Positions 1 to 64,000 of a DNA stretch of 64,000 bases are shown piece after piece. Both the position numbers and the translations under genes were made by a program. Numbering within the stretch: the first letter of the stretch is position 1; each line of letters opens with the position of its first letter. Location of the stretch: IMG/VR virus record IMGVR_UViG_3300038393_002515; one strand, given 5' to 3'. Origin of the DNA: a virus. Under the pieces are notes generated by a model. The model was not told where the DNA came from, did no database searches, and saw nothing but the letters and a program-made list of their open reading frames with translations.

Positions 1-360
1 ATGGCGTCCGCGCCGCTGGCGACCATCCGTCCCGCCACTGCGCCCGGCCCCGTGTCCATGGCCGCCACCGACCTCCTCGACGCCCCCATGGACTGGTCCT
101 GGGAGCAGCTGCGCGACTACGTCATGCGCTCCATCGCCGAGCGCCACGGCCCCCAGCCACGCCACGAGTCGGCCAAGGTCAACTCGATCTTCAAGAGCTT
201 CGCCGACCGCTGGGGCAACCAGGCCGGGCCCATCGCGCGCTTCGCCTTCGAGCAGCAGGACGGCTTCTGGCGGTCCGCACCGGTCACCATCACCCGCTTC
301 ACCAAAGGCAACGACTCGTATTTCGCGGGGCCCATCAGCGAGCGGCTCGCCGATGTCTGA
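1..360 (+). CDS. hypothetical protein (possibly 5'-truncated by window edge)
   Basis: Reading frame is open from base 1 and GC3-rich. Its stop overlaps the next start (ATGTCTGA). Confidence 0.5.
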   Translation: MASAPLATIRPATAPGPVSMAATDLLDAPMDWSWEQLRDYVMRSIAERHGPQPRHESAKVNSIFKSFADRWGNQAGPIARFAFEQQDGFWRSAPVTITRFTKGNDSYFAGPISERLADV

Positions 361-664
361 GCTGTTCATGCTGCCCGCCGTGACCTTCCGCCCTGCCGAC
401 AGCGAGCCGACCTGCTGCCCCGACGCCTACCTCTGCCTCGGCGGCACCACTCCGGAGATGGAGTGCCCCCGCCACGGCGGCTTCGACGTCTGCTGCAGCC
501 AGCCCGAGCGCCACATCCCTCAGAACCGCGCCGTCTGGCACCAGAAGATGAGCAACTGGGAGCAGAACCTGCTCAACACGCACATCCAGCGGTTCAAGAT
601 CCTCCAGGCGTACGAGCTGGAAGACACCCCCTGCGCCGACAGCGTGCTCCGCAAGACCTTCTGA
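353..664 (+). CDS. hypothetical Cys-rich small protein
   Basis: ATG 353 overlaps the upstream stop. The protein has several Cys (TCCPD, CPRH, VCC). Confidence 0.5.
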   Translation: MSELFMLPAVTFRPADSEPTCCPDAYLCLGGTTPEMECPRHGGFDVCCSQPERHIPQNRAVWHQKMSNWEQNLLNTHIQRFKILQAYELEDTPCADSVLRKTF

Positions 665-711
665 TCCATCCTGCCCGGCCGCCACCGGGCCCTCATCAAG
701 GACCGCCAGCC

Positions 712-1560
712 TTGAAGCGACCGCCCCCGCCTCCGTCATGCCATCCGCTGTCCGACCCGGACTTCAACCGGCTCAAGGCCACCCGGCCCCGCCTGTGGAC
801 CGACCCCAAGAAGTCCTGCCTGACCTGCCTCAAGCGGGACGGCCAGACCTATCGCTGGTACGCCGACGACGCCGCAGGCCGCCGTACGGACGAGATCACC
901 ACCTACGAGTGCCAGTGCCAGCAGCAGTGGCTGATGCACCTCTGGTTCCTTAACGCGGGCATCCCGCTGAACTACCAGAGGCTGGGCTGGGACGACATCA
1001 AGGCGATCCCGGAGCACATCGTCTCCCAGGCCATGGACTACGCCCTGCAGGCGGCCCGCAACATCGCCGCAGGACGCAACCTCGTTCTGTGGTCCAAGGG
1101 CCCCGGCACCGGCAAGACGCTCCTCCTCGCGCTGTTGTGCAAGTTCCTCATGGCCAACGGATTCCAGGCTCACTTCTCCCAGTTCAACGACGTGCTCGAC
1201 CTGTTCACGTCCAGCTGGAGGGACAAGGACGAGAAGGAGCACTGGACGCGCCGCGTACGCAACGTGGACGTCCTCGCCATGGACGACATGGGCAAGGAGA
1301 ACAAGGGCCGGATCGACGTGGTCGACGACATGGTCGACCGCATCATCCGCTCCCGCGTCTCCGACGCCGCCCCCACGATCATCACCAGCAACCGCACCCC
1401 CGAAGAGATCCAGCAGGGTTACGGCGTCTACGCGATGAGCCTTCTCAGCGAGACCGCCGACTTCATCGAGGTCACCGGAGCCGACTACCGGCCCCAGCGA
1501 CGCGAACTCTCCCGCCAGGAAGCCGAACTCGGCCTGGCCCGACCCATCACGGCGGTATGA
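712..1560 (+). CDS. DnaC/IstB-like AAA+ ATPase (helicase loader)
   Basis: Walker A GPGTGKT, Walker B VLAMDD and ITSN sensor are present. The start is uncertain (TTG 712 after AAGGA); the Pro/Arg-rich N-extension of the 463 ORF looks non-coding. Confidence 0.7.
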   Translation: MKRPPPPPSCHPLSDPDFNRLKATRPRLWTDPKKSCLTCLKRDGQTYRWYADDAAGRRTDEITTYECQCQQQWLMHLWFLNAGIPLNYQRLGWDDIKAIPEHIVSQAMDYALQAARNIAAGRNLVLWSKGPGTGKTLLLALLCKFLMANGFQAHFSQFNDVLDLFTSSWRDKDEKEHWTRRVRNVDVLAMDDMGKENKGRIDVVDDMVDRIIRSRVSDAAPTIITSNRTPEEIQQGYGVYAMSLLSETADFIEVTGADYRPQRRELSRQEAELGLARPITAV

Positions 1561-1561
1561 C

Positions 1562-2215
1562 ATGAGCGACCTGTACGACTCCATCCCCAAGACCGTCGGC
1601 CAGGGGAGGGCCATCGTCGAAGCGGTCACTGCCTGGGAGGCCACCGCCGACAACCGGGTCACCCGACACTACGCGCCGAGGGCGGGCACCTCCGCCGTGA
1701 ACGCCGGTGAGCAGATCCGCGTCGTCGACCACAAGCTCCGCACCCTGCAGACCCTCCTGGGCACGTCGAAGACCGAACTCGACAAGCTGGAGGGCAGGCT
1801 CCGTGACCTCGTCCACGACTTCCGGGCCCCCGAGTCCGAGCTGGCCACCGCGAACCAGGCCTTGATCGACCTGCAGAAGCGCAACGACGCCATCATCAAG
1901 CAGTGCCGCGCCTGGAAGGAGCGCCTCGAACAGCAGCGCTACAGCGTTTCCACCGCGCTCGGTCTCGGTAGCGGCGCCCCCTGGCCCGAGATCTACAGGC
2001 GCGCGGCCGCCCTGGCCTCCGCCGTCAAGAAGGGCACCGAGGCACCTGTACAAGAAGACGTCCCCTTCCTGCGCCGTACCCCCGGCGATGCCATCCGCTA
2101 CTTCGCAGCCGAGATCATGAAGCACGCCGAGGACAACCCCTTCGTCGCGGGCTGCGCCATGGGCCTGCGCATGGTCGCCGACGACGTCGACAACCTGCCT
2201 CAGGGGCGCCCGTGA
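1562..2215 (+). CDS. hypothetical coiled-coil protein
   Basis: GC3-rich ORF that starts 1 nt after the upstream stop. Confidence 0.55.
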   Translation: MSDLYDSIPKTVGQGRAIVEAVTAWEATADNRVTRHYAPRAGTSAVNAGEQIRVVDHKLRTLQTLLGTSKTELDKLEGRLRDLVHDFRAPESELATANQALIDLQKRNDAIIKQCRAWKERLEQQRYSVSTALGLGSGAPWPEIYRRAAALASAVKKGTEAPVQEDVPFLRRTPGDAIRYFAAEIMKHAEDNPFVAGCAMGLRMVADDVDNLPQGRP

Positions 2216-3516
2216 GCCTGCACGCTGAGACCGTCCTCTACGCCAGCCTCACCGACGTAGACGCGCTGGAGGAGCTGGCCGATACCGGCCTGGAACCGGC
2301 GTGCATCCCGACGACCGGCATGCGCGACGTCGTCGACTGGGCGGTCTCCTACTTCTACCGCTCCGGCCGGAACAAGGCCCCCTCCCGCGAGCTCCTCATG
2401 GAGCAGTGGGGGCACCGGCTGGAGCAGTGCAACATCACGCTGCCCGACGAGGACCTGGAGCTCGACGACGTCGGCCCGGCGATCGAGTACCTGCAGTCCC
2501 AGTACGTCCTCGCCGAGTCCCAGCGCCTGCAACGTGAGATCGCTGTCGAGCTGGCGGGCGCCGAGCCGCACGAGCGCGTCGAGGCCGTCCACCGGGCCGC
2601 CGCCGCCTTCCAGCAGCTGTCCATGTCGGTCCGCAACCGCAAGGACGAGGTCGAGGGCGTCCAAGGCCTTCGAGACAGCCTCGCCCGCTACGACCAGCGC
2701 GCGGCCGCCCCGAAGGTCATCACCGGCATGTCCGTCGGCATGGACGCCGTCGACCAGCACACCCTCGGCATCCACGAAGGGGAGATCTGCGCATGGTGCG
2801 CACCCCCCAAGGGGGCCAAGTCCTGGTCGGCCAGCCATGTCGCGCACAACGAGTGGAAGCGCGGTCGCGTCACCGTGCTGTACACGCTGGAGAACAGCGT
2901 GACGATGACGTACGACCGGCTCGCCTGCCAGATCTGCTGCGTCGACTACCGCGAGTACCAGAAGGGCACCTGTACGCCCGAGGACGTCGACCGAGTCCGC
3001 ACCTGGCTCGCCGAGAACGAGCAGGACCTGAAGGACGGCCTGCACGTCCTCTCTCCGGACGCCAGCCTGCGCACTCCCACCACGCTCATCCGGCAGGCCC
3101 AGTCCTACGGCGCGAAGTCGATCATCATCGACCAGCTCTCCCACATCCAGCACCCCAGCCCGAACGCCCGGCGACCCAAGCACGAAACCATCGCAGAGAT
3201 CATGAACGAGCTGTCCCAGCTCATCACCACCGGCCGCTACACCCCGCCGGTGTTCCTGAACTGCCAGATCAACCGCGAAGGTGTCGCCGCTGCTCAGAAG
3301 GAAGGGCGGTTGGAGATGAGGCACATCGCCGACTCCGCCGCGATCGAGCGCTACAGCTCCTGGGTGTTCGGCCTCATCCGCTCAGAAACCGAGGTAGCCG
3401 CCGGTATGGCCACCCTGCAGATGCTCGCGTCCCGACGCATGGACCTGACCAACTGGCGCTGCGCCTGGGAGCCCTGGTACGGCACCCAGCACGTCCTCGG
3501 CGAGGTGACCCTGTGA
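2212..3516 (+). CDS. dnaB: DnaB-family replicative helicase
   Basis: Walker A APPKGAKS, Walker B IIIDQLSH, and the CQINREG and DSAAIERYS motifs of the DnaB C-domain. GTGA overlaps at both ends. Confidence 0.8.
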   Translation: MSLHAETVLYASLTDVDALEELADTGLEPACIPTTGMRDVVDWAVSYFYRSGRNKAPSRELLMEQWGHRLEQCNITLPDEDLELDDVGPAIEYLQSQYVLAESQRLQREIAVELAGAEPHERVEAVHRAAAAFQQLSMSVRNRKDEVEGVQGLRDSLARYDQRAAAPKVITGMSVGMDAVDQHTLGIHEGEICAWCAPPKGAKSWSASHVAHNEWKRGRVTVLYTLENSVTMTYDRLACQICCVDYREYQKGTCTPEDVDRVRTWLAENEQDLKDGLHVLSPDASLRTPTTLIRQAQSYGAKSIIIDQLSHIQHPSPNARRPKHETIAEIMNELSQLITTGRYTPPVFLNCQINREGVAAAQKEGRLEMRHIADSAAIERYSSWVFGLIRSETEVAAGMATLQMLASRRMDLTNWRCAWEPWYGTQHVLGEVTL

Positions 3517-4118
3517 TCGCCTACGCCTTCCCTTGCGCCCGTCACCCCGAGTGGTTCGACACCGGCAAGACGCGCGAGACCAAGGCCGCCCGCAAGGCCC
3601 TCCGGATCTGCGAGACCTGCCCTGCGAAGCTCTCCTGCCGCCGCGCTGGCCGCGAGGGCCGCGAGTGGGGCATCTGGGGCGGAGAGACCCAGTCCGAGCG
3701 CTGGGCCGCCCTCGGTATCACCGAGGCGGACATCATCCCGCCGGACTGCGGCAACGAGATGGCCTACCGCCGTCACAAGGAACTCGGCGAGACGTGCGAG
3801 CCCTGCCGCCTGGCCCACAACGCACGCCAGCAGGCCTACAAGGAGGCCGCAGCAGAGCGCAAGCGCAAAGAGAAGGCGGAGGCGGACGCCCGCCGCGCCG
3901 AGGAACAGAAGCAGTTCGCCGAGATCCCCGGCAGCCGGATCAACCCCTTCCACGCACCGCTCCGGCCCATCTGCGGCTCCGAACGCGGCTACCGTGCCCA
4001 CTTCAAGAAGGCTGAACTCCAGCTCGCTCCGCACCCGGAGTGCACTTGCCGCGAAGCCCACCGTGCCCTGCGCGCCACGGAGCGCGCCGTTCAGAAGGAA
4101 GCGAAGGCTGCCGCATGA
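3513..4118 (+). CDS. WhiB-like (Wbl) Fe-S transcription factor with long C-terminal extension
   Basis: C8-x24-C33-x2-C36-x5-C42 followed by GIWGG. The GTG start overlaps the dnaB stop. Confidence 0.8.
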   Translation: MIAYAFPCARHPEWFDTGKTRETKAARKALRICETCPAKLSCRRAGREGREWGIWGGETQSERWAALGITEADIIPPDCGNEMAYRRHKELGETCEPCRLAHNARQQAYKEAAAERKRKEKAEADARRAEEQKQFAEIPGSRINPFHAPLRPICGSERGYRAHFKKAELQLAPHPECTCREAHRALRATERAVQKEAKAAA

Positions 4119-4414
4119 CCTGCACCGCGCGCGGCCCGTGGCTCGTTGCCTTCACCGGCGACCCCGAGAGCCGCTGCCCAAAGTGCCTCACCCAGTTCCC
4201 CGTCACCGAGTACCACGACACCGTGGTCGTCGGCATGTGCAAGGAACGCCGCGACGCCATCGTCGCGATGTCCGAGGAGCCCGACCAGGTCCCTGATGAG
4301 ACCACCGAGCACCTCTGTCGGGGCTGTGCTGGCTGCGGATATGTCTGGAGCGAGCGAGTGGCCACCTCAGCCGACCTGGCCCGCGTCAAGGCGGCCTCCT
4401 CCTATGACGACTGA
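4115..4414 (+). CDS. small zinc-ribbon protein
   Basis: ATGA overlap with the upstream gene. Carries CPKC and CRGCAGC pairs. Confidence 0.55.
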   Translation: MTCTARGPWLVAFTGDPESRCPKCLTQFPVTEYHDTVVVGMCKERRDAIVAMSEEPDQVPDETTEHLCRGCAGCGYVWSERVATSADLARVKAASSYDD

Positions 4415-5495
4415 CCTCGACCAGCTGGCTGCGCTCCCCGACGAGCACAAGGCCCAGCTCGCCAAGGACGTCCTCGACTCCCTCGGCATCCAGGTCAAGC
4501 GGCAGGTCCGCGACGAGCTGATCATCCCGTGCCCGGTCGGCCTCTTCCACAACGACCAGGAACGCAACCCCACCGCCGCCCTGTCGGCATCGAAGCTACT
4601 TTTTAATTGTTTGGGCTGCCAGTCCAGCGGCACCATCCTCTGGCTCATCGCCACGGTGCGCGGCGACACCACCATCGACCAGGCCCGCGAATGGCTCCTG
4701 GGCGAAGCCGGACTCACCCGCGCCGTCGGCCTGCCCGACATGCTCAGCTTCTTCGACGCCCTCTACACCCCCAAGGCCCGGCCGCCCATGCCGGTCTACA
4801 GCGACCGCATGCTGGAGCGCTGGGAGGGCATCGACGGCTACATCCTCGACGACCGCCAGATCCCCATCGACACGGCCATCCGCATGCGCCTGTGCACCGA
4901 CCCCGACGGCTACGTCGACCGGCTGCGCACCGGCCCCCGCGCCGTCATCCCGCACTACTGGAGAGGCGACCTCGTCGGCTGGCAGTCCCGCCGCCTGCCC
5001 GGCGCCGACCCCACCGCACCGAAGTACCTGTCCACTCCGGCCTTCCCCCGCGACGAGACGATCTTCGACTACCGACCCCTGCGGACCGAGGTCGTCGTCG
5101 TCGAGTCACCCATGAGCCAGCTTCGCCACCAGCACCACAGCGACGTCGAGGGCACCTTCGGCGCTGTCGTTACCGACGAGCAGATCAAGCACCTGGTCAA
5201 CGGCCGTAAGAAGCTCATCTGGTTCATGGACAACGACCCCGCCGGGTGGCGCGCCGTCGCGGGCCGCACCTTCAACGGCCGGTTCTTCCCTGGCGCCCCC
5301 GAGCGGGCCTCCCGCTGGTGCCAGAACTGGGTCGTCCAGAGCCCCTTCGCCGCCGACCCCGCCGAGATGTCCGACGAGATGTACGACGTCCTCGTCAACG
5401 AGCATGCGGTGCCCTGGCAGGTCTGGGAGCAGCCGAAGGTCCTGTACTGCCACCGCTGCTTCCAGCCCGACCACCCTGGCCGGTGCGCTGTCTGA
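4404..5495 (+). CDS. dnaG: DnaG-like DNA primase (CHC2 zinc finger + TOPRIM)
   Basis: CPVGLFHND...CLGC zinc finger. TOPRIM Glu in VVVVESPMS and DxD in FMDNDPAG. Confidence 0.8.
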   Translation: MTTDLDQLAALPDEHKAQLAKDVLDSLGIQVKRQVRDELIIPCPVGLFHNDQERNPTAALSASKLLFNCLGCQSSGTILWLIATVRGDTTIDQAREWLLGEAGLTRAVGLPDMLSFFDALYTPKARPPMPVYSDRMLERWEGIDGYILDDRQIPIDTAIRMRLCTDPDGYVDRLRTGPRAVIPHYWRGDLVGWQSRRLPGADPTAPKYLSTPAFPRDETIFDYRPLRTEVVVVESPMSQLRHQHHSDVEGTFGAVVTDEQIKHLVNGRKKLIWFMDNDPAGWRAVAGRTFNGRFFPGAPERASRWCQNWVVQSPFAADPAEMSDEMYDVLVNEHAVPWQVWEQPKVLYCHRCFQPDHPGRCAV

Positions 5496-5537
5496 CCCGG
5501 GGCCAGAAGCCGAAGGGGTGACCCCAGGGAGGCACGT

Positions 5538-5684
5538 ATGCTCAAGTTCGGCACCGGCACGATCACTGCCGTGGCGAAGGACAACGAAGAGGGCCAGCTG
5601 GTCCGCACCGCCGTGGCGCTCAGCGAGGCGGAGCGCGCGGGCATCCTCGCGGAGGGCGAGGAGGCGGAGGGCGAGGGGGAGTAG
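5538..5684 (+). CDS. small acidic protein (48 aa)
   Basis: AGGGAGG SD precedes ATG 5538. GC3-rich; too short to appear in the ORF track. Confidence 0.4.
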   Translation: MLKFGTGTITAVAKDNEEGQLVRTAVALSEAERAGILAEGEEAEGEGE

Positions 5685-5687
5685 GCG

Positions 5688-6437
5688 ATGACGGGACTGC
5701 GGATCAAAGGCCGTCCCGAGCACATCATCATCTCCACCAGCACCGCCATGGTACCGGCGCCATCCCGTCCGGAGCCGGTCGTCCACGACGTCAACGGCTA
5801 CTACGCCCGGCTCGGCGTGCTGCCGACCGCTAGCAAGCGGGAGATCCGCGAGGCGTACCAGGCCCTCGGCGGCCCTGACGACGCCGAGCTGACCGAGATC
5901 TTCAAGGTGCTCATCAACGCCAAGCGCCGGGCCGCGTACGACCGCATGCAGTCCGGCAGCACCTTCGTCGATCGGTCCTCGGTCCAGGCGATCCTGCGCC
6001 AGGCTGCCGCTCAGGCCTCCCGGGAGAACGCCGAATACGGCACCGGAAGGACCGCCAGAGACATTATTGAAACTCTGGCCGAGGAGACGGAAAATCCGCT
6101 CCTCCGATTTCTTGCTTCGGGTTCCGCCGAAGGCTTTGATGATGACGGAGACGGGGACCGCCATCCCCCATCCAACCCCCCGGCCACATGGCCGTACTCC
6201 TACCTTCTACTGGCCTCTACCTGCGACGACGTCGGCAGGCTGGCCCGGTGGCGGGAAGGGCTCGCGCAGGCCCTGACGGGCCGTGGATGCACCCACTTCG
6301 CCGTGGGATTCCACGCCTCCAATGACCTGCCGTTCCTTGTGGTGCGAGACATCGGAATTCCCGTCGTCTTTCTCCACGAACGGGCCATAGTGACCGGGGA
6401 GTTGATTACGGCAGCCGCCACTGCCGTCGTCGCATAA
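5688..6437 (+). CDS. J-domain-like protein (HPD replaced by GPD)
   Basis: YYARLGVLPTASKREIREAYQAL..GPDD...AKRRAAYD resembles the DnaJ J-domain helices. The 3' third has atypical codon usage. Confidence 0.45.
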   Translation: MTGLRIKGRPEHIIISTSTAMVPAPSRPEPVVHDVNGYYARLGVLPTASKREIREAYQALGGPDDAELTEIFKVLINAKRRAAYDRMQSGSTFVDRSSVQAILRQAAAQASRENAEYGTGRTARDIIETLAEETENPLLRFLASGSAEGFDDDGDGDRHPPSNPPATWPYSYLLLASTCDDVGRLARWREGLAQALTGRGCTHFAVGFHASNDLPFLVVRDIGIPVVFLHERAIVTGELITAAATAVVA

Positions 6438-6475
6438 CCGGCTTCACCGCCCCATCAAGATCATCAGGAGCCTTC

Positions 6476-7456
6476 GTGACCGCCAACACGAACTCTGCCC
6501 CCATCAGCTTCCGCCGTGGTGGTACCGCCGCCGAGCAGGCCGAGAAGGAGGCCAACGTCTCCTCGTCCGGCCGCCGTGGCCCCGACTTCTTCGGCCTCAA
6601 GGACGACGGCGAGTCGACCGTCCTGCGCCTGCTGACCGACCACGACGACTGGATCTGGGTCGACCAGCACTCTTTCGTCCCCACCAAGCCGGGCCCCAAG
6701 GACGCCGAGAAGTGGCCCAAGGCCATGACCTCGGTCTGCCGCTACGACAAGGCCTTCACCGGCCACTACGGCGACTGCTACATCTGCGACGCCAAGCTCA
6801 AGAACTCCTTCGGCAAGCAGGCGACCCCCCGCGTCCGCGTCTGGGCCCTCGCCATCGAGCGAGAGCTGGTGCGCGGCGACGGCAGCGAGGCCCTCGGCGG
6901 CCCGGCCAAGCAGGGCGTCGTCATCGGCGTCCGCGACAAGATCGACGAGGTCGACGAACTCGACGCCAACGGCAAGCCGACCGGCAACAAGCTGAACTAC
7001 CCCCGCATCCTCGTCATCAACATGCCGATGAAGGGGTTCTTCAGCCACCTCAAGGCCCTCCACGGCCTGTACGGCACCGTCTCCGACCGGGACTTCTCCA
7101 TCACCCGCAGCGGCACCGGCACCGAGACCGAGTACAAGATCGTCCCGATCGACCCGATCCCGGACGTCCGACCCGGCACCCCCGCCTGGGAGAAGTACCT
7201 CCAGGCCGTCAACGAGCGCGGCATCTCCCTGGAGGAGATCGTCGGCGACAAGGCCACCGACGAGTACTACGCCCGCTTCTTCGACCCGACCAAGTCGGTC
7301 GAAAAGGACGGCACCGTCACCGCCGCCACGGCCACCACCGGAGGCATGGTGAACCTCCCGGCCGCCGACGCCAGCGGCCCGGCGAACATCTCCGACGACC
7401 TGCGCAGCCGCATCCAGATGCTCGGCACACCGCAGCAGGGCGCCGCAGCCGCCTGA
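6476..7456 (+). CDS. putative ssDNA-binding protein (gp32-like His/Cys3 module)
   Basis: H...C-x13-C-x2-C pattern (QHSF..SVCRYD..GDCYICD). It sits between the primase and polymerase genes. Confidence 0.35.
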   Translation: MTANTNSAPISFRRGGTAAEQAEKEANVSSSGRRGPDFFGLKDDGESTVLRLLTDHDDWIWVDQHSFVPTKPGPKDAEKWPKAMTSVCRYDKAFTGHYGDCYICDAKLKNSFGKQATPRVRVWALAIERELVRGDGSEALGGPAKQGVVIGVRDKIDEVDELDANGKPTGNKLNYPRILVINMPMKGFFSHLKALHGLYGTVSDRDFSITRSGTGTETEYKIVPIDPIPDVRPGTPAWEKYLQAVNERGISLEEIVGDKATDEYYARFFDPTKSVEKDGTVTAATATTGGMVNLPAADASGPANISDDLRSRIQMLGTPQQGAAAA

Positions 7457-7472
7457 CCCAGGCACACAGACA

Positions 7473-7561
7473 CCGGTCCGCCCCGGGTGCCCGTCAGATA
7501 CGGGCCCAGCCCTCCTCACGCCAAAGCTACGGGCTGCGTTGTTCCACCCGGGGCGGACCGG
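7473..7561 (+). promoter_or_regulatory. 89-nt intercistronic three-way structured element
   Basis: Perfect 15-bp outer inverted repeat CCGGTCCGCCCCGGG/CCCGGGGCGGACCGG encloses two hairpins (7489-7505 and 7507-7536). Confidence 0.45.
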
Positions 7562-7598
7562 GCCATCTTCAACACCCTTCAGCGCAAGGACCCACCAC

Positions 7599-10500
7599 GT
7601 GCTGCGCATCATCACCTCCTACGCCCATGAGCGCTTCCCCGGAGCCGAACACCGCGTCGGCAATCTGAAGCTGCACCTGCCCGCCCTTGTCGAGCACGAG
7701 GACGACGGCACTCGCTGGCTGCTCGTCCCCGGCTACATACCCACCGACGTCTCCGTGTCCGTATGGGCCCGCGCTGTCAAAGACGGCGCAGCCGGGATCA
7801 TGCACACCCTGCAGGACGGTGTGGGCGCCGTTCCGGCCCACCGCCTGGAAGAAGACGCCCAGAACCTCGGCAACGGGACTATGCGGCTCTCCTACCGCTA
7901 CAGTGCCCTCTTCTCCGACGCCGACGGCATCCCGACGTACCACGAGGTCCTCGACCAGCTCGAAGCCAAGCAGGACCCGCCGAAGGCGGCCGCCGGGTTC
8001 GTGCACCTGCACACCCACAGCGAGTACAGCCCCCTCGACGGCCTGTCCCGCATGGACGAGATCGTCCGTGAGGTCACCGCCCACGGTCAGACGGCTGTCG
8101 CCATCACCGACCACGGCACCTGCGCCGGGCACCCCGAGCTGCAGCGCGCGGCCGACAAGGCCGGGGTCAAGCCGATCTTCGGTATCGAGGCGTACCTGTG
8201 CGACGACCGCGTCATTCGCGCCGAGCCCGGAGACAAGGAGCTGCAGGCCAAGCTCCGCAACGACTACTGGCACGTCTGCCTGTTCGCCCAGGACAACACC
8301 GGCCTGCGCAACATCTGGGCCGCCAGCACCGAGAGCTTCCGCGACGGCTTCTACCACCGGCCCCGCATGGACTGGGACACCCTCGGCCGGTTCAACGAGG
8401 GCGTCATCGCCTCCACCGGCTGCCTGCGCGGCCCCGTGGCCGTAGCCATCAAGAACGGCGACGCCGACCTGGCCCGCCAGCGCCTGACCCGGCTCATGGA
8501 CCTCTACCCGGGCCGCCTGTACGTCGAGCTGCAGCCCAACGACATGCCCGACCAGGTCAAGCTCAACACGACCCTGGTCGCCCTGGCCCGCGAGTTCCAC
8601 CTGCCGCTGCTGGCCACCGTCGACTCCCACTTCCCGACCGCCGACGACGCCCACGCCCACGACGTCTGGATCGCCTGCCAGACCAACAAGGACGTCCAGG
8701 ACGAAGGCGACCTCTTCGCCGAGGACCTGAACCTCTACGTGATGGGCGAGGACGAGGTCCGCGCCGGACTGGCCTACCTCGGCCAGGACGTCGTCGAGGA
8801 GTCCATCGCCAACACCCGGGCGCTGGCAGACCGCTGCACCGCCCGTATCGAGGGCGAGACCACCACCCCGTCCTTCACCGGCACGCCGAAGCAGGACGAA
8901 GAGCGCCTGTGGCGGCTGATCGAGGACAACTGGGACCGCCTTCCGATCACCGACGAAGCCTCCCGGAAGACCTATATCGATCGCGTCGCCAGAGAGATGT
9001 CTCTCCTTGTCGACAAAGGCTTCTGCGGCTACTACCTGATGGTCGCCGACTACTGCGCCTGGGCGAAGGACAACGGCATCCTCGTCGGCCCCGGGCGTGG
9101 CTCCGGCGGCGGCTCGCTGGTCGCCTACCTCGCCCGCATCACCTCGCTGGACCCGGTCAAGCACGATCTTCTCTTCGAGCGATTCCTGACGCGCGGCCGG
9201 GCGGGCCTCCCGGACTTCGACGTCGACTTCCCCGCCAGCAAGAAGGCCGAGATCCTCGGCTACCTCCGCGAACGCTGGGGTGAGCGCAACGTCGTCTCCA
9301 TCGGTTCCGAGCTGCGCCTGAAGAACAAGGCGGTCATCAACGAGCTGGTCCGCGCGCTGGCCTCCTCCCTGCCCGAGGGCGCCGCCGCCGACCTGCGCCA
9401 GGTCTCCACCCTGATCGACGAGGCCGAGGCGGGCACGGCCGGGCTCGGCATGTCCTGGGAGGACCTCTGGGTCCAGCACGGCGAGCAGCTGCAGCCGTTC
9501 GCCGACCGCTACCCCGAGCTGTTCGCCATGGCCGAGCGCCTGGTCGGCCGCCTGAAGAGCTACGGCCGTCACGCGGCCGGTGTCGTTATCTCCACCGGCG
9601 CCCCGCTCACCGACTGGCTGCCGATGCGCACCATCGACGGCGAAGAGCAGATGGTGACGCAGTGGGCCATGGGCGACGTCGAGGCGATCGGACTGGTCAA
9701 ATTCGACATTTTGACCCTGCGCACCCTGGACACCATCCAGGAGACCCTCGACCTGGTCCGCGCCCAGCGCCGGTACGAGATCGACCTGGAGGCGTGGGAG
9801 GCCGAGTTCGAGGACCCCCTGGTCTGGGAGGAGTTGCAGGCCGCTCACACCCTCGGCGTCTTCCAGATCGAGACCCACAGCGGAACCAGGCTGTGTGAGC
9901 GGATGCGGCCTCAGAACGTCGCTGAGCTGGCCGACATGGTCACCATCGTCCGGCCCGGCCCGATGAACTCCGGCCTGACCGACCTCTATCTGCGCCGCCG
10001 CGCGGGGGAGCAGGCCGTCTCCTACCCCGACCCGCGCCTGGAGCAGGTCCTGGCGCCCACCTACGGCGCGATGATCTACCAGGAGCAGGTCATGGCCGTC
10101 ACCCGCCTGCTGGCCGGGTACGACGAGTCCGAGGCCGACGGCGTCCGCAGGATCTTGGGCAAGAAGAAGGTCTCCGCCATTGCCGACGCCGGGCAGGAGT
10201 TCCTCTCCCGGGTCGACATGCCTCGCGAGCAGGCAGAACGCCTGTGGGCCCAGATGGCTGAGTTCTCGAAGTACGGCTTCAACAAGTCCCACGCCTACGC
10301 GTACGCGTTCCTCGCGTTCTGGACCGCGTTCCTCAAGGTCAACTACCCCCGTGAGTTCCTCGTCGCCGCCATGAGCACCGTCGACAAGGACCGCGTCCCG
10401 GAGTTCGTCAAGGAAGCCCGGCGCCTGGACGTCGAGGTCCTCCCGCCGGACATCAACACCTCCGGCCCCGGCTTCACCGCCGACCCCGAGCGCTACGCCG

Positions 10501-11294
10501 TCCGCTACGGCCTCGGCTCCGTCAAGGGCGTCGGCGACGTCGCCGTCCGTGCCCTCGTCGAGGCCCAGCCGTACGCCTCCTGGGAGGACTTCGAGACCCG
10601 CCGCAGCCCCAAGGCCAACGCGGGCGTCGTCGCCCTCCTCGCCCGCGTCGGCGCCTTCGACACCCTCGCCGCCAACCGGCGCGGCCTGGAGGCCAAGCTG
10701 CTCGCCGCGAAGACCGGCGAGGACGCCCGCTGCGTGCACAAGGACGAGAGCCTCGCCCAGGACAACCTCGGAGCGAACCTCCTGCCCTGCAGCTTCGACT
10801 GGTCCAGCGAGCCCGCGCCGGTCAACCCCCGTACCGGCAAGATCCTCAAGCGCAAGCCGATGCCCAAGCGCTGCACCAAGGCCTGCCGCCAGTACACCGC
10901 GCCGCCGCCCCTGCAGATCGCCACGGTCGAGCCGTACAGCCCGGTGGACATCCGGCAGATCGAGCACGAGATGCTCGGCACCTACCTCAGCTCCACGCCG
11001 TTCGACGACCTCGACCCCAACGACCGCGCCGTCTGCCGGGCCCAGGCTGAGCAGCTGGCGAGCGGACCGAACGGCACCTACTACGTCGCCGCGATCGTGG
11101 CAGGAGCCCGCCCGCACAAGACGGGCGACATGGGCTTTCTGACCCTGGAGACCGAAACCTCCACCCTCCGCGTCGCGGTGTTCCGTGACGCCTGGGCCGT
11201 CGAGCAGCGCCGCTTCGTCAAGGGCGCCCTCTGTCTGGCCGAACTCCGCAAGAACGACCGGGGCCTGAGCCTCGTCGCCTACCAGCCCCTGTGA
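7599..11294 (+). CDS. dnaE: DNA polymerase III alpha subunit (DnaE-type, PHP domain)
   Basis: FVHLHTHSEYSPLDG PHP motif, GPGRGSGGGSLVAY, PDFDVDF and KFDILTLRTLD. GTG 7599 after AAGGA is preferred over ATG 7539. Confidence 0.9.
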   Translation: MLRIITSYAHERFPGAEHRVGNLKLHLPALVEHEDDGTRWLLVPGYIPTDVSVSVWARAVKDGAAGIMHTLQDGVGAVPAHRLEEDAQNLGNGTMRLSYRYSALFSDADGIPTYHEVLDQLEAKQDPPKAAAGFVHLHTHSEYSPLDGLSRMDEIVREVTAHGQTAVAITDHGTCAGHPELQRAADKAGVKPIFGIEAYLCDDRVIRAEPGDKELQAKLRNDYWHVCLFAQDNTGLRNIWAASTESFRDGFYHRPRMDWDTLGRFNEGVIASTGCLRGPVAVAIKNGDADLARQRLTRLMDLYPGRLYVELQPNDMPDQVKLNTTLVALAREFHLPLLATVDSHFPTADDAHAHDVWIACQTNKDVQDEGDLFAEDLNLYVMGEDEVRAGLAYLGQDVVEESIANTRALADRCTARIEGETTTPSFTGTPKQDEERLWRLIEDNWDRLPITDEASRKTYIDRVAREMSLLVDKGFCGYYLMVADYCAWAKDNGILVGPGRGSGGGSLVAYLARITSLDPVKHDLLFERFLTRGRAGLPDFDVDFPASKKAEILGYLRERWGERNVVSIGSELRLKNKAVINELVRALASSLPEGAAADLRQVSTLIDEAEAGTAGLGMSWEDLWVQHGEQLQPFADRYPELFAMAERLVGRLKSYGRHAAGVVISTGAPLTDWLPMRTIDGEEQMVTQWAMGDVEAIGLVKFDILTLRTLDTIQETLDLVRAQRRYEIDLEAWEAEFEDPLVWEELQAAHTLGVFQIETHSGTRLCERMRPQNVAELADMVTIVRPGPMNSGLTDLYLRRRAGEQAVSYPDPRLEQVLAPTYGAMIYQEQVMAVTRLLAGYDESEADGVRRILGKKKVSAIADAGQEFLSRVDMPREQAERLWAQMAEFSKYGFNKSHAYAYAFLAFWTAFLKVNYPREFLVAAMSTVDKDRVPEFVKEARRLDVEVLPPDINTSGPGFTADPERYAVRYGLGSVKGVGDVAVRALVEAQPYASWEDFETRRSPKANAGVVALLARVGAFDTLAANRRGLEAKLLAAKTGEDARCVHKDESLAQDNLGANLLPCSFDWSSEPAPVNPRTGKILKRKPMPKRCTKACRQYTAPPPLQIATVEPYSPVDIRQIEHEMLGTYLSSTPFDDLDPNDRAVCRAQAEQLASGPNGTYYVAAIVAGARPHKTGDMGFLTLETETSTLRVAVFRDAWAVEQRRFVKGALCLAELRKNDRGLSLVAYQPL

Positions 11295-11944
11295 GAGGCA
11301 CCGCCATGCCCATCATCTCCTCCATCAGCCACCCCTACTGGTCCGCCCTCGGTGCGGCCGCCAAGCAGACCCGCAAGGGCCTGCAGATCTCTCAGGCCAG
11401 CGTCGCCCAGCACGTCGGTCTGACGGTCCGCGAGTACGCGGCCCTGGAGAGCGGCTTCATCCCGCCGGACGTCGCCGAGGCCCTCGGCCACCTCAGCCTC
11501 TCCCGCCTCGACGAGGCCCTCGGATGGGAGGACGGCACCGCCCGCTCCCACGTCGATACGGCCCTTACGGCCGCCATGTGGCCGACCTCCGTCGCCAACA
11601 CCCTGCCGGTCGACGGCGAGACCCTCACCACCGGCGACCGCTCCGCCTACCCCGCCGCCGCCTGGGCCCGGCTCGGCAAGGCCGTCCGCGCCGCCCGCCT
11701 GGCACAGAAGATGACCAGAAACCAGCTCGCCTACGCCATGAAGTCCTCCAGCAAGACGATCATGCGCCTGGAGGAGGGCCGCATCTACGGCGACCCGCGC
11801 ACCGCGCCGCCCGGCGACTACAACTCCGAGCGCTACGTCCTGCGCCGCCTCGCCTTCCTGGAGATGGCCCTCGAATGGGACCTGGGCCAGGCCGCCGAAA
11901 TCCTCGAAGGCCAGAAAGAGGCCTCTGTCAGTCCTGCGGCGTAA
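11291..11944 (+). CDS. regulator with two XRE-type helix-turn-helix domains
   Basis: ISQASVAQHVGLTVREYAALESG and MTRNQLAYAMKSSSKTIMRLEEG. Confidence 0.7.
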   Translation: MRGTAMPIISSISHPYWSALGAAAKQTRKGLQISQASVAQHVGLTVREYAALESGFIPPDVAEALGHLSLSRLDEALGWEDGTARSHVDTALTAAMWPTSVANTLPVDGETLTTGDRSAYPAAAWARLGKAVRAARLAQKMTRNQLAYAMKSSSKTIMRLEEGRIYGDPRTAPPGDYNSERYVLRRLAFLEMALEWDLGQAAEILEGQKEASVSPAA

Positions 11945-12022
11945 GCTGCGAAATCAAGCCAACCGCCATTGGCCACAGCTGACCGCCATCAGCTGCTCCT
12001 ACCGCCAAGGAGACCCCGCACC

Positions 12023-13150
12023 ATGCCTCCCAAGAGCCGTCTCGCCAAGCTGCGCGCGGACCTGACCAAGGTCTACGGCGACCGCGTCACCCGGCGCGAC
12101 ACGATGGTCCGGCCCACCTTCATATCCAGCGGCAGCCTCACCCTCGACTACGCCCTCGGCGGCGGCTTCGCCCTGAAGCGCACCCACGAGATCGTCGGCC
12201 CCGAGGGCATGGGCAAGACGACACAGTGCATCCTCGCCATGGTCGACGCCCAGCGGATGTTCCCCGACCGGGGCGTGGCGATCATCGACATGGAGCAGTC
12301 CTTCGACTTCGAGTGGGCCGCGAAACTCGGCCTGGACCTCGACGAAGACCGCTTCGTCCACATCTACCCGGACCACTCCGAGGACGTCTCCGACCAGATC
12401 AGCATCTTCCTCCGAGACGGGGATATCTCTCTCGTCGTCGTCGACTCCGTCGGCGGCATGGAGTCTAAGGCCGCCTTCGAGAAAAAGGCCGAGGACTCCG
12501 CCATGGGCAAGAACTCCCAGGTCATCTCCCGCATGGTCAAGCGCGTCGCGGGCCTGTGCCGTGCGAACAACGCGGCCGTGATCTTCGTGAACCAGTACCG
12601 GGCCGACATCGGCAACCCGCGCGGTGGACAGAAGTCCGCCGGACCGAGCGCCCTGAAGTACAACACCACCACCAAGATCAAGATGAGCCGCACCGGCGAG
12701 CCGACGAAGAAGGTGTCCATCACCGACGCCGTCTCCAAGGCCCCCGCTGAACTGGAAGTTGCCCGCCAGATCCGAGCCAAGGTCGAGCGCAACAAGCTCG
12801 CCCCGCAGGGACGCGTCGCTGACTTCTGGTTCCGCAACGTCGCCACCGACAAGTACGGCCCCGTCGGCATCGACCGCGCCGACGAAGCCATCACCCTCGG
12901 CATCGCCACCGGCGCCATCAAGCGCCTGTCCACCGTGTCGTACGAGTTCCCCGACGGCAGCACCGTCAAGGGCGGCCGTCCTGGCGTCGAGGCCGCCATC
13001 GCCGAGCGACCCGAGCTGGTTGAGCAAGTCCGGGAGAAGGCCCTGGCCGCCATCTCCAGCGACGTCAAGGCCGACCACACCGTCTCCTACGACGACGTCC
13101 CCGACGGAGTCGACCCCACCACCGGCGAGATCCTGGAGGACGCCGCATGA
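12023..13150 (+). CDS. recA: RecA-like recombinase
   Basis: SGSLTLDYALGGG, Walker A GPEGMGKT, Walker B LVVVDSV and VIFVNQ. AAGGAG SD precedes ATG 12023. Confidence 0.85.
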   Translation: MPPKSRLAKLRADLTKVYGDRVTRRDTMVRPTFISSGSLTLDYALGGGFALKRTHEIVGPEGMGKTTQCILAMVDAQRMFPDRGVAIIDMEQSFDFEWAAKLGLDLDEDRFVHIYPDHSEDVSDQISIFLRDGDISLVVVDSVGGMESKAAFEKKAEDSAMGKNSQVISRMVKRVAGLCRANNAAVIFVNQYRADIGNPRGGQKSAGPSALKYNTTTKIKMSRTGEPTKKVSITDAVSKAPAELEVARQIRAKVERNKLAPQGRVADFWFRNVATDKYGPVGIDRADEAITLGIATGAIKRLSTVSYEFPDGSTVKGGRPGVEAAIAERPELVEQVREKALAAISSDVKADHTVSYDDVPDGVDPTTGEILEDAA

Positions 13151-13542
13151 ACCGCCTGCTCAACTTCCTCAACCGCCGCCCCATCAGGTGGACGGGACGG
13201 ACCCTGTCCGTCGCCGTCTTCGGCTACGTCTGGTACGGCCTCGGCACCACCTACGACCTGAACCAGCTGGACGACACCCCCGGCTTCCGTTTCGGCTTCA
13301 TCCTTGCGGCCACCGCCTTCTACGGCGTCGCCCTCATCGCCGCCTACCTGGAGCGCCGTCCCGTCAAGGAGCCTCTGCTCATCGACCCCGACTTCCCGCC
13401 GACCAAGATGGTCTACCTGCAGGGCGAAGGAGAGCCGGAGCGCTGCGCCTGCCACGGCCAGGTGATCGAGGACGGCACCGAGATCCTGCACTGGCCCCAG
13501 CCTGCCAAGCTCATCTGCGTCGAAAAGGACCGCGCCAAGTGA
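13147..13542 (+). CDS. membrane protein
   Basis: Two hydrophobic helices. ATGA overlap with recA. Confidence 0.55.
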   Translation: MNRLLNFLNRRPIRWTGRTLSVAVFGYVWYGLGTTYDLNQLDDTPGFRFGFILAATAFYGVALIAAYLERRPVKEPLLIDPDFPPTKMVYLQGEGEPERCACHGQVIEDGTEILHWPQPAKLICVEKDRAK

Positions 13543-13997
13543 ACCTCGACAAGGGCCTGAACAAGCGCATGGGAGACGCGCACGAGGAGCGCCTGGCCGA
13601 GGTGCTGGGGATGCGCCGGACCCGGGGGAGCGGCAACCAGTGGCGCGACCAGATGGACGCCAAGCACGACCGCACGGCCTGCACCTTCGCCTTCGCGGTC
13701 GACGGCAAGTCCACCCTGGCCCAGTCCATCAGCATCACCCGCGCCATGTGGGAGAAGGCCGGGGAGCAGGCCAGCGGCGAACTGCCCATGCTCGCCCTCC
13801 GCTTCTACAACAACGCCTCCCTGGAAGTTCACGCCGACCTTGCCGTCTGCGATCTCCTCGACTTTGCCGAGATGCGCGAGGCCGCCGAGAACTGGCACAA
13901 GGCCAAGCCCATCCTGCAGTCGCTCGTCGCACTCGACCCGCGCTGCATCCCGGTCCTCGTGAGCCTCGCGAGCCACCTCATCAACGCAGATCAGTGA
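13539..13997 (+). CDS. PD-(D/E)xK nuclease, Hjc-like Holliday-junction resolvase candidate
   Basis: E..L...RGSGNQ..D...AVDGKS pattern (E / GSG / D / DxK). GTGA overlap with the upstream gene. Confidence 0.5.
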   Translation: MNLDKGLNKRMGDAHEERLAEVLGMRRTRGSGNQWRDQMDAKHDRTACTFAFAVDGKSTLAQSISITRAMWEKAGEQASGELPMLALRFYNNASLEVHADLAVCDLLDFAEMREAAENWHKAKPILQSLVALDPRCIPVLVSLASHLINADQ

Positions 13998-14011
13998 AGT
14001 GAGAACCCACC

Positions 14012-14431
14012 ATGAATCCCCCGCACTTTGACCTCGCCAACTCCTGGAACTACATCCTCGCCAGCCTGGACGTCGTCGGCCTCGTCGCCCTGCGCGCCGT
14101 CGGCAAGAAGAACGCCAAGGGCTGGCTGTGGGCGATGTTCACTCAGGCCGTCTGGATGGTCTACTCCGTCTCCACCTTCCAGTGGGGCTTCCTCACCGTC
14201 GCCGCCGTCAAGTTCGGCGTCTACACCTGGAACTGGACCTCCTGGGTGCGCGGTGACAAGGCCGAGGCCAAGCCCAAGACGCGCGAGGAGCTGGCCCTGG
14301 AGCTGGCCCGCGATCGACTGCCGAAGGGCACGGACGAACTCACGGTGCTGCGAGCCGCCTCCATGCTGACCAAGGCACTCAAGGTAGTGGAGCTGTACCC
14401 GGAGAAGATGAAGGCAGGGCCGACCACGTGA
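14012..14431 (+). CDS. membrane protein
   Basis: Three predicted TM helices in the N-terminal 80 aa. Confidence 0.55.
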   Translation: MNPPHFDLANSWNYILASLDVVGLVALRAVGKKNAKGWLWAMFTQAVWMVYSVSTFQWGFLTVAAVKFGVYTWNWTSWVRGDKAEAKPKTREELALELARDRLPKGTDELTVLRAASMLTKALKVVELYPEKMKAGPTT

Positions 14432-15267
14432 CCTTCACCCCGTCCTTCCGCCGGGTCGGCGCCATGAACAACAACCTGGCGCTGATCCCGCTGATCGAGA
14501 ACGCCGTCCAGCAGTGCGCCTTCCCCAAGGACTTCACCGTGCGCCTGCACTCGTACTCCGCCAAGCGCGAGCCGGACGGCTGGTTCCACCCCTCGACCCA
14601 CCCGACCATGGACGAGCGGAAGCTGTACTACTACCTCGCCCAGCCGGACAAGTGGGACGAACCCGAGTGGGACTATGGCCCCCGCATGTCCGTCCTGGTC
14701 GGCACGATCATGCACGAGGTCATCCAGACCGTCATGATCAAGATGGGCCTGCTCGTACCGCCGAAGGGCACCTGCGTGTGCTGCGGCAAGCCGCACGGCA
14801 AGGGCAAGGGCAAGTGCGATGAGTGGGGCGTACGCGATGACCTCCTCGGCCGACGCGGCCACATGGACGGCCTCCTCGACCTCCCCGGCTGGTGCGCGCC
14901 CGGCGACGGCATCTTCGACCTGAAGACGTCAGCGCCCGCCGCCCTCCGAGGCATCGAGAGCCATGACCTGGACGCCTTCAAGCTCAAGTGGCCCTACTAC
15001 TACGGCCAGGCCCAGGAGTACATGGCCCTCACCGGCAAGCTCAAGGCCCTGATCCTCTTCATGGCCATGAGCGAGGGATGGGTGATGAAGGAGTTCACCA
15101 TCCCTCGCGACGACCTGTACATCGCCCGCCTGGAAGCGAAGTACCGCACCGTCCGCCGCCACGTCGAGATGGGCACCCCGCCGCCCGTCGCCTGCTGCCC
15201 CGGCGGCGCCAAGGCCCGCAAGTGCCCCGCCACCCGCTGCACCGTCAAGATCGGACTCGCCGCATGA
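14428..15267 (+). CDS. Cas4/RecB-family exonuclease
   Basis: GTIMHE, GHMDGLLD, IFDLKTS and QAQEYM motifs plus a C-terminal Cys cluster (CCPGGAKARKCPATRC). Confidence 0.7.
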   Translation: MTFTPSFRRVGAMNNNLALIPLIENAVQQCAFPKDFTVRLHSYSAKREPDGWFHPSTHPTMDERKLYYYLAQPDKWDEPEWDYGPRMSVLVGTIMHEVIQTVMIKMGLLVPPKGTCVCCGKPHGKGKGKCDEWGVRDDLLGRRGHMDGLLDLPGWCAPGDGIFDLKTSAPAALRGIESHDLDAFKLKWPYYYGQAQEYMALTGKLKALILFMAMSEGWVMKEFTIPRDDLYIARLEAKYRTVRRHVEMGTPPPVACCPGGAKARKCPATRCTVKIGLAA

Positions 15268-15692
15268 CCGTCGCCAAAGCGCCGTTCTACGCCGACGGCA
15301 GCCTCATGCACTTCGTGCACCGCGACTCCGACGTCGCCGAGTGGAGGGACAACGAGCCCTTCCACGAGATGCTCACGCTCGACGGTGCGGTGCGCGGCAT
15401 GTCCGCCGCCCGCCTGCGCTGGTATGCCGAGGGCGGCCGCCGGTTCGAGATGTTCCTGACCGACCTCGTCGACATGATCAACCGGACACCGAACCTCTAC
15501 AAGGGTGCCATCAGCGGCTGGTGGATGGTCAGCAAGCGCGGCCGGAACTACGGCATCCGCCTCGCCACCGACGAAGAACTCTCCAAGGCCGGACACACCG
15601 GCGGCAACGGCGAAGACTGCCCCGCCTGCCAGGGCGCCAACCTGCCCTACCCCTTCCTGTGTCCCGCCCCCGAGGACTCCGCCAAGTCCTGA
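15264..15692 (+). CDS. hypothetical protein
   Basis: ATGA overlap; GC3-rich; C-terminal CPAC..C motif. Confidence 0.55.
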   Translation: MTVAKAPFYADGSLMHFVHRDSDVAEWRDNEPFHEMLTLDGAVRGMSAARLRWYAEGGRRFEMFLTDLVDMINRTPNLYKGAISGWWMVSKRGRNYGIRLATDEELSKAGHTGGNGEDCPACQGANLPYPFLCPAPEDSAKS

Positions 15693-15725
15693 CCCGCCCG
15701 ACTCTGACCGCCATCGGAGACCCCC

Positions 15726-16376
15726 ATGAAGAACCAGCTCGCCATACCCGCCGTCGAGCGCATCGCCCGCCGCAACGCCTTCCGCCCGCCCGTCTTCAGC
15801 GACTTCGCCGTCGCCACGGTGCAGGCCTTCGACCAGTCCCTGAACAACACCGGCATGGTCCTGCTCCGCTCCTGGGGCGGCGGCATCACCCTGCTGGCCA
15901 CCGGCATGATCCGCCCCTCCGAAGAGGCCACCGACCAGCAGAGCTGGGAGGGCAACTTCGCCCGCGCCGAGGACATCCGCAAGGGCGTCGCCTACCACCG
16001 CACCGGCTACGCCTCCATGGCCGACGTCGTCGTCTACGAGCGGCCCCCGGTCCACGGCAAGCGCACCGAGTCCATCATCCTGGCCGGACGCGAGGTGCAC
16101 CGCGCCACCGACGGCCAGGCCGTCATGGTCGACAACCGCCACGCCAAGAAGGTTATCGTCGGCCGCGCCGGTTCCAGCCAGAACCCCGTCACCAAGGCCC
16201 ACGTCAAGGAAGCCGTCGAGGCGTACATCACCCCGCCCGAGGCCAGCGGCAAGACCATGCCCTGGAACGAGCACGTCCGCGACGCCTGCATGCTCGCGCT
16301 GGCCTGGCTCTACGACGAGAAGCAGCGACAGGCCCAGGAGGCCGCCCAGGCCCAGCCGCTGGCGGTCGCCGCATGA
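15726..16376 (+). CDS. ruvC: RuvC-like Holliday-junction resolvase
   Basis: AFDQSLNNTG (DxS..TG), VVYERPP (Glu) and a C-terminal RDACML (Asp). Confidence 0.6.
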   Translation: MKNQLAIPAVERIARRNAFRPPVFSDFAVATVQAFDQSLNNTGMVLLRSWGGGITLLATGMIRPSEEATDQQSWEGNFARAEDIRKGVAYHRTGYASMADVVVYERPPVHGKRTESIILAGREVHRATDGQAVMVDNRHAKKVIVGRAGSSQNPVTKAHVKEAVEAYITPPEASGKTMPWNEHVRDACMLALAWLYDEKQRQAQEAAQAQPLAVAA

Positions 16377-17089
16377 GCGACGCACAGGAGATCGTAGAGC
16401 TGGCCCAGTGGATGGGCGACGCGCAGGCCGCCAAGCAGGCCAACCGGGTCGTCGGCGAACTCGCCCGCGAGGCCGACCAGCCGCTGGCCGTCGACATCGA
16501 CCCCGACCGCACCCGCGAGACGTCCACGACCGGCTTCTCTCGCATGCGCACCGAGTGGCGGCCGGGAGAGGGCGCCGAGGTCGCAGGCATCGTCCAGCAG
16601 GCCCAGGGCATCATCCACCGCGCCTTCCCCGACGCCTACCTGGTCATGAACGAGCTGTGGATGCTCGTCCGCGAGCCGGTCATCGACCAGGGCACCGGCG
16701 AGATCAAGACCGACCTCTTCGGCTGGCCCGAGTGGCAGAAGCTCCCCTCCGGCGCCTACGTCGAGGACTACACCCGCCTCGCCAACCGCGAGAAGGACGA
16801 CTTCCTGCTGCGCATCACCACCGGCCTGCTGGAGTGGGAGCAGAAGGCGTCCACCCTGTGGCTGGAGTCCATGCTGGCCAAGGGCCGCTGGGAGGAATCC
16901 ATGGCCACCGGCTTCGTCGCCCCCACCGGCCGCGTCACCGTCGAGGAGCGCACCCAGCGCGGCCGGGCCTACGCCGCCGAGGACCGCTACCACGCCATCT
17001 TCCGCGCCTCCGTGAGCAGGTCGGCCGACAGCCTGATCCGCTCACTGGAGCGCATCGGCCAAAGGTTGAAGGACTCCCTGACGGCATGA
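16373..17089 (+). CDS. hypothetical protein
   Basis: ATGA overlap; GC3-rich. Confidence 0.55.
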   Translation: MSDAQEIVELAQWMGDAQAAKQANRVVGELAREADQPLAVDIDPDRTRETSTTGFSRMRTEWRPGEGAEVAGIVQQAQGIIHRAFPDAYLVMNELWMLVREPVIDQGTGEIKTDLFGWPEWQKLPSGAYVEDYTRLANREKDDFLLRITTGLLEWEQKASTLWLESMLAKGRWEESMATGFVAPTGRVTVEERTQRGRAYAAEDRYHAIFRASVSRSADSLIRSLERIGQRLKDSLTA

Positions 17090-17610
17090 CAGACAACCAG
17101 GCCGAGCGCCGTGAGAAGTACGCTGCAGCGATCCGCGCTCAGGTCCGCTTCCGACTCGGCGCCAGCGTCGCCAAGCTGGCCGCGCAGGGCCGACCGCTGG
17201 TGATGACCCCCAACGAGGCGGAGGCCGCAGCTGACGCCGCCATGGCCGTCGCGGACGCCGAACAAGCCGAACTGCGGCAGTTGCAGGCCACGCCCCCAGA
17301 CGTGGCTGTCACGCTGACCGACGCTGAGCGCCAGTTCCTCTCCTTCGCCCTCGATCAGGCCGCAGAGGAGATGTTCCACCGCGACGGGTTCACCGCTGAG
17401 GACTGGGCCGCGCTGGAGAAACTCCGCCGCGTGACCGCGCTCCCCGCAGCCGCCTCGGGACACGCTGACCGGGCTGCCGTCCTCCGTGAAGCCGCTGATG
17501 CGCTTGACGAGTCCGAGATCCTGCGCGACCTCACGGACGACCACATGCACGATGTGAACGCCGCTGCCAACGAGCTGCGCCGCATGGCCGACGAGACGCC
17601 GACCGCCTGA
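17086..17610 (+). CDS. hypothetical protein
   Basis: ATGA overlap; GC3-rich. Confidence 0.55.
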   Translation: MTDNQAERREKYAAAIRAQVRFRLGASVAKLAAQGRPLVMTPNEAEAAADAAMAVADAEQAELRQLQATPPDVAVTLTDAERQFLSFALDQAAEEMFHRDGFTAEDWAALEKLRRVTALPAAASGHADRAAVLREAADALDESEILRDLTDDHMHDVNAAANELRRMADETPTA

Positions 17611-17759
17611 GTCCTGTCTGTGGTGCAACTTCGATCGACGAAAAGTTGGAGTTGCGGGCGGGGGCCTGCTTATGCTGACACAGAATTCCAGATGTGCTGC
17701 CGCCACATGCACATCCGGGAAGGCGCGACCGCCACGCGTCAGTAAAGGAACCCGCCTGC

Positions 17760-18149
17760 ATGACAATAGACGTGCGCGTGCTCCGGGAACTGTTCCGGCA
17801 TCTCCAGGCGTGGAACACCCTCTACGAAACAGAGGGTAAGGACACGATAACTGGCCCGGACGGAACCGAGTACTGCATCCACGACATCGTCCGCCTCTAC
17901 GAGAACGCCGTAAACGGACGCGGCGCCAACGGAAAGCACCTGCTTTCCCCACGCCAGCGCGAAGCAATTCAGCTGTTCCTCATCGAGAACCGGCCCGAGC
18001 GGGAAGTCGCCCGCCTCATGGGAGTCTCCGAGGACAACCCCGTCGCCTCCTACGCCACCCAGGGCCTCGTCCGCCTGAACGATCTGATCAGCGCGGGCGT
18101 CATCCCCGGCAACGGCGCCGAGGACGACCTGGAGGTGGCCGCAGCATGA
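17760..18149 (+). CDS. sigma-70 region-4 / LuxR-like HTH regulator
   Basis: LSPRQREAIQLFLIENRPEREVARLMGVS. It is the first gene after a 150-nt less GC-rich gap. Confidence 0.55.
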   Translation: MTIDVRVLRELFRHLQAWNTLYETEGKDTITGPDGTEYCIHDIVRLYENAVNGRGANGKHLLSPRQREAIQLFLIENRPEREVARLMGVSEDNPVASYATQGLVRLNDLISAGVIPGNGAEDDLEVAAA

Positions 18150-18439
18150 GCGACCGCATCCGCCACGGAGTCGACGCCGACCTCGAAGCCCAGGCCGACG
18201 CGATCTTGCGCCAGTCCTTCCTGGATAACCCCGACCCGGAAGAGAAGGCCAAGATCCTCACCTCCTACATGCTGCAGAACCGCCTCAAGCGCGAGGTCTT
18301 CGTGCCCGGCGGCACCCCCGACGGCGCCGTCCGCAAGGGCAGCTTCCACCGGGCCATCAACCGCAAGCACCCCCACCTCAACGCCGCCGAGGGCGTCGCC
18401 CGGCCCCAGCACCGCGTCCCGCTGAAGGCCGAGGAATGA
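18146..18439 (+). CDS. hypothetical protein
   Basis: ATGA overlap. Confidence 0.55.
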   Translation: MSDRIRHGVDADLEAQADAILRQSFLDNPDPEEKAKILTSYMLQNRLKREVFVPGGTPDGAVRKGSFHRAINRKHPHLNAAEGVARPQHRVPLKAEE

Positions 18440-19086
18440 CCGACAACCTGCCCGCCCTTGCGGACCCCGAGGAGACCGGCCCGGCCAGCATGGTGCTGGT
18501 ACGCGTCGGCGGCCGCACGGTGCCCGCCAAGACCGGGGCCCGCTGCCGCGTCTGCCAATCCCCCCACCGCGCCCAGATCGAGGCCTGGATCCTGGAGGGC
18601 TACACCCGGCCCACCATCCTCGCCCACCTCGCCGACATGGAGGAAGGGCCCCTAGGCCACCCCACAGAGAAGGCCCTGCGCGTCCACACCGACCGCCACC
18701 TTCCGCTCAACGCCCGCGCCGAAGCCGCCATCCTGGAGCGCCGCGCCGAACAACTCGGCGAGGAGATAGAAAAAAGCGGCGGCCGCGTCGTCGACTACCG
18801 CTCCGCCGCGCATATGGTCGTACTCAAGGGCTTCGACCGCATCCAGCGGGGCGAGCTCCAGGTGGACGCCAGCACCTTCATGAAGGCCATCGACCTCATC
18901 CACAAGTTCGAGATGGCCGTCGAGGGCGGAATGGACGCCAACGTCTGGCGCGACGCCCTCATGGAGTACATGCGAATAGCAGTCCCCTTCATCCCTCCGG
19001 AGAAGCGAAAGGAATTCGCTGCCGCCCTCAGCGAAAGCCCCGTCCTTGCCGCGCTGGCCCGAAACCAGCAACAGCAACACATTTAA
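18436..19086 (+). CDS. Zn-finger/HTH protein, possible small terminase subunit
   Basis: CRVCQSPHRAQIEAWILEGY N-terminal module. The terminase call rests on position and architecture only. Confidence 0.35.
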   Translation: MTDNLPALADPEETGPASMVLVRVGGRTVPAKTGARCRVCQSPHRAQIEAWILEGYTRPTILAHLADMEEGPLGHPTEKALRVHTDRHLPLNARAEAAILERRAEQLGEEIEKSGGRVVDYRSAAHMVVLKGFDRIQRGELQVDASTFMKAIDLIHKFEMAVEGGMDANVWRDALMEYMRIAVPFIPPEKRKEFAAALSESPVLAALARNQQQQHI

Positions 19087-19148
19087 AAATCCGGCCCGCC
19101 AGCCGGACACCACCCACCACTCCTTCCGCCAGAGGAGAACCGCCCGTC

Positions 19149-20141
19149 ATGCACCTCCGCGAGCCCTCCACCATCACCCTCCGCGACCTCGACTTCGCCT
19201 GGAAGAACCGCGACCGCGAGTGGACCTCCGACGCCTGCGTCCCCACCGTCGACTTTCCCCAGGCCCCGGGCGTCGAGCCCACCGTCCTCCTCGGCGACCA
19301 CGAGATCACTCTGGACGAGAAGGCCATCGAGCTGCTCTGCGCCTTCTACCAGATCCCCACCGCGTACTTCCGGCGCATCACCCCCGAAGAGCGCCACTAC
19401 GTGATGAACATGCGCATGCAGCACGCCCTGGGCGAGGTGACGATCACCTACGGCGACCAGGGCGTCACCGACGTCCGCAAGCCCACCAAGCCTCGCCTGG
19501 AGGCCGAGGAGTTCGTCCGCATCGCCCACCGGCTCTGCCCGCCCTCCTCCACCGTCCTGGACGCCTGGGTCACCGCCGACGAGCTCCGCCTGGACGTCAT
19601 CTCCCGCGACGTCGAGGACGGCATCCGGGGCGGCCTGCGCTTCTCCCAGAACCGCAAGCAGAACCTGGCGCCGACCGTGGCACCCCTCCTCTTCCACGAG
19701 GACACCACCACGGTGATCGAGATCCCCGACCCCTCCCTCAAGATCGACGCACGCGGCGTCTCCGTCGACAAGATCGGCGAACGCCTGGCCGCCGAAGCCC
19801 TGCGCGCCGACGCCCGCCTGTACAAGGACGCCGAGCACCTGCTGAGCCTGCGCAGTACTTCCATCGCAGGCGACCGCATCATCCGCCTGCACCGCATCGC
19901 CGCCGAGCACAAGATGCCCGTCCGGCCGCTCGCCGACATCACCGTGGCGCTCTCCCGCAACGACGAGCCCACCCTGCTCGACATGGCGCTGGCCATCGCC
20001 AACACCGCGAACAGCCCCAAGATCCTGCAGGACCCCGACAAGCGGAAGCTGCGCGCCACCCTCCAGCACATCGCCGGAGCCGTCGTGGTCGACGAAGCCG
20101 AACGCTGCTCCTCCTGCCACGCCCTCGTCGCCGCCGCCTGA
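19149..20141 (+). CDS. hypothetical protein
   Basis: GAGGAGAA SD; GC3-rich. Confidence 0.6.
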   Translation: MHLREPSTITLRDLDFAWKNRDREWTSDACVPTVDFPQAPGVEPTVLLGDHEITLDEKAIELLCAFYQIPTAYFRRITPEERHYVMNMRMQHALGEVTITYGDQGVTDVRKPTKPRLEAEEFVRIAHRLCPPSSTVLDAWVTADELRLDVISRDVEDGIRGGLRFSQNRKQNLAPTVAPLLFHEDTTTVIEIPDPSLKIDARGVSVDKIGERLAAEALRADARLYKDAEHLLSLRSTSIAGDRIIRLHRIAAEHKMPVRPLADITVALSRNDEPTLLDMALAIANTANSPKILQDPDKRKLRATLQHIAGAVVVDEAERCSSCHALVAAA

Positions 20142-20158
20142 CCGCCACAGGAGAACCC

Positions 20159-20242
20159 GTGTCCGACAACACCCGCCGCACGATCTGCACGATCGCCTGG
20201 CTGGCCTTCTGCGCCTACCTCTTCTGGCTGGACAACCACTGA
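20159..20242 (+). CDS. 27-aa hydrophobic peptide
   Basis: AGGAGAA SD precedes the GTG start. Sequence TICTIAWLAFCAYLFWL; the stop overlaps the next ATG. Confidence 0.35.
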   Translation: MSDNTRRTICTIAWLAFCAYLFWLDNH

Positions 20243-20853
20243 TGACCGAGAACCTGCGCCAGCGCCCCGGCGACCAGCCGCTGCCCACTGAGGGCCAGGA
20301 GAACGTCCAGGACGCCCTGATCGCCCGCATCCTCAGCAGCCCGCGCCTCGGCGCCGGGGCCAACGAGCTGGCCGTCAAGATCATGCAGCGGCGGAAGTTG
20401 GGGGTCGAGCGCTACGGCCGCCCTCTGCAGACCTTCAACGGCCGCGACGCCGTCCAGGACCTGCTCGACGAACTCCTGGACGGCGCCACCTACGCCATGC
20501 AGATCAAGATGGAGCGCGAGGCGACCCAGGCCCGCATCGACGCCGCTCTGGCGGAACACCAGGCCGACTTCACCGGCCAGTGCTACGCCTGCAGGATCGC
20601 CTCGCCCTGCCCCACCCGCCGAATCCTCACCGGCCAGCAGACGGCCGGGCCCATCACCGTCACCCGAGTCGACCCGGTGCAGGAGATCGTCTGCTCGCCG
20701 GACGCTATCGACTTCGTACGCGAGCGCTTCCAGATCACCGAGGCTCAGACCGGCATCCCGGACGTCGGCGAGTACATGGGCCTGCCCGTCTACGTGGACG
20801 ACGTGCTCCCGCCGCGCACTGTCCGTCTGCGCCCCAGCACCCCCAAGCAGTAG
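20242..20853 (+). CDS. hypothetical protein
   Basis: TGATG coupling; GC3-rich. Confidence 0.55.
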   Translation: MTENLRQRPGDQPLPTEGQENVQDALIARILSSPRLGAGANELAVKIMQRRKLGVERYGRPLQTFNGRDAVQDLLDELLDGATYAMQIKMEREATQARIDAALAEHQADFTGQCYACRIASPCPTRRILTGQQTAGPITVTRVDPVQEIVCSPDAIDFVRERFQITEAQTGIPDVGEYMGLPVYVDDVLPPRTVRLRPSTPKQ

Positions 20854-20883
20854 CCGCCCCCTCCTGCCGCCAGAGGAGCCCCC

Positions 20884-21459
20884 ATGCCTGTCCCCAACCG
20901 CTTCGGCGCCAATGAGCCGCTGGACCTTCGCGGGTCCAAGCTGCGCCGCGACTACGCCGACTACCCGACCCCGGCCGCCCCCGGCGGCCTGATCCTGCCG
21001 CCGGGCGTGCAGTCCTCCAGCCCGTTCGGGCCCGCCGTCGACCGCGACCGCTTCGACAAGGAGTACGGCGGCGTCTACCAGCGCCAGGAGATGGCCCAGG
21101 GCGACATCCACGACAGCGAGATCCTCGCCCTCGAAGCGATCTTCAAGGACATGCAGGACCGCTACGGCGCCCGCGCCTTCAACGTCGAGGAGTTCGAGCG
21201 CGAGGCCAAGGACCGCTGCCACGACCAGCTCGGCCTCGCCATCGACATCCGCTGGAAGGCCCTCGCCGACGGCACCGGCCGCCTCATCGAAGGCGCTGCC
21301 AGCCCTGAGATCGAGATCGTCGGCCGCGTCGAGAAGAAGGACCGCAAGGCCTTCGACCACGACCAGAAGGTCTTCGAGGTCACCCACGACATCGCCGACC
21401 TCGGCACCCAGGGCGTCATCGCCTCCAGCGAGCCCGCGCGCGGAGAGCACACCCACTGA
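20884..21459 (+). CDS. hypothetical protein
   Basis: GAGGAG SD; GC3-rich. Confidence 0.55.
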   Translation: MPVPNRFGANEPLDLRGSKLRRDYADYPTPAAPGGLILPPGVQSSSPFGPAVDRDRFDKEYGGVYQRQEMAQGDIHDSEILALEAIFKDMQDRYGARAFNVEEFEREAKDRCHDQLGLAIDIRWKALADGTGRLIEGAASPEIEIVGRVEKKDRKAFDHDQKVFEVTHDIADLGTQGVIASSEPARGEHTH

Positions 21460-21710
21460 TGAGCCGCCTCCACGAATGGGACGACGACAGCGTCACCGTC
21501 GCCGTCATCCCGCAGACCTGCGGAAACTGCGGCGGCCGCACCGACCGCGTCCGCATGTCCCTGGAGGTCCTCATCTCCAGCGGCGCCGACTTCATGGGCA
21601 TCCGCACCGTCGCCGAGACCCCCTGCTGCGGCGGCAAGCGCAACGCCGCCTACCCGGCCGAGCGACTGGCCGCGCTCCTGGACCACCTGAAGCACTGCTC
21701 CAAACACTGA
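21459..21710 (+). CDS. hypothetical Cys-rich protein
   Basis: TGATG coupling; CGNCGG and CCGG motifs. Confidence 0.5.
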   Translation: MSRLHEWDDDSVTVAVIPQTCGNCGGRTDRVRMSLEVLISSGADFMGIRTVAETPCCGGKRNAAYPAERLAALLDHLKHCSKH

Positions 21711-21760
21711 GAAAACCGCATTTCCGCATATCCGTTGAGCCGCTGAAGGGGAACCCATCC

Positions 21761-22066
21761 ATGCTGGAGCTCATGGACCTGTCTGGCGCTGAGCGCTGGA
21801 TCCACAGCTACGTCTCACGTGGCATCCGCCACGGCTGGGACTACAAGGACGACACCTTCTTCGTCGTCCTGCAGGTCAAGCTGGACCTCGGCAGCGCCGA
21901 GGACTTCCGGCCCATGTCGGTCGGCCTGGACGTGGTCGCCTTCCCCAACGGCAGTGGGAGCCCCCTCACGGTCCGCTCCACGCTTCAGGAGCTGTCCAAG
22001 CAGAAGTTCTTCGAGGCGGGCATCGAGGTCGCCCAGGCTCTCGTGAAGGCCATTCCGGCCGACTGA
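21761..22066 (+). CDS. hypothetical protein
   Basis: ATG 21761 after GAAGGGGAA; GC3-rich. Confidence 0.55.
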   Translation: MLELMDLSGAERWIHSYVSRGIRHGWDYKDDTFFVVLQVKLDLGSAEDFRPMSVGLDVVAFPNGSGSPLTVRSTLQELSKQKFFEAGIEVAQALVKAIPAD

Positions 22067-22075
22067 CTCAGAGCC

Positions 22076-22113
22076 CGAGGCCCCTCCCCGACGAGAACCG
22101 GGGAGGGGCCTCG
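22076..22113. terminator. bidirectional hairpin terminator
   Basis: 14-bp stem CGAGGCCCCTCCCC/GGGGAGGGGCCTCG between convergent genes. Confidence 0.65.
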
Positions 22114-22125
22114 CTGTGCCCAAGG

Positions 22126-22329
22126 TCAGCCCGTGGTGATCTCGGCGGACTTCACGTACAGGAGCACGGACGTCTCCTCGTCCTTCTCCGGGTCCTGGAA
22201 GTAGACCTCGTGCCCCTCCCACTCCTCGGCGAGGTGCACCGCCAGGGACTCGTACTCCTTCAGTCGCGGCCCGTCGCTGTACTCGACCTCGAAGGTCATC
22301 GTCAGCGTGGGGTTCTTCTTCTTCGCCAT
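22126..22329 (-). CDS. small acidic protein (67 aa), lone minus-strand gene
   Basis: GAGGAG SD precedes ATG at 22329 (MAKKKNPTLTMTFEVEY...). Confidence 0.55.
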   Translation of the reverse strand: MAKKKNPTLTMTFEVEYSDGPRLKEYESLAVHLAEEWEGHEVYFQDPEKDEETSVLLYVKSAEITTG

Positions 22330-22643
22330 CTCGGGCTCCTCAACTCGCGTTCCTGCAAGGAGGGTTGGCCAACCCGGTGAGACCACAGTAGGCCAGCAAA
22401 GTCCCAGTTCAAAGCTTCGTCGTGGCGGCTCAGGAGAGGCTTGGGAAGCCCGATTCGGCCTTCCGGCGGCCCAGACGGCGCCGGAAGGGGTGCCGGGTGC
22501 TGCCGGGGAGTGCGTCCGGGGGTCGCGGAGGGTGTGCGAAGGCCAAAAACGCCACCCGCACTTCATTTATAACGGTCAGGTAACGGTTGTCTGCTGCTGT
22601 GCAAAGCCGCTCCGGCGCCCGAAGGGGCGAGGAGGGCACCGCC

Positions 22644-24839
22644 ATGAGCAGCAAGTTCGAGGACACATCCCCGCTGGCCAGCTTCGACCCGCTGGCCATC
22701 CACCAGCTGTACCTGGGGCTGGAGGTCCCCGACCCGATCACGTTCGTGGTCTCGCCGAAGTACCTGAACCGGCCGAACCTCTACCCCCGCCAGGCCACCC
22801 TCCTGAAGGTGTTCTTCCTGCGTGAGGACCTGTTCACCGCGTACGACTACAGGGTCGTCGCCGAGTGGGACGAGGCCTACCGCACCGCCAAGAGCGCCAA
22901 CGAGCAGCGCGCCGCCCGCGCCGCCGCGCTCGCCGAAACCCCCGAGGACGCGCTGGCGGCCGAGATCGACGGCATCATGACCGACGCCCTCGACGAGATC
23001 GCCGCGCAGGCCCTGCTGGAGGGCAACGAGGACGCCCCCAAGATGCCACTGTCCGGCAGCCCGGACCTCCTCGGCCGGATGCGCGCCTGCAAGGCCCTCG
23101 GCTACCGGTGGTTCAAGGAGATCCTCCTGGTGATGGGCCGCCGTGCAGGCAAGGGCCACATCTCCGCTATCGCCATGGCCTACGTCCTGTGGTGCTACAT
23201 GGCCAAGGGAGACCCCCAGGAGTTCTACGGCGTCGACCGCGACAAGAAGCTCGCCGTCCTGATCTTCGCGGGCAAGCGTGACCAGGCCAAGCAGAACCTG
23301 TGGCGCGACCTCGTCAACGTCGTCACCGGCGGCCCCTGCTTCGCCCCCTACATCGCCGACAGCCTCGGCGAGAAGCTGAGCGTCTACGCCCCCAACGACT
23401 TCATCCGCATGGACGAGATGCGCAAACGCGGCATCAAGACCGCTATGGACATGGCCACCTTCCACATCCTGCCGAAGGAGTCCACCGTCATGGCAGGCCG
23501 TGGCCCGGCCTCCATGATCCTCGGCTTCGACGAGATGGCCCACGTCGTCAACAGCGGCGCCAACCGCTCCGCCGGAGAGGTCTACGACGCCTCCACCCCC
23601 TCCCTCGACCAGTTCGGCAAGGACGGCTTCATCGTCGAACCCTCCAGCCCCTGGGAGATGAGCGGCAAGTTCTACGAGAACTGGCTGCGCGCCACCGAGT
23701 ACGAGCCCGACGGCACCCCCGTCTACCCGTCCGTCATGATGATCCAGCTGCCCAGCTGGGACGTCTACCTCGACTGGCAGATCGCCCACGAACTCCCCCT
23801 CTTCCCCGAAGGCTTCACCGGCGACAACGGGGAGTACACCGACTGTGAGCTGCCGAACTTCCAGCCGCTCAAGGGCGCCATCCAGAACTACGACGAAGAG
23901 ATGCGCAAGCTGGAGAAGGCCGACCCCGACACCTTCGCCGTCGAGCGCCGCGCCCAGTGGGCCACCGTCCTGGACGCCTACCTCAACCCAGACAAGGTCG
24001 AGGCCGTCTTCGGCCCCTGGCACGAGCGCCCCGAACGCTACGGCGGCAAGCTGATCCTGCCCACCACCCAGGGCATCCTCGCCTACACCTACAAGGGCCA
24101 CGCCGACCCAAGCTCGGTCAACTGCCGCTTCGGCGTTGCCATCGCCCACACCGAGACCGACGACGAGGGCCGCCCGCACGTCGTCTTCGACAAGATCCAC
24201 TACTTCGACCCGGCCGACTTCCCGGGCCACACCATCGACTACGAAGAGGTCGAGGACTGGATCTGGGACGACATGATCGTCCCCTACATGCCCGAGGACT
24301 TCACCTTCGACCAGTACCAGAGCGTCGGCTCCATCCAAAAACTGGTCAAGAGAGTCGCCCGCACCCGCATGCCGAAACCGGTCAACATCTGGGAGCGCAC
24401 CGCCACCAACCAGATCAACTGGAAGTACGCAGAGACCTTCAAAGCCGCGATCAACATGGGCCTCGTCCACGCACCCGAGCACGACGAAGGCATGCTGGAA
24501 CTGAAGTTCCTCCAGAAGCCGCCCGGCATCAACCGTGTCGATCACCCCACCGTCGGCCCCGTCCAGACCAAGGACATCGCCGATGCGATCATGATCACAA
24601 CGTACGCCCTGATCGGCGACTGGATCGAGGGCTACAAGGAGATGCTCAACGCCGCCCAGCCCACCGGCGCCATGCAAGGAGGCCTCCACGGCTCCAGCGC
24701 CCGCACACCCGACATGGCCGCCCCCGACTACGACATGCAGGCCCGCCTGGACGCCCTGCGCTCCTTCACACGGACCCGTACAGGACGCCACGGCTGGGAG
24801 CAAGGGCTGGGCCGCACAAGGTCCGGATATCGCCGTTGA
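22644..24839 (+). CDS. terL: terminase large subunit
   Basis: Walker A GRRAGKGH, LIFAGKRDQA and Walker B ILGFDEMAHV, followed by a C-terminal nuclease-like region. Confidence 0.8.
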   Translation: MSSKFEDTSPLASFDPLAIHQLYLGLEVPDPITFVVSPKYLNRPNLYPRQATLLKVFFLREDLFTAYDYRVVAEWDEAYRTAKSANEQRAARAAALAETPEDALAAEIDGIMTDALDEIAAQALLEGNEDAPKMPLSGSPDLLGRMRACKALGYRWFKEILLVMGRRAGKGHISAIAMAYVLWCYMAKGDPQEFYGVDRDKKLAVLIFAGKRDQAKQNLWRDLVNVVTGGPCFAPYIADSLGEKLSVYAPNDFIRMDEMRKRGIKTAMDMATFHILPKESTVMAGRGPASMILGFDEMAHVVNSGANRSAGEVYDASTPSLDQFGKDGFIVEPSSPWEMSGKFYENWLRATEYEPDGTPVYPSVMMIQLPSWDVYLDWQIAHELPLFPEGFTGDNGEYTDCELPNFQPLKGAIQNYDEEMRKLEKADPDTFAVERRAQWATVLDAYLNPDKVEAVFGPWHERPERYGGKLILPTTQGILAYTYKGHADPSSVNCRFGVAIAHTETDDEGRPHVVFDKIHYFDPADFPGHTIDYEEVEDWIWDDMIVPYMPEDFTFDQYQSVGSIQKLVKRVARTRMPKPVNIWERTATNQINWKYAETFKAAINMGLVHAPEHDEGMLELKFLQKPPGINRVDHPTVGPVQTKDIADAIMITTYALIGDWIEGYKEMLNAAQPTGAMQGGLHGSSARTPDMAAPDYDMQARLDALRSFTRTRTGRHGWEQGLGRTRSGYRR

Positions 24840-25043
24840 GCTGGAATGGCTGCCTTGCCCACGAGGAAAAATCCGTGGCACGATGACGTCGTCTCGTGAA
24901 TATGGACTGCCGGAAATGATCCGGCAGTGTAGCGGGCGTGCCTCGCGCTCCCGGCGTCTGGCCGAACAGGCCGGTCGGGACCAGCGCAGGGTGTGATGGC
25001 GTCTGGCGGGATTGACCATCGCTTAAAACGTCTCACGAGATGA

Positions 25044-25080
25044 GAGAAGCCCCCCGGCAAGGATCCACCGGGGGGCTCTC
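25044..25080 (+). terminator. putative hairpin terminator
   Basis: GAGA(A)GCCCCCCGG...CCGGGGGGCTCTC stem with no clear T-tract. Confidence 0.4.
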
Positions 25081-25137
25081 CCCTTTCCACCCTGTCCTCC
25101 ACTCCTTCACCGACGTGAAGGGCTGGAGGTGCAGGGG

Positions 25138-28100
25138 ATGACGGACATCAGCGCGGCCAGCTTCTTCCGCCAGGCGGCGGCCGATGGCGGGATCGACTTC
25201 GACCACGAAGAGACCGACACCGGCAGCTCGATCTGGCCCACCCGGATCAAGCTCAAGGCCCTGCACCCCGAGACCGGCGAGGAGATGGGCTTCCTCGACT
25301 ACCAGGTGCCCCGCCGCAAGGCCGACAAGATCACCGTCCATGAGCTGAAGACTCACGAGGACTACCGGCGCCAGGGCGTCGGCTCCGCCCTCATGGACGA
25401 GATGCAGCGCCGCCATCCCTCCACCCCCATCGATCACGGCGACCGCACCCCCGCCGGTAAGGCCTGGTGGAAGGGGTACACCGACGGCAAGCGAGTCCAG
25501 CGCGGCCGCACCATGGCCTCCCTCATCGACGCCTCCCACCCCCGCGCCGAGGTCCCGCCCGAGCAGGCAGAGGCCCTCGAACACCCCTCCTTCAGCGAGT
25601 ACCGGCGCCGCTCCCTGGAGCTGGCCAAGAACCCCACCCCCGGCACAGTCGTCTGGCGCGGCGAGACCCGCACCGGCGAGCCACACGACGCCCTGCGCTC
25701 CTCCGGCGTCGGTATGCACTGGACCGTCAACCCCGACTCCGTCCTCGTCCCGCGCCCGCAGCACGAAACCGAGCGCCGCGTCCTGTGGCAGGGACGCATC
25801 GAGAACCCCACCGAGCAGACCATCCCGCGCTCCCACCCCAGCTGGGGCGGCCGCACCGGCCACTCCATGGACCACGAGGCCGAGGTCCGCTTCCAGCCCG
25901 GCAGCAAGGTCCACATCGAGGGCGCCTACGTCTGGCACGGCCAGGGCGACCCCCAGGGCCAGCCCGTCCCCCGCAGGCCCGAGCGAACCCACCCCGGCTG
26001 GAAGTGGCACCCCGTCGGCGAGCACGCCGAGGTCCGCAACCTCGGCCACATCGACTACGGCCAGCACGAGACCCCGGCCAGCGACGCCAAGATGCCGCCC
26101 CTGTGGCACGGTGCCGACCCCCACACCGTGCTGCAGCACGAGCACGACGCGGGCAACCATCACTCCAGCCACCCCGGCGGCACCTACGACGACATCGACT
26201 GGGACGCCCCCGACGAGCACGTGGACGGCCACAGCGCCGCCGTCATGACCGACATGGCCCTCAAGGACGGCTACATCAAGCCCCACGAGCTCAGCCACGA
26301 GGACGCCTCCGAATGGCTGCGCTGGCACCCCGACCGCGCGGGTATCGAACAGCGCCACAGCGGCAAGACGGCCATGCGCCGCACCGCAGCCCTGCAGGAC
26401 GGCGACGACATCCCCTCCGGCCTCCTCAACCCCCACGGCCACCGTGTGAAGGTCAAGGTCGGCGGCCAACGCAACGTCGAGCTGGTGCCCCGCCACGAGG
26501 TCGAGCGCTACGCCAGCCAGGAGACCACCAAGGAGCACACCAAGGAGGTCGGCGAGCGCATCATCCACACCGGCGAGATGGAACCGCTCATCCTGCAGTA
26601 CCACCCCAAGAGCGGAGAGGCCTATCTGGGCGAGGGAAACCACCGCCTGCGCGCCGCCCGCACCCTGCAGATGGACCACGTCCCCGTCCGCGTCACCCGC
26701 AACAACTACGGCCTGGCCGGGCCCGGCGTGAAGGTGCCCCAGGACCATCCCGCCATCGCCGCTGGTGAGCACGTCCCCTACGACATCAAGCCCTCCGACA
26801 TCGGCCTGACCACGGTCCACAAGCCCACCATGTCTGAGGCCGACAAGCACACCGAGCTGCTCAACTACCGCCTCCTCCACGGCGGCAAGACGGCGGCCTA
26901 CACCCACGACCCACTGCCCGAGCAGGTCCGTTCCTGGAAGAACACCCGCTGGGATGTTCCCCACGAGGTCACCAGTTACATCCACCGTGGCCTGACCCTC
27001 CCCCTGACGCCCGAGGACCACGCCTACGTCCACGACGACTCCATCCCCGCTGGACGGCGCGCGGCCCACATCGTCGGCCTCGTCCACGCCCAGGGCGGCC
27101 TCGGACGGCACTGGACGGCCGACCCGGACATCGCAGGTCACTTCTCCCATTCCGGCGTCGGAGAACTGAAGCACCACCCCCACCTGCTCTCCGTCACCCT
27201 GCACGCGCACCCGCCCGCGCCCGAGCACATCGAGCACGATCCCGTCGAACTCGGCCGCATGGGAGTGCAGGGCCAGTCCGTCGAGAGCGAAGTCCCCCTC
27301 AAGGCCAGCTCTCCCGTGCGCCTGTTCGGCGTGTCCTGGCGCAACAGCCGCGACTTCGAGCAGCGCGGCCACTACCGGGCAGCCCCAGGAGCCAAGGGCA
27401 TCACCCGCAACGCATCGTCCGAGAAGCCCTGTCCCTGCTGCGGCGGCACCGGCGAGCACAGCACCGGCTTCGAGTGCTACCACTGCGACGGCGGCCTCAC
27501 AGTCCCTGTCAACAGTTCGGGTGATGCCACTTGCGACGGCACCTTGCCTGACGGCGGCCACAAGAGGATGGCGCGCGAGCTTGGTGTCTACGGGCCCCCT
27601 GACCGCTGGTATCACGCTTCACGGGAGAACCTGGATGAAGACGGATTTGAGGAGGGACACGTCAAGCCGGGCCATGACGAGGAATACGGCAAGCACTGGA
27701 ACAGCCACCTCGGCATCCACCTGACCTCGCACCACCCGACGGCGGTGGAACTCGCCGAGGGGATGTACGGCACCGTTCACCACGTCAGTCTGAACTCCAG
27801 CAACCCGCGCCACTACCCCTCCGAGCACGACCTGACCCACGACGTTCACTCGTGGGCCAGCAAGCACCCGGACTTTCGGCGCGACATGCCTGCCCCTGAC
27901 CACTCTCTGCCCGCCACTGAGGCGGCCGAGACGATGCTGCGCCACCACCCTCGCATCGCCGAACTCGCCCAGGGATTCCGTCAGCATCTGCGCAACCAGG
28001 GCCACGACGCCATCACCTATGGCAACGAGTACGAGGGGCCGCACGGTCATCTGTGCGCTATCGCTCTGAGCCCGCACGACGCACGGATAGACGGGGCTCA

Positions 28101-29016
28101 CAGCTGGGACGACGACGAGGAATGCGGGCACCTTGATGCGCTCCCCCCTCGCCACGCCTCCGTCGACACCCCCGTCCCTGACAACACCCGGCCGTACGAG
28201 CATCCCCACGACTGGCTCCCCCGCGATCACTTCTTCGCGCCGGGGGAGAAGGGCCTGGATCCGCGCCTGTTCGATGGCGACCGCATGCACCCCGAGGTCC
28301 GCCAGTACCTGCTGTCGCTGCTCAACGGCTTCTGGGCGCCCCGCTACGGCGACTCCTGGCAGTCCTGGGCCCGCGTCTACCTCGCCGGGTCCGAGGCCAG
28401 CCACTTCTACGGCAACGGCGACCTCGACATCCTGATCGGCATCAACTACGAGGCGCTCAACCAGCACTGCGACGCCTTCTGTGGCGAGCCCTGGAACGAG
28501 ATCGGTGACCGTCTCACCGCCGAGCTCAAGGCGAACCTCAACGACGACCTCCGCATGCTGCCCGGACCGGACGGCAAGGAGACCGGCCCCTGGGAGAACA
28601 CCTGGTTCGTCCTGAGGGACCCCTCTGGCACCGGCGACATCCGCAACATCAAGCCGTACGCCGCCTACGACATCACCGCCGACACCTGGGCCGTCCGCCC
28701 TGTCGAGGTGCCCGACGACTTCGGACCCGAAAAGCTGCCCGAGGCGAACTGGGATGTGGTGGACGCGGTGCGCGCCTTGGTGAAGGCTATTGGGGAACTT
28801 CCCCCCGGCACTCGCGAACGGGAAGGTGCAGCGTTGTACGATTACCTCCACTCCGACAGGTCCGCCGCCTTCGGAGATGAAGGGACCGGCCTCTACGACA
28901 CCGCCAATGTCCGCTGGAAGGCCCTCTCCGCAGCACCAGACGCACCCCTGCAGCAGCTCGTCGACTGGAAGCACGCCCACGGAACCGCCGCCACGGACCG
29001 GGAGACCGCCGCATGA
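25138..29016 (+). CDS. polyvalent multi-domain effector protein 1 (GNAT, two R-S-E ART-like, ParB-like, Zn finger, ART-PolyVal-like, nucleotidyltransferase)
   Basis: RRQGVGSAL; VVWRG..HWTVNP..EAEVRF; YIHRG..HWTADP..VESEV; GEGNHRLRAA; CPCCGGTG; WYHAS..HLTS..YGNEYEG; AGS-x10-DLD. Confidence 0.75.
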   Translation: MTDISAASFFRQAAADGGIDFDHEETDTGSSIWPTRIKLKALHPETGEEMGFLDYQVPRRKADKITVHELKTHEDYRRQGVGSALMDEMQRRHPSTPIDHGDRTPAGKAWWKGYTDGKRVQRGRTMASLIDASHPRAEVPPEQAEALEHPSFSEYRRRSLELAKNPTPGTVVWRGETRTGEPHDALRSSGVGMHWTVNPDSVLVPRPQHETERRVLWQGRIENPTEQTIPRSHPSWGGRTGHSMDHEAEVRFQPGSKVHIEGAYVWHGQGDPQGQPVPRRPERTHPGWKWHPVGEHAEVRNLGHIDYGQHETPASDAKMPPLWHGADPHTVLQHEHDAGNHHSSHPGGTYDDIDWDAPDEHVDGHSAAVMTDMALKDGYIKPHELSHEDASEWLRWHPDRAGIEQRHSGKTAMRRTAALQDGDDIPSGLLNPHGHRVKVKVGGQRNVELVPRHEVERYASQETTKEHTKEVGERIIHTGEMEPLILQYHPKSGEAYLGEGNHRLRAARTLQMDHVPVRVTRNNYGLAGPGVKVPQDHPAIAAGEHVPYDIKPSDIGLTTVHKPTMSEADKHTELLNYRLLHGGKTAAYTHDPLPEQVRSWKNTRWDVPHEVTSYIHRGLTLPLTPEDHAYVHDDSIPAGRRAAHIVGLVHAQGGLGRHWTADPDIAGHFSHSGVGELKHHPHLLSVTLHAHPPAPEHIEHDPVELGRMGVQGQSVESEVPLKASSPVRLFGVSWRNSRDFEQRGHYRAAPGAKGITRNASSEKPCPCCGGTGEHSTGFECYHCDGGLTVPVNSSGDATCDGTLPDGGHKRMARELGVYGPPDRWYHASRENLDEDGFEEGHVKPGHDEEYGKHWNSHLGIHLTSHHPTAVELAEGMYGTVHHVSLNSSNPRHYPSEHDLTHDVHSWASKHPDFRRDMPAPDHSLPATEAAETMLRHHPRIAELAQGFRQHLRNQGHDAITYGNEYEGPHGHLCAIALSPHDARIDGAHSWDDDEECGHLDALPPRHASVDTPVPDNTRPYEHPHDWLPRDHFFAPGEKGLDPRLFDGDRMHPEVRQYLLSLLNGFWAPRYGDSWQSWARVYLAGSEASHFYGNGDLDILIGINYEALNQHCDAFCGEPWNEIGDRLTAELKANLNDDLRMLPGPDGKETGPWENTWFVLRDPSGTGDIRNIKPYAAYDITADTWAVRPVEVPDDFGPEKLPEANWDVVDAVRALVKAIGELPPGTREREGAALYDYLHSDRSAAFGDEGTGLYDTANVRWKALSAAPDAPLQQLVDWKHAHGTAATDRETAA

Positions 29017-31760
29017 CCGAGCACAGCGCCACCGAGTTCTTCCGCACGGCCGCAGGCATCCCCGAGGGCGCGCCCAAGGGCCTCGCGACCAGCGAGCAGA
29101 CCTGGGGCCACTACCGGGCCGAGCACGCCGCCTTCAAGGACACGGACCAGCGGCAGTACCCGAGCACCAAGGCGGCCCAGCAGCACGCCGACGAGATCTG
29201 CGACAAGGAGGGCCTGCCGCGCGTCAAGGTGCGCGCGCACCGCTCACCGAACCCGAACTACTCGCGCTACGACTCGCAGCTCTACGTGAAGCCCGAGCGC
29301 CAGTACATGCCGGTGGTCTCCCTCGGGAAGTCCTCCTACAACGAGGGCGTGCTGATCCACGAGCTGGCGCACCACAAGCACTTCACGACGACGTTCCCCG
29401 ACGGCAAGGTGGACCCCGAGGGGCGGGAGAAGTACTTCGCCGACGACGAGGGCGGCCACGGCGCAGGCTTTCAGCAGCACTACCACCAGATGATCTCCGA
29501 CCACCACAGCGGCGGCAGCGACTTCGCCGACTCCGTACGAAGCCACGCCGCAGAGGGCGGCTTCTGGAAGGCGTCCGCACTGCAGGCCGAGCCCACGGGG
29601 GAGGAGGGGCCACTGAACGAGTCACTCGTCTGCCTCTCACCCACCGCCAGCCGCGAGACGAGCGAACCACACACCGCGACCGCGTTCTTCCGTGGCGCGT
29701 ACGATGCCCCCGAAGGAGGAGGCCATGGATCTGGACGAGCAGACCGACGAGATGATGTCTCCCGAGGTCGAGGCGGAGATCCTGCACCGGCAGGAGACCG
29801 CCGACGACCGCAGCCCGGTCAGCATGAACGAGCTGAAGCGGCGCCTCGCCGAGTCCACGCTTCAGCCGAGGTAGAACGCCACCCCGAGCTGCAGGGCGAC
29901 CTGGACCGCCTCGGCGGTGGCGCCCGGCACGTGCAGGACACCATCACCGCTCTGCAGCACGGGCACTCCAGCGTGAGCACCTACCCGCTCTCACACCCGC
30001 TGGAGGGCTGGCACGCCGCCATCACCTCCGGCGGCCACCAGGTCGTCCACCGCGTCGACCCCGACACCAAGACCCTTCACGTCGGCTACGCCGGACACAA
30101 CATCGCTGATGCCGAGGAACGCCTGGGTGCCAGTGGGGGAGAGGGCAGCTCCCTGCCGGTGGAGTTCCACAAGGGCGCGGAGAAGGACTTCGACAGCCTC
30201 CACCCCGAGGTCCAGGAGAAGGCTCTCAACACCATCGACCGCCTCGCGCGCGGCGAGCAGCACAAGTTCGACCACGCCCTGACAGGTAAGCACTGGGAGA
30301 CCGGCGGCTGGCGATCGGCCCGCGCCGACTTCCTGCACCGCGTCACCCACCGCTTCGAGGACAACGAGGGCAACCCCGTCTCGGCGCCCGAGCGCGCGGC
30401 CCGGCTGTTCATCGGCCACATCGGCCCCCACAACTACGAGGCCGCCCAGAAGCGCCTGTCCAGCCTGACGGCGTGGTTCCGGACAGCCAGCCTGCCGCAG
30501 GAGTGGTACCACGGCTCCGGTGCCGCCTTCGACCGCTTCGACATGAGCAAGAACAAGACGGTCCAGGACGATGACGACGCCAAGCACTGGAACAGCCACC
30601 TCGGCGCCCACTTCACCAGCGACCACCGCGTCGCCCAGGAGTTCGCGCAGCGCCAGGGCGGCGGCCACGTCTACCACGCCCGGCTCGACCTGCAGAACCC
30701 CAAGCACTACGAGTCCGAGCACGACCTGGACCGGGAAGCTGCTCACTGGGCCCATGCCAACGGGCACGACCTTGGGCCGACGATGAGCAACCCGGCCTAC
30801 CGGGAGCAGACCGAGCCGGACGAGTGGCAGTTCCTCATCAAGTACAACGACGAGGGTCACCCCAGGCCGGAGGCCCGCGAGATAGCCCACGGCTTCCGCA
30901 AGCACCTGCAGGCCCAGGGGCACGACGGCATTACCTACGGCAATGAGTTCGAGGGCGCCCACAACGGCTTCCACGCTGGAGAGCGGCACCTGTCCGCCAT
31001 CGCCTTCCACCCCGACCAGATCCAGATCACCCAGCGGCACGGCGGCGCCGAGGACCACGAGCCCCGCACTGCTGCTACCAGAGGCGTCGACAACGAGGGT
31101 CACCCCGTTGAACTCGACGACATCGACGGCTGGCACCATGCCGACGGATCCGTCTCTCATGACGATGGCACCACCATCTCTGACCACCCGGTCCGCGTGA
31201 CCGAGGCCGAAGAGCGGCTCATGCAGCGGCAGGCGGCCGCCGTGACGTACGACGACGGCATCATGGTGGCTTTCGTGCCGCCGCCCGAGATAGCCGCCCA
31301 ACTCGCCCAGGACGGCGGGCAGACGGCCGATGATCTGCACATCACCCTGGCCTACCTGGGCCATGTGGCTGACTACACTCCCGAGCAGCTTTCACTGCTG
31401 CCACAGCTGGTTTCAGCCTGGGCAATGCGCCAAAAGCCGGTTACGATCCGCATCGGAGGCGTTGGGACGTTCAACAACGCCTACAAGAACCAGCACGTCC
31501 TGTGGGCGCACCCCGACATCCCGGGTGGAGTTCAGATGCACGTCAGCCTGGTCCGCGAGCTGGAGCGCTACAAGTTCCGGCTCCCCAGCGAGCACGGCTG
31601 GACACCCCACATGACGCTGCAGTACGTCAACCAGCACCACCGCTTCATGCCGCAGCTGCCACAGATCGGCTGGGAAGCGACCGAGGTGGTCACCTTCATC
31701 GGAACGGCCCGCCACGCCGCTCGCCTCGGCTCCCGTCCCAGCACAACCACCACGCTCTAG
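29013..31760 (+). CDS. polyvalent multi-domain effector protein 2 (HExxH peptidase, two RelE/ParE-like, ART-PolyVal-like, 2H phosphoesterase)
   Basis: 915 codons are open in one frame. Motifs: HELAH; two RelE-like folds; WYHGS..HFTS..YGNEFEG; HITL and HMTL. Codons 29712-29876 look off-frame, so the gene structure is uncertain. Confidence 0.6.
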   Translation: MTEHSATEFFRTAAGIPEGAPKGLATSEQTWGHYRAEHAAFKDTDQRQYPSTKAAQQHADEICDKEGLPRVKVRAHRSPNPNYSRYDSQLYVKPERQYMPVVSLGKSSYNEGVLIHELAHHKHFTTTFPDGKVDPEGREKYFADDEGGHGAGFQQHYHQMISDHHSGGSDFADSVRSHAAEGGFWKASALQAEPTGEEGPLNESLVCLSPTASRETSEPHTATAFFRGAYDAPEGGGHGSGRADRRDDVSRGRGGDPAPAGDRRRPQPGQHERAEAAPRRVHASAEVERHPELQGDLDRLGGGARHVQDTITALQHGHSSVSTYPLSHPLEGWHAAITSGGHQVVHRVDPDTKTLHVGYAGHNIADAEERLGASGGEGSSLPVEFHKGAEKDFDSLHPEVQEKALNTIDRLARGEQHKFDHALTGKHWETGGWRSARADFLHRVTHRFEDNEGNPVSAPERAARLFIGHIGPHNYEAAQKRLSSLTAWFRTASLPQEWYHGSGAAFDRFDMSKNKTVQDDDDAKHWNSHLGAHFTSDHRVAQEFAQRQGGGHVYHARLDLQNPKHYESEHDLDREAAHWAHANGHDLGPTMSNPAYREQTEPDEWQFLIKYNDEGHPRPEAREIAHGFRKHLQAQGHDGITYGNEFEGAHNGFHAGERHLSAIAFHPDQIQITQRHGGAEDHEPRTAATRGVDNEGHPVELDDIDGWHHADGSVSHDDGTTISDHPVRVTEAEERLMQRQAAAVTYDDGIMVAFVPPPEIAAQLAQDGGQTADDLHITLAYLGHVADYTPEQLSLLPQLVSAWAMRQKPVTIRIGGVGTFNNAYKNQHVLWAHPDIPGGVQMHVSLVRELERYKFRLPSEHGWTPHMTLQYVNQHHRFMPQLPQIGWEATEVVTFIGTARHAARLGSRPSTTTTL
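29725..29874 (+). CDS. embedded +1-frame ORF, antitoxin-like (49 aa)
   Basis: GAAGGAGGAGG SD precedes the ATG. Only 3 of 49 codons end in A/T, against 36 of 55 in the host frame. The SPEVEAEILHRQE...SMNELKRRL tail resembles addiction-module antitoxin components. Confidence 0.5.
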   Translation: MDLDEQTDEMMSPEVEAEILHRQETADDRSPVSMNELKRRLAESTLQPR

Positions 31761-31796
31761 GTCCCGCCAGACGAGAGCAGTCAGGAGAGCACAGCA

Positions 31797-32588
31797 GTGA
31801 CCACCGCCACTCCCTCCAAGCCCATCCCCACCCACTACCAGGACGTCATCAGCAAGGCGCAGGCGATGGGCTGGGACGTGGAGCGCAACCCGTCCAGCGT
31901 CAAGGTCGTCCCGCCCAAGGGCTCGAAGATCAAGCCGTTCTCCCTGTCCCGGACCACGCCGCTGGTGCCGCCGCAGCTGGCCAACACGCTGGAGAAGAAC
32001 GGTTTCTCCAGCGCCTACCAGGACTGGCTGAAGAACGAGGGCAAGCGCGAGACGAAGCCCGAGCCGAAGGCCACGGCGGCCACCAAGCCTGAGAAGGAAG
32101 TGCGCGTGTGCCCGGAGTGCGTGGAGCAGGGCGTCGAGACGCCTTTCAGCACCACGCACCCCCCGGCCTTGGGTGTCCACCGCCGCTCCAAGCACGGCGT
32201 CGCTGGCAGCAGCCCTGAGGCCGTCCGTAAGCGGGGGGTCACGGCCGCCAAGAAGGGCGCCGCCAAGAAGACGGCCAAGAAGGCTCCGGCGGCCAAGAAG
32301 ACGGCCCCCGCCCCGGTGCCCGCGCCCCGCACGGCCGTGCCGGTCCCGGCCAAGCAGGAGCCGCTGATCAACATCTCCGGCCTGCCCGTTTCGGTGGCCG
32401 CGCCGCTCGGCGAGCTGCTCAACGCCATCAGTGCGACGAGTGGCGACGCGGAGGACCTGCAGAAGGAGGTCGAGATGCTGCGCGACTTCCGCGACCAGGT
32501 CGAGGCCGAGGTCAGCGACGCCAACAAGCCCCCGGTCCTGGTCGTCGCCAGCATCCACTCCCTGGTCACGGAGATCAAGCAGAAGTAG
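31797..32588 (+). CDS. Lys/Ala-rich (H1/HupS-tail-like) DNA-binding protein with C2H2-like motif
   Basis: CPEC..H....H motif and an AAKKGAAKKTAKKAPAAKKTA repeat. GTG start after AGGAGAG. Confidence 0.55.
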   Translation: MTTATPSKPIPTHYQDVISKAQAMGWDVERNPSSVKVVPPKGSKIKPFSLSRTTPLVPPQLANTLEKNGFSSAYQDWLKNEGKRETKPEPKATAATKPEKEVRVCPECVEQGVETPFSTTHPPALGVHRRSKHGVAGSSPEAVRKRGVTAAKKGAAKKTAKKAPAAKKTAPAPVPAPRTAVPVPAKQEPLINISGLPVSVAAPLGELLNAISATSGDAEDLQKEVEMLRDFRDQVEAEVSDANKPPVLVVASIHSLVTEIKQK

Positions 32589-32617
32589 GCCTCCACCTGG
32601 TGTGATCACCCCCATCC

Positions 32618-32646
32618 TTGTCACGCATCTATGTGTGCGTTAGGGT
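32618..32646 (+). promoter_or_regulatory. promoter-operator block, copy 1 (variant)
   Basis: TTGTCA-N17-TAGGGT. The spacer ACGCATCTATGTGTGCGT is a degenerate form of the 18-bp palindrome. Confidence 0.55.
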
Positions 32647-32687
32647 GGGGGTGTTCCGTTGGCCGCCACAACCGGAGGAGGCGCCCC

Positions 32688-33227
32688 ATGCCCGCCGAAC
32701 GCACGTCGCGCGCAGGAGAGCGCCGTCCCAGCCAGGAGATCGAAGCCGACCCCTTCAGCGTCGACATGTCCGAGATCCCTATGACCCCGGCCATGGTCGC
32801 CCTCCACGAGGCCGCGAAACTGCGCTACCTCGTACGCAAGGCCGAGCAGCTCCTGGACGACATGGTCATCGACGGCTCTCAGCTCACGGTCGCCGAAGGC
32901 CAGCTGATGCAGTTCATCATGCGAGCCCAGGGCAGGCCCTTCACCTGGCGCTCCCAGCTGAAGAAGCTCTTCGAACGCAGGCGCGGCATCAACCTCAGCG
33001 CCCGCACCTGGCGCCAACGCGCCGCTGGCACCATCGGCCTGGGAGAATCCGAGGAGGTCCCTGGCTACATGAACACCGAAACCCTCGCCGCGCTGCGCGA
33101 GCACATCGAGCCCCTCGCCGAACTGGTCGAGAACGCCGAGGCGCTGCGCAAGGAGCAGTTCCCGGCCCTCCAGCGGCGCACCAAGGCCGCCATCGAGGGC
33201 CCGGCCGTCGAGACCGAAGCCGTCTGA
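32688..33227 (+). CDS. hypothetical protein
   Basis: First ORF after block copy 1; GGAGGAG SD. Confidence 0.55.
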   Translation: MPAERTSRAGERRPSQEIEADPFSVDMSEIPMTPAMVALHEAAKLRYLVRKAEQLLDDMVIDGSQLTVAEGQLMQFIMRAQGRPFTWRSQLKKLFERRRGINLSARTWRQRAAGTIGLGESEEVPGYMNTETLAALREHIEPLAELVENAEALRKEQFPALQRRTKAAIEGPAVETEAV

Positions 33228-33331
33228 ACGAGGCAGCGCCCCCGACAAGGTCCCTGTCCGGACCCCAACGGAGGCGCTGCAACGACACGACCATCACCCA
33301 TTTTCCCGCCTAGGAAGAAGCGACGAGGACC

Positions 33332-34324
33332 ATGTCTGCCCCCCAGAGTACCGTCACCAACGCCGTGGTGTCCCACAGCACCACCACCTGGAAGACCAGA
33401 GCCACCCAGGCCGACTGGGACAAGATCATCACGGACGGGATGATCTACCTCCTCGCCGTCGGCGGCTTCTACCTCGGCTACCAGACCCTCTACGACCTCG
33501 CCACCACCGTCGGCTACACCCCCCACCAGGCCTTCGTCGCCGCCGCCCTCGCCGACATCGCGATCCTCGCCTACTCCCGCAAGGCCGTCGCCGAGATCAA
33601 GGCAGGCCGCTCCGCCTGGGGCATCCGCCTCATCGTCGCCGCCTTCTCCCTGGCCACCTTCGGCCTCCAGCTGCGCGCCGCCTGGCCCCACCCCACCGCC
33701 GTCGGCTTCCACGGCATGGCCCCCGCCGTCTGGATCCTCGGCCACGAGATGATGCTCCGAGGCCGCCTGCGCACCGCCAAGGCCGCCCGCCGCGCCGCCC
33801 AGGTCGCCGCCGGACTGCGCCCCGCCCCCCTCCCGGCCATCCGCCTGTCGTGGTGGCTGCTGGACCCGTACCACACCTTCATCATCTGGCGCCTGGTGAA
33901 GCTCTGGGAGAAGCCCCAGGACGAGGTCATCCGTAACGAGGCCGCCAAGCGCAAGGACAAGGGCAAGAACGTCCCCCGCGCCTGGGAGGGCTACCTGCTC
34001 ACCGCCGAGACTCCCGCCGCCGAGGAGACGGCGGAGGAGCCGGAGCAGGAAGAGGAGACCGCGCCGGAGACCGGCCTGTACCGACTGTCCGACCCCACCG
34101 AGAAGGTACCGACCGAGGACTTCGACGCCTTCCTGCTCAACCTCCCCGTCGCCCCGGTCAAGGGCCGCCCCGAAGACAAGGCCATCGAGTACATCCGCGA
34201 AGTCGACAAGCTGGCCGCCAAGGCCGACATCGCCGTCACCGACAGGTTCATCGCCGGACTGCTCGGCGTCCACGCCAGCCGCGTCTGCCGCCTGCGCAAG
34301 GTGATGGCTCCGGCCAACCCCTGA
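33332..34324 (+). CDS. DUF2637-like membrane protein with C-terminal HTH-like segment
   Basis: Four N-terminal TM helices, an acidic linker and IAGLLGVHASRVCRLRK. Confidence 0.45.
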   Translation: MSAPQSTVTNAVVSHSTTTWKTRATQADWDKIITDGMIYLLAVGGFYLGYQTLYDLATTVGYTPHQAFVAAALADIAILAYSRKAVAEIKAGRSAWGIRLIVAAFSLATFGLQLRAAWPHPTAVGFHGMAPAVWILGHEMMLRGRLRTAKAARRAAQVAAGLRPAPLPAIRLSWWLLDPYHTFIIWRLVKLWEKPQDEVIRNEAAKRKDKGKNVPRAWEGYLLTAETPAAEETAEEPEQEEETAPETGLYRLSDPTEKVPTEDFDAFLLNLPVAPVKGRPEDKAIEYIREVDKLAAKADIAVTDRFIAGLLGVHASRVCRLRKVMAPANP

Positions 34325-34345
34325 TACGCCGGTAGGGTGAATGAC

Positions 34346-34387
34346 AGCAGAGCCCAGACGGGAGTGACGGTCCGTCTGGGCTCTGCT
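34346..34387. terminator. bidirectional hairpin terminator
   Basis: 16-bp stem AGCAGAGCCCAGACGG/CCGTCTGGGCTCTGCT between convergent genes. Confidence 0.65.
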
Positions 34388-34731
34388 CACAGGCTGTAGA
34401 AGGCCCGGTTCGACTCGTACAGGTCGTCCGCCACGGTGGCCAGCAGGTCGTCGCTGGAGCCCCGGTCGCACATGGTTCCCAGGTCGGCCTCGAACTGCTT
34501 GACCGTGCTCGTCGAGGGCGCCCCGTCATCGCCGTCCGCACTCTTGGCGTTAGCCAGCAGCTCCTGAGCCGCGTCCCAGCGCTCACTGTCACTCAGGTGC
34601 CCGGCCCAGTCCGAGCACGTCTGCGCCCCGTACGGCACCGAGGAGTCCTTGCCGTCGCCGGAGCTGCTCCCGCACGCGACGGCCGAGGCCGCCAGGACGA
34701 CGGCCGCCAGCAACAGGCCCGCTCTGCACAT
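34387..34731 (-). CDS. probable lipoprotein
   Basis: Signal peptide ending in AVAC followed by GSSSG. Confidence 0.6.
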   Translation of the reverse strand: MCRAGLLLAAVVLAASAVACGSSSGDGKDSSVPYGAQTCSDWAGHLSDSERWDAAQELLANAKSADGDDGAPSTSTVKQFEADLGTMCDRGSSDDLLATVADDLYESNRAFYSL

Positions 34732-34777
34732 CAGTTCCCCACCTCTCCGGCCCGGCCCTCCCCGGCCGGGCGCGGGC

Positions 34778-35113
34778 CTATTGAACCAGGTCCGAGGAGA
34801 CGGCCAGCGCGCGACGGCATTCTTCGATGGCGGTCACGGGGTCCGGCCAGCAGAACAGCTGGTCGACGCTCAGGGCGCTGACGACCTCCACCCAGCCCAT
34901 CTGGGTCCAGGCACGCCCGCCTCCCCGAGCCATGGTGGAGACGCCCCAGCCAGGCTCCTTGGCCGCGCGCTGGCGGCGCACCAGAAGCTCCTCGCCGCCG
35001 TTCTCGGGGACGGGCACGCGGTACTCGGTGGCGTCGGCGGCGAGGGCCTTGGCAGCCGCCAGCTCGGCGCGCAGGCGGGCGATCTCTTCGGCGGGAGTCT
35101 CGGTCTGGCTCAT
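34778..35113 (-). CDS. hypothetical protein
   Basis: ATG 35113 is preceded by CCCGCCAGGAGGGCAC. Confidence 0.5.
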   Translation of the reverse strand: MSQTETPAEEIARLRAELAAAKALAADATEYRVPVPENGGEELLVRRQRAAKEPGWGVSTMARGGGRAWTQMGWVEVVSALSVDQLFCWPDPVTAIEECRRALAVSSDLVQ

Positions 35114-35152
35114 GTGCCCTCCTGGCGGGATGTGAGTTTTCATCATCTCGCA

Positions 35153-35977
35153 TCAGGCCCGCTCCAGTTCGCCGAACGGGCTGGGGGAGAGGGCGACCAT
35201 GTCGGGAGTGATGCGGGTGGGCAGCTCGGGGGCATCGGGGTCAGGGCAGGCGAGGGCCACGACCTGGCGCAGGATGGTGCGCGGCGTGTGCTGGGGGTCG
35301 AGCCGGTTGCCCCGGTAGCTGACCAGGAGCGGGCCCCGGTCCTCGAACGACTGCGGCGGCCGGTGGGTGCGCACCGGCAGGTAGGCGCGGACGGCGGCGC
35401 GGATCTCGTCGGGGAAGGCGTAGCGGCGGGTGCCGCCGCCCTTCTGCCAGACGTCGCCGATCATCCGGCCGGACTGCTCGAAGCGGACGCCGGGCAGCTC
35501 GAACTCGGTGATCTGCCGAGAGCGCAGCCCGGCCAGCTGCAGGTAGGCGAAGAGCCGGTCGCGCTCGGCCGTCTCGCCCTCAAGCTGGTCGGCGCCCCAG
35601 CGCAGCAGCTCCATCTGGCCGGGGGTGAGCAGCTCGGTCCTGGGTGCGTTCCAGGCGCCGGTGCCCATCTTCGGGTCGACCGGCGTGGTCGTGGTGTGCC
35701 CGAAGTGGTGGGCGTAGGTGTAGAAGGCGCCGACGGCGGAGACGCGCAGGGCCCGGGTGCGGATGCTGCCGCCCTGCATGTCGAGCCAGGTGACGAAGTG
35801 GGAGGGGCGGGCGCGCCAGGCGCCGATCTGGACAGTGTCCTCGATGAAGTCGAGCCAGGCACTCACGTGCTCGGCGTACCGCTCGGGGCTGGTGCCCTGC
35901 AGCAGGCGTCCTTGCTTGCCCCGTCGGTCGGGGTTGTTCTCGTCGAGCCAGGTGGCCAGCACGGTGCGCGCGTCCAT
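35153..35977 (-). CDS. tyrosine-recombinase-like protein with degenerate C-terminal catalytic motifs
   Basis: SAM-like N-domain and an AGLRSRQI Arg box. I see no clear HxxR or terminal Tyr box by eye. Confidence 0.5.
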   Translation of the reverse strand: MDARTVLATWLDENNPDRRGKQGRLLQGTSPERYAEHVSAWLDFIEDTVQIGAWRARPSHFVTWLDMQGGSIRTRALRVSAVGAFYTYAHHFGHTTTTPVDPKMGTGAWNAPRTELLTPGQMELLRWGADQLEGETAERDRLFAYLQLAGLRSRQITEFELPGVRFEQSGRMIGDVWQKGGGTRRYAFPDEIRAAVRAYLPVRTHRPPQSFEDRGPLLVSYRGNRLDPQHTPRTILRQVVALACPDPDAPELPTRITPDMVALSPSPFGELERA

Positions 35978-36012
35978 GGCGGACCATCCTGGCACCTGGG
36001 GCTGACAAACGC

Positions 36013-36043
36013 CGAAGGCCCCGTTGTGTACGCGGGGCCTTCG
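36013..36043. terminator. hairpin
   Basis: 11-bp stem CGAAGGCCCCG/CGGGGCCTTCG. Confidence 0.45.
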
Positions 36044-36145
36044 GGTGCTGCGGGCGTTCCCTGTGGAGCAGAGTCGGCCGTCGGCGTTTGGATCCTCGCC
36101 CTGGGCGCTGGTGAGCTTGTTTCGATCCCTCTCGGGCCGTATGAC

Positions 36146-36214
36146 CTCCGCTAGCGCGGAGCCAAGCTCTGAGTCACCCCCGCTGACGCGGGGACCAACT
36201 CCGCTTGCGCGGAG
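36146..36214. repeat. three tandem 16-bp palindromes CYCCGC-N4-GCGGRG
   Basis: Located at 36146-36161, 36178-36193 and 36199-36214. Confidence 0.6.
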
Positions 36215-36314
36215 CGACCGGCGAGGTCCCAGGGCCCTTGCCGGTGAGGAAGACATTACCTGTTCGCGGGCCGGGGTGTGGGCGGTTCGTCGAGATTCAC
36301 CCCAGCGGAGCGCG

Positions 36315-36572
36315 TCAGGACAGGAGTCCCAGCTTGCGCTGGTCGTTGCGGTCGGCGTTCTTGCACTCCCGGTCGCAGTAGGCGGCGTCGGAGCGCTTGC
36401 GCAGGCGTCGGTGGGGGCCGTCGCCGGTGGTGGCGCATGGTGCGTTCTGGGACTGGCACATGGAGCACCAGTCGATGGGGTCGATGTGGGCGCCGCACCA
36501 GGCGCAGTGGCGGGTGCCGTCGCCGTAGACGACGGCCTGCTCGGACTGACGGCGGGCGTACCGGTTCCTCAT
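36315..36572 (-). CDS. zinc-finger protein, probably leaderless
   Basis: CAWCG..CSMC..C..C motifs. TAGGGT lies 6 nt upstream of the ATG on the minus strand. Confidence 0.55.
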   Translation of the reverse strand: MRNRYARRQSEQAVVYGDGTRHCAWCGAHIDPIDWCSMCQSQNAPCATTGDGPHRRLRKRSDAAYCDRECKNADRNDQRKLGLLS

Positions 36573-36594
36573 GGGTTCACCCTACTCAGCATCG

Positions 36595-36610
36595 ACTTCA
36601 TACAAAAGCC
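36595..36610. repeat. AT-rich 16-bp inverted repeat, left arm
   Basis: ACTTCATACAAAAGCC, the reverse complement of 36700-36715. Confidence 0.7.
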
Positions 36611-36699
36611 CAGCCGTTCCCAGGTGAAGGAGTCGGCTGAGGACGGCACGGAAAGTTCGGGGCGGGGCCGCGCGCGTGCGGGTTAGAGGGTGGTGCCTC

Positions 36700-36715
36700 G
36701 GCTTTTGTATGAAGT
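36700..36715. repeat. AT-rich 16-bp inverted repeat, right arm
   Basis: GGCTTTTGTATGAAGT. Confidence 0.7.
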
Positions 36716-36863
36716 GACCGTATCCGGGTGGGAACGCCGGATGACCTGGGGTGCTGCAGAAGGGTTCGGCGGCTGGCGGGCCGCGTGGCGGATACCCCGA
36801 TCCTGCCACGGCCTCCACGGCGGAGGCCAGCAGCGCCGCGCCCCATTTCGCTAGGCTCCGCCC

Positions 36864-37259
36864 ATGCGAAGCACCGAGCCCGACCAGCCCCTCCACCCCG
36901 ACGACATGCCCCCCGAACTGCGGGCCGCCCTGGCCAAGATGAGCGAACGCGGCAACGTCGTCGACCTCGGCACCGGCGACGTCGTCGCCAAGGACGGCCA
37001 CCTCGTCGGCGACCTCGTCGCCTGCCAGGAATGCGCCCGCGCCGTCGCCCTCGGCTGGTGGGGCTCCACCGCCCGCCACTGCGGCGACCCGGGCTCCCCC
37101 GTCTGCCAGCTGTGCAGCGAAGGCGAAGCCACCCTGACGGCCACGGCCTGGTTCTCGCTGACACTGGAGCTGATCATCCGCAACACCGCCAGCGGCGCCC
37201 GGCGCACCTGGCGCGACGACTCCGTCAAAGGGCTCGGCATCACCCCGCCGCAGACATGA
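36864..37259 (+). CDS. hypothetical Cys-containing protein
   Basis: GC3-rich ORF with CQEC and CQLC pairs. Confidence 0.5.
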   Translation: MRSTEPDQPLHPDDMPPELRAALAKMSERGNVVDLGTGDVVAKDGHLVGDLVACQECARAVALGWWGSTARHCGDPGSPVCQLCSEGEATLTATAWFSLTLELIIRNTASGARRTWRDDSVKGLGITPPQT

Positions 37260-37411
37260 CGGTCCCGCCGGAGCGCGTCCGGGGGGAGGACAATGCGCAG
37301 CGTCGGCGGGACCTTGGCAGGCGTGTACCCGGGTCCCGCTTCTTCATGCGCACGCGAAAGGCCCCGCCCATGCGCCACGGGGGTAGCGCACGAGCGGGGC
37401 CGTCTGAGGGG

Positions 37412-38416
37412 TCAGGCTCCGGCGACCTTCCGGCGCCGGGTCGCGGGCCCGGAGGAGGCGCGGTGGCCGCCGTCCGGGGTGAAGACCCGCGTGGCCATGG
37501 CGGCCTGGGTGAGGTGGTCGGCGATGGCGCGGGAGATGACCATGCCGGTGGTGACCTCCACGAACCCGAACTGGCCCGAGGGGTTGGCCTCCAGGAACCA
37601 CCAGGTGCCATTGTGGTCGACCGCGAAGTCCAGGGCTGCGTACGCCAGGTCCAGCCTGCGCATCAGCGCCGTTACCTTCTTGGCCATCGGCAGCGTTATC
37701 GGCGCCGCCTCGTAGTGCTGCTCGTCCTCCGGCACGGCCCGCCAGTCCAGGCCGTCGGCGGTGATCTTGCAGGGGAACATGCGGTCCCCGATCACCGTCA
37801 GCCGGATGTCGTGCGTCTTGGCGATCGGCTGCTGGAAGTAGTGCACCCCGCGCTGGATGTTCTCCCAGCTGTCCCGGATCTCCTGGGTGGAGACCAGGCG
37901 GGCCTGCACGAAGCGGTCCGGGTGGCCGACGAGCGTCTTGCACACCACCTGGCCGCCGCACTCCTCGGCGAACACGGCGGCCTTGTCGGGCTCGTTGGTG
38001 AACAGCGCGTCCGGGGTACGGAAGCCGAGGTCGCGTGCCGTCTTGAGCTGCACCGGCCCCGGCCGGGCGGCCAGGGACCGGTGCGGGTGGTTCACCCACA
38101 GCACATCGCTCAGGCCGTACAGGAAGGACTCCAGGATGGTCCTGGACTCCGTCTGCGCCCATTCGGCCGGGTGCTCCGGATGCCACCAGAAGACCGACAC
38201 GATCGACGCCGACAGGGTGGTGCGGTGGCCGTCGTCGACGGTGAACCGCAGCGGCTCGCCGTCGGCCATGCCGGTCATGCGCAGCACGCCGGGCCGGGCC
38301 AGGTCGTTGGGGTCGATCCGGTGGACGTCCATGTCGCGGTCGGCGAGGTGCCGCACGACGAGATCGGCACCTACGTCATTGGGTGCGGCGACCATGAGCA
38401 CTGTGGGAGGGAGCAT
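37412..38416 (-). CDS. ATP-grasp ribosomal-peptide maturase (graspetide ligase)
   Basis: About 330 aa with MvdC/MvdD-like architecture (LKTARDLGF, VVCKTL, WWFLEANPSGQF). It starts 2 nt after the precursor gene's stop. Confidence 0.8.
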   Translation of the reverse strand: MLPPTVLMVAAPNDVGADLVVRHLADRDMDVHRIDPNDLARPGVLRMTGMADGEPLRFTVDDGHRTTLSASIVSVFWWHPEHPAEWAQTESRTILESFLYGLSDVLWVNHPHRSLAARPGPVQLKTARDLGFRTPDALFTNEPDKAAVFAEECGGQVVCKTLVGHPDRFVQARLVSTQEIRDSWENIQRGVHYFQQPIAKTHDIRLTVIGDRMFPCKITADGLDWRAVPEDEQHYEAAPITLPMAKKVTALMRRLDLAYAALDFAVDHNGTWWFLEANPSGQFGFVEVTTGMVISRAIADHLTQAAMATRVFTPDGGHRASSGPATRRRKVAGA

Positions 38417-38418
38417 GA

Positions 38419-38697
38419 TCAGTCGTCGTCCTTCGTGGTGCCGGAGGAGTTGACGGTGTAGGAGGGGCCGAAGAGCATCGACTTGGCCGGGGGCGGGGCG
38501 ACCCAGTCGTCGTCCTTCTTCGTGCCGGAGGAGTTGGTGGTGATGGTCTCGTTGGCCAGCTCGTGCCGGGCGACGTCGATGACGGGGGTGCCGCAGGAGG
38601 CCACGTTGAGCTGGCGGGCCCGGTCGTAGGTGAAGGCCGGAGTGCGGTCGGTGACCAGCGGGGGGCGCTCTGCGAGGAGGGCGAACGGAGAGGTCAT
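38419..38697 (-). CDS. graspetide (omega-ester peptide) precursor with two core repeats
   Basis: Leader SPFALLAE resembles the microviridin PFFARFL box. The cores are TTNSSGTKKDDD and TVNSSGTTKDDD. Confidence 0.7.
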   Translation of the reverse strand: MTSPFALLAERPPLVTDRTPAFTYDRARQLNVASCGTPVIDVARHELANETITTNSSGTKKDDDWVAPPPAKSMLFGPSYTVNSSGTTKDDD

Positions 38698-38785
38698 GGT
38701 GGGATCCTTCCGAGCGTTGAGGGGAGCCTAGCGCGAGGCGGGGCTCAACTCGCCCCTGTGCGGGGCGGGTTCACTCATGAAGTTA

Positions 38786-38835
38786 TGACATATTCTCAGA
38801 TCGGAAAAAGTCCTCGGCGCGACTTGGCATATGCC
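38786..38835. repeat. cassette-flanking inverted repeat, left
   Basis: TGACATATTCTCA...GACTTGGCATATGCC. Confidence 0.6.
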
Positions 38836-38889
38836 ACTCCTGTCGGGCCCGCTCCGGCCAGCTCCAAGGGCTGGAGAGAGGAGCCCGCC

Positions 38890-39138
38890 ATGCCGCCCCG
38901 TCAGAAGAAGCCCGCCCGCACCGCCATCCGTCTCCCCGTCTGGCCCGAGCGGGCCTGCCGCGATCTGGTCGCCGGGGAGTTCGCCAACCACTCCTGCGAC
39001 GTTGTCGAGGGCCACCTGGGCCCGCACGCCTCGACGTCCGTGCCGATCTCCGTGGAGACGCGGCTGGCGTGGGAGAACAAGAACCTCGACAAGCTGGAGC
39101 CGACCGAGGCCGCCGACCCCTTCGTGAACGCGCTGTGA
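38890..39138 (+). CDS. hypothetical protein
   Basis: GGAGAGAGGAG SD precedes ATG 38890. Confidence 0.45.
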   Translation: MPPRQKKPARTAIRLPVWPERACRDLVAGEFANHSCDVVEGHLGPHASTSVPISVETRLAWENKNLDKLEPTEAADPFVNAL

Positions 39139-39338
39139 GCGGCGCTGAGCAGTTCCCGGCGCCGCCGACGGCCGATCCCGCCATCGCCCTCCACGACGCG
39201 GCCGTGGCGGCCCTGCAGCGCCTGCACAACTGGCTGGCGGTGAACCGGCCCAAGACGTTGGCGGCCGCCGCCGGGGGCGAGGACGCGGTCGAGGTCGCCG
39301 TGCGACTGCTGGAGCAACTCCCACCGGAGCGCGCGTGA
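39135..39338 (+). CDS. hypothetical protein
   Basis: GTGA overlap. Confidence 0.45.
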   Translation: MSGAEQFPAPPTADPAIALHDAAVAALQRLHNWLAVNRPKTLAAAAGGEDAVEVAVRLLEQLPPERA

Positions 39339-39634
39339 TGGGTGTCCGCGACCGCAGCAGTTCGCCGACCGAGTGGTGCGACTGGTGGACCGGGGTGCAC
39401 CCGCTGGCACCCCACATCGCCTACGGCTGGGTGCCCGAAGGGCTGACGGCAGACCCGTCCGACCCCAACCCCTGGTTCTGGCACTGGTGTTCTCAGCAGG
39501 GCCGGTGGATGGCGCAGGCGACACCCGACCACACCCTCGTCTCGCGCGAGCCGCTCCACATGGAGCCGTCTCTGCTGTGGCCGTGTTGCGGTACGCACGG
39601 GTTCGTCCGGGATGGCCAGTGGATCGACGTGTGA
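39335..39634 (+). CDS. Trp/Cys-rich small protein
   Basis: GTGATG overlap; EPSLLWPCCGTHGFVRDGQW tail. Confidence 0.5.
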   Translation: MMGVRDRSSSPTEWCDWWTGVHPLAPHIAYGWVPEGLTADPSDPNPWFWHWCSQQGRWMAQATPDHTLVSREPLHMEPSLLWPCCGTHGFVRDGQWIDV

Positions 39635-39641
39635 GCGTCCC

Positions 39642-39688
39642 GGCATATGCCAAGTCAGAGAATTCTCGCGGGAAGTGAGAAAATGTCA
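39642..39688. repeat. cassette-flanking inverted repeat, right
   Basis: GGCATATGCCAAGTC...TGAGAAAATGTCA. Confidence 0.6.
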
Positions 39689-39827
39689 CCCGCCCGGGTG
39701 CATACTGGTCTCACTTCGGCCTCACGGCCGGAGCAGACCCTGACTCCGTACAGCTCGTGCGGTGCCTGCAGACTCTGCCGCCGCGCAAGCTGAGGGTCGA
39801 CTGCGTCACAAGGAGATACCCCCGAAG

Positions 39828-39869
39828 CAAGAGGCCCTCACCAGCCGTCCCGCCGGTGAGGGCCTCTTG
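39828..39869. terminator. hairpin terminator
   Basis: 15-bp stem CAAGAGGCCCTCACC/GGTGAGGGCCTCTTG. Confidence 0.65.
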
Positions 39870-39897
39870 TCGTGCCGGATCGAGCGGGATGAGAACG

Positions 39898-40383
39898 TCA
39901 GTCCTCGTCGAAGACGTCGCCGGACTCCTCGGCGGCCATCCGGTCCAGCTGCTCCTCGAAGGCCTGCTGGATAGGGCCCATGCGCGGCTCGACCGGCACA
40001 CCGGTGCGGGCCTCCTCGGCCTCGGCCTCCAGAATCATCTGGTGGCGCTCCTCCAGCAGGGCACGCCACAGAGCCACGGAGCCGTTCTGGACCTTGTAGC
40101 GATGCCCCTGGTACTCCGCCTGGAAGGCGCCGAGGTGGGCCTTCATCGGGCCCGTGAACTTCACCGACGCCTTCGTCACGACGGACAGCCTGGTGCCCAT
40201 CCGGCCGCCCGGCGCCAGCATGAAGTTGAGCTGGGGCTTGGACGGCGCCGACGGCTCCGGCTCCGGGGTGGGGTCGGGGACGGCCTGCAGCACCCGCTCG
40301 GGGGGCTGCTCCTGCTCGGTCCGGGCAGCGGCCTGTGCCGCCGCACGCCGTGCTGCCCGCGCGGGACTCTGCTTCTTACCCAT
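39898..40383 (-). CDS. hypothetical protein
   Basis: GC3-rich; basic N-terminus and acidic C-terminus. Confidence 0.55.
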   Translation of the reverse strand: MGKKQSPARAARRAAAQAAARTEQEQPPERVLQAVPDPTPEPEPSAPSKPQLNFMLAPGGRMGTRLSVVTKASVKFTGPMKAHLGAFQAEYQGHRYKVQNGSVALWRALLEERHQMILEAEAEEARTGVPVEPRMGPIQQAFEEQLDRMAAEESGDVFDED

Positions 40384-40414
40384 GACGACCTCCCACGGTG
40401 ATAGGCACCCAGTC

Positions 40415-40440
40415 TAACCGCATCAACGGACATGCGGTTA
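40415..40440. repeat. 9-8-9 palindrome at the 3' end of int (candidate recombination core)
   Basis: TAACCGCAT-CAACGGAC-ATGCGGTTA, followed by an extra TGCGGTT half-site. Confidence 0.45.
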
Positions 40441-41403
40441 TGCGGTTTTTCCTTGATCGGGCGTCGCCAGGAACTTCGCCAGGTCGTACACCGGCGACTC
40501 GTCCAGGTCACCCCGGGACAGGTCGTAGCGGGTCGTGGTGCGTGGGTCGGCGTGGCCGAGGAAGCGCTGGACCTTCCGCAGCGGCACCTTGGCGTCCAGC
40601 ATCAGCGTGGCGCAGGTGTGTCGCAGGCCATGCGGGGAGATCCGTGTGACCCGGGCGGCCCGGCAGGAGCGGGAGACGATGACGGCGATGCGCCGGTTGG
40701 TCAGCCGGGCGCCGTCGGCGCACAGGATCAGCGGGTCCTCGGGCTGGCGGTGGGGCCGCATCGCGAGGTGGGCGTCGAGCGCCTTCGCCGCGTCCGGCGG
40801 CACCACGAGCGTCTGCTTCTTCGTCCGCTTGCGGGTGACCTGCAGCGTGCGGTGGCCGCGCTCGCCGTCGTAGTGCTGCACGTTGGCGCTCTCCAGCTCG
40901 GCCGAGCGCAGCCCCATGCCCAGCAGCACCTCGCAGACGGCCGAGTCCACCGCCCCGTACTCCCGGGCCATCTTGCGGAAGGCGCGGGCTTGCGCCCTGT
41001 CCAGGCCGAGCGTCTGCGACTCCTCGGAGACCTCGACGCGGTGCTTGCGCCGGTACGGCGAGCGCCGGATCTCGTACGCCTGCTCGTACTCGTCCAGGCC
41101 GAACTCGTACCAGCCGCTCATGGCGCTGAGCGCCTGGTTCACCGAGGACGGGGCGAACACCTCCTGCAGGTCGGCCGACCACTGCGCGGAGTGTTCACGG
41201 CGGGCCGCCAGCGGGGAGACCCCGTTGTCGAGCGTCCAGTCGAACCACGCCTCGATGCACCGCTTGTAGGCAGCGCGAGTGTGGGCGTTGCGGTGCTCCA
41301 GCAGCCACTGCCGCTCGATCTCCCCGCACACCCGGCGGATGTACGCCTCGTTCTCGTCCAGCTGCAGCGCGCCCGCCGGGGCGACGACCAGGTCAGTGGT
41401 CAT
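40438..41403 (-). CDS. int: tyrosine recombinase / integrase
   Basis: GLRSAEL (Arg), HGLRHTCAT (HxxR) and LGHADPRTTTRY (His/Tyr). ATG 41403 overlaps the upstream stop. Confidence 0.85.
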   Translation of the reverse strand: MTTDLVVAPAGALQLDENEAYIRRVCGEIERQWLLEHRNAHTRAAYKRCIEAWFDWTLDNGVSPLAARREHSAQWSADLQEVFAPSSVNQALSAMSGWYEFGLDEYEQAYEIRRSPYRRKHRVEVSEESQTLGLDRAQARAFRKMAREYGAVDSAVCEVLLGMGLRSAELESANVQHYDGERGHRTLQVTRKRTKKQTLVVPPDAAKALDAHLAMRPHRQPEDPLILCADGARLTNRRIAVIVSRSCRAARVTRISPHGLRHTCATLMLDAKVPLRKVQRFLGHADPRTTTRYDLSRGDLDESPVYDLAKFLATPDQGKTA

Positions 41404-41795
41404 GACGTGATCTTGCCGTACCTCTCCTCGATCTCGGCCTTGCACGGCCTGCAGGTGCTGTGCCCGTACGTCCAGGCCGTCTTGTCGAACTGGTCGCGGT
41501 CGAGCCAGCGGAAGCACGAGCCGCACAGCTCCTGGCCCTCCGTGGGCGGGCCCGAGTGCAGGCGCCAGCCGGTCTTGCGCTCCTTGCCCTGCTTGGTGGT
41601 GCCGGACTCGTGCAGGTTGCGGCGGGCGATCCAGCGGAAGCCGCCCAGGCGCTGGCCGCCGGACGGGTCCCAGACCTTGATCCTGTCGCCGTCCACGCTC
41701 CACACGACGAACGGCTTGTGGCGCGTCTCCCCCCAGAGGTAGTCCGTCTTGCACGGCACGTACGTCTGTTCCGGCAGCACCTCGAAGTCACTCAC
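41400..41795 (-). CDS. hypothetical protein
   Basis: GTG 41795 (VSDFEVLPE...) with overlaps at both ends; CGSC and CRPC pairs. Confidence 0.55.
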   Translation of the reverse strand: MSDFEVLPEQTYVPCKTDYLWGETRHKPFVVWSVDGDRIKVWDPSGGQRLGGFRWIARRNLHESGTTKQGKERKTGWRLHSGPPTEGQELCGSCFRWLDRDQFDKTAWTYGHSTCRPCKAEIEERYGKITS

Positions 41796-42085
41796 GAGTC
41801 CCCCTTGGTCAGCTTGGCCACGGTGGCCTCCAGGTTGGCGATGCGCTGCTGCTGATAGACGAGCAGGCTGGCGAGGCGCTCGATGGCGTCGCTCTGGATC
41901 TCCCGGTAGTCGCCGGGGTCGTCCGGCGTGACGGCGTCGCACAACGCGGAGTTGACGTCCTGGGCGGTCACGGAGCCGACTCGGGTGCGTGCGGCGCACC
42001 ACTCGCCGACGGGCTCTCCGTTCCAGGCGTCGACACCGATGGCGGGTTCGTCGCCGCAGTAGCAGATGTTCGTGTTGGCGGTCAC
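41792..42085 (-). CDS. hypothetical protein
   Basis: GTG 42085 is preferred because the TTG-42154 extension has low GC3. Confidence 0.5.
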   Translation of the reverse strand: MTANTNICYCGDEPAIGVDAWNGEPVGEWCAARTRVGSVTAQDVNSALCDAVTPDDPGDYREIQSDAIERLASLLVYQQQRIANLEATVAKLTKGDS

Positions 42086-42116
42086 GGAGAGATTTTTACA
42101 TACCCCCCGAGGGTTC

Positions 42117-42142
42117 GCGTCGATAATGCCAGTTATCGACGC
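42117..42142. promoter_or_regulatory. 9-8-9 palindrome upstream of the int operon (candidate operator)
   Basis: GCGTCGATA-ATGCCAGT-TATCGACGC in an AT-richer gap. Confidence 0.45.
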
Positions 42143-42154
42143 GTAGATGATCAA

Positions 42155-42180
42155 GAAAAAGGCCCCGCCGTCGCGGGGCC
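42155..42180 (-). terminator. intrinsic terminator
   Basis: On the minus strand: GGCCCCGC-GACG-GCGGGGCC followed by TTTTT. Confidence 0.7.
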
Positions 42181-42184
42181 AGAC

Positions 42185-42673
42185 TCAGGGGCGCTCGTCC
42201 GGCTCCAGGAAGAGGCCGGTGTGAGCCACCGGCGCGCGGCGCGACTCCTCCGGCGCGGGAGGTTGGTGCTGCTGCGTCCCGTCGTCCTTGGCGTTGCGCT
42301 GGATGTTCCTGACGGCGATCCAGGTCCGGGAGATCGAGGTGGTGCGGTACCTGGTGATTCTCGTGGAGTCGAGATTCAGCAGGACGCCGTACCGGCCGAT
42401 CCGGCGGGGCGCTTCCAGGCGGAGTTGCGGCAGCTCACGGTGCTGGTAGACCCGGCCCGCCACGGCGCTGTAGGTGAGCAGCTCCACAAGGTGCTGGGCG
42501 GCCAGGTCCTCCGAGACGCCGTGGATGCGACTGTAGGTCTGCGCGGTCGCGGGAGAGACGTTTACCAGGCGGCCGAGGGCGGCGGCCTCCTCCGAGGTGA
42601 AGCCGTTCGTTTCCGCCCAGTCGGGATGGTTCGGCTTGAACCAACTCTCGTTCGTGCGCCCCCTGTCAGTCAT
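42185..42673 (-). CDS. hypothetical protein
   Basis: GC3-rich ORF. Confidence 0.55.
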   Translation of the reverse strand: MTDRGRTNESWFKPNHPDWAETNGFTSEEAAALGRLVNVSPATAQTYSRIHGVSEDLAAQHLVELLTYSAVAGRVYQHRELPQLRLEAPRRIGRYGVLLNLDSTRITRYRTTSISRTWIAVRNIQRNAKDDGTQQHQPPAPEESRRAPVAHTGLFLEPDERP

Positions 42674-42773
42674 GACGGCAGCGTACCGTCGCCGCGTCCT
42701 ACCGCGCTGTGGCTCTTACGGAGTCGACAGGAGGGGTAACGGAGGTAACCGCACCTATCGCGGCCCGGCAGGG

Positions 42774-43049
42774 CTATCCACCCTGCGCGTAGGCGCGCGC
42801 CTCGTCGTACTCGGCGGCGCAGAGGGCGCAGTCGTCGGTCAGCTCGGCGTGGCCGTGCTGCCAGCGTGCCTGGATGAAGAAGTACCGGCGCGAGGGACCG
42901 TAGGGGCCTGTCGGATCTGCGCCACGCCCGAGGACGCACCTGGCGTCCTGGCAAGCGTGGTCGTCGATGAGCGGTGCATAGATCAGGGGTGTGCCGTGGA
43001 TGGGGCACACGCAGGTCTCGTCGCACCGGTGCGGCATGGTGGCGGCCAT
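42774..43049 (-). CDS. hypothetical Cys-rich protein
   Basis: ATG 43049 chosen; start uncertain. Confidence 0.4.
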   Translation of the reverse strand: MAATMPHRCDETCVCPIHGTPLIYAPLIDDHACQDARCVLGRGADPTGPYGPSRRYFFIQARWQHGHAELTDDCALCAAEYDEARAYAQGG

Positions 43050-43279
43050 GGGGGAAGCGTACGGCCCTCCCGGGCGCCGTGCGGCGCCGCACCCCTCGGC
43101 ATAGTCGCGCCACCCGCGCGCCTCGAACGCAGGTTCGATAACGTGGGGCGCGGACCGAGAGGAGGTGTCCGAGCCGTCCGAGCGCAGGATCGCTCTCACA
43201 GAACTGTGTCGACGTCGAGAAGTTGAACATCGCTCACATCGCTCAACATACGTGCTGCCTGCACGAACGTTGCACCCAC

Positions 43280-43294
43280 CCCCTTGATGGGGTA
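43280..43294 (+). repeat. 15-nt direct repeat, copy 1
   Basis: CCCCTTGATGGGGTA. Confidence 0.65.
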
Positions 43295-43424
43295 GGTTCG
43301 CGATTGCCTCGACATTCAACAATTTCGCCTTGATGTGATGTCGTTCAGTACCCGCCACCAGGCGCATTCACATCGGGCAAAGAAGGCATTAGTGCGCATG
43401 TAACGATACGAGAAAAGGCAGGCC

Positions 43425-43895
43425 ATGAGTGGGGAGTCCACTGCCGATAGCGACCCGGAATCCCGCCCCGAGTCCTTTCGGCTTGAACACCGCAACCGCA
43501 AAATGCCAAAACGCGCGTATCTCATGGGAATAGGGGGCCTGGTGCTCGGCCTTTTTGCCGGGTTCTCCATAGCCTCCCAGTCCGTACCTCCTGCGCCGCT
43601 GCCCTCGGTCGCGCCGCACACCCTGCAGACGCCTACGGCCTGGACCATCCCGGGGGAGGGCGAGTTCCTCGTCGGCGCGGACAGCCTGGCCGACGTCCGC
43701 CCCGGCCTGTACCGCTCGTCGCGCAACACCGAGCGGTGCATGTGGCAGCGGGAGAAGGACGCCACCGGCGAACATGTCATCGCCAGTGACAGTGCCGAAG
43801 GCATCACCTATGTCGAGCTGCACGCCGGTGAGTTCTTCGACACGTCGAGCTGCACCACCTGGCATCGCGTCGACGGCCCTGGGGCGCCCAGGTGA
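43425..43895 (+). CDS. membrane-anchored/secreted protein
   Basis: A single N-terminal TM segment (YLMGIGGLVLGLFAGFSIA). Confidence 0.55.
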   Translation: MSGESTADSDPESRPESFRLEHRNRKMPKRAYLMGIGGLVLGLFAGFSIASQSVPPAPLPSVAPHTLQTPTAWTIPGEGEFLVGADSLADVRPGLYRSSRNTERCMWQREKDATGEHVIASDSAEGITYVELHAGEFFDTSSCTTWHRVDGPGAPR

Positions 43896-43901
43896 CGGAG
43901 A

Positions 43902-43916
43902 CCCCTTGATGGGGTA
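43902..43916 (+). repeat. 15-nt direct repeat, copy 2
   Basis: CCCCTTGATGGGGTA. Confidence 0.65.
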
Positions 43917-43926
43917 CTAAATACAG

Positions 43927-43963
43927 GCGAGGCCCCGCCGAACTTTCCTCGGCGGGGCCTCGC
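43927..43963. terminator. bidirectional hairpin terminator
   Basis: 15-bp stem GCGAGGCCCCGCCGA/TCGGCGGGGCCTCGC. Confidence 0.65.
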
Positions 43964-43979
43964 TGTGTCTGAGGGAAGA

Positions 43980-44192
43980 TCAGACGGTCAGGCCGTCGAC
44001 GAACGCCGCCCAGGCCTCGGGCCGGAAGGCGAGAATGCGGGCGTCGGCGGAGTCCTGCTTGCTGTCGTAGACGCCGACGGCGGCCACGGCACCCGTGGTG
44101 TCCTGCTGGATTCCCTGGAAAACGCAGTTCTCGCCCGAACCGCTCTCGCTCGACTTGTGCCAGCCGGTGAACTGCTCCTTCGTGTACTGCAT
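43980..44192 (-). CDS. DUF397 (BldB-like) protein
   Basis: WHKSSESGSGENCVFQG signature. Confidence 0.8.
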   Translation of the reverse strand: MQYTKEQFTGWHKSSESGSGENCVFQGIQQDTTGAVAAVGVYDSKQDSADARILAFRPEAWAAFVDGLTV

Positions 44193-44223
44193 GGACTGCG
44201 TTCCTTTCATCGGTTTCCCCGGC

Positions 44224-45090
44224 TCACAAGCGGCTGAGGAAGTTGTGGAGGTACCGGCGGGAATCCGGTACCGACAGGGCTTGGCTCTGCAGCCTGTCAT
44301 AACGGGCACGGTACATGGAAACCTGCTCTTCGTCCTCGAAGAACGTTCCGTCTCCGTACCCCTCACGAAACGTCAACTCCACGTCAACTACGGTCAGTAG
44401 AGTGAAGGATCCAGACATCCCGGCGTGCAGGCCCGAGGCCAGAGGGAGGATCTGGATGCTGGCCCTCGTCTCTCCCAGGTTGAGCAGGTGTTGGATCTGT
44501 TCGCGATGCGCCTCGACGTCCCCCTCGGCAGGGGGCGTCAGGACCGCAGCCTCTCCTATGATCGCCCACACCTGCGGCGGGTGTTCGGTCTGCAGCAACT
44601 TCTTGCGCGTCTCACGCAGCGCCAAGTGCCCCTCGATCACCCCCGGATCCACCAGCGGCTGGCCCGGCTGGGCCAGATTGCCCCTGCGGATGGCCTCCTC
44701 GGAGGTTCGCGCCGTCTGCAGGAGGCCGGGGATGACGTACGGCTCCCAGGTACGCAGGGCGGTCGCCATGCTCTCCGCGTCGGCATAGTCGGTGTAGGTG
44801 GGCCCGAGACGGCTGGCCACACCAAGCGGAGCGCGCTCCTTGGCCCGGGTCGCCCACTCCTCCATGCGCTCGATCTGCCGGGAGTCGCTGATCCCGTAGA
44901 TACGGCAGTAGGCGCCGATCATGCCCTTCTTGACGGCCGTGTGACCGGACTCGTTCCGGTAGATCGTCGGCACAGACAGGCCGATCTTGTCGGCGACCTC
45001 CTTGGCTGTAAGTCCGGCCTCGTCACGGGCCAGCTTGAGCATGCGCCCGAGGATGCGTCTGCGGATGGTAGGCAGCGATCCGTACGCCAC
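44224..45090 (-). CDS. XRE-family HTH regulator, WhiJ/Scr1-like (DUF5753-type C-domain)
   Basis: LKLARDEAGLTAKEVADKIGLSVPTIYRNESG. GTG 45090 after GAGGGGAGGA. Confidence 0.8.
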   Translation of the reverse strand: MAYGSLPTIRRRILGRMLKLARDEAGLTAKEVADKIGLSVPTIYRNESGHTAVKKGMIGAYCRIYGISDSRQIERMEEWATRAKERAPLGVASRLGPTYTDYADAESMATALRTWEPYVIPGLLQTARTSEEAIRRGNLAQPGQPLVDPGVIEGHLALRETRKKLLQTEHPPQVWAIIGEAAVLTPPAEGDVEAHREQIQHLLNLGETRASIQILPLASGLHAGMSGSFTLLTVVDVELTFREGYGDGTFFEDEEQVSMYRARYDRLQSQALSVPDSRRYLHNFLSRL

Positions 45091-45294
45091 GAGCCTGTCC
45101 TCCCCTCGTCGGTCAGTGCGGCAAGTCTGCACCCCCGTCAGGCTCTTAGACCAGTCACCCGCATGTGCACATTCTCATTCTGAGGACTTGCAGAACGAGA
45201 GATCTTCCGCCACGGTGGGTGACAACCCGCTTGCGCCAGGTACCGCATCGGTGTGAGCAGGCCTCACCTGCCCATCCTGCAACGGGAGTTACAC

Positions 45295-45774
45295 ATGCAC
45301 TCCCAGACTCGCCAGGGTCCGCCAACCCTGGGTCTGCTTGGGAACATCCGCTACACCCGCGCCTATTCGAAGGAACTGGCGAGCGTGCCTCTCGCTCGTG
45401 CGCGGTTCCACGAGGCCGCCGACGACAGCAAGCTCGACCACGAGATCGCCGAGAAGGCCGTGCTGTGCCTGTCCGAGCTGGCCGGTAACGCCGTCAGACA
45501 CGCCCACGACCCGCGCAAGATCCGCCGGTTCCTCGTCGAGTCCACGATCCGCCCGATACGCCGCCGCTTCACCCTGGAGGTCAGCGTTTGGGACATCGAC
45601 CTCTGCCACATCCCCCCTCTGCCGGACCCCGCCACGGCCGCCGCGCGGCTCTTCTCCATGGACGAGGACGCCATGAGCGGGCGAGGGCTGCTGTTCGCCG
45701 CCTCCCTGTCCGACGGCATCGGCATCGACCGTGGCCCCCACGGCAAACGAGTCTGGTGCCGCTGGCACCTCTGA
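45295..45774 (+). CDS. HATPase-type anti-sigma-factor-like protein (AbaA-like)
   Basis: ELAGNAVRHA N-box and SGRGLLFAASLSD G-box. Confidence 0.7.
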   Translation: MHSQTRQGPPTLGLLGNIRYTRAYSKELASVPLARARFHEAADDSKLDHEIAEKAVLCLSELAGNAVRHAHDPRKIRRFLVESTIRPIRRRFTLEVSVWDIDLCHIPPLPDPATAAARLFSMDEDAMSGRGLLFAASLSDGIGIDRGPHGKRVWCRWHL

Positions 45775-45802
45775 CCCCGCGCCCGGCGCGACGCCCCCAC
45801 CC

Positions 45803-45833
45803 TTGACGCACGCATCTATAGATGCGTTAGGGT
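45803..45833 (+). promoter_or_regulatory. promoter-operator block, copy 2
   Basis: TTGACG-N19-TAGGGT. The spacer holds a perfect 18-bp palindrome ACGCATCTATAGATGCGT (45810-45827). Confidence 0.65.
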
Positions 45834-45954
45834 GGGGGCGTTGTCGTCGGAGCTGTTTCCAACTCGCGCCATCCACCGCCATGGAGCCGCGCGTAGCGTG
45901 AACACCCGACCGAGCAAGGGCCCGCCAGCCCTTCACCGTCAGGAGTCCCCCGCC

Positions 45955-46491
45955 ATGGACACCATCTCCCTGGAGCAGTTCGTCACCGGCCTCGATTCCG
46001 GCATCGCGGAACGGGTCACTGCCGAGGAGCTCACGCCCGGCTGTGTCATCGCCACCGGCTCGTGGAGGCGGCACGTCGTCGTCGAGCAGCCCCGGCGCCT
46101 GAACAGCCACACCGCGACGCTCGTCCTGCCCGTGCGCCACCTCGGCGGCGGACACACCTGCCTGCCGTACCTGCCCGGCGGCGCCAGCGTGATGCGCATC
46201 TACCGCACCCGCCTGCCGGAGTCCCTGCTGGCCGACGTGCCCTACGTCCCGCCGTGCGTGATCCCCGACGAACCCGCCGTCGGCGACCGTGTCGTGATGA
46301 ACTGGCGCACCGAGGGCCGCCCCTACGTCCACGAGTGGGACGGCGAACACTGGTGCTCGCCCGCCGTCGCCGAGGACGGGCACCCCCAGGTCGCGCGGTA
46401 CTCCACCCACGCGGTGCGCGCCTTCGTGCGGCTGGCGGACACGCCCATCCAGTACGGATGGTACGTCTACGAGCCCGCACAAACGGCCTGA
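45955..46491 (+). CDS. hypothetical protein (ORFan)
   Basis: AGGAG SD; about 115-nt leader after block 2. Confidence 0.55.
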   Translation: MDTISLEQFVTGLDSGIAERVTAEELTPGCVIATGSWRRHVVVEQPRRLNSHTATLVLPVRHLGGGHTCLPYLPGGASVMRIYRTRLPESLLADVPYVPPCVIPDEPAVGDRVVMNWRTEGRPYVHEWDGEHWCSPAVAEDGHPQVARYSTHAVRAFVRLADTPIQYGWYVYEPAQTA

Positions 46492-46522
46492 CCTGCACGT
46501 TCGGCGGACCTTGCCCAACGGA

Positions 46523-46553
46523 TTGACACACGCATCTATGGATGCGTTAGGGT
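46523..46553 (+). promoter_or_regulatory. promoter-operator block, copy 3
   Basis: TTGACA-N19-TAGGGT; ACGCATCTATGGATGCGT at 46530-46547. Confidence 0.65.
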
Positions 46554-46602
46554 GGGATCCGTTGAGAGCAAGGCCCGCCCTTCCCGCCACCAGGAGAACA
46601 CC

Positions 46603-46818
46603 ATGAGCATCGCCGAGGGCGCCACGCCCGACCCGGCCACCATCCTCGCCGAGGTCATCAGCGCGTCGATGGAGTTCGAGACCGACCTGAACAGCGAGCG
46701 CTGCCGCACGGCGCACCACATCGCCATCGGCTTCGCCGACGCCTTGATGGTCCACCGCCCCGACTTCGACCGCGCCGCCTTCAGGGAGGCCTGCAAGCCC
46801 TCTTGGATGAACAAGTGA
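46603..46818 (+). CDS. hypothetical protein
   Basis: AGGAGAA SD after block 3. Confidence 0.55.
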   Translation: MSIAEGATPDPATILAEVISASMEFETDLNSERCRTAHHIAIGFADALMVHRPDFDRAAFREACKPSWMNK

Positions 46819-47381
46819 TCGCCCGCAAGCTGCCGCCGCCGATCAAGCCGCGCACGCTGGTCCGGCGCAAGAACCCGATCCACGGCTACGACTACTCCAC
46901 CAACGACGGCCGGTACGAGATCTACCCGATCTACAAGGACCGCCGGTACAGCGGCCGGTCCAACGTCGTCGACTCCTGGGGGATCAGGGACCTGCACAGC
47001 GGCGAGAAGCGCGCCACGTACTACCCCCGGCTGGAGGACATCCGGCTGTACTACTGCACGCCGGTCAACGAGATGCCGTGGATCGTGCACGACGTGGACG
47101 ACGGCGTGCTGCGGGTGGAGCCGACCCGGAAGGCCGCCATCGCCTGGGCCTCCTCGCTCGCCGAGGCCACCAAGGTCCTGGAGCGCCACCGGTACGCCAG
47201 CGGCGGCTATGAGTACGTCTTCGGCGACTCCGACGGCGACGTCTGCGGCAACTACAACATCGTCCGCGCCGACCTCGCCTACATCGCCCACATCGACGCC
47301 ACGCAGCAGCCGCTGTACCCCTTCCCCGACGACCCGTTCGAGCAGGTCGACCGGCCCGCCCCGAAGACGGCCACCGCGTGA
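46815..47381 (+). CDS. hypothetical protein
   Basis: GTGA overlap. Confidence 0.5.
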   Translation: MIARKLPPPIKPRTLVRRKNPIHGYDYSTNDGRYEIYPIYKDRRYSGRSNVVDSWGIRDLHSGEKRATYYPRLEDIRLYYCTPVNEMPWIVHDVDDGVLRVEPTRKAAIAWASSLAEATKVLERHRYASGGYEYVFGDSDGDVCGNYNIVRADLAYIAHIDATQQPLYPFPDDPFEQVDRPAPKTATA

Positions 47382-47629
47382 CCGGCGAGACCTGCGGCGC
47401 GGAGCACCCCGAGCAGCCCGGCACCACGTGCGACCGCAAGCCACACCACAACGTCGGCTTCCACCGCGACAGCCGCACCGGCACCGTCTGGGAGGCCGAC
47501 CCGCTGCCCGTCGTCGAGGGCAGCGGCCGGGCCGCCCTCGCCGCCATCGCCGCCCGCACCACCCGACACCACCACACCGGCCCCGCCACCGGGGCCGTCA
47601 ACACCTGGAAGGACCGCCATGGGGACTGA
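47378..47629 (+). CDS. hypothetical protein
   Basis: GTGA overlap. Confidence 0.5.
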   Translation: MTGETCGAEHPEQPGTTCDRKPHHNVGFHRDSRTGTVWEADPLPVVEGSGRAALAAIAARTTRHHHTGPATGAVNTWKDRHGD

Positions 47630-48116
47630 CCCCGCCCGCCTGAAGATCACCGTCACCCGCGACGACGTACTGAAGGGCCTGGAGAAGCACGCCAGCAACC
47701 TCAGCACCATCGCCGACATCGCGCGCGCCGTCGTCGCCGGTGTCCACGGGGTCGAAGGCGTCTGGGACGGCAAGACCGCCCTGTCTTACGTCCATCAGGC
47801 CGACCTCAAGCGGCTGCTGGCCGACATGGTCGCCGACGGCTCCCTGATCCTGCGTCCGGGCCCCGAGTGGGTCGAGCGTGGCGCGCCCACGTGGAACATC
47901 CGCAAGGGCGGCCACTACTACGCCTTGCCGCAGGAGGCCCGCCAGTGGCAGGAGGCGGCCGACCAGAGGCGCGCCCAGGCCCGCCAGGAGACGGCCGAGC
48001 GGCTCGCCCGGAACAAGCTGGTCGAGCTGCACCCGCGCCAGTACGCGGACCTGGTGAACGAGTACCTCGCCGCGTACGACCGCGTCGGCGCCCAGGAGAC
48101 GGAGCCCCTCGCGTGA
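47619..48116 (+). CDS. hypothetical protein
   Basis: 11-nt overlap with the upstream gene; GC3-rich. Confidence 0.5.
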   Translation: MGTDPARLKITVTRDDVLKGLEKHASNLSTIADIARAVVAGVHGVEGVWDGKTALSYVHQADLKRLLADMVADGSLILRPGPEWVERGAPTWNIRKGGHYYALPQEARQWQEAADQRRAQARQETAERLARNKLVELHPRQYADLVNEYLAAYDRVGAQETEPLA

Positions 48117-48658
48117 GCAGCCTGCAGACGCCGGAGCCGCTTCAGCGGCTGACCCGCAACGCCTACCACCTCAACGTGCACTCCCTGGTCGACTGGGCCG
48201 AGCGCCATTACGTCGACTTCGACCCGCCGTACCAGCGTCAGGCCGTGTGGGGCGTGCGACGTCGTCAGCGACTGATCATGTCCCTCCTTCAGCAGCTCGC
48301 CGTCGGCGGCATCACGGTCAACAAGCGCGACGACCGGCTGACCTGGCCGAACGAGGCCGCGTTTGCCGTCATCGACGGCAAGCAGCGTTGGCAGACGCTG
48401 CTGATGTTCATGCGCGACGAGCTGGCCGTGCCGCGCTCCTGGTGGGACTCCAGCGAGCTGACCGACGCCTACGAGGAGACCCCCGACGGCCCGCACGTGC
48501 GGTACTCCCAGCTCACCCAGCGCGGACAATTCCGGTTCGATGCCCTCGCCATCCCGTTCGATGAGATGTACCTGAAGAGCGTGGACGCCGAACACAAGGT
48601 GTTCCGCCTGCTCAACACGGGCGGCCTGGCCCAGGGCGAGGAGGACGACGACAGGTGA
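48113..48658 (+). CDS. DUF262 (ParB-like/GmrSD N-terminal type) domain protein
   Basis: DFDPPYQRQAVW and VIDGKQRWQTL motifs. No HNH/DUF1524 half is present. Confidence 0.6.
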   Translation: MSSLQTPEPLQRLTRNAYHLNVHSLVDWAERHYVDFDPPYQRQAVWGVRRRQRLIMSLLQQLAVGGITVNKRDDRLTWPNEAAFAVIDGKQRWQTLLMFMRDELAVPRSWWDSSELTDAYEETPDGPHVRYSQLTQRGQFRFDALAIPFDEMYLKSVDAEHKVFRLLNTGGLAQGEEDDDR

Positions 48659-48736
48659 CGGCCGGGCATGTCAGTGCCCTCCCCTACGGTGGCGCCGAGC
48701 GTGATGCCCGGCGCCACATGCGTTTTCGGCACCGGG

Positions 48737-48767
48737 TTGACACATGCATCTATGGATGCGTTAGGGT
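48737..48767 (+). promoter_or_regulatory. promoter-operator block, copy 4
   Basis: TTGACA-N19-TAGGGT; ATGCATCTATGGATGCGT at 48744-48761. Confidence 0.65.
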
Positions 48768-48798
48768 GGAGTCAAGCCCGCCAAGGAAGGTGCACACC

Positions 48799-50502
48799 AT
48801 GACCCAGTCGCCCACCCTCGCCGAGACCCTTGCGATCCGGCCCGAGCAGCTCACCGGCCTCACGCCGGTCGAGGTCGACCGCTACAACGCCGTGCTGTGG
48901 ACCGAGTACGCCCGCCTCGCCGCCGCGATCGACAAGGCCGCCGACGGCATCCACAGCGCGCTGCTGCAGCGGAAGAAGAGCGAGCGGCACGGGCGCGGCT
49001 ACACCCAGGTGTGGCCGACGACGTTCGCCGAGGCCCTGCGCACGGCGCAGGAGCACCTGACCACCGGCTGGGAGCCGGACCAGGCCACCCGGGTGCAGCA
49101 CGGCCTGTACCGCGAGGGCGCCTACGCCGCGAGCCTGCGCAAGGCGCTGGACTTCTACAACGCCTTGGGCGCCGCGCGGCAGCGGCTCAGCGACGGCCCC
49201 GGCGCCGTCCTCGACGGTGAGTTCACCCGGCGGGGCGGCTGGTCGCGCATGTACCTGTGCACCTCCGACGGCGGCCACATCCACAGCGGCCGCCAGTGCC
49301 CGAGCATCGGCCCGCGCACCGAGCTGGCGTGGCTGCCGGACGTCTCCGGCATGGACTGGCGCGAGGCGTACAAGGCCCTGCCGCAGAACCTCTCCGCCGG
49401 GAGCCCGGCGATCATGTGCACCAAGTGCTACCCGGACGCCCCGGTCGACTGGACCGTCAAGCAGGCCGACCCGACCGTCTGTCCCGGCTCCGGCAAGTCC
49501 GCGTGGGAGCACATGACGGAGCACCAGCGCGGCCTGTACATGAAGTACGGCAAGTGCCCGTACTGCCCCGACGACGCCGACCTCGTGAGCGTGACCAGCG
49601 GGTGGAAGTTCCGCAAGCACAAGACGGCCGCCCAGGCGGCGCCGGTCGCCGAGGAGCAGCCCGCCCCGCCCGCCCCGAAGGCGGCCGCCCCCAAGCTGAC
49701 GCCGACCCAGCAGAGCGCCCTCGACCTCATGCGCTCCCGCCACACCGGCATGATCCACAGCGGCGAGGGCTTCGCCATCACCACGGTGGACGCCCTCGCC
49801 CGGCACGGCCTGTGCACGGTGGAGAAGTCCAGGCGCGCCGACGGCGTCCTCCGCACCACCGCGTACACCTACTTCGAGGCCACCCTGACCGACAAGGGCT
49901 GGGAGGGCCACGAGCGCCCCGCCGAGCCCGGCCCCGCCTACGGCGAGCCCACCCCGAACGACGAGCTCGGCAAGGGCGACCGGGTGATCAACATCCACAC
50001 CGGCTCCGAGGGAGTGTGGCAGGGCCCCAGCCAGCTGGGCGGCTGGAGCGTCCGGGAGGACATCGGCGCGACGTTCAACATCCATGCGGGCGGCGGCGAT
50101 CACTGGCGCCTCTTGGAGCGGGCCCCTGAGGCGCCTGCCGAGCCCGTCGTTGAGCCGCAGGAGGCCGCCAGCGCCCCGGCCGAGGACGACGTGCCCCTCG
50201 ACCAGGACAAGCCCGTGACGCACGCCTACGGGCCCGCCGGGGTCCGCTACGAGCCCGGCATGCGGGTGACCCGGCGCGGCCGTGACGGCATGTGGGAGCA
50301 CGGGGAGGTGACCGAGGTCTTTGAGGCCGCCCACACCCGGGAGCCGCGCCTGCGCTTCACGGTGGACGCCTACCAGGCCGCCCCGCCCCGGCGTAAGCAG
50401 AAGTGGATGGACAACAAGCCCGGCAAGCGCCGGTCGACCGAGCCCCGCTCGGCAATCGCCCTCGTCGCCGACAAGGACTTGAGCCCCGAAATCATCGCCT
50501 GA
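48799..50502 (+). CDS. hypothetical protein (567 aa ORFan)
   Basis: AAGGAAGG SD after block 4. Confidence 0.6.
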   Translation: MTQSPTLAETLAIRPEQLTGLTPVEVDRYNAVLWTEYARLAAAIDKAADGIHSALLQRKKSERHGRGYTQVWPTTFAEALRTAQEHLTTGWEPDQATRVQHGLYREGAYAASLRKALDFYNALGAARQRLSDGPGAVLDGEFTRRGGWSRMYLCTSDGGHIHSGRQCPSIGPRTELAWLPDVSGMDWREAYKALPQNLSAGSPAIMCTKCYPDAPVDWTVKQADPTVCPGSGKSAWEHMTEHQRGLYMKYGKCPYCPDDADLVSVTSGWKFRKHKTAAQAAPVAEEQPAPPAPKAAAPKLTPTQQSALDLMRSRHTGMIHSGEGFAITTVDALARHGLCTVEKSRRADGVLRTTAYTYFEATLTDKGWEGHERPAEPGPAYGEPTPNDELGKGDRVINIHTGSEGVWQGPSQLGGWSVREDIGATFNIHAGGGDHWRLLERAPEAPAEPVVEPQEAASAPAEDDVPLDQDKPVTHAYGPAGVRYEPGMRVTRRGRDGMWEHGEVTEVFEAAHTREPRLRFTVDAYQAAPPRRKQKWMDNKPGKRRSTEPRSAIALVADKDLSPEIIA

Positions 50503-50512
50503 CCCGCATGGA

Positions 50513-50547
50513 CGGCCCGCCCCCAGACCGGGGCGGGCCGTGTTGTT
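50513..50547 (+). terminator. intrinsic terminator
   Basis: CGGCCCGCCCC/GGGGCGGGCCG stem followed by TGTTGTT. Confidence 0.65.
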
Positions 50548-50556
50548 CCTGAAGGA

Positions 50557-50587
50557 TTGACACACGCATCTATGGATGCGTTAGGGT
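50557..50587 (+). promoter_or_regulatory. promoter-operator block, copy 5
   Basis: TTGACA-N19-TAGGGT; palindrome at 50564-50581. Confidence 0.65.
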
Positions 50588-50627
50588 GAAGCTATCGATC
50601 CCGCCAAGGAAGACGAAGGAGGGCCGC

Positions 50628-51920
50628 ATGGCCACCCCCGAGAACGAGAAGAAGATCCGCCTTCAGACGGTGGGTTGGGTGCCCGCCGACGAGGTCGGAA
50701 ACCTGGAGGTCGGCGACCGGATCATGTGGAACGGCGGCAACACCTCCGAGGTCACCGACATCGAGCAGGTGTCGCGCTGCTTCCGGATGATCTCCCTCAA
50801 GTCCTCGGAGACCGGCAAGCCGCAGACGCCGCGCAGGCTCAAGACCACCGCCCTGGTCGCCCGCATCCCGCAGGCCAAGGAGGAAACCCCGACCACCGCC
50901 GAGATCCCGCCCGTCCGCCTGGCCATCGGTACCCGTGTGCGGCACTCCGGCCAGGAGTGGGCCACCAGCGTGCAGGCGCCCGAGGGCACCGCCATCGTGC
51001 TCGGTGTCGGCCGCACCCACGCCGATGGGTCGGTTGAGTACAAGGTACTGGCCGGACAGGACTTCTCCCGGCACATCGGCGGAGACAACCCCATGAACAC
51101 GCCGAAGGAGTGGAACAGCCTCCGCGTGCGGGAGGTCGCGCCGCCGCCCTTCGAGATGCCGGAGCCGCCCAACGGGTATCGGTTCGAGATCGAGCCGGGC
51201 CCGGGGCGGGTCACGGTGAAGATGTACGCCGACGGCATGGCCGCTCCCGTTCACCAGGACTGGACCGGGCACCCCATCGACAGCCCCGTCATCCCCGGCA
51301 TGGCCCGGGAAATGATCAGAGTGGAGACGGCCCACCGGGAGGAGACGGCCGCGCTGCTCGCCCTCGACGACGCCACCCTCTACGAGGTGTGCGAGTACCG
51401 GGGGAGCATGCCGACCGGGGACGCCGTCACGATGACCGGGAGCGCCGCGCGCGCCCGTCTCCAGGCCGCCCGCGAGGAGGCCGGGCCCGAGCGGCTCCAC
51501 GGCCGCAACTCGCCCCGTTTCACCCTGGAGCACTCTGGTGCCCACTGGTGGGCCACCACGCACGCCTACACCGCCGCCGGGCACCGGGACCAGGGGAACC
51601 GGCGCCACATCGCGGTGCAGCCCCTGGTTACGGCCCGCGCCGCCCAGGTGCTCATGGAGTACACGGGAGACGGCTGCATCACCCCGGTGGAGCAGCCCAG
51701 CGTGAGGGCGTTCGGCCCGTGGGTGCGGCCGGTGCCCAACTTCCCTGAGGACGTGGTGGTGCACTGGGTGACGTGCGGCACGCCGGTGCAGCCGGGGGCT
51801 GAGCGGTACGCGGACCACATGGAGACCTACCGGGCCGCCCTGGAGGGCGCCGGGTGGGAGTTCAAGGCCGCCACCGCCGACGGCGGCATGGTGTTCCAGG
51901 AGCCCGAGCGCACGGCCTGA
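50628..51920 (+). CDS. hypothetical protein (ORFan)
   Basis: AAGGAGG SD after block 5. Confidence 0.6.
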   Translation: MATPENEKKIRLQTVGWVPADEVGNLEVGDRIMWNGGNTSEVTDIEQVSRCFRMISLKSSETGKPQTPRRLKTTALVARIPQAKEETPTTAEIPPVRLAIGTRVRHSGQEWATSVQAPEGTAIVLGVGRTHADGSVEYKVLAGQDFSRHIGGDNPMNTPKEWNSLRVREVAPPPFEMPEPPNGYRFEIEPGPGRVTVKMYADGMAAPVHQDWTGHPIDSPVIPGMAREMIRVETAHREETAALLALDDATLYEVCEYRGSMPTGDAVTMTGSAARARLQAAREEAGPERLHGRNSPRFTLEHSGAHWWATTHAYTAAGHRDQGNRRHIAVQPLVTARAAQVLMEYTGDGCITPVEQPSVRAFGPWVRPVPNFPEDVVVHWVTCGTPVQPGAERYADHMETYRAALEGAGWEFKAATADGGMVFQEPERTA

Positions 51921-51951
51921 CCTGCATAAACAGCGGCATGGCCCCACTCGC

Positions 51952-51980
51952 TAGACACGCATCTATGGATGCGTTAGGGT
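51952..51980 (+). promoter_or_regulatory. promoter-operator block, copy 6 (variant -35)
   Basis: TAGACA-N17-TAGGGT; palindrome at 51957-51974. The block is bracketed by a 13-bp inverted repeat. Confidence 0.6.
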
Positions 51981-52039
51981 GGGGCCATGCCTGCCGGGGA
52001 AACCCGGCAGGAACCGACACTCCCGCCTAGGAGGAACCC

Positions 52040-52645
52040 GTGAGCGAGCAGCTGTTCAACGCCGGTGACCGCGTCCACATCGCCGAGAGCGAGCGCAACG
52101 GTCACACCTTCGGTGAGGCGTTCGGCCGCGTCGACCGCGACTACGGCGGCGAGTGGGTGAAGGTCTGCGTCGACGGCGAGCAGTACCCGTACCCGCACGA
52201 CGTCCCCGCGATCCCCCGCGAGCTGCTCACCCTGGTCGAGGCCGCCGAGGACGACGACGAGGAGGGGGAGACCGCGCCGCAGCCGCGCCGCGTCGAGTCG
52301 AGCAGCCAGGACCTGACCAGCGAGACCGCGTGGGACGGCACGAACTACCCGACGCACATGGTCGAGGTCTGGATCATGAACGACGGTAAGTTCATCGACA
52401 TCGCCCGCAACTTCGCCCGGTTCGACGAGACCGGCAAGCAGCTCGGCGAGTACCTCGGCCGCGTGCTGTTCGACCGGCGCGCGCTGCCCGCCGAGGAGCG
52501 CCGCCGGATCACCCGGGACACCGCCCACACGCTGGACCTGGTCGCCGGTGACCTCACGCAGGACGGCGACGACACCCCCGCCCGCGAGGCGCTGAAGCGG
52601 GTCGACTGGAAGCGCATCGCCTCCAGCCTGACCGACGGACAGTAG
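52040..52645 (+). CDS. hypothetical acidic protein
   Basis: AGGAGGAA SD precedes the GTG start. Confidence 0.55.
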   Translation: MSEQLFNAGDRVHIAESERNGHTFGEAFGRVDRDYGGEWVKVCVDGEQYPYPHDVPAIPRELLTLVEAAEDDDEEGETAPQPRRVESSSQDLTSETAWDGTNYPTHMVEVWIMNDGKFIDIARNFARFDETGKQLGEYLGRVLFDRRALPAEERRRITRDTAHTLDLVAGDLTQDGDDTPAREALKRVDWKRIASSLTDGQ

Positions 52646-52653
52646 GCACGACG

Positions 52654-52717
52654 GCCCCGGCCCCGCCCACCCAGGGCGGGGCGGCGGACCGAGCCGGGTT
52701 CGATGCCCGGCCGGGGC
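52654..52717 (+). ncRNA. tRNA-like intercistronic element 1 (acceptor-like stem + hairpin + T-arm, no D-arm)
   Basis: GCCCCGG pairs with CCGGGGC. The T-arm is CCGGG-TTCGATG-CCCGG, and there is an 8-bp GC hairpin. Confidence 0.4.
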
Positions 52718-52755
52718 GCTCATCACCCACCCGCCACCACCACGAGGGGAACCCC

Positions 52756-53391
52756 ATGGCCGAGCGCCGCACCCGAGTCAGCAAGAGGACCGCCAACAAG
52801 GCCGCCGCCGAGGTGGCCGAACTGCTCGGCACCCTGGAGGGCTGGCAGAAGCGCAACCCCAACGTTGCCGACTACCGCGTGACCGAGGCCCTTGAGCACC
52901 TGCGCCGCGTCTCCGTCCTCGTGGGATACCTGGTCGACGACCGGGACCCCGAGGGGGACGCCGCCCGCGCCAAGCTGCGCGCGACTCGCGACGCCGAGGC
53001 GGCCCGAGGGATGGCCGACGCCGTTTGGAGCGACCTGCGAGACGGGAACGCCCACGTGGCCGACGTGTCCCCCAAGGGCGACGGTAAGACCTACACCCCG
53101 CCCACGGCCCTGCTGTTCCACTACGCCAGCCGTGACGTGCGCCTGACCCGGAGGAACGGCGCCGTGTACGCCACGATCACCGCCGGGCCGGGGACCGGCC
53201 GGGAGTGGTGGTCGAGCGCCGGAGCCGAGGAGGCCGTCAAGGCCATGGTTCGGGACCTCTACGGCGTCCACTGCGCCCACGAGTACGGCACCGGCCGCGA
53301 CTCCTGCCCCGGCTGCGACTACACCGAGGAGCAGTTCGAGGACCGCTACGCCGGGCGTCTGGGCATGATGCCCGCCAACCCGCTCGCCTGA
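52756..53391 (+). CDS. hypothetical protein
   Basis: GAGGGGAA SD precedes the ATG. Confidence 0.55.
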   Translation: MAERRTRVSKRTANKAAAEVAELLGTLEGWQKRNPNVADYRVTEALEHLRRVSVLVGYLVDDRDPEGDAARAKLRATRDAEAARGMADAVWSDLRDGNAHVADVSPKGDGKTYTPPTALLFHYASRDVRLTRRNGAVYATITAGPGTGREWWSSAGAEEAVKAMVRDLYGVHCAHEYGTGRDSCPGCDYTEEQFEDRYAGRLGMMPANPLA

Positions 53392-53398
53392 CACCACC

Positions 53399-53466
53399 GC
53401 CCCGGCCCCGCCCGCCGCCGACCGGGCGGGGCACGGTCCGAGACAGGTTCGATGCCTGTCCGGGGC
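53399..53466 (+). ncRNA. tRNA-like intercistronic element 2
   Basis: Same architecture as element 1. The T-stem ACAGG/CCTGT carries two compensatory pair changes, and the T-loop is identical. Confidence 0.4.
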
Positions 53467-53502
53467 ACTCCTGACCGTCCCGCCAGACACAAGGGGGAGA
53501 GC

Positions 53503-54240
53503 ATGACCACCGCAACGCAACCCCGCCCGTCCGTCTCCAACGTCCGCGCGCTGGCCTCCTGGCTCGCCGACAACGACCTTCCCGGCCAGCGCAGCATGAC
53601 CGCCATCACGCGCCTGCGCCGCGAGCGCTCCACCAACCTGCCGCCCGTCGCCACCACGCCGGAGCCGGTGACCGCCCGGCTCGCCCGCCGCCTGGTCGCC
53701 GAGGCCCGCCGGGAGATCCGGCGCCGGGGCGGGGAAACCGTGATCCTGGGCAAGAACGACAGCGTGAGCGGCTCCCTGGTGCTCGCCGACCGCGACCGCG
53801 CGCAGCGCATCATCCTGGTGCGCGCCGAGGGCTGGCGCTACTACTCCAGCCGCTTCGGATCGCGGCACGTCGAACTGGCCTACCTGTACGGCCGCGACGA
53901 CGCCGGACCGTGGGCCGTGCGCGTCCCCGGCAGCATCACCACGGTGCGCGAGGGGCTCGCCTGGCTGACCCCGGCCGCCGTGAAGCAGGCCCGCGCCGAG
54001 AGGCGCCGGGTGCGCCGCCAGGGCGACGTGTACGCCGTGGAGACCACCGCCCGCCGCGACGGCCGGGGCGTGGCCGACCTGCCCGAGGCCCACGAGTGGC
54101 GCGCGTCCACGCGCCACCTGGTCCACAACCCCGACGACGGCCGCAAGCACCGCCCGCTGCGCCTGCCGTACCCGGTGGAGTTCATCCCCCAGCGCGCGTA
54201 CGAGATGGGCCGCAGCGGCGCGCGCGGCGCCGCCGACTGA
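53503..54240 (+). CDS. hypothetical protein
   Basis: AAGGGGGAGAG SD precedes the ATG. Confidence 0.55.
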   Translation: MTTATQPRPSVSNVRALASWLADNDLPGQRSMTAITRLRRERSTNLPPVATTPEPVTARLARRLVAEARREIRRRGGETVILGKNDSVSGSLVLADRDRAQRIILVRAEGWRYYSSRFGSRHVELAYLYGRDDAGPWAVRVPGSITTVREGLAWLTPAAVKQARAERRRVRRQGDVYAVETTARRDGRGVADLPEAHEWRASTRHLVHNPDDGRKHRPLRLPYPVEFIPQRAYEMGRSGARGAAD

Positions 54241-54273
54241 CCACCATCCACCACCACACCCCGAGGGGGAGCC

Positions 54274-54660
54274 GTGAACATCCCGCGCATGGTGCGCAAG
54301 TACGCCCAGGATGCCCACAAGCGCTACACGACCGAGCTGGAGGCGATGCGCGAGCGCATCACGGAGCGCCCGGCAGATCTCACCGGAGACCGCTTCACCG
54401 AGTTCCACGCCGCCCGCGAGCTGTACAACCTCTACGCCAAGCCGCTTGCCCTGGACGCCGTCGGCAACAGTGCATACGACGACGCCAAGGTGTTGGACCG
54501 CATCGAGGACGCACGCCGCACCGCGCTCCGGTGGCTGCTGACCAGCAAGCCCCCCATGAGCGGCGTCATGGTCGTAGAGCAGCAGATCGCCGAGAACGAG
54601 GCGCGCCGGTTCCTCTCTCAGATGCAGGTGCTCGACATGCAGGAGGGCGAGGAGCAGTGA
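54274..54660 (+). CDS. hypothetical protein
   Basis: GAGGGGGAG SD precedes the GTG start. Confidence 0.5.
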   Translation: MNIPRMVRKYAQDAHKRYTTELEAMRERITERPADLTGDRFTEFHAARELYNLYAKPLALDAVGNSAYDDAKVLDRIEDARRTALRWLLTSKPPMSGVMVVEQQIAENEARRFLSQMQVLDMQEGEEQ

Positions 54661-55061
54661 GCAAGAGCAGCGCCGCTCTGCTGGCCGAATTGCAGACGAA
54701 GGCGACGGCCGCCGTCGCCCACCTGGAGGCCATGCGCGAACGCATGCGCCGCCAGCTGGACCAGGGTTTTTACCTGGACGAGTTCGCCGCTTATGACCTC
54801 TTGTTGGCCGAAGGCATTCATGCCCAGTACCGGGAGATCGGCATCACGGCCGACGGTACCCTGCGCCGCCACGACGGTGAGACCGACGCCGACATGATCC
54901 AGGGCGCCCGCAACATCCGCCAGGAGATCCGGCGCAGGCTGGTCGAGGTGCCCGAGAGCATTCAGGTTGGCCTCTCCGCCGTCCGCCAGCACCAGACCCG
55001 GGAGGGCATGCGCCGCTTCCTTCGGGAGACCGAGTTCCTCGCCAAGGAGGTGACCGAGTGA
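54657..55061 (+). CDS. hypothetical protein
   Basis: GTGA overlap. Confidence 0.5.
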   Translation: MSKSSAALLAELQTKATAAVAHLEAMRERMRRQLDQGFYLDEFAAYDLLLAEGIHAQYREIGITADGTLRRHDGETDADMIQGARNIRQEIRRRLVEVPESIQVGLSAVRQHQTREGMRRFLRETEFLAKEVTE

Positions 55062-55121
55062 GCCACCCGCGCCACCCCAAGAGGCCGAAGAGGCCGAGCC
55101 GCCCCCGGTAGGAGAGAGATC

Positions 55122-55358
55122 GTGAGCGAGATGCAGTGGCCCGCCCGGGGGGCGACCGTGCTGGTTCAGGACGTCATGAGCGAGGCTCTCGCGCAGATGA
55201 GGACCAGCAAGGAGCCGCCCGCCCGTAGGGGCGTGGTGGTCGAGACGCCCGCCGACGGCGGCGTTCATCTGACCATCGACACCGGCGGCGAGTACGGATG
55301 CGTGACCTACCCCGCGTTCGGCTTCGCCTCCTCGCACACCTGGAAGGGAGCCGCCTAG
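55122..55358 (+). CDS. hypothetical protein
   Basis: AGGAGAGAG SD precedes the GTG start. Confidence 0.5.
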   Translation: MSEMQWPARGATVLVQDVMSEALAQMRTSKEPPARRGVVVETPADGGVHLTIDTGGEYGCVTYPAFGFASSHTWKGAA

Positions 55359-55449
55359 ACGGTAGCCATCGGCGGGAGTCCAGCAGGCCAGTGACCAGGG
55401 CAGATACGCCCCGGTTGCTGGCCTGCTGGCATTGGTGCGCTCAAGGGGC

Positions 55450-55480
55450 TTGACTCATGCATCTATGGATGCGTTAGGGT
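55450..55480 (+). promoter_or_regulatory. promoter-operator block, copy 7
   Basis: TTGACT-N19-TAGGGT; palindrome at 55457-55474. Confidence 0.65.
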
Positions 55481-55524
55481 GGGACCAGTCCCGCCGGACA
55501 CCACCACCCGAAGGAGGGCCCACC

Positions 55525-57489
55525 ATGGCCACCACGCGACTCAGCGACACGATGATCACTGCGCTGCTGGACGCGCTCACCCACAGGGGGAGCGACGGCC
55601 GCTATCAGCTTCTCACCCGGGGCGCCACCCGCGCCGCGCTGGAGGCTCGCGGCAAGGTCGAGCGAGAGGACGGCCGCGACAACTACGGACGGCCGCGCAC
55701 GCACCACTACCTCACCGCCGACGCCGTCACCTACCTGCGCAACGCGCTGGAGTACACGCTGAACCAGCGCGGCGAGGACCGTGACCGGGTGTGGCAGGAG
55801 TGGCTGAACGCTGATCGCCGCCACGAGTGGGCCTTGATCGACTTCCTGGGCCTGACGGCCGACACGTACGAGATCACCACCACCACGCCCCAGGAGCGCA
55901 AGCCGCACCGCGAGACCCTCGGCCGCGCGGACGCCTGGGAGCGCATCGGCAACACCCTGCGCAACGGCCAGCGCATCACCCTGGACGACGGCGCCATGAC
56001 GGCACACACCAAGCTGGGTGCCACCTGGACGTTCACGCCGATCCGCCCGGCCGCCGAGGAGGCCCCGGCCGCGCCCGAGCCGCGCCCGGCCGCCGAGGTG
56101 CTCGCCGCCGACCCGATCCCGGCGGACACCTCGGTCCTGGAGGGCATGCCGGGCCAGCCGGTCGGCCGCGAGGGCGTGCCCACCACGGACGCGGTCACGC
56201 ACGAGGCGTACGTGGTCCAGATCCGCAACAGGGACGCGTGGCAGCTCCCCAACCACGACGACGGCGCCCACATGACGCGCGCCAGCGTGATCAGCTCGCT
56301 GGCGTGGGCGCGCCAGGCCGCCCCGGGCCACACGCGGGCCTCGGTCGACACGGACGGCACGGTGTACGTGTCCACGGGCCGCCAGGCCGCCCGCTACATC
56401 CCCGCCTCGCTGCTCGCCGACTACTCCGCCGACACCTGCCCCGGCTGCGGCACCGCGTACGCCACGAACGGCGACGGCCCGTGTGACGGCTGGGCCGCCC
56501 TGCCCTCCCTGCCGGTCGCCGAGGAGGCCGACCCCGAGGCCAAGCCGTGCGAGGGCTGCGGCGCCCCTGCGGGTGAGCCGTGCGAGCCCATGAGCATGTG
56601 CGAGGCCGCCCGCGAGGAGGCCGTGTCGGCGCGGCTCGCCGAGGAGGACGGGGAGCGCGGCATGGTCTACGGGCCGCACCGCATCACCAACACCGGCGAC
56701 GACATCGAACACACGGCCCAGGACGGCGGCAAGTACGGCATCCGTGCGTTCGAATGCACCCGGTGCCACAAGCGCGCCATCCTTGCTGACTTCGAGTACG
56801 GCCGCGTGGAGTGCACCGAGGAGGCCGAGGCCGAGTGGGCCCGCGAGCGCGCTGAGGGGCTGCTCAACGACCACTTCTTCAAGGGCGCCACCGCGTATGA
56901 GGTGGACGTGCCCACCGACGACAAGGGCGGGAGCGTCACCTACACCCACGACCGGGAGACGGCCGCGCGGTTCGTCGCTGCCCTGCTCGGCCTGGGGGCG
57001 ACTCACGGATGGTTCCGTGATGGTCTGCGCCTGACGCACGACGGCAGTGTGAACAAGGTGCGGCCCGTTGTTGCGCGGGTGCAGGAGGACGAGGAGGCCG
57101 AGCCCCTCGACGAGATGGGCACTGATGCCCTCCTGGAGGTGCTGCGCGAGCACGCGGGCGAGCTCCCCGCCGACAGCACGTTCGCCAAGGCGTGGGCGCT
57201 CATGGACCGCATCTTGACCGACGGCGGCATCGAGTGCCTTCCCGCGCCGTGGGACGGCTACGCCGACCAGGCGGAGCCCATCGACCTGCAGGCGCTTCCG
57301 CCCCGCGCCAAGTACGTGACGGTGGGTGAGCTGCAGGTGGGTGACGTGTTCGTGACGCGCTGCGCGTGGATCGTGCGCGCCATCGACGGCGGCACGTTCA
57401 CCGCTGAGCGGTGGGACGGTGAGCAGACGGTGACTCAGACCGTGCCGGAGAGCACGAAGGTTCTGCGGACGCGCCGCGCCCAGGGCTGA
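55525..57489 (+). CDS. hypothetical protein (654 aa ORFan)
   Basis: AAGGAGG SD after block 7. Confidence 0.6.
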   Translation: MATTRLSDTMITALLDALTHRGSDGRYQLLTRGATRAALEARGKVEREDGRDNYGRPRTHHYLTADAVTYLRNALEYTLNQRGEDRDRVWQEWLNADRRHEWALIDFLGLTADTYEITTTTPQERKPHRETLGRADAWERIGNTLRNGQRITLDDGAMTAHTKLGATWTFTPIRPAAEEAPAAPEPRPAAEVLAADPIPADTSVLEGMPGQPVGREGVPTTDAVTHEAYVVQIRNRDAWQLPNHDDGAHMTRASVISSLAWARQAAPGHTRASVDTDGTVYVSTGRQAARYIPASLLADYSADTCPGCGTAYATNGDGPCDGWAALPSLPVAEEADPEAKPCEGCGAPAGEPCEPMSMCEAAREEAVSARLAEEDGERGMVYGPHRITNTGDDIEHTAQDGGKYGIRAFECTRCHKRAILADFEYGRVECTEEAEAEWARERAEGLLNDHFFKGATAYEVDVPTDDKGGSVTYTHDRETAARFVAALLGLGATHGWFRDGLRLTHDGSVNKVRPVVARVQEDEEAEPLDEMGTDALLEVLREHAGELPADSTFAKAWALMDRILTDGGIECLPAPWDGYADQAEPIDLQALPPRAKYVTVGELQVGDVFVTRCAWIVRAIDGGTFTAERWDGEQTVTQTVPESTKVLRTRRAQG

Positions 57490-57565
57490 CCAGCACGAAC
57501 AGCGGGGGTCGGGAGCAGCACCCCGGCCCCTGCTGTCATGCCCGGGGCCGGTCGGCACAAGGGGC

Positions 57566-57596
57566 TTGACTCATGCATCTATGGATGCGTTAGGGT
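57566..57596 (+). promoter_or_regulatory. promoter-operator block, copy 8
   Basis: TTGACT-N19-TAGGGT; palindrome at 57573-57590. About 75 nt is nearly identical to copy 7. Confidence 0.65.
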
Positions 57597-57637
57597 GGGC
57601 CAGTCCCGCCGGACACCACCACCCGAAGGAGCACCAC

Positions 57638-59056
57638 ATGACCACGAAGCTGAAGATCACCAAGACGATGGGCGAGCACCTGGTGCGCGCGCTCGCCAAC
57701 GGCAACCGCGAGGTCGTCGGCGCCCGCACCAACACCGAGCGCGCCATGATCGGTCACGGACTCGTGCGTCACCAGGAGCTGAAGACGCGCGTCACGGACT
57801 CGCATGGTCACCTGGTCCGCTCGCACGGCCTGGTGCTCACCGAGCAGGGTGAGGCCGAGGCCAAGCGCCTGACGGGGCCGACGACCACCGAGGAGCGCGC
57901 GGCGGCCGTCACCCGCGAGGACGTGGCCGAGGGTGTGCGGCTGGCGCTGAACTACCTCGGGTTCGGCGAGCGCCGCCGGGAGGCCGAGCAGGCCCCCGCC
58001 TCCGAGGTGCTGGAGGGTGAGTTCCAGCGGATTCGCCGCGTGATGCGCCGCGCCATGAAGCACAACGGCGCCGAGGCCGCACACCAGGCGCTCAAGCAGT
58101 ACAACCACACCGAGGCGCTGCTGATCGCGGCGCGCCGGTTCGAGGCGGAGGACGCGGCCCAGGAGGCCGCCCAGGAGGGGAGCAAGGTGGAGGAGCAGCA
58201 GGAGCAGGGGGCACCGGTGACCGAGCAGCCCGCCGACCGCATGGCGTGCGGGTGCACGCTGGAGGAGGTCGCCAACAAGCACCGGTCCGGCTGCGGCTTC
58301 AACCGCCGCCCCGGCTACAACCCGTGGGCGCCGTACATGAGCCGCAACAGCGGCCCGTACCGGGACCCGCGCCCGGCGCTGGCCATCTGCTCGGTGCACG
58401 AGGGTGAGCACATGGGTTCGGCTGAGTGCCGTTACCCCTACATTCCGGCGCGCGCCGCCGTCAATGAGCCCGCTGAATTCCGGGGGCTCACCCGCGCCGA
58501 CGTCGCCGAGGAGGCCGCGCGGGCGCTGGAGACGCTGAGCGCCGAGGACCGGGCCACGGTCGAGGGACACGCGCCGTCCGTGATTCTGGGCATGGCGTTC
58601 CGCCGGGCGCAGACGGCCTACTGCGCCGACCGCCGCGAGCGCACCGCCGAGGAGGAGGCCGCTTACGATCGTTGCGCCAACATCGCGAGCGCCGCCCTGA
58701 TCTTCGAGCGGGCCGACGACCCCGAGGCCGCCGCCGCCGCGCGGGCCGATGACTTCCGCATCACGAGCGCCGAGCGCGCCGAGGAGGCCAAGCGCCGCGA
58801 GGAGGCGCACGCGCGGGTGATGGCGGCCCAGTGGCGCGGCGCGCAGCGTCACGGTAAGTACCTGGTGCGCACCGAGGAGGTTGGTCACGGCCTGGTGCGG
58901 GTGTGGGTCCGGGGCCCGGCCACGGAGATCGAGAGCATCGAGCGCGCGTCGGTCGCGTACGCCCGGGGCAACGGTCTGCGCCCGGGAGCGTCCGCCGGGG
59001 GCGGGGAGTTCTTCGAGGGCGACTACATCGCCCAGCGCGCCTACCACCGCGCCTGA
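57638..59056 (+). CDS. hypothetical protein (ORFan)
   Basis: AAGGAG SD after block 8. Confidence 0.6.
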   Translation: MTTKLKITKTMGEHLVRALANGNREVVGARTNTERAMIGHGLVRHQELKTRVTDSHGHLVRSHGLVLTEQGEAEAKRLTGPTTTEERAAAVTREDVAEGVRLALNYLGFGERRREAEQAPASEVLEGEFQRIRRVMRRAMKHNGAEAAHQALKQYNHTEALLIAARRFEAEDAAQEAAQEGSKVEEQQEQGAPVTEQPADRMACGCTLEEVANKHRSGCGFNRRPGYNPWAPYMSRNSGPYRDPRPALAICSVHEGEHMGSAECRYPYIPARAAVNEPAEFRGLTRADVAEEAARALETLSAEDRATVEGHAPSVILGMAFRRAQTAYCADRRERTAEEEAAYDRCANIASAALIFERADDPEAAAAARADDFRITSAERAEEAKRREEAHARVMAAQWRGAQRHGKYLVRTEEVGHGLVRVWVRGPATEIESIERASVAYARGNGLRPGASAGGGEFFEGDYIAQRAYHRA

Positions 59057-59089
59057 GCGCCCAGGTCGCAGAGCTGACAGCACCACCAC

Positions 59090-59116
59090 GGGCGCCCCGA
59101 CCCCACCGGGGCGCCC
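59090..59116 (+). terminator. hairpin terminator
   Basis: GGGCGCCCC/GGGGCGCCC stem. Confidence 0.5.
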
Positions 59117-59184
59117 CCGCACAGACAGAAGACCGAGCACCCCATGACGGTGGTGCGCCGACTGGAGCCGGGGGAGTGGCAGTA

Positions 59185-59499
59185 GTGAGCTGGCTGGAGG
59201 AGTACCGGGCGTACAGGGCGCCGGACAACGTGGAGCAGGCACGCCACCGTAAGGCCATGCGGGGAGTCGCGGTGTACCCCATGGCGCCCGTGCGTGAGGG
59301 GGCGACGCTGGAGGAGTGGGCGGCGTGGCTGGAGGCAGACCAGACCGAGCGCGACTACATGAGCGCGTACAGGGAGAGCGGGTACGGGTTCATGCACCCC
59401 ATCGTGACGGCACTCAGTGAGTACCGGGCGGTGGCCCAGGCGGTGCACGGACGGATGGAGTACACGAACGCCCACCGGGACGAGTGGGGCGACGAGTAG
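59185..59499 (+). CDS. hypothetical protein
   Basis: GTG start after GGGGGAG; GC3-rich. Confidence 0.45.
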   Translation: MSWLEEYRAYRAPDNVEQARHRKAMRGVAVYPMAPVREGATLEEWAAWLEADQTERDYMSAYRESGYGFMHPIVTALSEYRAVAQAVHGRMEYTNAHRDEWGDE

Positions 59500-59516
59500 G
59501 GGCAGGAGCCAGCGAA

Positions 59517-59555
59517 CGGCAGGGGCAGGCACAGGAGCGCGCCCCTGCCGTTTCG
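59517..59555 (+). terminator. intrinsic terminator
   Basis: CGGCAGGGGC/GCCCCTGCCG stem followed by TTTCGT. Confidence 0.65.
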
Positions 59556-59652
59556 TATGCCTGTGTGCGCATATGTGGCGAGTCGGACACCCCTTGGGAG
59601 GGGGTGAGACCGGGCCGGGCCTGGGCGCTCCGGATTGATTCGGGTAAGGGGC

Positions 59653-59683
59653 TTGACCCATGCATCTATGGATGCGTTAGGGT
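59653..59683 (+). promoter_or_regulatory. promoter-operator block, copy 9
   Basis: TTGACC-N19-TAGGGT; palindrome at 59660-59677. Confidence 0.65.
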
Positions 59684-59716
59684 GAGGCTCCCGCCGTACA
59701 GTGAGGAGCATTGATC

Positions 59717-61096
59717 ATGAGCATCATTCGTTGCACCGACCCGCACGCCGCCGCCGACCAGGGCTACAGCCCCAACAGCTCCGGCCTGGGCGCGGCCTGG
59801 GAGGCGCACCAGGAGGCCGCGCACGAGGAGACGTTCAAGGGCGCGGTGCTGCGCCTGAGGGAGCGCAACGGCTACGACGACAGTGACTTCTACGCCCTGG
59901 TGTGGGACGAGGAGCAGCAGGCGACGCGGGAGATCATGTACGCGACCACGCGCGGGTGGACGTACCACAACGGCGCCGACATCGACGCGACCCGTGAGGT
60001 GATCGGCAAGGCCATCGCATGGGAGACGGAGCAGCGTTTCAAGGAGGCGCAGCGCCGCTACCAGGAGACGCCGCGCAAGGGCTGCACGGCGCGCGCCACG
60101 GAGCGGGGGCAGGTCGTCGAGGGCGTCATCGCGTGGGTGGGTGAGGACAAGCCGCGCTCGCAGTGGGCGGCCCGCTACGGCACCCGTACCGCTCGCTACG
60201 GCATCCGCGTCGAGGGGCGCAGGGGCCTGGTGTTCCGTAACGCCGACGCGGCCGACTTCGAGTTCGACGTGCCCCCGGTGAGCGAGGAGGATGCGGCGGA
60301 GTGGCGGGCCACGTGCGCCCACAACGCGCGGGCCGAGTTCTCCCAGGCGCTGGCGCTGGCCGACAAGCGCGAGCCGCTGCCGGGCCCGGGTGACGTGGTG
60401 GACGCCCAGGAGGCGGACGCGGACGGGTGGCGGCTGTACGCCATCGGCGAGAGCTTCTGCGATGACGAGTGGGCGCAGCGGGTGGCGGTGGCCGTGGTCG
60501 ACGAGGCGGCCGAGTACCGGGTGACGGGGGTGCGCGCCGACGGGCGGCCCATGGCGGTGCGGGAGGCCACGGCGTTCCAGGCGCTGCGGCACGTGTCGCG
60601 GTGGGCGGACGTGGACGGCACGCGGATCATGCACGACGGTGCGGGGGCGGTGCTCATGGTCCGTGAGGACGGCGGGCGGCTGGTGCTGCGGCCGGTGCGC
60701 GCCGGGGAGGGGCCGCAGGAGGGTGTGAGCGGGCCCGTGGGGGCCGAGGAGCAGCGGGAGGGCCAGGAGGGCGCCGACGGCGTCCAGGGGGCCCAGGAGG
60801 ACGTGACGGGGGCCGAGGGTGACCCGGCGTGGGTGGCGCGCCGTGATGTGGCGTGGCGGGCGCTGGGGGACGTGTTGGACGGGGGTGCGGCGCGGTACCG
60901 GCGGGCGGTGCTGGTCGAGGGTTCGGAGGCGCGGGGGGTGTCGGACACGATGCCGACGGAGGCGGCGCGGGTGTACCTGGCGGGGGAGCTGGCCGACGGG
61001 GGCGAGCTGTCCAAGTCGGGCATGGGGGTGCGGCTGGTGTTGACGCGGGCGAACGGGGCGCGGCTGGAGCTGTACCCGGTGCGGGGCGTGGCGTAG
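59717..61096 (+). CDS. hypothetical protein (ORFan, G-rich 3' half)
   Basis: GAGGAG SD after block 9. Confidence 0.6.
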   Translation: MSIIRCTDPHAAADQGYSPNSSGLGAAWEAHQEAAHEETFKGAVLRLRERNGYDDSDFYALVWDEEQQATREIMYATTRGWTYHNGADIDATREVIGKAIAWETEQRFKEAQRRYQETPRKGCTARATERGQVVEGVIAWVGEDKPRSQWAARYGTRTARYGIRVEGRRGLVFRNADAADFEFDVPPVSEEDAAEWRATCAHNARAEFSQALALADKREPLPGPGDVVDAQEADADGWRLYAIGESFCDDEWAQRVAVAVVDEAAEYRVTGVRADGRPMAVREATAFQALRHVSRWADVDGTRIMHDGAGAVLMVREDGGRLVLRPVRAGEGPQEGVSGPVGAEEQREGQEGADGVQGAQEDVTGAEGDPAWVARRDVAWRALGDVLDGGAARYRRAVLVEGSEARGVSDTMPTEAARVYLAGELADGGELSKSGMGVRLVLTRANGARLELYPVRGVA

Positions 61097-61191
61097 TTGC
61101 GGATTCCGTGGTGTCCGCCGGTGGGCCGACCGTGCGTTTTCGTTGCGGCGGCCCCTGGTGGGTGCGGATTTCGTTGTTTTGCTGCGCCCTC

Positions 61192-61221
61192 TCCCTCATG
61201 CATCTATGGATGCGTTAGGGT
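61192..61221 (+). promoter_or_regulatory. promoter-operator block, copy 10 (degenerate -35)
   Basis: The -35 position reads TCCCTC. Palindrome at 61198-61215 and TAGGGT at 61216-61221. Confidence 0.55.
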
Positions 61222-61253
61222 GGACTCCCCGCCAGACACTGAGGAGCATGATC

Positions 61254-62546
61254 ATGAACGCCACCACCGTCGAGACCGTCACGCTGATCTTCGAGATGAC
61301 CCCGTGCGGGCGCTGCGGAGGCACCGGCCAGCACCTGTACAACCAGCGTGACGGCCGCGTGTGCTGGGGCTGCTCCGGCGCCGGTGAGCACCTCTCCCCC
61401 CGGGGCAAGCGCGCCGCCGAGGCCCTCGATGTGGCGATGCGCGAGTCGGCGGGCACCGTGGCCGTCGCCGACATCACGCCCGGCATGCGCATCAAGTGCC
61501 CGGCGCACGGCGGCCTCGACGGCCAGGCGCGCCCCTGGAACTACAAGCCCGCATGGCGCACCGTGGCCTCCGTCGAGATCACCGAGTACACCGGGCGCGG
61601 CCAGGAGGGCGGGTACATCATCGACGTGCCGTGCGTGCGCGCCTCGCTCGTCTTCGAGGACGGCAAGACCTGGACGGCGGAGTCTTCCGACCACCCCGCC
61701 TACTGGGCCAAGGGCGCGTTCCGCACGACCTACAGCGAGCGCTCGTTCTGGCTCGGCGGCGAGGAGGCCCGCGCCGCCCGCATGGAGGTGCGCCGCGCCA
61801 TCGCCCGCCGGTTCGTCGGCGCCTGGCTGGAGGGCGAGGAGCCCCCGGCGCGCCCCGAGCGCAAGCCCCGCACCCCCAAGCCCGCCCAGGAGGCCCCCGC
61901 GCCCAAGCCGCTCGCCTCCAACAGGTTCGCCGGTGACTGCCGCAAGTGCGGCACCCGGGTGGAGGCGGAGCAGGGCGAGCGCGAGCGCGTGGACGGCCGC
62001 TGGGAGGTCCAGCACAAGGCCGGTGAGTGCCAGGAGCGCCCGGCCGCCGAGGAGGCCCAGGAGGCGCCCCAGGGGGCCGCCGCTCCCGCCCAGGAGCGCC
62101 CGGCTCGCCCCGCCATGGTGAACAAGTTCCCCGGCAAGTGCGCGCGCTGCGGTGTGCGGGTGCTGGCCGAGCAGGGCGAGCGGGTGCGCGTGGACGGCGA
62201 GTGGATCACCCGGCACCGTGAGGGCGAGTGCCCCGCCAGCACCACGACCATGATCACCGAGGAGGGCATGTACGCCCGCGAGGGGGAGGTGTACCGGGTC
62301 CGTCGCTCCGAGAGCGGCAACCTCTACGCCGAGCGTCTCACCCCGCCCGCCCACGCGGACGGCGGCGCCACGTTCACGTACGACCCGGCCGCCGTGTACG
62401 CCCTCACCCCCGCCGACCGCATGACGGTGGAGGCGGCCGCCGAGGTGGGCCGACGGCTTCACGCGTGCTGCGTGTGCGGGCAGCGCCTCACCGACCCGGC
62501 GAGCGTGAAGCGGGGGATCGGCCCGGTGTGCCGCAAGCGGGTGTAG
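61254..62546 (+). CDS. multi-zinc-ribbon protein with DUF6011-like C-terminus
   Basis: CGRCGGTG..CWGCSGAG; two repeats of C..CG.RV.AEQGER.RVDG.W..H..GEC; CCVCGQRLTDPASVKRGIGPVC. Confidence 0.6.
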   Translation: MNATTVETVTLIFEMTPCGRCGGTGQHLYNQRDGRVCWGCSGAGEHLSPRGKRAAEALDVAMRESAGTVAVADITPGMRIKCPAHGGLDGQARPWNYKPAWRTVASVEITEYTGRGQEGGYIIDVPCVRASLVFEDGKTWTAESSDHPAYWAKGAFRTTYSERSFWLGGEEARAARMEVRRAIARRFVGAWLEGEEPPARPERKPRTPKPAQEAPAPKPLASNRFAGDCRKCGTRVEAEQGERERVDGRWEVQHKAGECQERPAAEEAQEAPQGAAAPAQERPARPAMVNKFPGKCARCGVRVLAEQGERVRVDGEWITRHREGECPASTTTMITEEGMYAREGEVYRVRRSESGNLYAERLTPPAHADGGATFTYDPAAVYALTPADRMTVEAAAEVGRRLHACCVCGQRLTDPASVKRGIGPVCRKRV

Positions 62547-62556
62547 CAGGGCGCGC

Positions 62557-62595
62557 CACGGGGGCCGGGTGGACCGCCACTGCCCGGCCCCCGTG
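62557..62595 (+). terminator. hairpin terminator
   Basis: 13-bp stem CACGGGGGCCGGG/CCCGGCCCCCGTG. Confidence 0.6.
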
Positions 62596-62615
62596 GGCGA
62601 GTTTCCGCAACCCGC

Positions 62616-62646
62616 TTGACCCACGCATCTATGGATGCGTTAGGGT
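62616..62646 (+). promoter_or_regulatory. promoter-operator block, copy 11
   Basis: TTGACC-N19-TAGGGT; palindrome at 62623-62640. Confidence 0.65.
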
Positions 62647-62677
62647 GGACTACCCGCCGTTGATAAGGAGCATGATC

Positions 62678-64000
62678 ATGAACAACCTCGACACCCTCCA
62701 GAGCATCCTCGACGGCTACTACCACGACGGCGCCGACCTGGAGACCCTCGCCGCCCAGGTGAGCCGCCTCGCCGCCGAGACCCGCGCCCCCTCCCTGCTC
62801 GCCGCCGCCGAGGGCTACTACGGCAACACCCTCGACGCCGAGGAGTTCATCGGCCTCGCCGCCAGCGCCCGGCGCGAACTGACCAACCCCCAGCCCCAGG
62901 AGGCCCCCACCATGCCGACCACCCCCGCCCCCGCCGAGGACACCGTGACCCTGCGCATCCCCGGCCGCGTCGCCGCCTTCTTCCAGGACCGCACCCCCGA
63001 CGCGCACGCCAGCCTCGACGCCATGGACCGCGACATTGCCCGCGCCCTGGACACCGCCGAGGAGCGCCGCCACGGCAAGACCGGCACCGTCACCATCATG
63101 ATCACCACCCCCGCCGTCGCCGCCGGATTCCTCGCCACCCTCGCCAACCTCTGCGAGATCGAGTTCGACGCCGACGACGCCGACACCAAGACCGCCACCG
63201 CCGGACTCGCCTACGTCCAGCGCTGCCAGGCCCAGGGCATCACCACCACCATCCCCGACGACTACCGCATGCAGGACCCGGCCGCCCAGGCCGCCCTCGA
63301 CGCCGACCGCGCCCAGGCCGCCCAGGAAGCGCAGCAGCGCGCCGCCCAGCGCGAGGAGAACACCACCCACCGCGCCGCCTGGGAGTCCCTCACCCGCGAG
63401 GAGCGCCAGGAGCGCACCACCGCCCTCCTCGACGCCGCGTGCACCGTGCTCGGCCTCCAGCGCGCCGACCGCCGCAACTGGCTCGACATGGGCAGCGTCG
63501 CCGCCAGCGTCACCGACGGCCGCCTGTACATGGAGGTCCGCCGCCTCGCCGACCCCACCGCCCAGCCCGCCCTCGACGCCGCCCGCAACGCCCTGCAGGC
63601 CGCCGGATGGACCGTGACCGACTGGGGCACCCACTTCTACGCCCAGGCCCCCCAGGAGCCCGCCCAGGGGCCCCAGGAGGCCCGGGAGGTCCTGTTCACC
63701 GACCACCACCGCTGCGAGCACCGCAAGACCGCCAGCGCCGACCACGCCCCCACCTGCCCCGTGTACGACGAGGGCGCCACCGCCGAGCGCTGCACCTGCC
63801 ACTACTCCGACGCCCTGTGCGAGGAGCGCCAGACCACCGCCACCCCCGTCACCGTCGAGTGGACCCACACCGTGCGCGGCCACCGCAACGGCACCGCCCG
63901 GATCGGCTCCACCACCTACCGGATCACCCACATCACCCACGCCAGCCGCAAGCGCGGCGCCCTGGGCGACCACCTCGCCCACACCCCCGCCGCCGACGGC
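62678..64000 (+). CDS. hypothetical protein, 3'-truncated by window edge (absent from supplied ORF track)
   Basis: AAGGAG SD precedes the ATG. 441 codons are open to the window end and nearly all end in C or G. The 507-aa minus-strand ORF here is a shadow. Confidence 0.7.
   Translation, partial: MNNLDTLQSILDGYYHDGADLETLAAQVSRLAAETRAPSLLAAAEGYYGNTLDAEEFIGLAASARRELTNPQPQEAPTMPTTPAPAEDTVTLRIPGRVAAFFQDRTPDAHASLDAMDRDIARALDTAEERRHGKTGTVTIMITTPAVAAGFLATLANLCEIEFDADDADTKTATAGLAYVQRCQAQGITTTIPDDYRMQDPAAQAALDADRAQAAQEAQQRAAQREENTTHRAAWESLTREERQERTTALLDAACTVLGLQRADRRNWLDMGSVAASVTDGRLYMEVRRLADPTAQPALDAARNALQAAGWTVTDWGTHFYAQAPQEPAQGPQEAREVLFTDHHRCEHRKTASADHAPTCPVYDEGATAERCTCHYSDALCEERQTTATPVTVEWTHTVRGHRNGTARIGSTTYRITHITHASRKRGALGDHLAHTPAADG

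Follow-up and report, generated by a model that had tools for sequence, protein, structure and literature searches.

Two short elements, E1 and E2, are located between consecutive genes of a large Streptomyces phage-like plasmid, and each has the sequence and predicted fold of a miniature tRNA-like structure. Judged by sequence comparison, they belong to a wide family that is spread over actinobacterial phages and plasmids, which goes beyond the original prediction made for this locus. The comparative evidence is best matched by RNase P/RNase Z punctuation of the operon transcript, and from that evidence we infer both the cleavage and its effect on expression. The window referred to below is the whole stretch of DNA that was analysed, with a length of 64 kb.

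Architecture and location of E1 and E2

The tRNA-like architecture proposed in the original prediction was correct in every detail when the sequences of the acceptor, GC hairpin, connector and T-arm were examined (Table 1). Both elements combine a 7-bp acceptor with a coaxial 5-bp T-stem, and the T-loop residues T54 T55 C56 R57 A58 are closed by the G53-C61 pair. The hairpin reads CCCCGCCC-ACCCA-GGGCGGGG in E1, where the helix covaries across the family, and CCCCGCCCG-CCGCCGAC-CGGGCGGGG in E2. An alternative 6/6 register exists in E1, in which G7 pairs with the C located 3' of the hairpin. The T-stem differences between the two copies had been described as compensated; both of them are, and the TTCGATG loop and GGWCCGAG connector are common to E1 and E2. 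Single-sequence folding of E1 yielded the three-helix shape (z = -3.2). The fold obtained for E2, calculated for 53400-53467 and one base off register, contained the hairpin and the T-arm (z = -3.7) and lacked the closing acceptor stem. E2 was found at full length by both covariance models, R1 and R2, with scores of 98 and 76 bits, respectively; the corresponding scores for E1 were 52.3 and 65.4 bits.

Table 1 Coordinates of E1, E2, their structural parts and the neighbouring genes in the window
Feature	Coordinates	Strand	Basis
Gene upstream of E1, 201 aa, without Pfam or PHROG family	52040..52645	+	
E1 (whole), mini tRNA-like structure, 64 nt	52654..52717	+	sequence, fold, covariance model, descriptor
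E1 acceptor 5' strand GCCCCGG	52654..52660	+	sequence, descriptor, RNAalifold
E1 GC hairpin, 8 bp, loop ACCCA, replaces D and anticodon arms	52661..52681	+	sequence, fold
E1 connector CGGCGGACCGAG, includes conserved GGWCCGAG	52682..52693	+	sequence
E1 T-arm CCGGG / TTCGATG / CCCGG	52694..52710	+	sequence; T-stem covariation in family
E1 acceptor 3' strand CCGGGGC	52711..52717	+	sequence
E1 trailer G73 C74 U75 C76, then leader to ATG 52756	52718..52755	+	
Gene between E1 and E2, hypothetical protein of 211 aa with CPGC motif at the C-terminus	52756..53391	+	
E2 (whole), mini tRNA-like structure, 68 nt	53399..53466	+	sequence, fold, covariance model
E2 acceptor 5' strand GCCCCGG	53399..53405	+	sequence
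E2 GC hairpin, 9 bp, loop CCGCCGAC	53406..53431	+	sequence, fold
E2 connector CACGGTCCGAG	53432..53442	+	sequence
E2 T-arm ACAGG / TTCGATG / CCTGT	53443..53459	+	sequence
E2 acceptor 3' strand CCGGGGC	53460..53466	+	sequence
E2 trailer A73 C74 U75 C76 C77, then leader to ATG 53503	53467..53502	+	
Gene downstream of E2, 245 aa, hypothetical	53503..54240	+	

Both elements lie on the sense strand relative to the flanking genes. The preceding stop codons end 8 nt 5' of E1 (at 52645) and 7 nt 5' of E2 (at 53391). A gap of 35-40 nt to the next starts had been claimed, in agreement with the measured distances of 38 nt between E1 and the start at 52756 and 36 nt between E2 and the start at 53503. The ATG at 53452 of the earlier reading falls within E2; the ATG preceded by a Shine-Dalgarno (SD) sequence is that at 53503. 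The leader that follows E1 is CA-rich and unstructured and carries CCCGCC and the SD sequence GAGGGG. CCCGCC is also present in the leader after E2, together with the SD sequence GGGGGAG, and a near-identical leader was found in pRLB1-9.1. Homologues of the gene between E1 and E2 are likewise flanked by such elements in other replicons. The ten neighbouring proteins matched no Pfam family; in PHROGs, their matches were limited to families without an assigned function, apart from a weak one to an HNH endonuclease. No Ro/Rsr gene was seen in these Pfam and PHROGs scans of neighbouring proteins.

Detection of the elements in the window

ARAGORN called no tRNA and no tmRNA in the 64 kb. Rfam returned nothing at the gathering threshold in the window, and no tRNA, tmRNA or Y RNA-like match at E<=10. 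The tRNA model RF00005 gave no match in the window at E<=10 or in five related loci at E<=1. A canonical tRNA gene was defined by a cloverleaf that includes a D-arm and a 7-nt anticodon loop on a 5-bp stem, and by detection with a tRNA finder or with RF00005 at a score of at least 29 bits. E1 and E2 have neither the cloverleaf nor the finder detection of such a gene, and they do have the canonical acceptor/T-stem and T-loop. The claim that they are not tRNA genes was thus borne out: D-arm, anticodon loop and encoded CCA are all missing, and neither ARAGORN nor Rfam, two of the checks that had been suggested, recognised E1 or E2. The weak Rfam matches were at chance level and consisted of a ZMP-ZTP match of 26 bits within coding sequence and of miRNA and Scr1601 fragments.

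An acceptor-agnostic descriptor identified E1 and E2 as the sole sites in the window, compared to a mean of 0.42 sites per shuffle (50 block shuffles). A third occurrence of GGTTCGATGCC, at 48534, lies within coding sequence without accompanying stems and was rejected as chance. BLAST of the region against cultured phages gave no match, and against plasmids it matched Streptomyces replicons only. Short-query BLAST with the elements themselves produced mostly GC-rich noise. One of these matches, on a Kitasatospora plasmid (L004), was set aside as a different intergenic double-hairpin repeat that is not tRNA-like.

Covariation and conserved features

A covariance model was seeded from two near-identical copies and then iterated, because MAFFT misaligned the copies. 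The resulting model-fitted alignment comprised 41 copies, 38 of which were distinct. Among the 38 distinct copies in this CM-fitted alignment, 95.1% of cells pair; shuffling gave 81.7% and sliding at most 59%. Double-sided changes were observed in 15 of the 21 pairs. None of 500 shuffles reached any of the covariation measures. RNAalifold, applied to an independent MAFFT alignment, recovered the same three helices. Non-compensatory stem changes in homologous loci would have spoken against the proposed structure; across the family, the structure is instead maintained by compensatory change, with double-sided changes at 15/21 pairs. The asymmetry between G:U (16) and A.C (9) combinations was only modest.

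The features conserved across the family are the acceptor and T-arm, including G53, T54 T55 C56 R57 A58 and C61, while the lower hairpin varies freely. Part of this acceptor/T-arm conservation was imposed by the search patterns, yet the same pattern was present in copies retrieved by BLAST, by the covariance model or by an acceptor-free scan. The 12-bp stack of acceptor and T-stem is kept, either as 7/5 or as 6/6. Within the Streptomyces clade the acceptor GCCCCGG/CCGGGGC is frozen, with G:U variants only, whereas the other helices drift.

Distribution and placement of the family

Searching for further copies with a covariance model, as had been advised, together with descriptor scans, yielded more than 40 copies in Streptomyces plasmids, phage-plasmids, integrated elements, IMG/VR viral contigs and Gordonia phages in culture. 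Many of the pattern matches in genomes and viral sequences proved to be real tRNAs (Arg, Leu, Thr, and Val as called by ARAGORN) or chance matches in coding sequence, and these were removed. The elements are 46-69 nt in size, and the GC content of the replicons that carry them ranges from 0.56 to 0.72. One copy is present in Gordonia phage Kudefre, at about 72.5 kb, and six are present in VanLee (NC_073474.1), in consecutive intergenic gaps at about 78.7-81.5 kb; downstream of each VanLee element come a hairpin, a leader with the conserved motif CACGGCACCCAAC, and an SD sequence. Three consecutive elements occur in each of pRLB1-9.1, the MH60 contig and locus L083, and the three elements of locus L070 have acceptors that differ and covary. 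Those of pRLB1-9.1, which is carried by Streptomyces sp. RLB1-9, lie at 86228-86291, 87120-87182 and 88413-88480 of NZ_CP041653.1.

Every copy examined is in the sense orientation relative to its flanking genes. When 22 Streptomyces-type copies were measured, a stop codon was located 6-9 nt 5' of the element in 18 of the 19 that could be evaluated, and an SD sequence and start codon 32-45 nt 3' of it in 20 of the 22. Two placements depart from the intercistronic arrangement. At L001 (6208-6271) the element is at the 3' end of a gene, immediately 5' of a promoter-like site, and at L002 it forms a 5' leader, 390 nt from the preceding gene. Both placements fit a signal that acts wherever it is transcribed. 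An apparent 22-member paralogous gene family beside the elements was rejected as an artefact, since genes had been counted as both upstream and downstream neighbours and were joined by single linkage. No copy is annotated in the annotated records examined, including the curated SEA-PHAGES genomes of Kudefre and VanLee, ARAGORN made no call at any family copy, and a literature search found no description of such elements.

3' context and relation to phage tRNA genes

A purine follows the acceptor, at N73, in 37 of 38 copies, and the next residue, N74, is C in all 38; no search pattern imposed the identity of either position. C74 is likewise present in 117 of 119 genuine full-length tRNAs from actinophage tRNA arrays. 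CCA is encoded in none of the 38 elements, compared to 89 of the 119 actinophage tRNAs. The elements share with actinophage tRNA genes the acceptor/T-arm stack, the T-loop, purine 73 and C74, but lack the D-arm, the 7-nt anticodon loop and an encoded CCA, and they are scattered between ORFs rather than grouped in arrays. The same pattern also retrieved genuine phage genes for tRNA-Arg and tRNA-Thr whose acceptor is of the GCCCCGG type. Versions of 69 nt with a canonical D-arm and a truncated anticodon arm also exist, and these intermediates suggest that the elements and phage tRNAs share common descent. Sequestration of the SD sequence by the CUCC trailer was considered and rejected; folding was no stronger for the leaders than for shuffled sequences, and no consistent pairing was seen.

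Proposed role in transcript processing and competing explanations

The acceptor and T-arm form the domain that is recognised by tRNA-processing enzymes, and cleavage by RNase P and RNase Z is therefore the most likely mechanism. From sequence and by analogy with t-elements, we consider it about an even chance that the elements are mimics of the tRNA top half and act at the RNA level as signals for processing of the RNase P/RNase Z type. E1 and E2 would be transcribed within a sense-strand polycistronic mRNA, and each would fold into a three-way junction that copies only the top half of a tRNA, with a 12-bp stack (7+5, equivalently 6+6) capped by a canonical T-loop and a single generic GC hairpin where a tRNA has its D and anticodon arms. 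Host RNase P would cut at the 5' edge of the element, 7-8 nt past the upstream stop, and an RNase Z-type tRNA 3'-end endonuclease would cut 3' of the purine-73/C74 trailer. The operon transcript would in this way be divided into units whose ends are defined. A short CA-rich leader and an SD sequence, preceded in lower-GC phages by a 5' hairpin, would open the downstream message, and a tRNA-like RNA of 46-69 nt would be released or retained as an end-cap. Among the comparative observations, the conservation of acceptor and T-arm, a C74 as in phage tRNAs, the regular sense placement and the six VanLee copies in series appear to be best fitted by processing.

Several considerations count against processing, among them the modest G:U versus A.C asymmetry and the fitting of the covariation alignment to the model. 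The frozen acceptor of the Streptomyces clade is one of them, as a purely structural RNase P/Z signal needs no such invariance. An RNase P cut would also leave the 3' end of the upstream message unprotected, and the tight gap of 6-9 nt between stop and element counts against processing alone and suggests coupling to translation termination. An uncleaved element that acts in cis as a structural insulator, a stabiliser or a translational-coupling device is possible, though we consider it unlikely. Its closing helix would join the upstream stop to the downstream ribosome-binding site or shield mRNA ends, and a terminating ribosome would melt the 5' acceptor strand, linking upstream translation to the structure. 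Such a device is consistent with the fixed distances (stop 6-9 nt upstream, start 32-45 nt downstream), with the very stable, all-GC helices, with the leader motifs conserved beside the element (CCCGCC in Streptomyces copies and CACGGCACCCAAC in VanLee), and with the likeness to the start-associated SAS/ESAS of cluster K mycobacteriophages (PMC3203893). However, a simple closing helix would suffice for it, which leaves the T-loop motif, the 12-bp stack in both registers and purine-73/C74 unexplained, and there are copies without a close preceding ORF (L002) or directly before a promoter-like site (L001a). The strict stop/start placement, which argues for a role in cis, speaks against a released mini tRNA-like RNA that acts in trans, gains CCA and perhaps an amino acid, and serves as a decoy or sponge for factors that attack tRNA acceptor ends or T-arms (e.g. 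anti-phage toxins) or as a cofactor of a phage protein. We regard a trans-acting product as rather improbable; the flanking genes encode diverse hypothetical proteins with no consistently adjacent partner, and acceptors vary in VanLee and L070. In its favour, the invariance of the Streptomyces-clade acceptor while the other helices covary points to sequence-specific recognition, several copies per genome occur in phages and phage-plasmids, and polyvalent proteins whose domains include ART and 2H-phosphoesterase (RNA-repair-like) are encoded on the same replicons. It is also conceivable, at a low probability, that minihelices excised by RNase P/Z and bearing CCA additionally form an abundant pool of acceptor-end decoys against tRNA-targeting host defences or tRNA-modifying enzymes. 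Such a pool, a long shot in our estimation, would act during infection or plasmid establishment, its Streptomyces identity would reside in GCCCCGG/CCGGGGC and R73, and early or accessory operons would be systematically punctuated.

A role at the DNA level, in which plasmid and phage genes are shuffled at the elements as recombination hot spots or as cassette junctions, whether attC-like or left over from tRNA-derived att sites, is very improbable. Homology between the window and pRLB1-9.1 does stop at 52722, at the 3' edge of E1, and homology to NZ_CP108308 begins at 53399, at the 5' edge of E2; gene content between elements varies among replicons, and tyrosine recombinases are encoded elsewhere on pRLB1-9.1. 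Breakpoints at conserved intergenic repeats are nevertheless predicted by ordinary homologous recombination. All copies examined run in the direction of transcription, strand-specificity is seen in both the T-loop motif and the covariance-model score (65-76 bits in the sense strand compared to <=23 bits for the antisense matches listed), covariation preserves pairing and not sequence, with sense-strand G:U wobbles in the acceptor, reading of the sequence revealed no attC core sites (GTTRRRY, R''/R'), and no integrase is adjacent. The suggestion that the elements are att relics found no support in view of the complete 5' acceptor strand, the covarying stems, the sense orientation and the several copies per operon at fixed stop/start distances. 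Transcription terminators or attenuators between genes are suggested by GC-rich hairpins right after stop codons and by the copy at L001 6208-6271, which is followed by a promoter-like site. The trailers of E1 and E2, GCTCATCA and ACTCCTGA, contain no U-tract of the kind that follows the hairpin in a Rho-independent terminator, and a terminator scan of 50300-55600 flagged neither E1 nor E2, although it did pick out 50512-50541, where a T-rich tail follows a hairpin. The next SD sequence and start lie within about 40 nt with no promoter-like site between, six VanLee elements in series would abort the operon, and T-loop conservation would be unexplained; termination is accordingly hardly to be expected. 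The least probable explanation, to which we attach almost no weight, is that the elements are non-functional, either pseudogenes left by the decay of tRNAs or GC-rich palindromes that arose by chance. Genes for tRNAs are numerous in phages, and the 69-nt versions with a D-arm suggest tRNA descent. Against this, compensatory change keeps the structure across distant replicons with GC contents of 0.56 to 0.72, placement is regular, the descriptor finds 0.42 sites per shuffled window, and the copies, whose T-stems and hairpins differ, are not recent duplicates.

Comparison with known systems

In mitochondrial tRNA punctuation and in the mascRNA-type signals of MALAT1 and MEN-beta, RNase P and RNase Z are drawn to a tRNA or tRNA-like fold within a long transcript, which sets the ends of the flanking RNAs. 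The mascRNA is about 60 nt long, with a degenerate anticodon arm and a cloverleaf-like shape, and these systems are eukaryotic. Whereas mascRNA keeps its cloverleaf-like shape, E1 and E2 are without any D-arm and lie between translated cistrons. The t-elements of plant mitochondria share the minimal design of E1 and E2 and direct processing by RNase P and RNase Z (Forner et al. 2007, PMC1920247). The mRNA 5' and 3' termini that these two enzymes generate coincide with the t-element ends, and the element can accumulate after excision (PMC1920247). Like t-elements, E1 and E2 have a non-canonical tRNA-like fold with an acceptor and a T-arm of the GGTTCRANYCC type beside mRNA coding regions, and they lie on the sense strand between cistrons. 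Their sequence GGTTCGATGCC agrees with GGTTCRANYCC at 10 of 11 positions (G for Y at position 60), and many family members match it fully, e.g. GGTTCGACTCC. T-elements are organellar, whereas the present family is found in bacterial phage and plasmid operons, where processing is only predicted; its members are also smaller and more uniform, have a single hairpin for the lower half and no sequence homology to t-elements, and occur serially (at up to six consecutive junctions) at fixed stop/start distances.

The SAS of cluster K mycobacteriophages is a conserved 13-bp sequence located 3-8 bp before the start codon, and the ESAS consists of conserved 17-bp inverted repeats (PMC3203893). These too are conserved intergenic modules in one orientation, with inverted repeats, just 5' of many actinophage starts (PMC3203893). 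The ESAS has neither a T-loop nor an acceptor-like closing helix, whereas E1 and E2 are tRNA-like and conserved in structure, a distinction drawn from the description of the ESAS. What the two kinds of module share is only the broad notion of a conserved unit ahead of the start codon. The tRNA-like domain of tmRNA, the YrlA module and viral 3' tRNA-like structures share with E1 and E2 the acceptor/T-arm mimic with a T-loop. Unlike tmRNA and YrlA, E1 and E2 have no tag reading frame, no ARAGORN tmRNA call, no Rfam match to a tmRNA or Y RNA-like family and no Ro/Rsr gene among the neighbouring proteins scanned, and unlike the viral structures they are not at the 3' end of an RNA genome and have no pseudoknotted acceptor.

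Significance

The family is absent from Rfam and missed by tRNA finders, and a covariance model of it would add a new annotation class for phages and plasmids. At 46-69 nt, the elements are small natural parts for insulation or processing that may be usable for building operons in Streptomyces. The frozen acceptor, universal C74 and fixed stop distance offer experimental handles on recognition by tRNA enzymes. Expression in Actinobacteria is strongly shaped by RNase J, RNase E and leader structure. If the elements are processed as proposed, phages and plasmids of bacteria would use the tRNA punctuation logic of mitochondria and mammalian MALAT1. This would be a third, independent occurrence of the principle, and would provide a simple rule by which long actinobacterial phage operons are cut into individually stable messages.

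Results

The original prediction placed two tRNA-like elements between genes of the window, and reading of positions 51900-53700 confirmed both, designated E1 and E2 (see table). E1 lies 8 nt behind the stop of gene 52040-52645 and E2 7 nt behind that of gene 52756-53391; SD-preceded starts follow at 38 nt (52756) and 36 nt (53503), respectively. The flanking genes had no Pfam match and no informative PHROG match. Folded alone, E1 formed the three-helix junction (z = -3.2 versus dinucleotide shuffles). For E2 (53400-53467, one base off register; z = -3.7) the hairpin and T-arm were predicted and the closing acceptor stem was not; full-length E2 was recovered by both the first (R1) and the iterated (R2) covariance model of the family. 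Registers 7/5 and 6/6 are interchangeable in E1 and E2: the last G of the connector can pair with the first C of CCGGGGC and, in the 6/6 register, G7 can pair with the C directly 3' of the hairpin. Both registers give an acceptor/T stack of 12 bp, the length it has in tRNA.

An acceptor-agnostic descriptor (T-loop, paired T-stem and any fully paired acceptor, register 7/5 or 6/6) matched only E1 and E2 in the window, against a mean of 0.42 in block-shuffled windows. A third exact GGTTCGATGCC at 48534 lies in coding sequence without the stems and was dismissed as chance. The elements had been judged not to be tRNA genes, and ARAGORN indeed called no tRNA or tmRNA across the whole window; an Rfam 15 scan of the window had no hit at the gathering threshold, and relaxing the cutoff to E<=10 brought up no tRNA-related family. 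Positions 53305-53371 (+), within the coding sequence of gene 52756-53391, gave a weak ZMP/ZTP riboswitch-like match (26.2 bits, where the gathering score is 39; E = 0.054) that is most likely chance.

Elements, associated modules and promoter-like sites. Element sequences are given 5' to 3' as acceptor 5' strand / GC hairpin / connector / T-arm / acceptor 3' strand.
Feature	Coordinates	Strand	Sequence
E1, 64 nt	window 52654-52717	strand of surrounding genes	GCCCCGG / CCCCGCCC-ACCCA-GGGCGGGG / CGGCGGACCGAG / CCGGG-TTCGATG-CCCGG / CCGGGGC
E2, 68 nt	window 53399-53466	strand of surrounding genes	GCCCCGG / CCCCGCCCG-CCGCCGAC-CGGGCGGGG / CACGGTCCGAG / ACAGG-TTCGATG-CCTGT / CCGGGGC
Promoter-like site before gene 50586	window 50545-50585	+	TTGACA-cacgcatctatggatgcgt-TAGGGT
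Promoter-like site before gene 52040	window 51950-51985	+	TAGACA-cgcatctatggatgcgt-TAGGGT, embedded in 10-bp hairpin ATGGCCCCAC...GTGGGGCCAT
VanLee start-associated modules	L133 3025-3072, 3868-3915, 4203-4252, 4570-4621, 5072-5140, 5660-5708		
Solirubrobacterales tRNA-like gene, example	L013 5332-5400	minus	

The window is 69% GC, carries nearly all genes on one strand, and encodes a DnaB-like helicase, a DnaG-like primase, a Pol III alpha subunit and a DUF2637 protein. It shares partial synteny with the 154-kb circular Streptomyces plasmid pRLB1-9.1 (NZ_CP041653.1), which is also entered in IMG/VR as a viral genome (L101). Gene content, synteny and this listing identify the window as a large Streptomyces plasmid or phage-plasmid. 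Also encoded is a 915-aa "polyvalent" protein (29013-31760, +; counterpart pRLB1-9.1 61468-63954) with ADP-ribosyltransferase (ART-PolyVal) and 2H phosphoesterase/2'-5' RNA ligase-like domains. This type of protein is characteristic of conjugative elements and phages, and the RNA-repair-like domain is of possible interest, tRNA mimics being on the same replicon. Both promoter-like sites have a spacer that contains a palindromic operator, and they resemble promoters under repressor control serving this gene block; a related TAGACA...TATAGA lies 3' of the first pRLB1-9.1 element (L001 6275-6310). A simple sigma-70 scan flagged none of these sites.

The family was collected by seeding R1 from two copies, pattern-scanning one-genome-per-species contigs, iterating to R2 and then scanning IMG/VR. 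Parts of the acceptor and T-loop were prescribed by the collection patterns, so in pattern-derived copies they carry no independent weight; they do in copies from BLAST, covariance models or an acceptor-free connector pattern. Elements of the same architecture occur at three consecutive gene junctions of pRLB1-9.1 (L001 6208-6271, 7100-7162, 8393-8460), once on plasmid NZ_CP108308 (L002 4001-4067) and on other Streptomyces plasmids and phage-plasmids (the MH60 contig, strain cg35, and loci L055, L048, L032, L079/L104, L083, L089/L106). A 57-nt subfamily adjoins FtsK/TraB-like genes of chromosomal contigs, probably in integrated conjugative elements. Lower-GC viral contigs also carry members (L093, L068, L070, L073, L085, L097, L098, L108, L080), with three elements each in L070 and L073; L085 is the cultured Gordonia phage Kudefre, whose element, unannotated between genes 139 and 138, is common to its relatives Syleon, Sephiroth and Octobien14. 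Versions of 69 nt have a canonical D-arm but an "anticodon" arm of 4 bp with a 5-nt loop, and look like intermediates from real tRNAs to the minimal form. True family members were not called by ARAGORN.

Covariation was assessed in an alignment of 41 copies (38 distinct rows) fitted to the model, alongside a smaller set of 22. Standard pairs filled 95.1% of cells, a share that fell to 81.7% when columns were shuffled and to no more than 59% when partners were slid, and 15 of 21 pairs had changed on both sides; 0 of 500 shuffles reached any of five covariation measures. Run on 11 copies in a plain MAFFT alignment, RNAalifold returned the same three helices with 5 compensatory pairs, preferring a 6-bp acceptor. 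All copies examined were oriented as their genes, covariance scores were 65-76 bits on the sense strand and at most 23 bits on the antisense strand where such a match was listed, the acceptor variants U:G and G:U were present on the sense strand, and G:U outnumbered A.C overall by a modest 16 to 9. These results favour folding of the sense strand. The elements are very probably a real, selected family of tRNA-like RNAs.

Placement was regular among Streptomyces-type copies, with a stop codon 6-9 nt upstream in 18 of 19 evaluable copies and an SD and start 32-45 nt downstream in 20 of 22. The first pRLB1-9.1 element lies at the 3' end of a gene, directly before the promoter-like TAGACA-N-TATAGA, and the L002 element is a 5' leader far from the preceding gene. 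In the trailer of 38 copies, N73 was a purine in 37, N74 was C in all 38, N75 was T in 27 and N76 was C in 31; CCA was never encoded. Genuine full-length tRNAs of actinophage tRNA arrays had C74 in 117 of 119 and encoded CCA in 89 of 119. C74 being universal in the elements and in these tRNAs, the elements have a 3' context in common with real tRNA genes of this virus group. The leader after Streptomyces copies is CA-rich and no more prone to fold than its shuffles. Lower-GC phages have a hairpin that starts directly after N73-C74, ahead of a conserved leader.

Gordonia phage VanLee (L133) carries elements in six consecutive intergenic gaps of 100-185 nt, 5-8 nt behind the stop in five and 31 nt in the fourth. 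These mini elements (41-47 nt) combine a 6-bp acceptor and a 6-bp T-stem with the T-loop TTCRANN, and their hairpin is tiny or missing. R-C-G and a GC hairpin come next; the conserved leader (CAC)GGCACCCAAC then leads into an SD rich in A and G (mostly GAAGGAGAA), ahead of the start codon. The start-associated module of hairpin, leader and SD also follows mini elements in L073, and is reminiscent of SAS/ESAS in cluster K mycobacteriophages; the elements themselves have the general idea alone in common with those motifs (PMC3203893).

Several look-alikes were encountered. A coherent tRNA-like gene of 68-70 nt (mostly 69) was found in 17 Solirubrobacterales genomes (L006, L009, L013, L014, L019, L020, L023, L029, L033, L040, L042, L043, L045, L046, L051, L053, L056). 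It has the acceptor GCCCCGG/CCGGGGC of the elements (one GCCCTGG variant), a 4-bp D-like stem (loop CGGAY) set directly against the acceptor without U8/N9, an anticodon-like loop YTCACRAA in most copies, and a T-arm that is mostly GCGGG-TTCGAMT-CCCGC. ARAGORN read a tRNA-Val(CAC) in some copies, placing the anticodon at position 31, and passed over others; the Rfam tRNA model matched neither of two loci scanned (L013, L006). The gene adjoins a HipA toxin gene in L013 and may be a miniature tRNA or tRNA mimic. Kitasatospora plasmid NZ_CP108486.1 (L004) carries a different repeated intergenic module after at least three consecutive genes (~4150-4350, 4980-5190, 6000-6170). In order, this module has a GC hairpin of 14-16 bp, a second hairpin of 10 bp whose loop is ATCGA, then CCGGGGC and one more conserved segment. 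It was rejected as a family member: BLAST linked it to E1 via GC-rich words only, and its sense strand lacks a T-arm and acceptor closure. ARAGORN also called a 94-nt "tRNA-Pro(cgg)" (L037 3172-3265, -; L050 4960-5053, +), antisense inside a small sense-strand ORF just upstream of 57-nt elements; the odd length, like the position, suggests that GC-rich hairpins triggered a false call.

Discussion

What is conserved is exactly the "top half" of tRNA, namely the 12-bp acceptor/T stack, the T-loop and R73-C74, with the lower half replaced by any stable hairpin. The top half is recognised by RNase P, RNase Z, the CCA-adding enzyme and T-loop modification enzymes; the lower half is needed for decoding only. 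Because the conserved part is the domain known to tRNA enzymes, we propose that the elements act as processing signals within polycistronic transcripts. In this scheme, cleavage by RNase P at +1 and by a tRNA 3' endonuclease after N73/C74 would release a tRNA-like RNA of 46-69 nt and leave the messages on either side with defined ends. Downstream, the message would begin with an unstructured CA-rich leader or a protective 5' hairpin; the hairpin would make sense where the host has the 5' exonuclease RNase J. The chances are about even that the element works as such an RNase P/Z-type signal.

Two observations fit this proposal less well. The Streptomyces-type acceptor was GCCCCGG/CCGGGGC in all copies, with G:U variants only, including copies collected without fixing the acceptor; VanLee and L070 acceptors vary and covary (GCCCTG/CAGGGC, GCCTGG/CCAGGC, TCCCGGA/TCCGGGA). 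A structural signal has no need of a frozen acceptor; recognition of the sequence itself, or homogenisation by recombination, may lie behind it. The constant 6-9 nt from stop to +1, at which a terminating ribosome would invade the acceptor stem, suggests coupling to translation. The frozen acceptor and fixed distance keep alive a non-cleaved stabiliser or coupling device, which we consider unlikely, and a trans-acting mimic or decoy RNA, which is distinctly doubtful.

Synteny breakpoints at element edges lend some support to a role in DNA-level recombination, but strand specificity and RNA-type covariation contradict it, the elements did not pass as attC sites when tested for attC features, and we regard this role as highly improbable. 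It is just as improbable that the elements are transcription terminators: E1 and E2 both lack a U-tract, unlike the canonical-looking terminator at 50512-50541 (+), a 12-bp GC hairpin followed by GTTGTTCCTG, directly 3' of gene 48655-50502 and 5' of a promoter-like site, by which the replicon does use hairpins with T-rich tails. That the elements are pseudogenes or chance is scarcely credible.

The elements failed the tests for a tRNA, a tmRNA, a Y RNA-like family and an intrinsic terminator. Mitochondrial tRNA punctuation and mascRNA use the same punctuation principle as the proposed processing signals. Of known systems, the plant mitochondrial t-element comes closest, sharing this minimal design; there, mRNA ends are made by RNase P/Z and the excised element accumulates (PMC1920247). 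By sequence and predicted structure, the elements are candidate t-element-like signals. Since we found no description of such elements in Streptomyces, plasmids or actinophages in the literature, and Rfam 15 has no model for the family, we rate tRNA-like punctuation in bacterial phages and plasmids, and its serial use, as a new form of a kind already known. The family, very probably real, is widespread and unannotated, and the mechanism proposed for it is directly testable.
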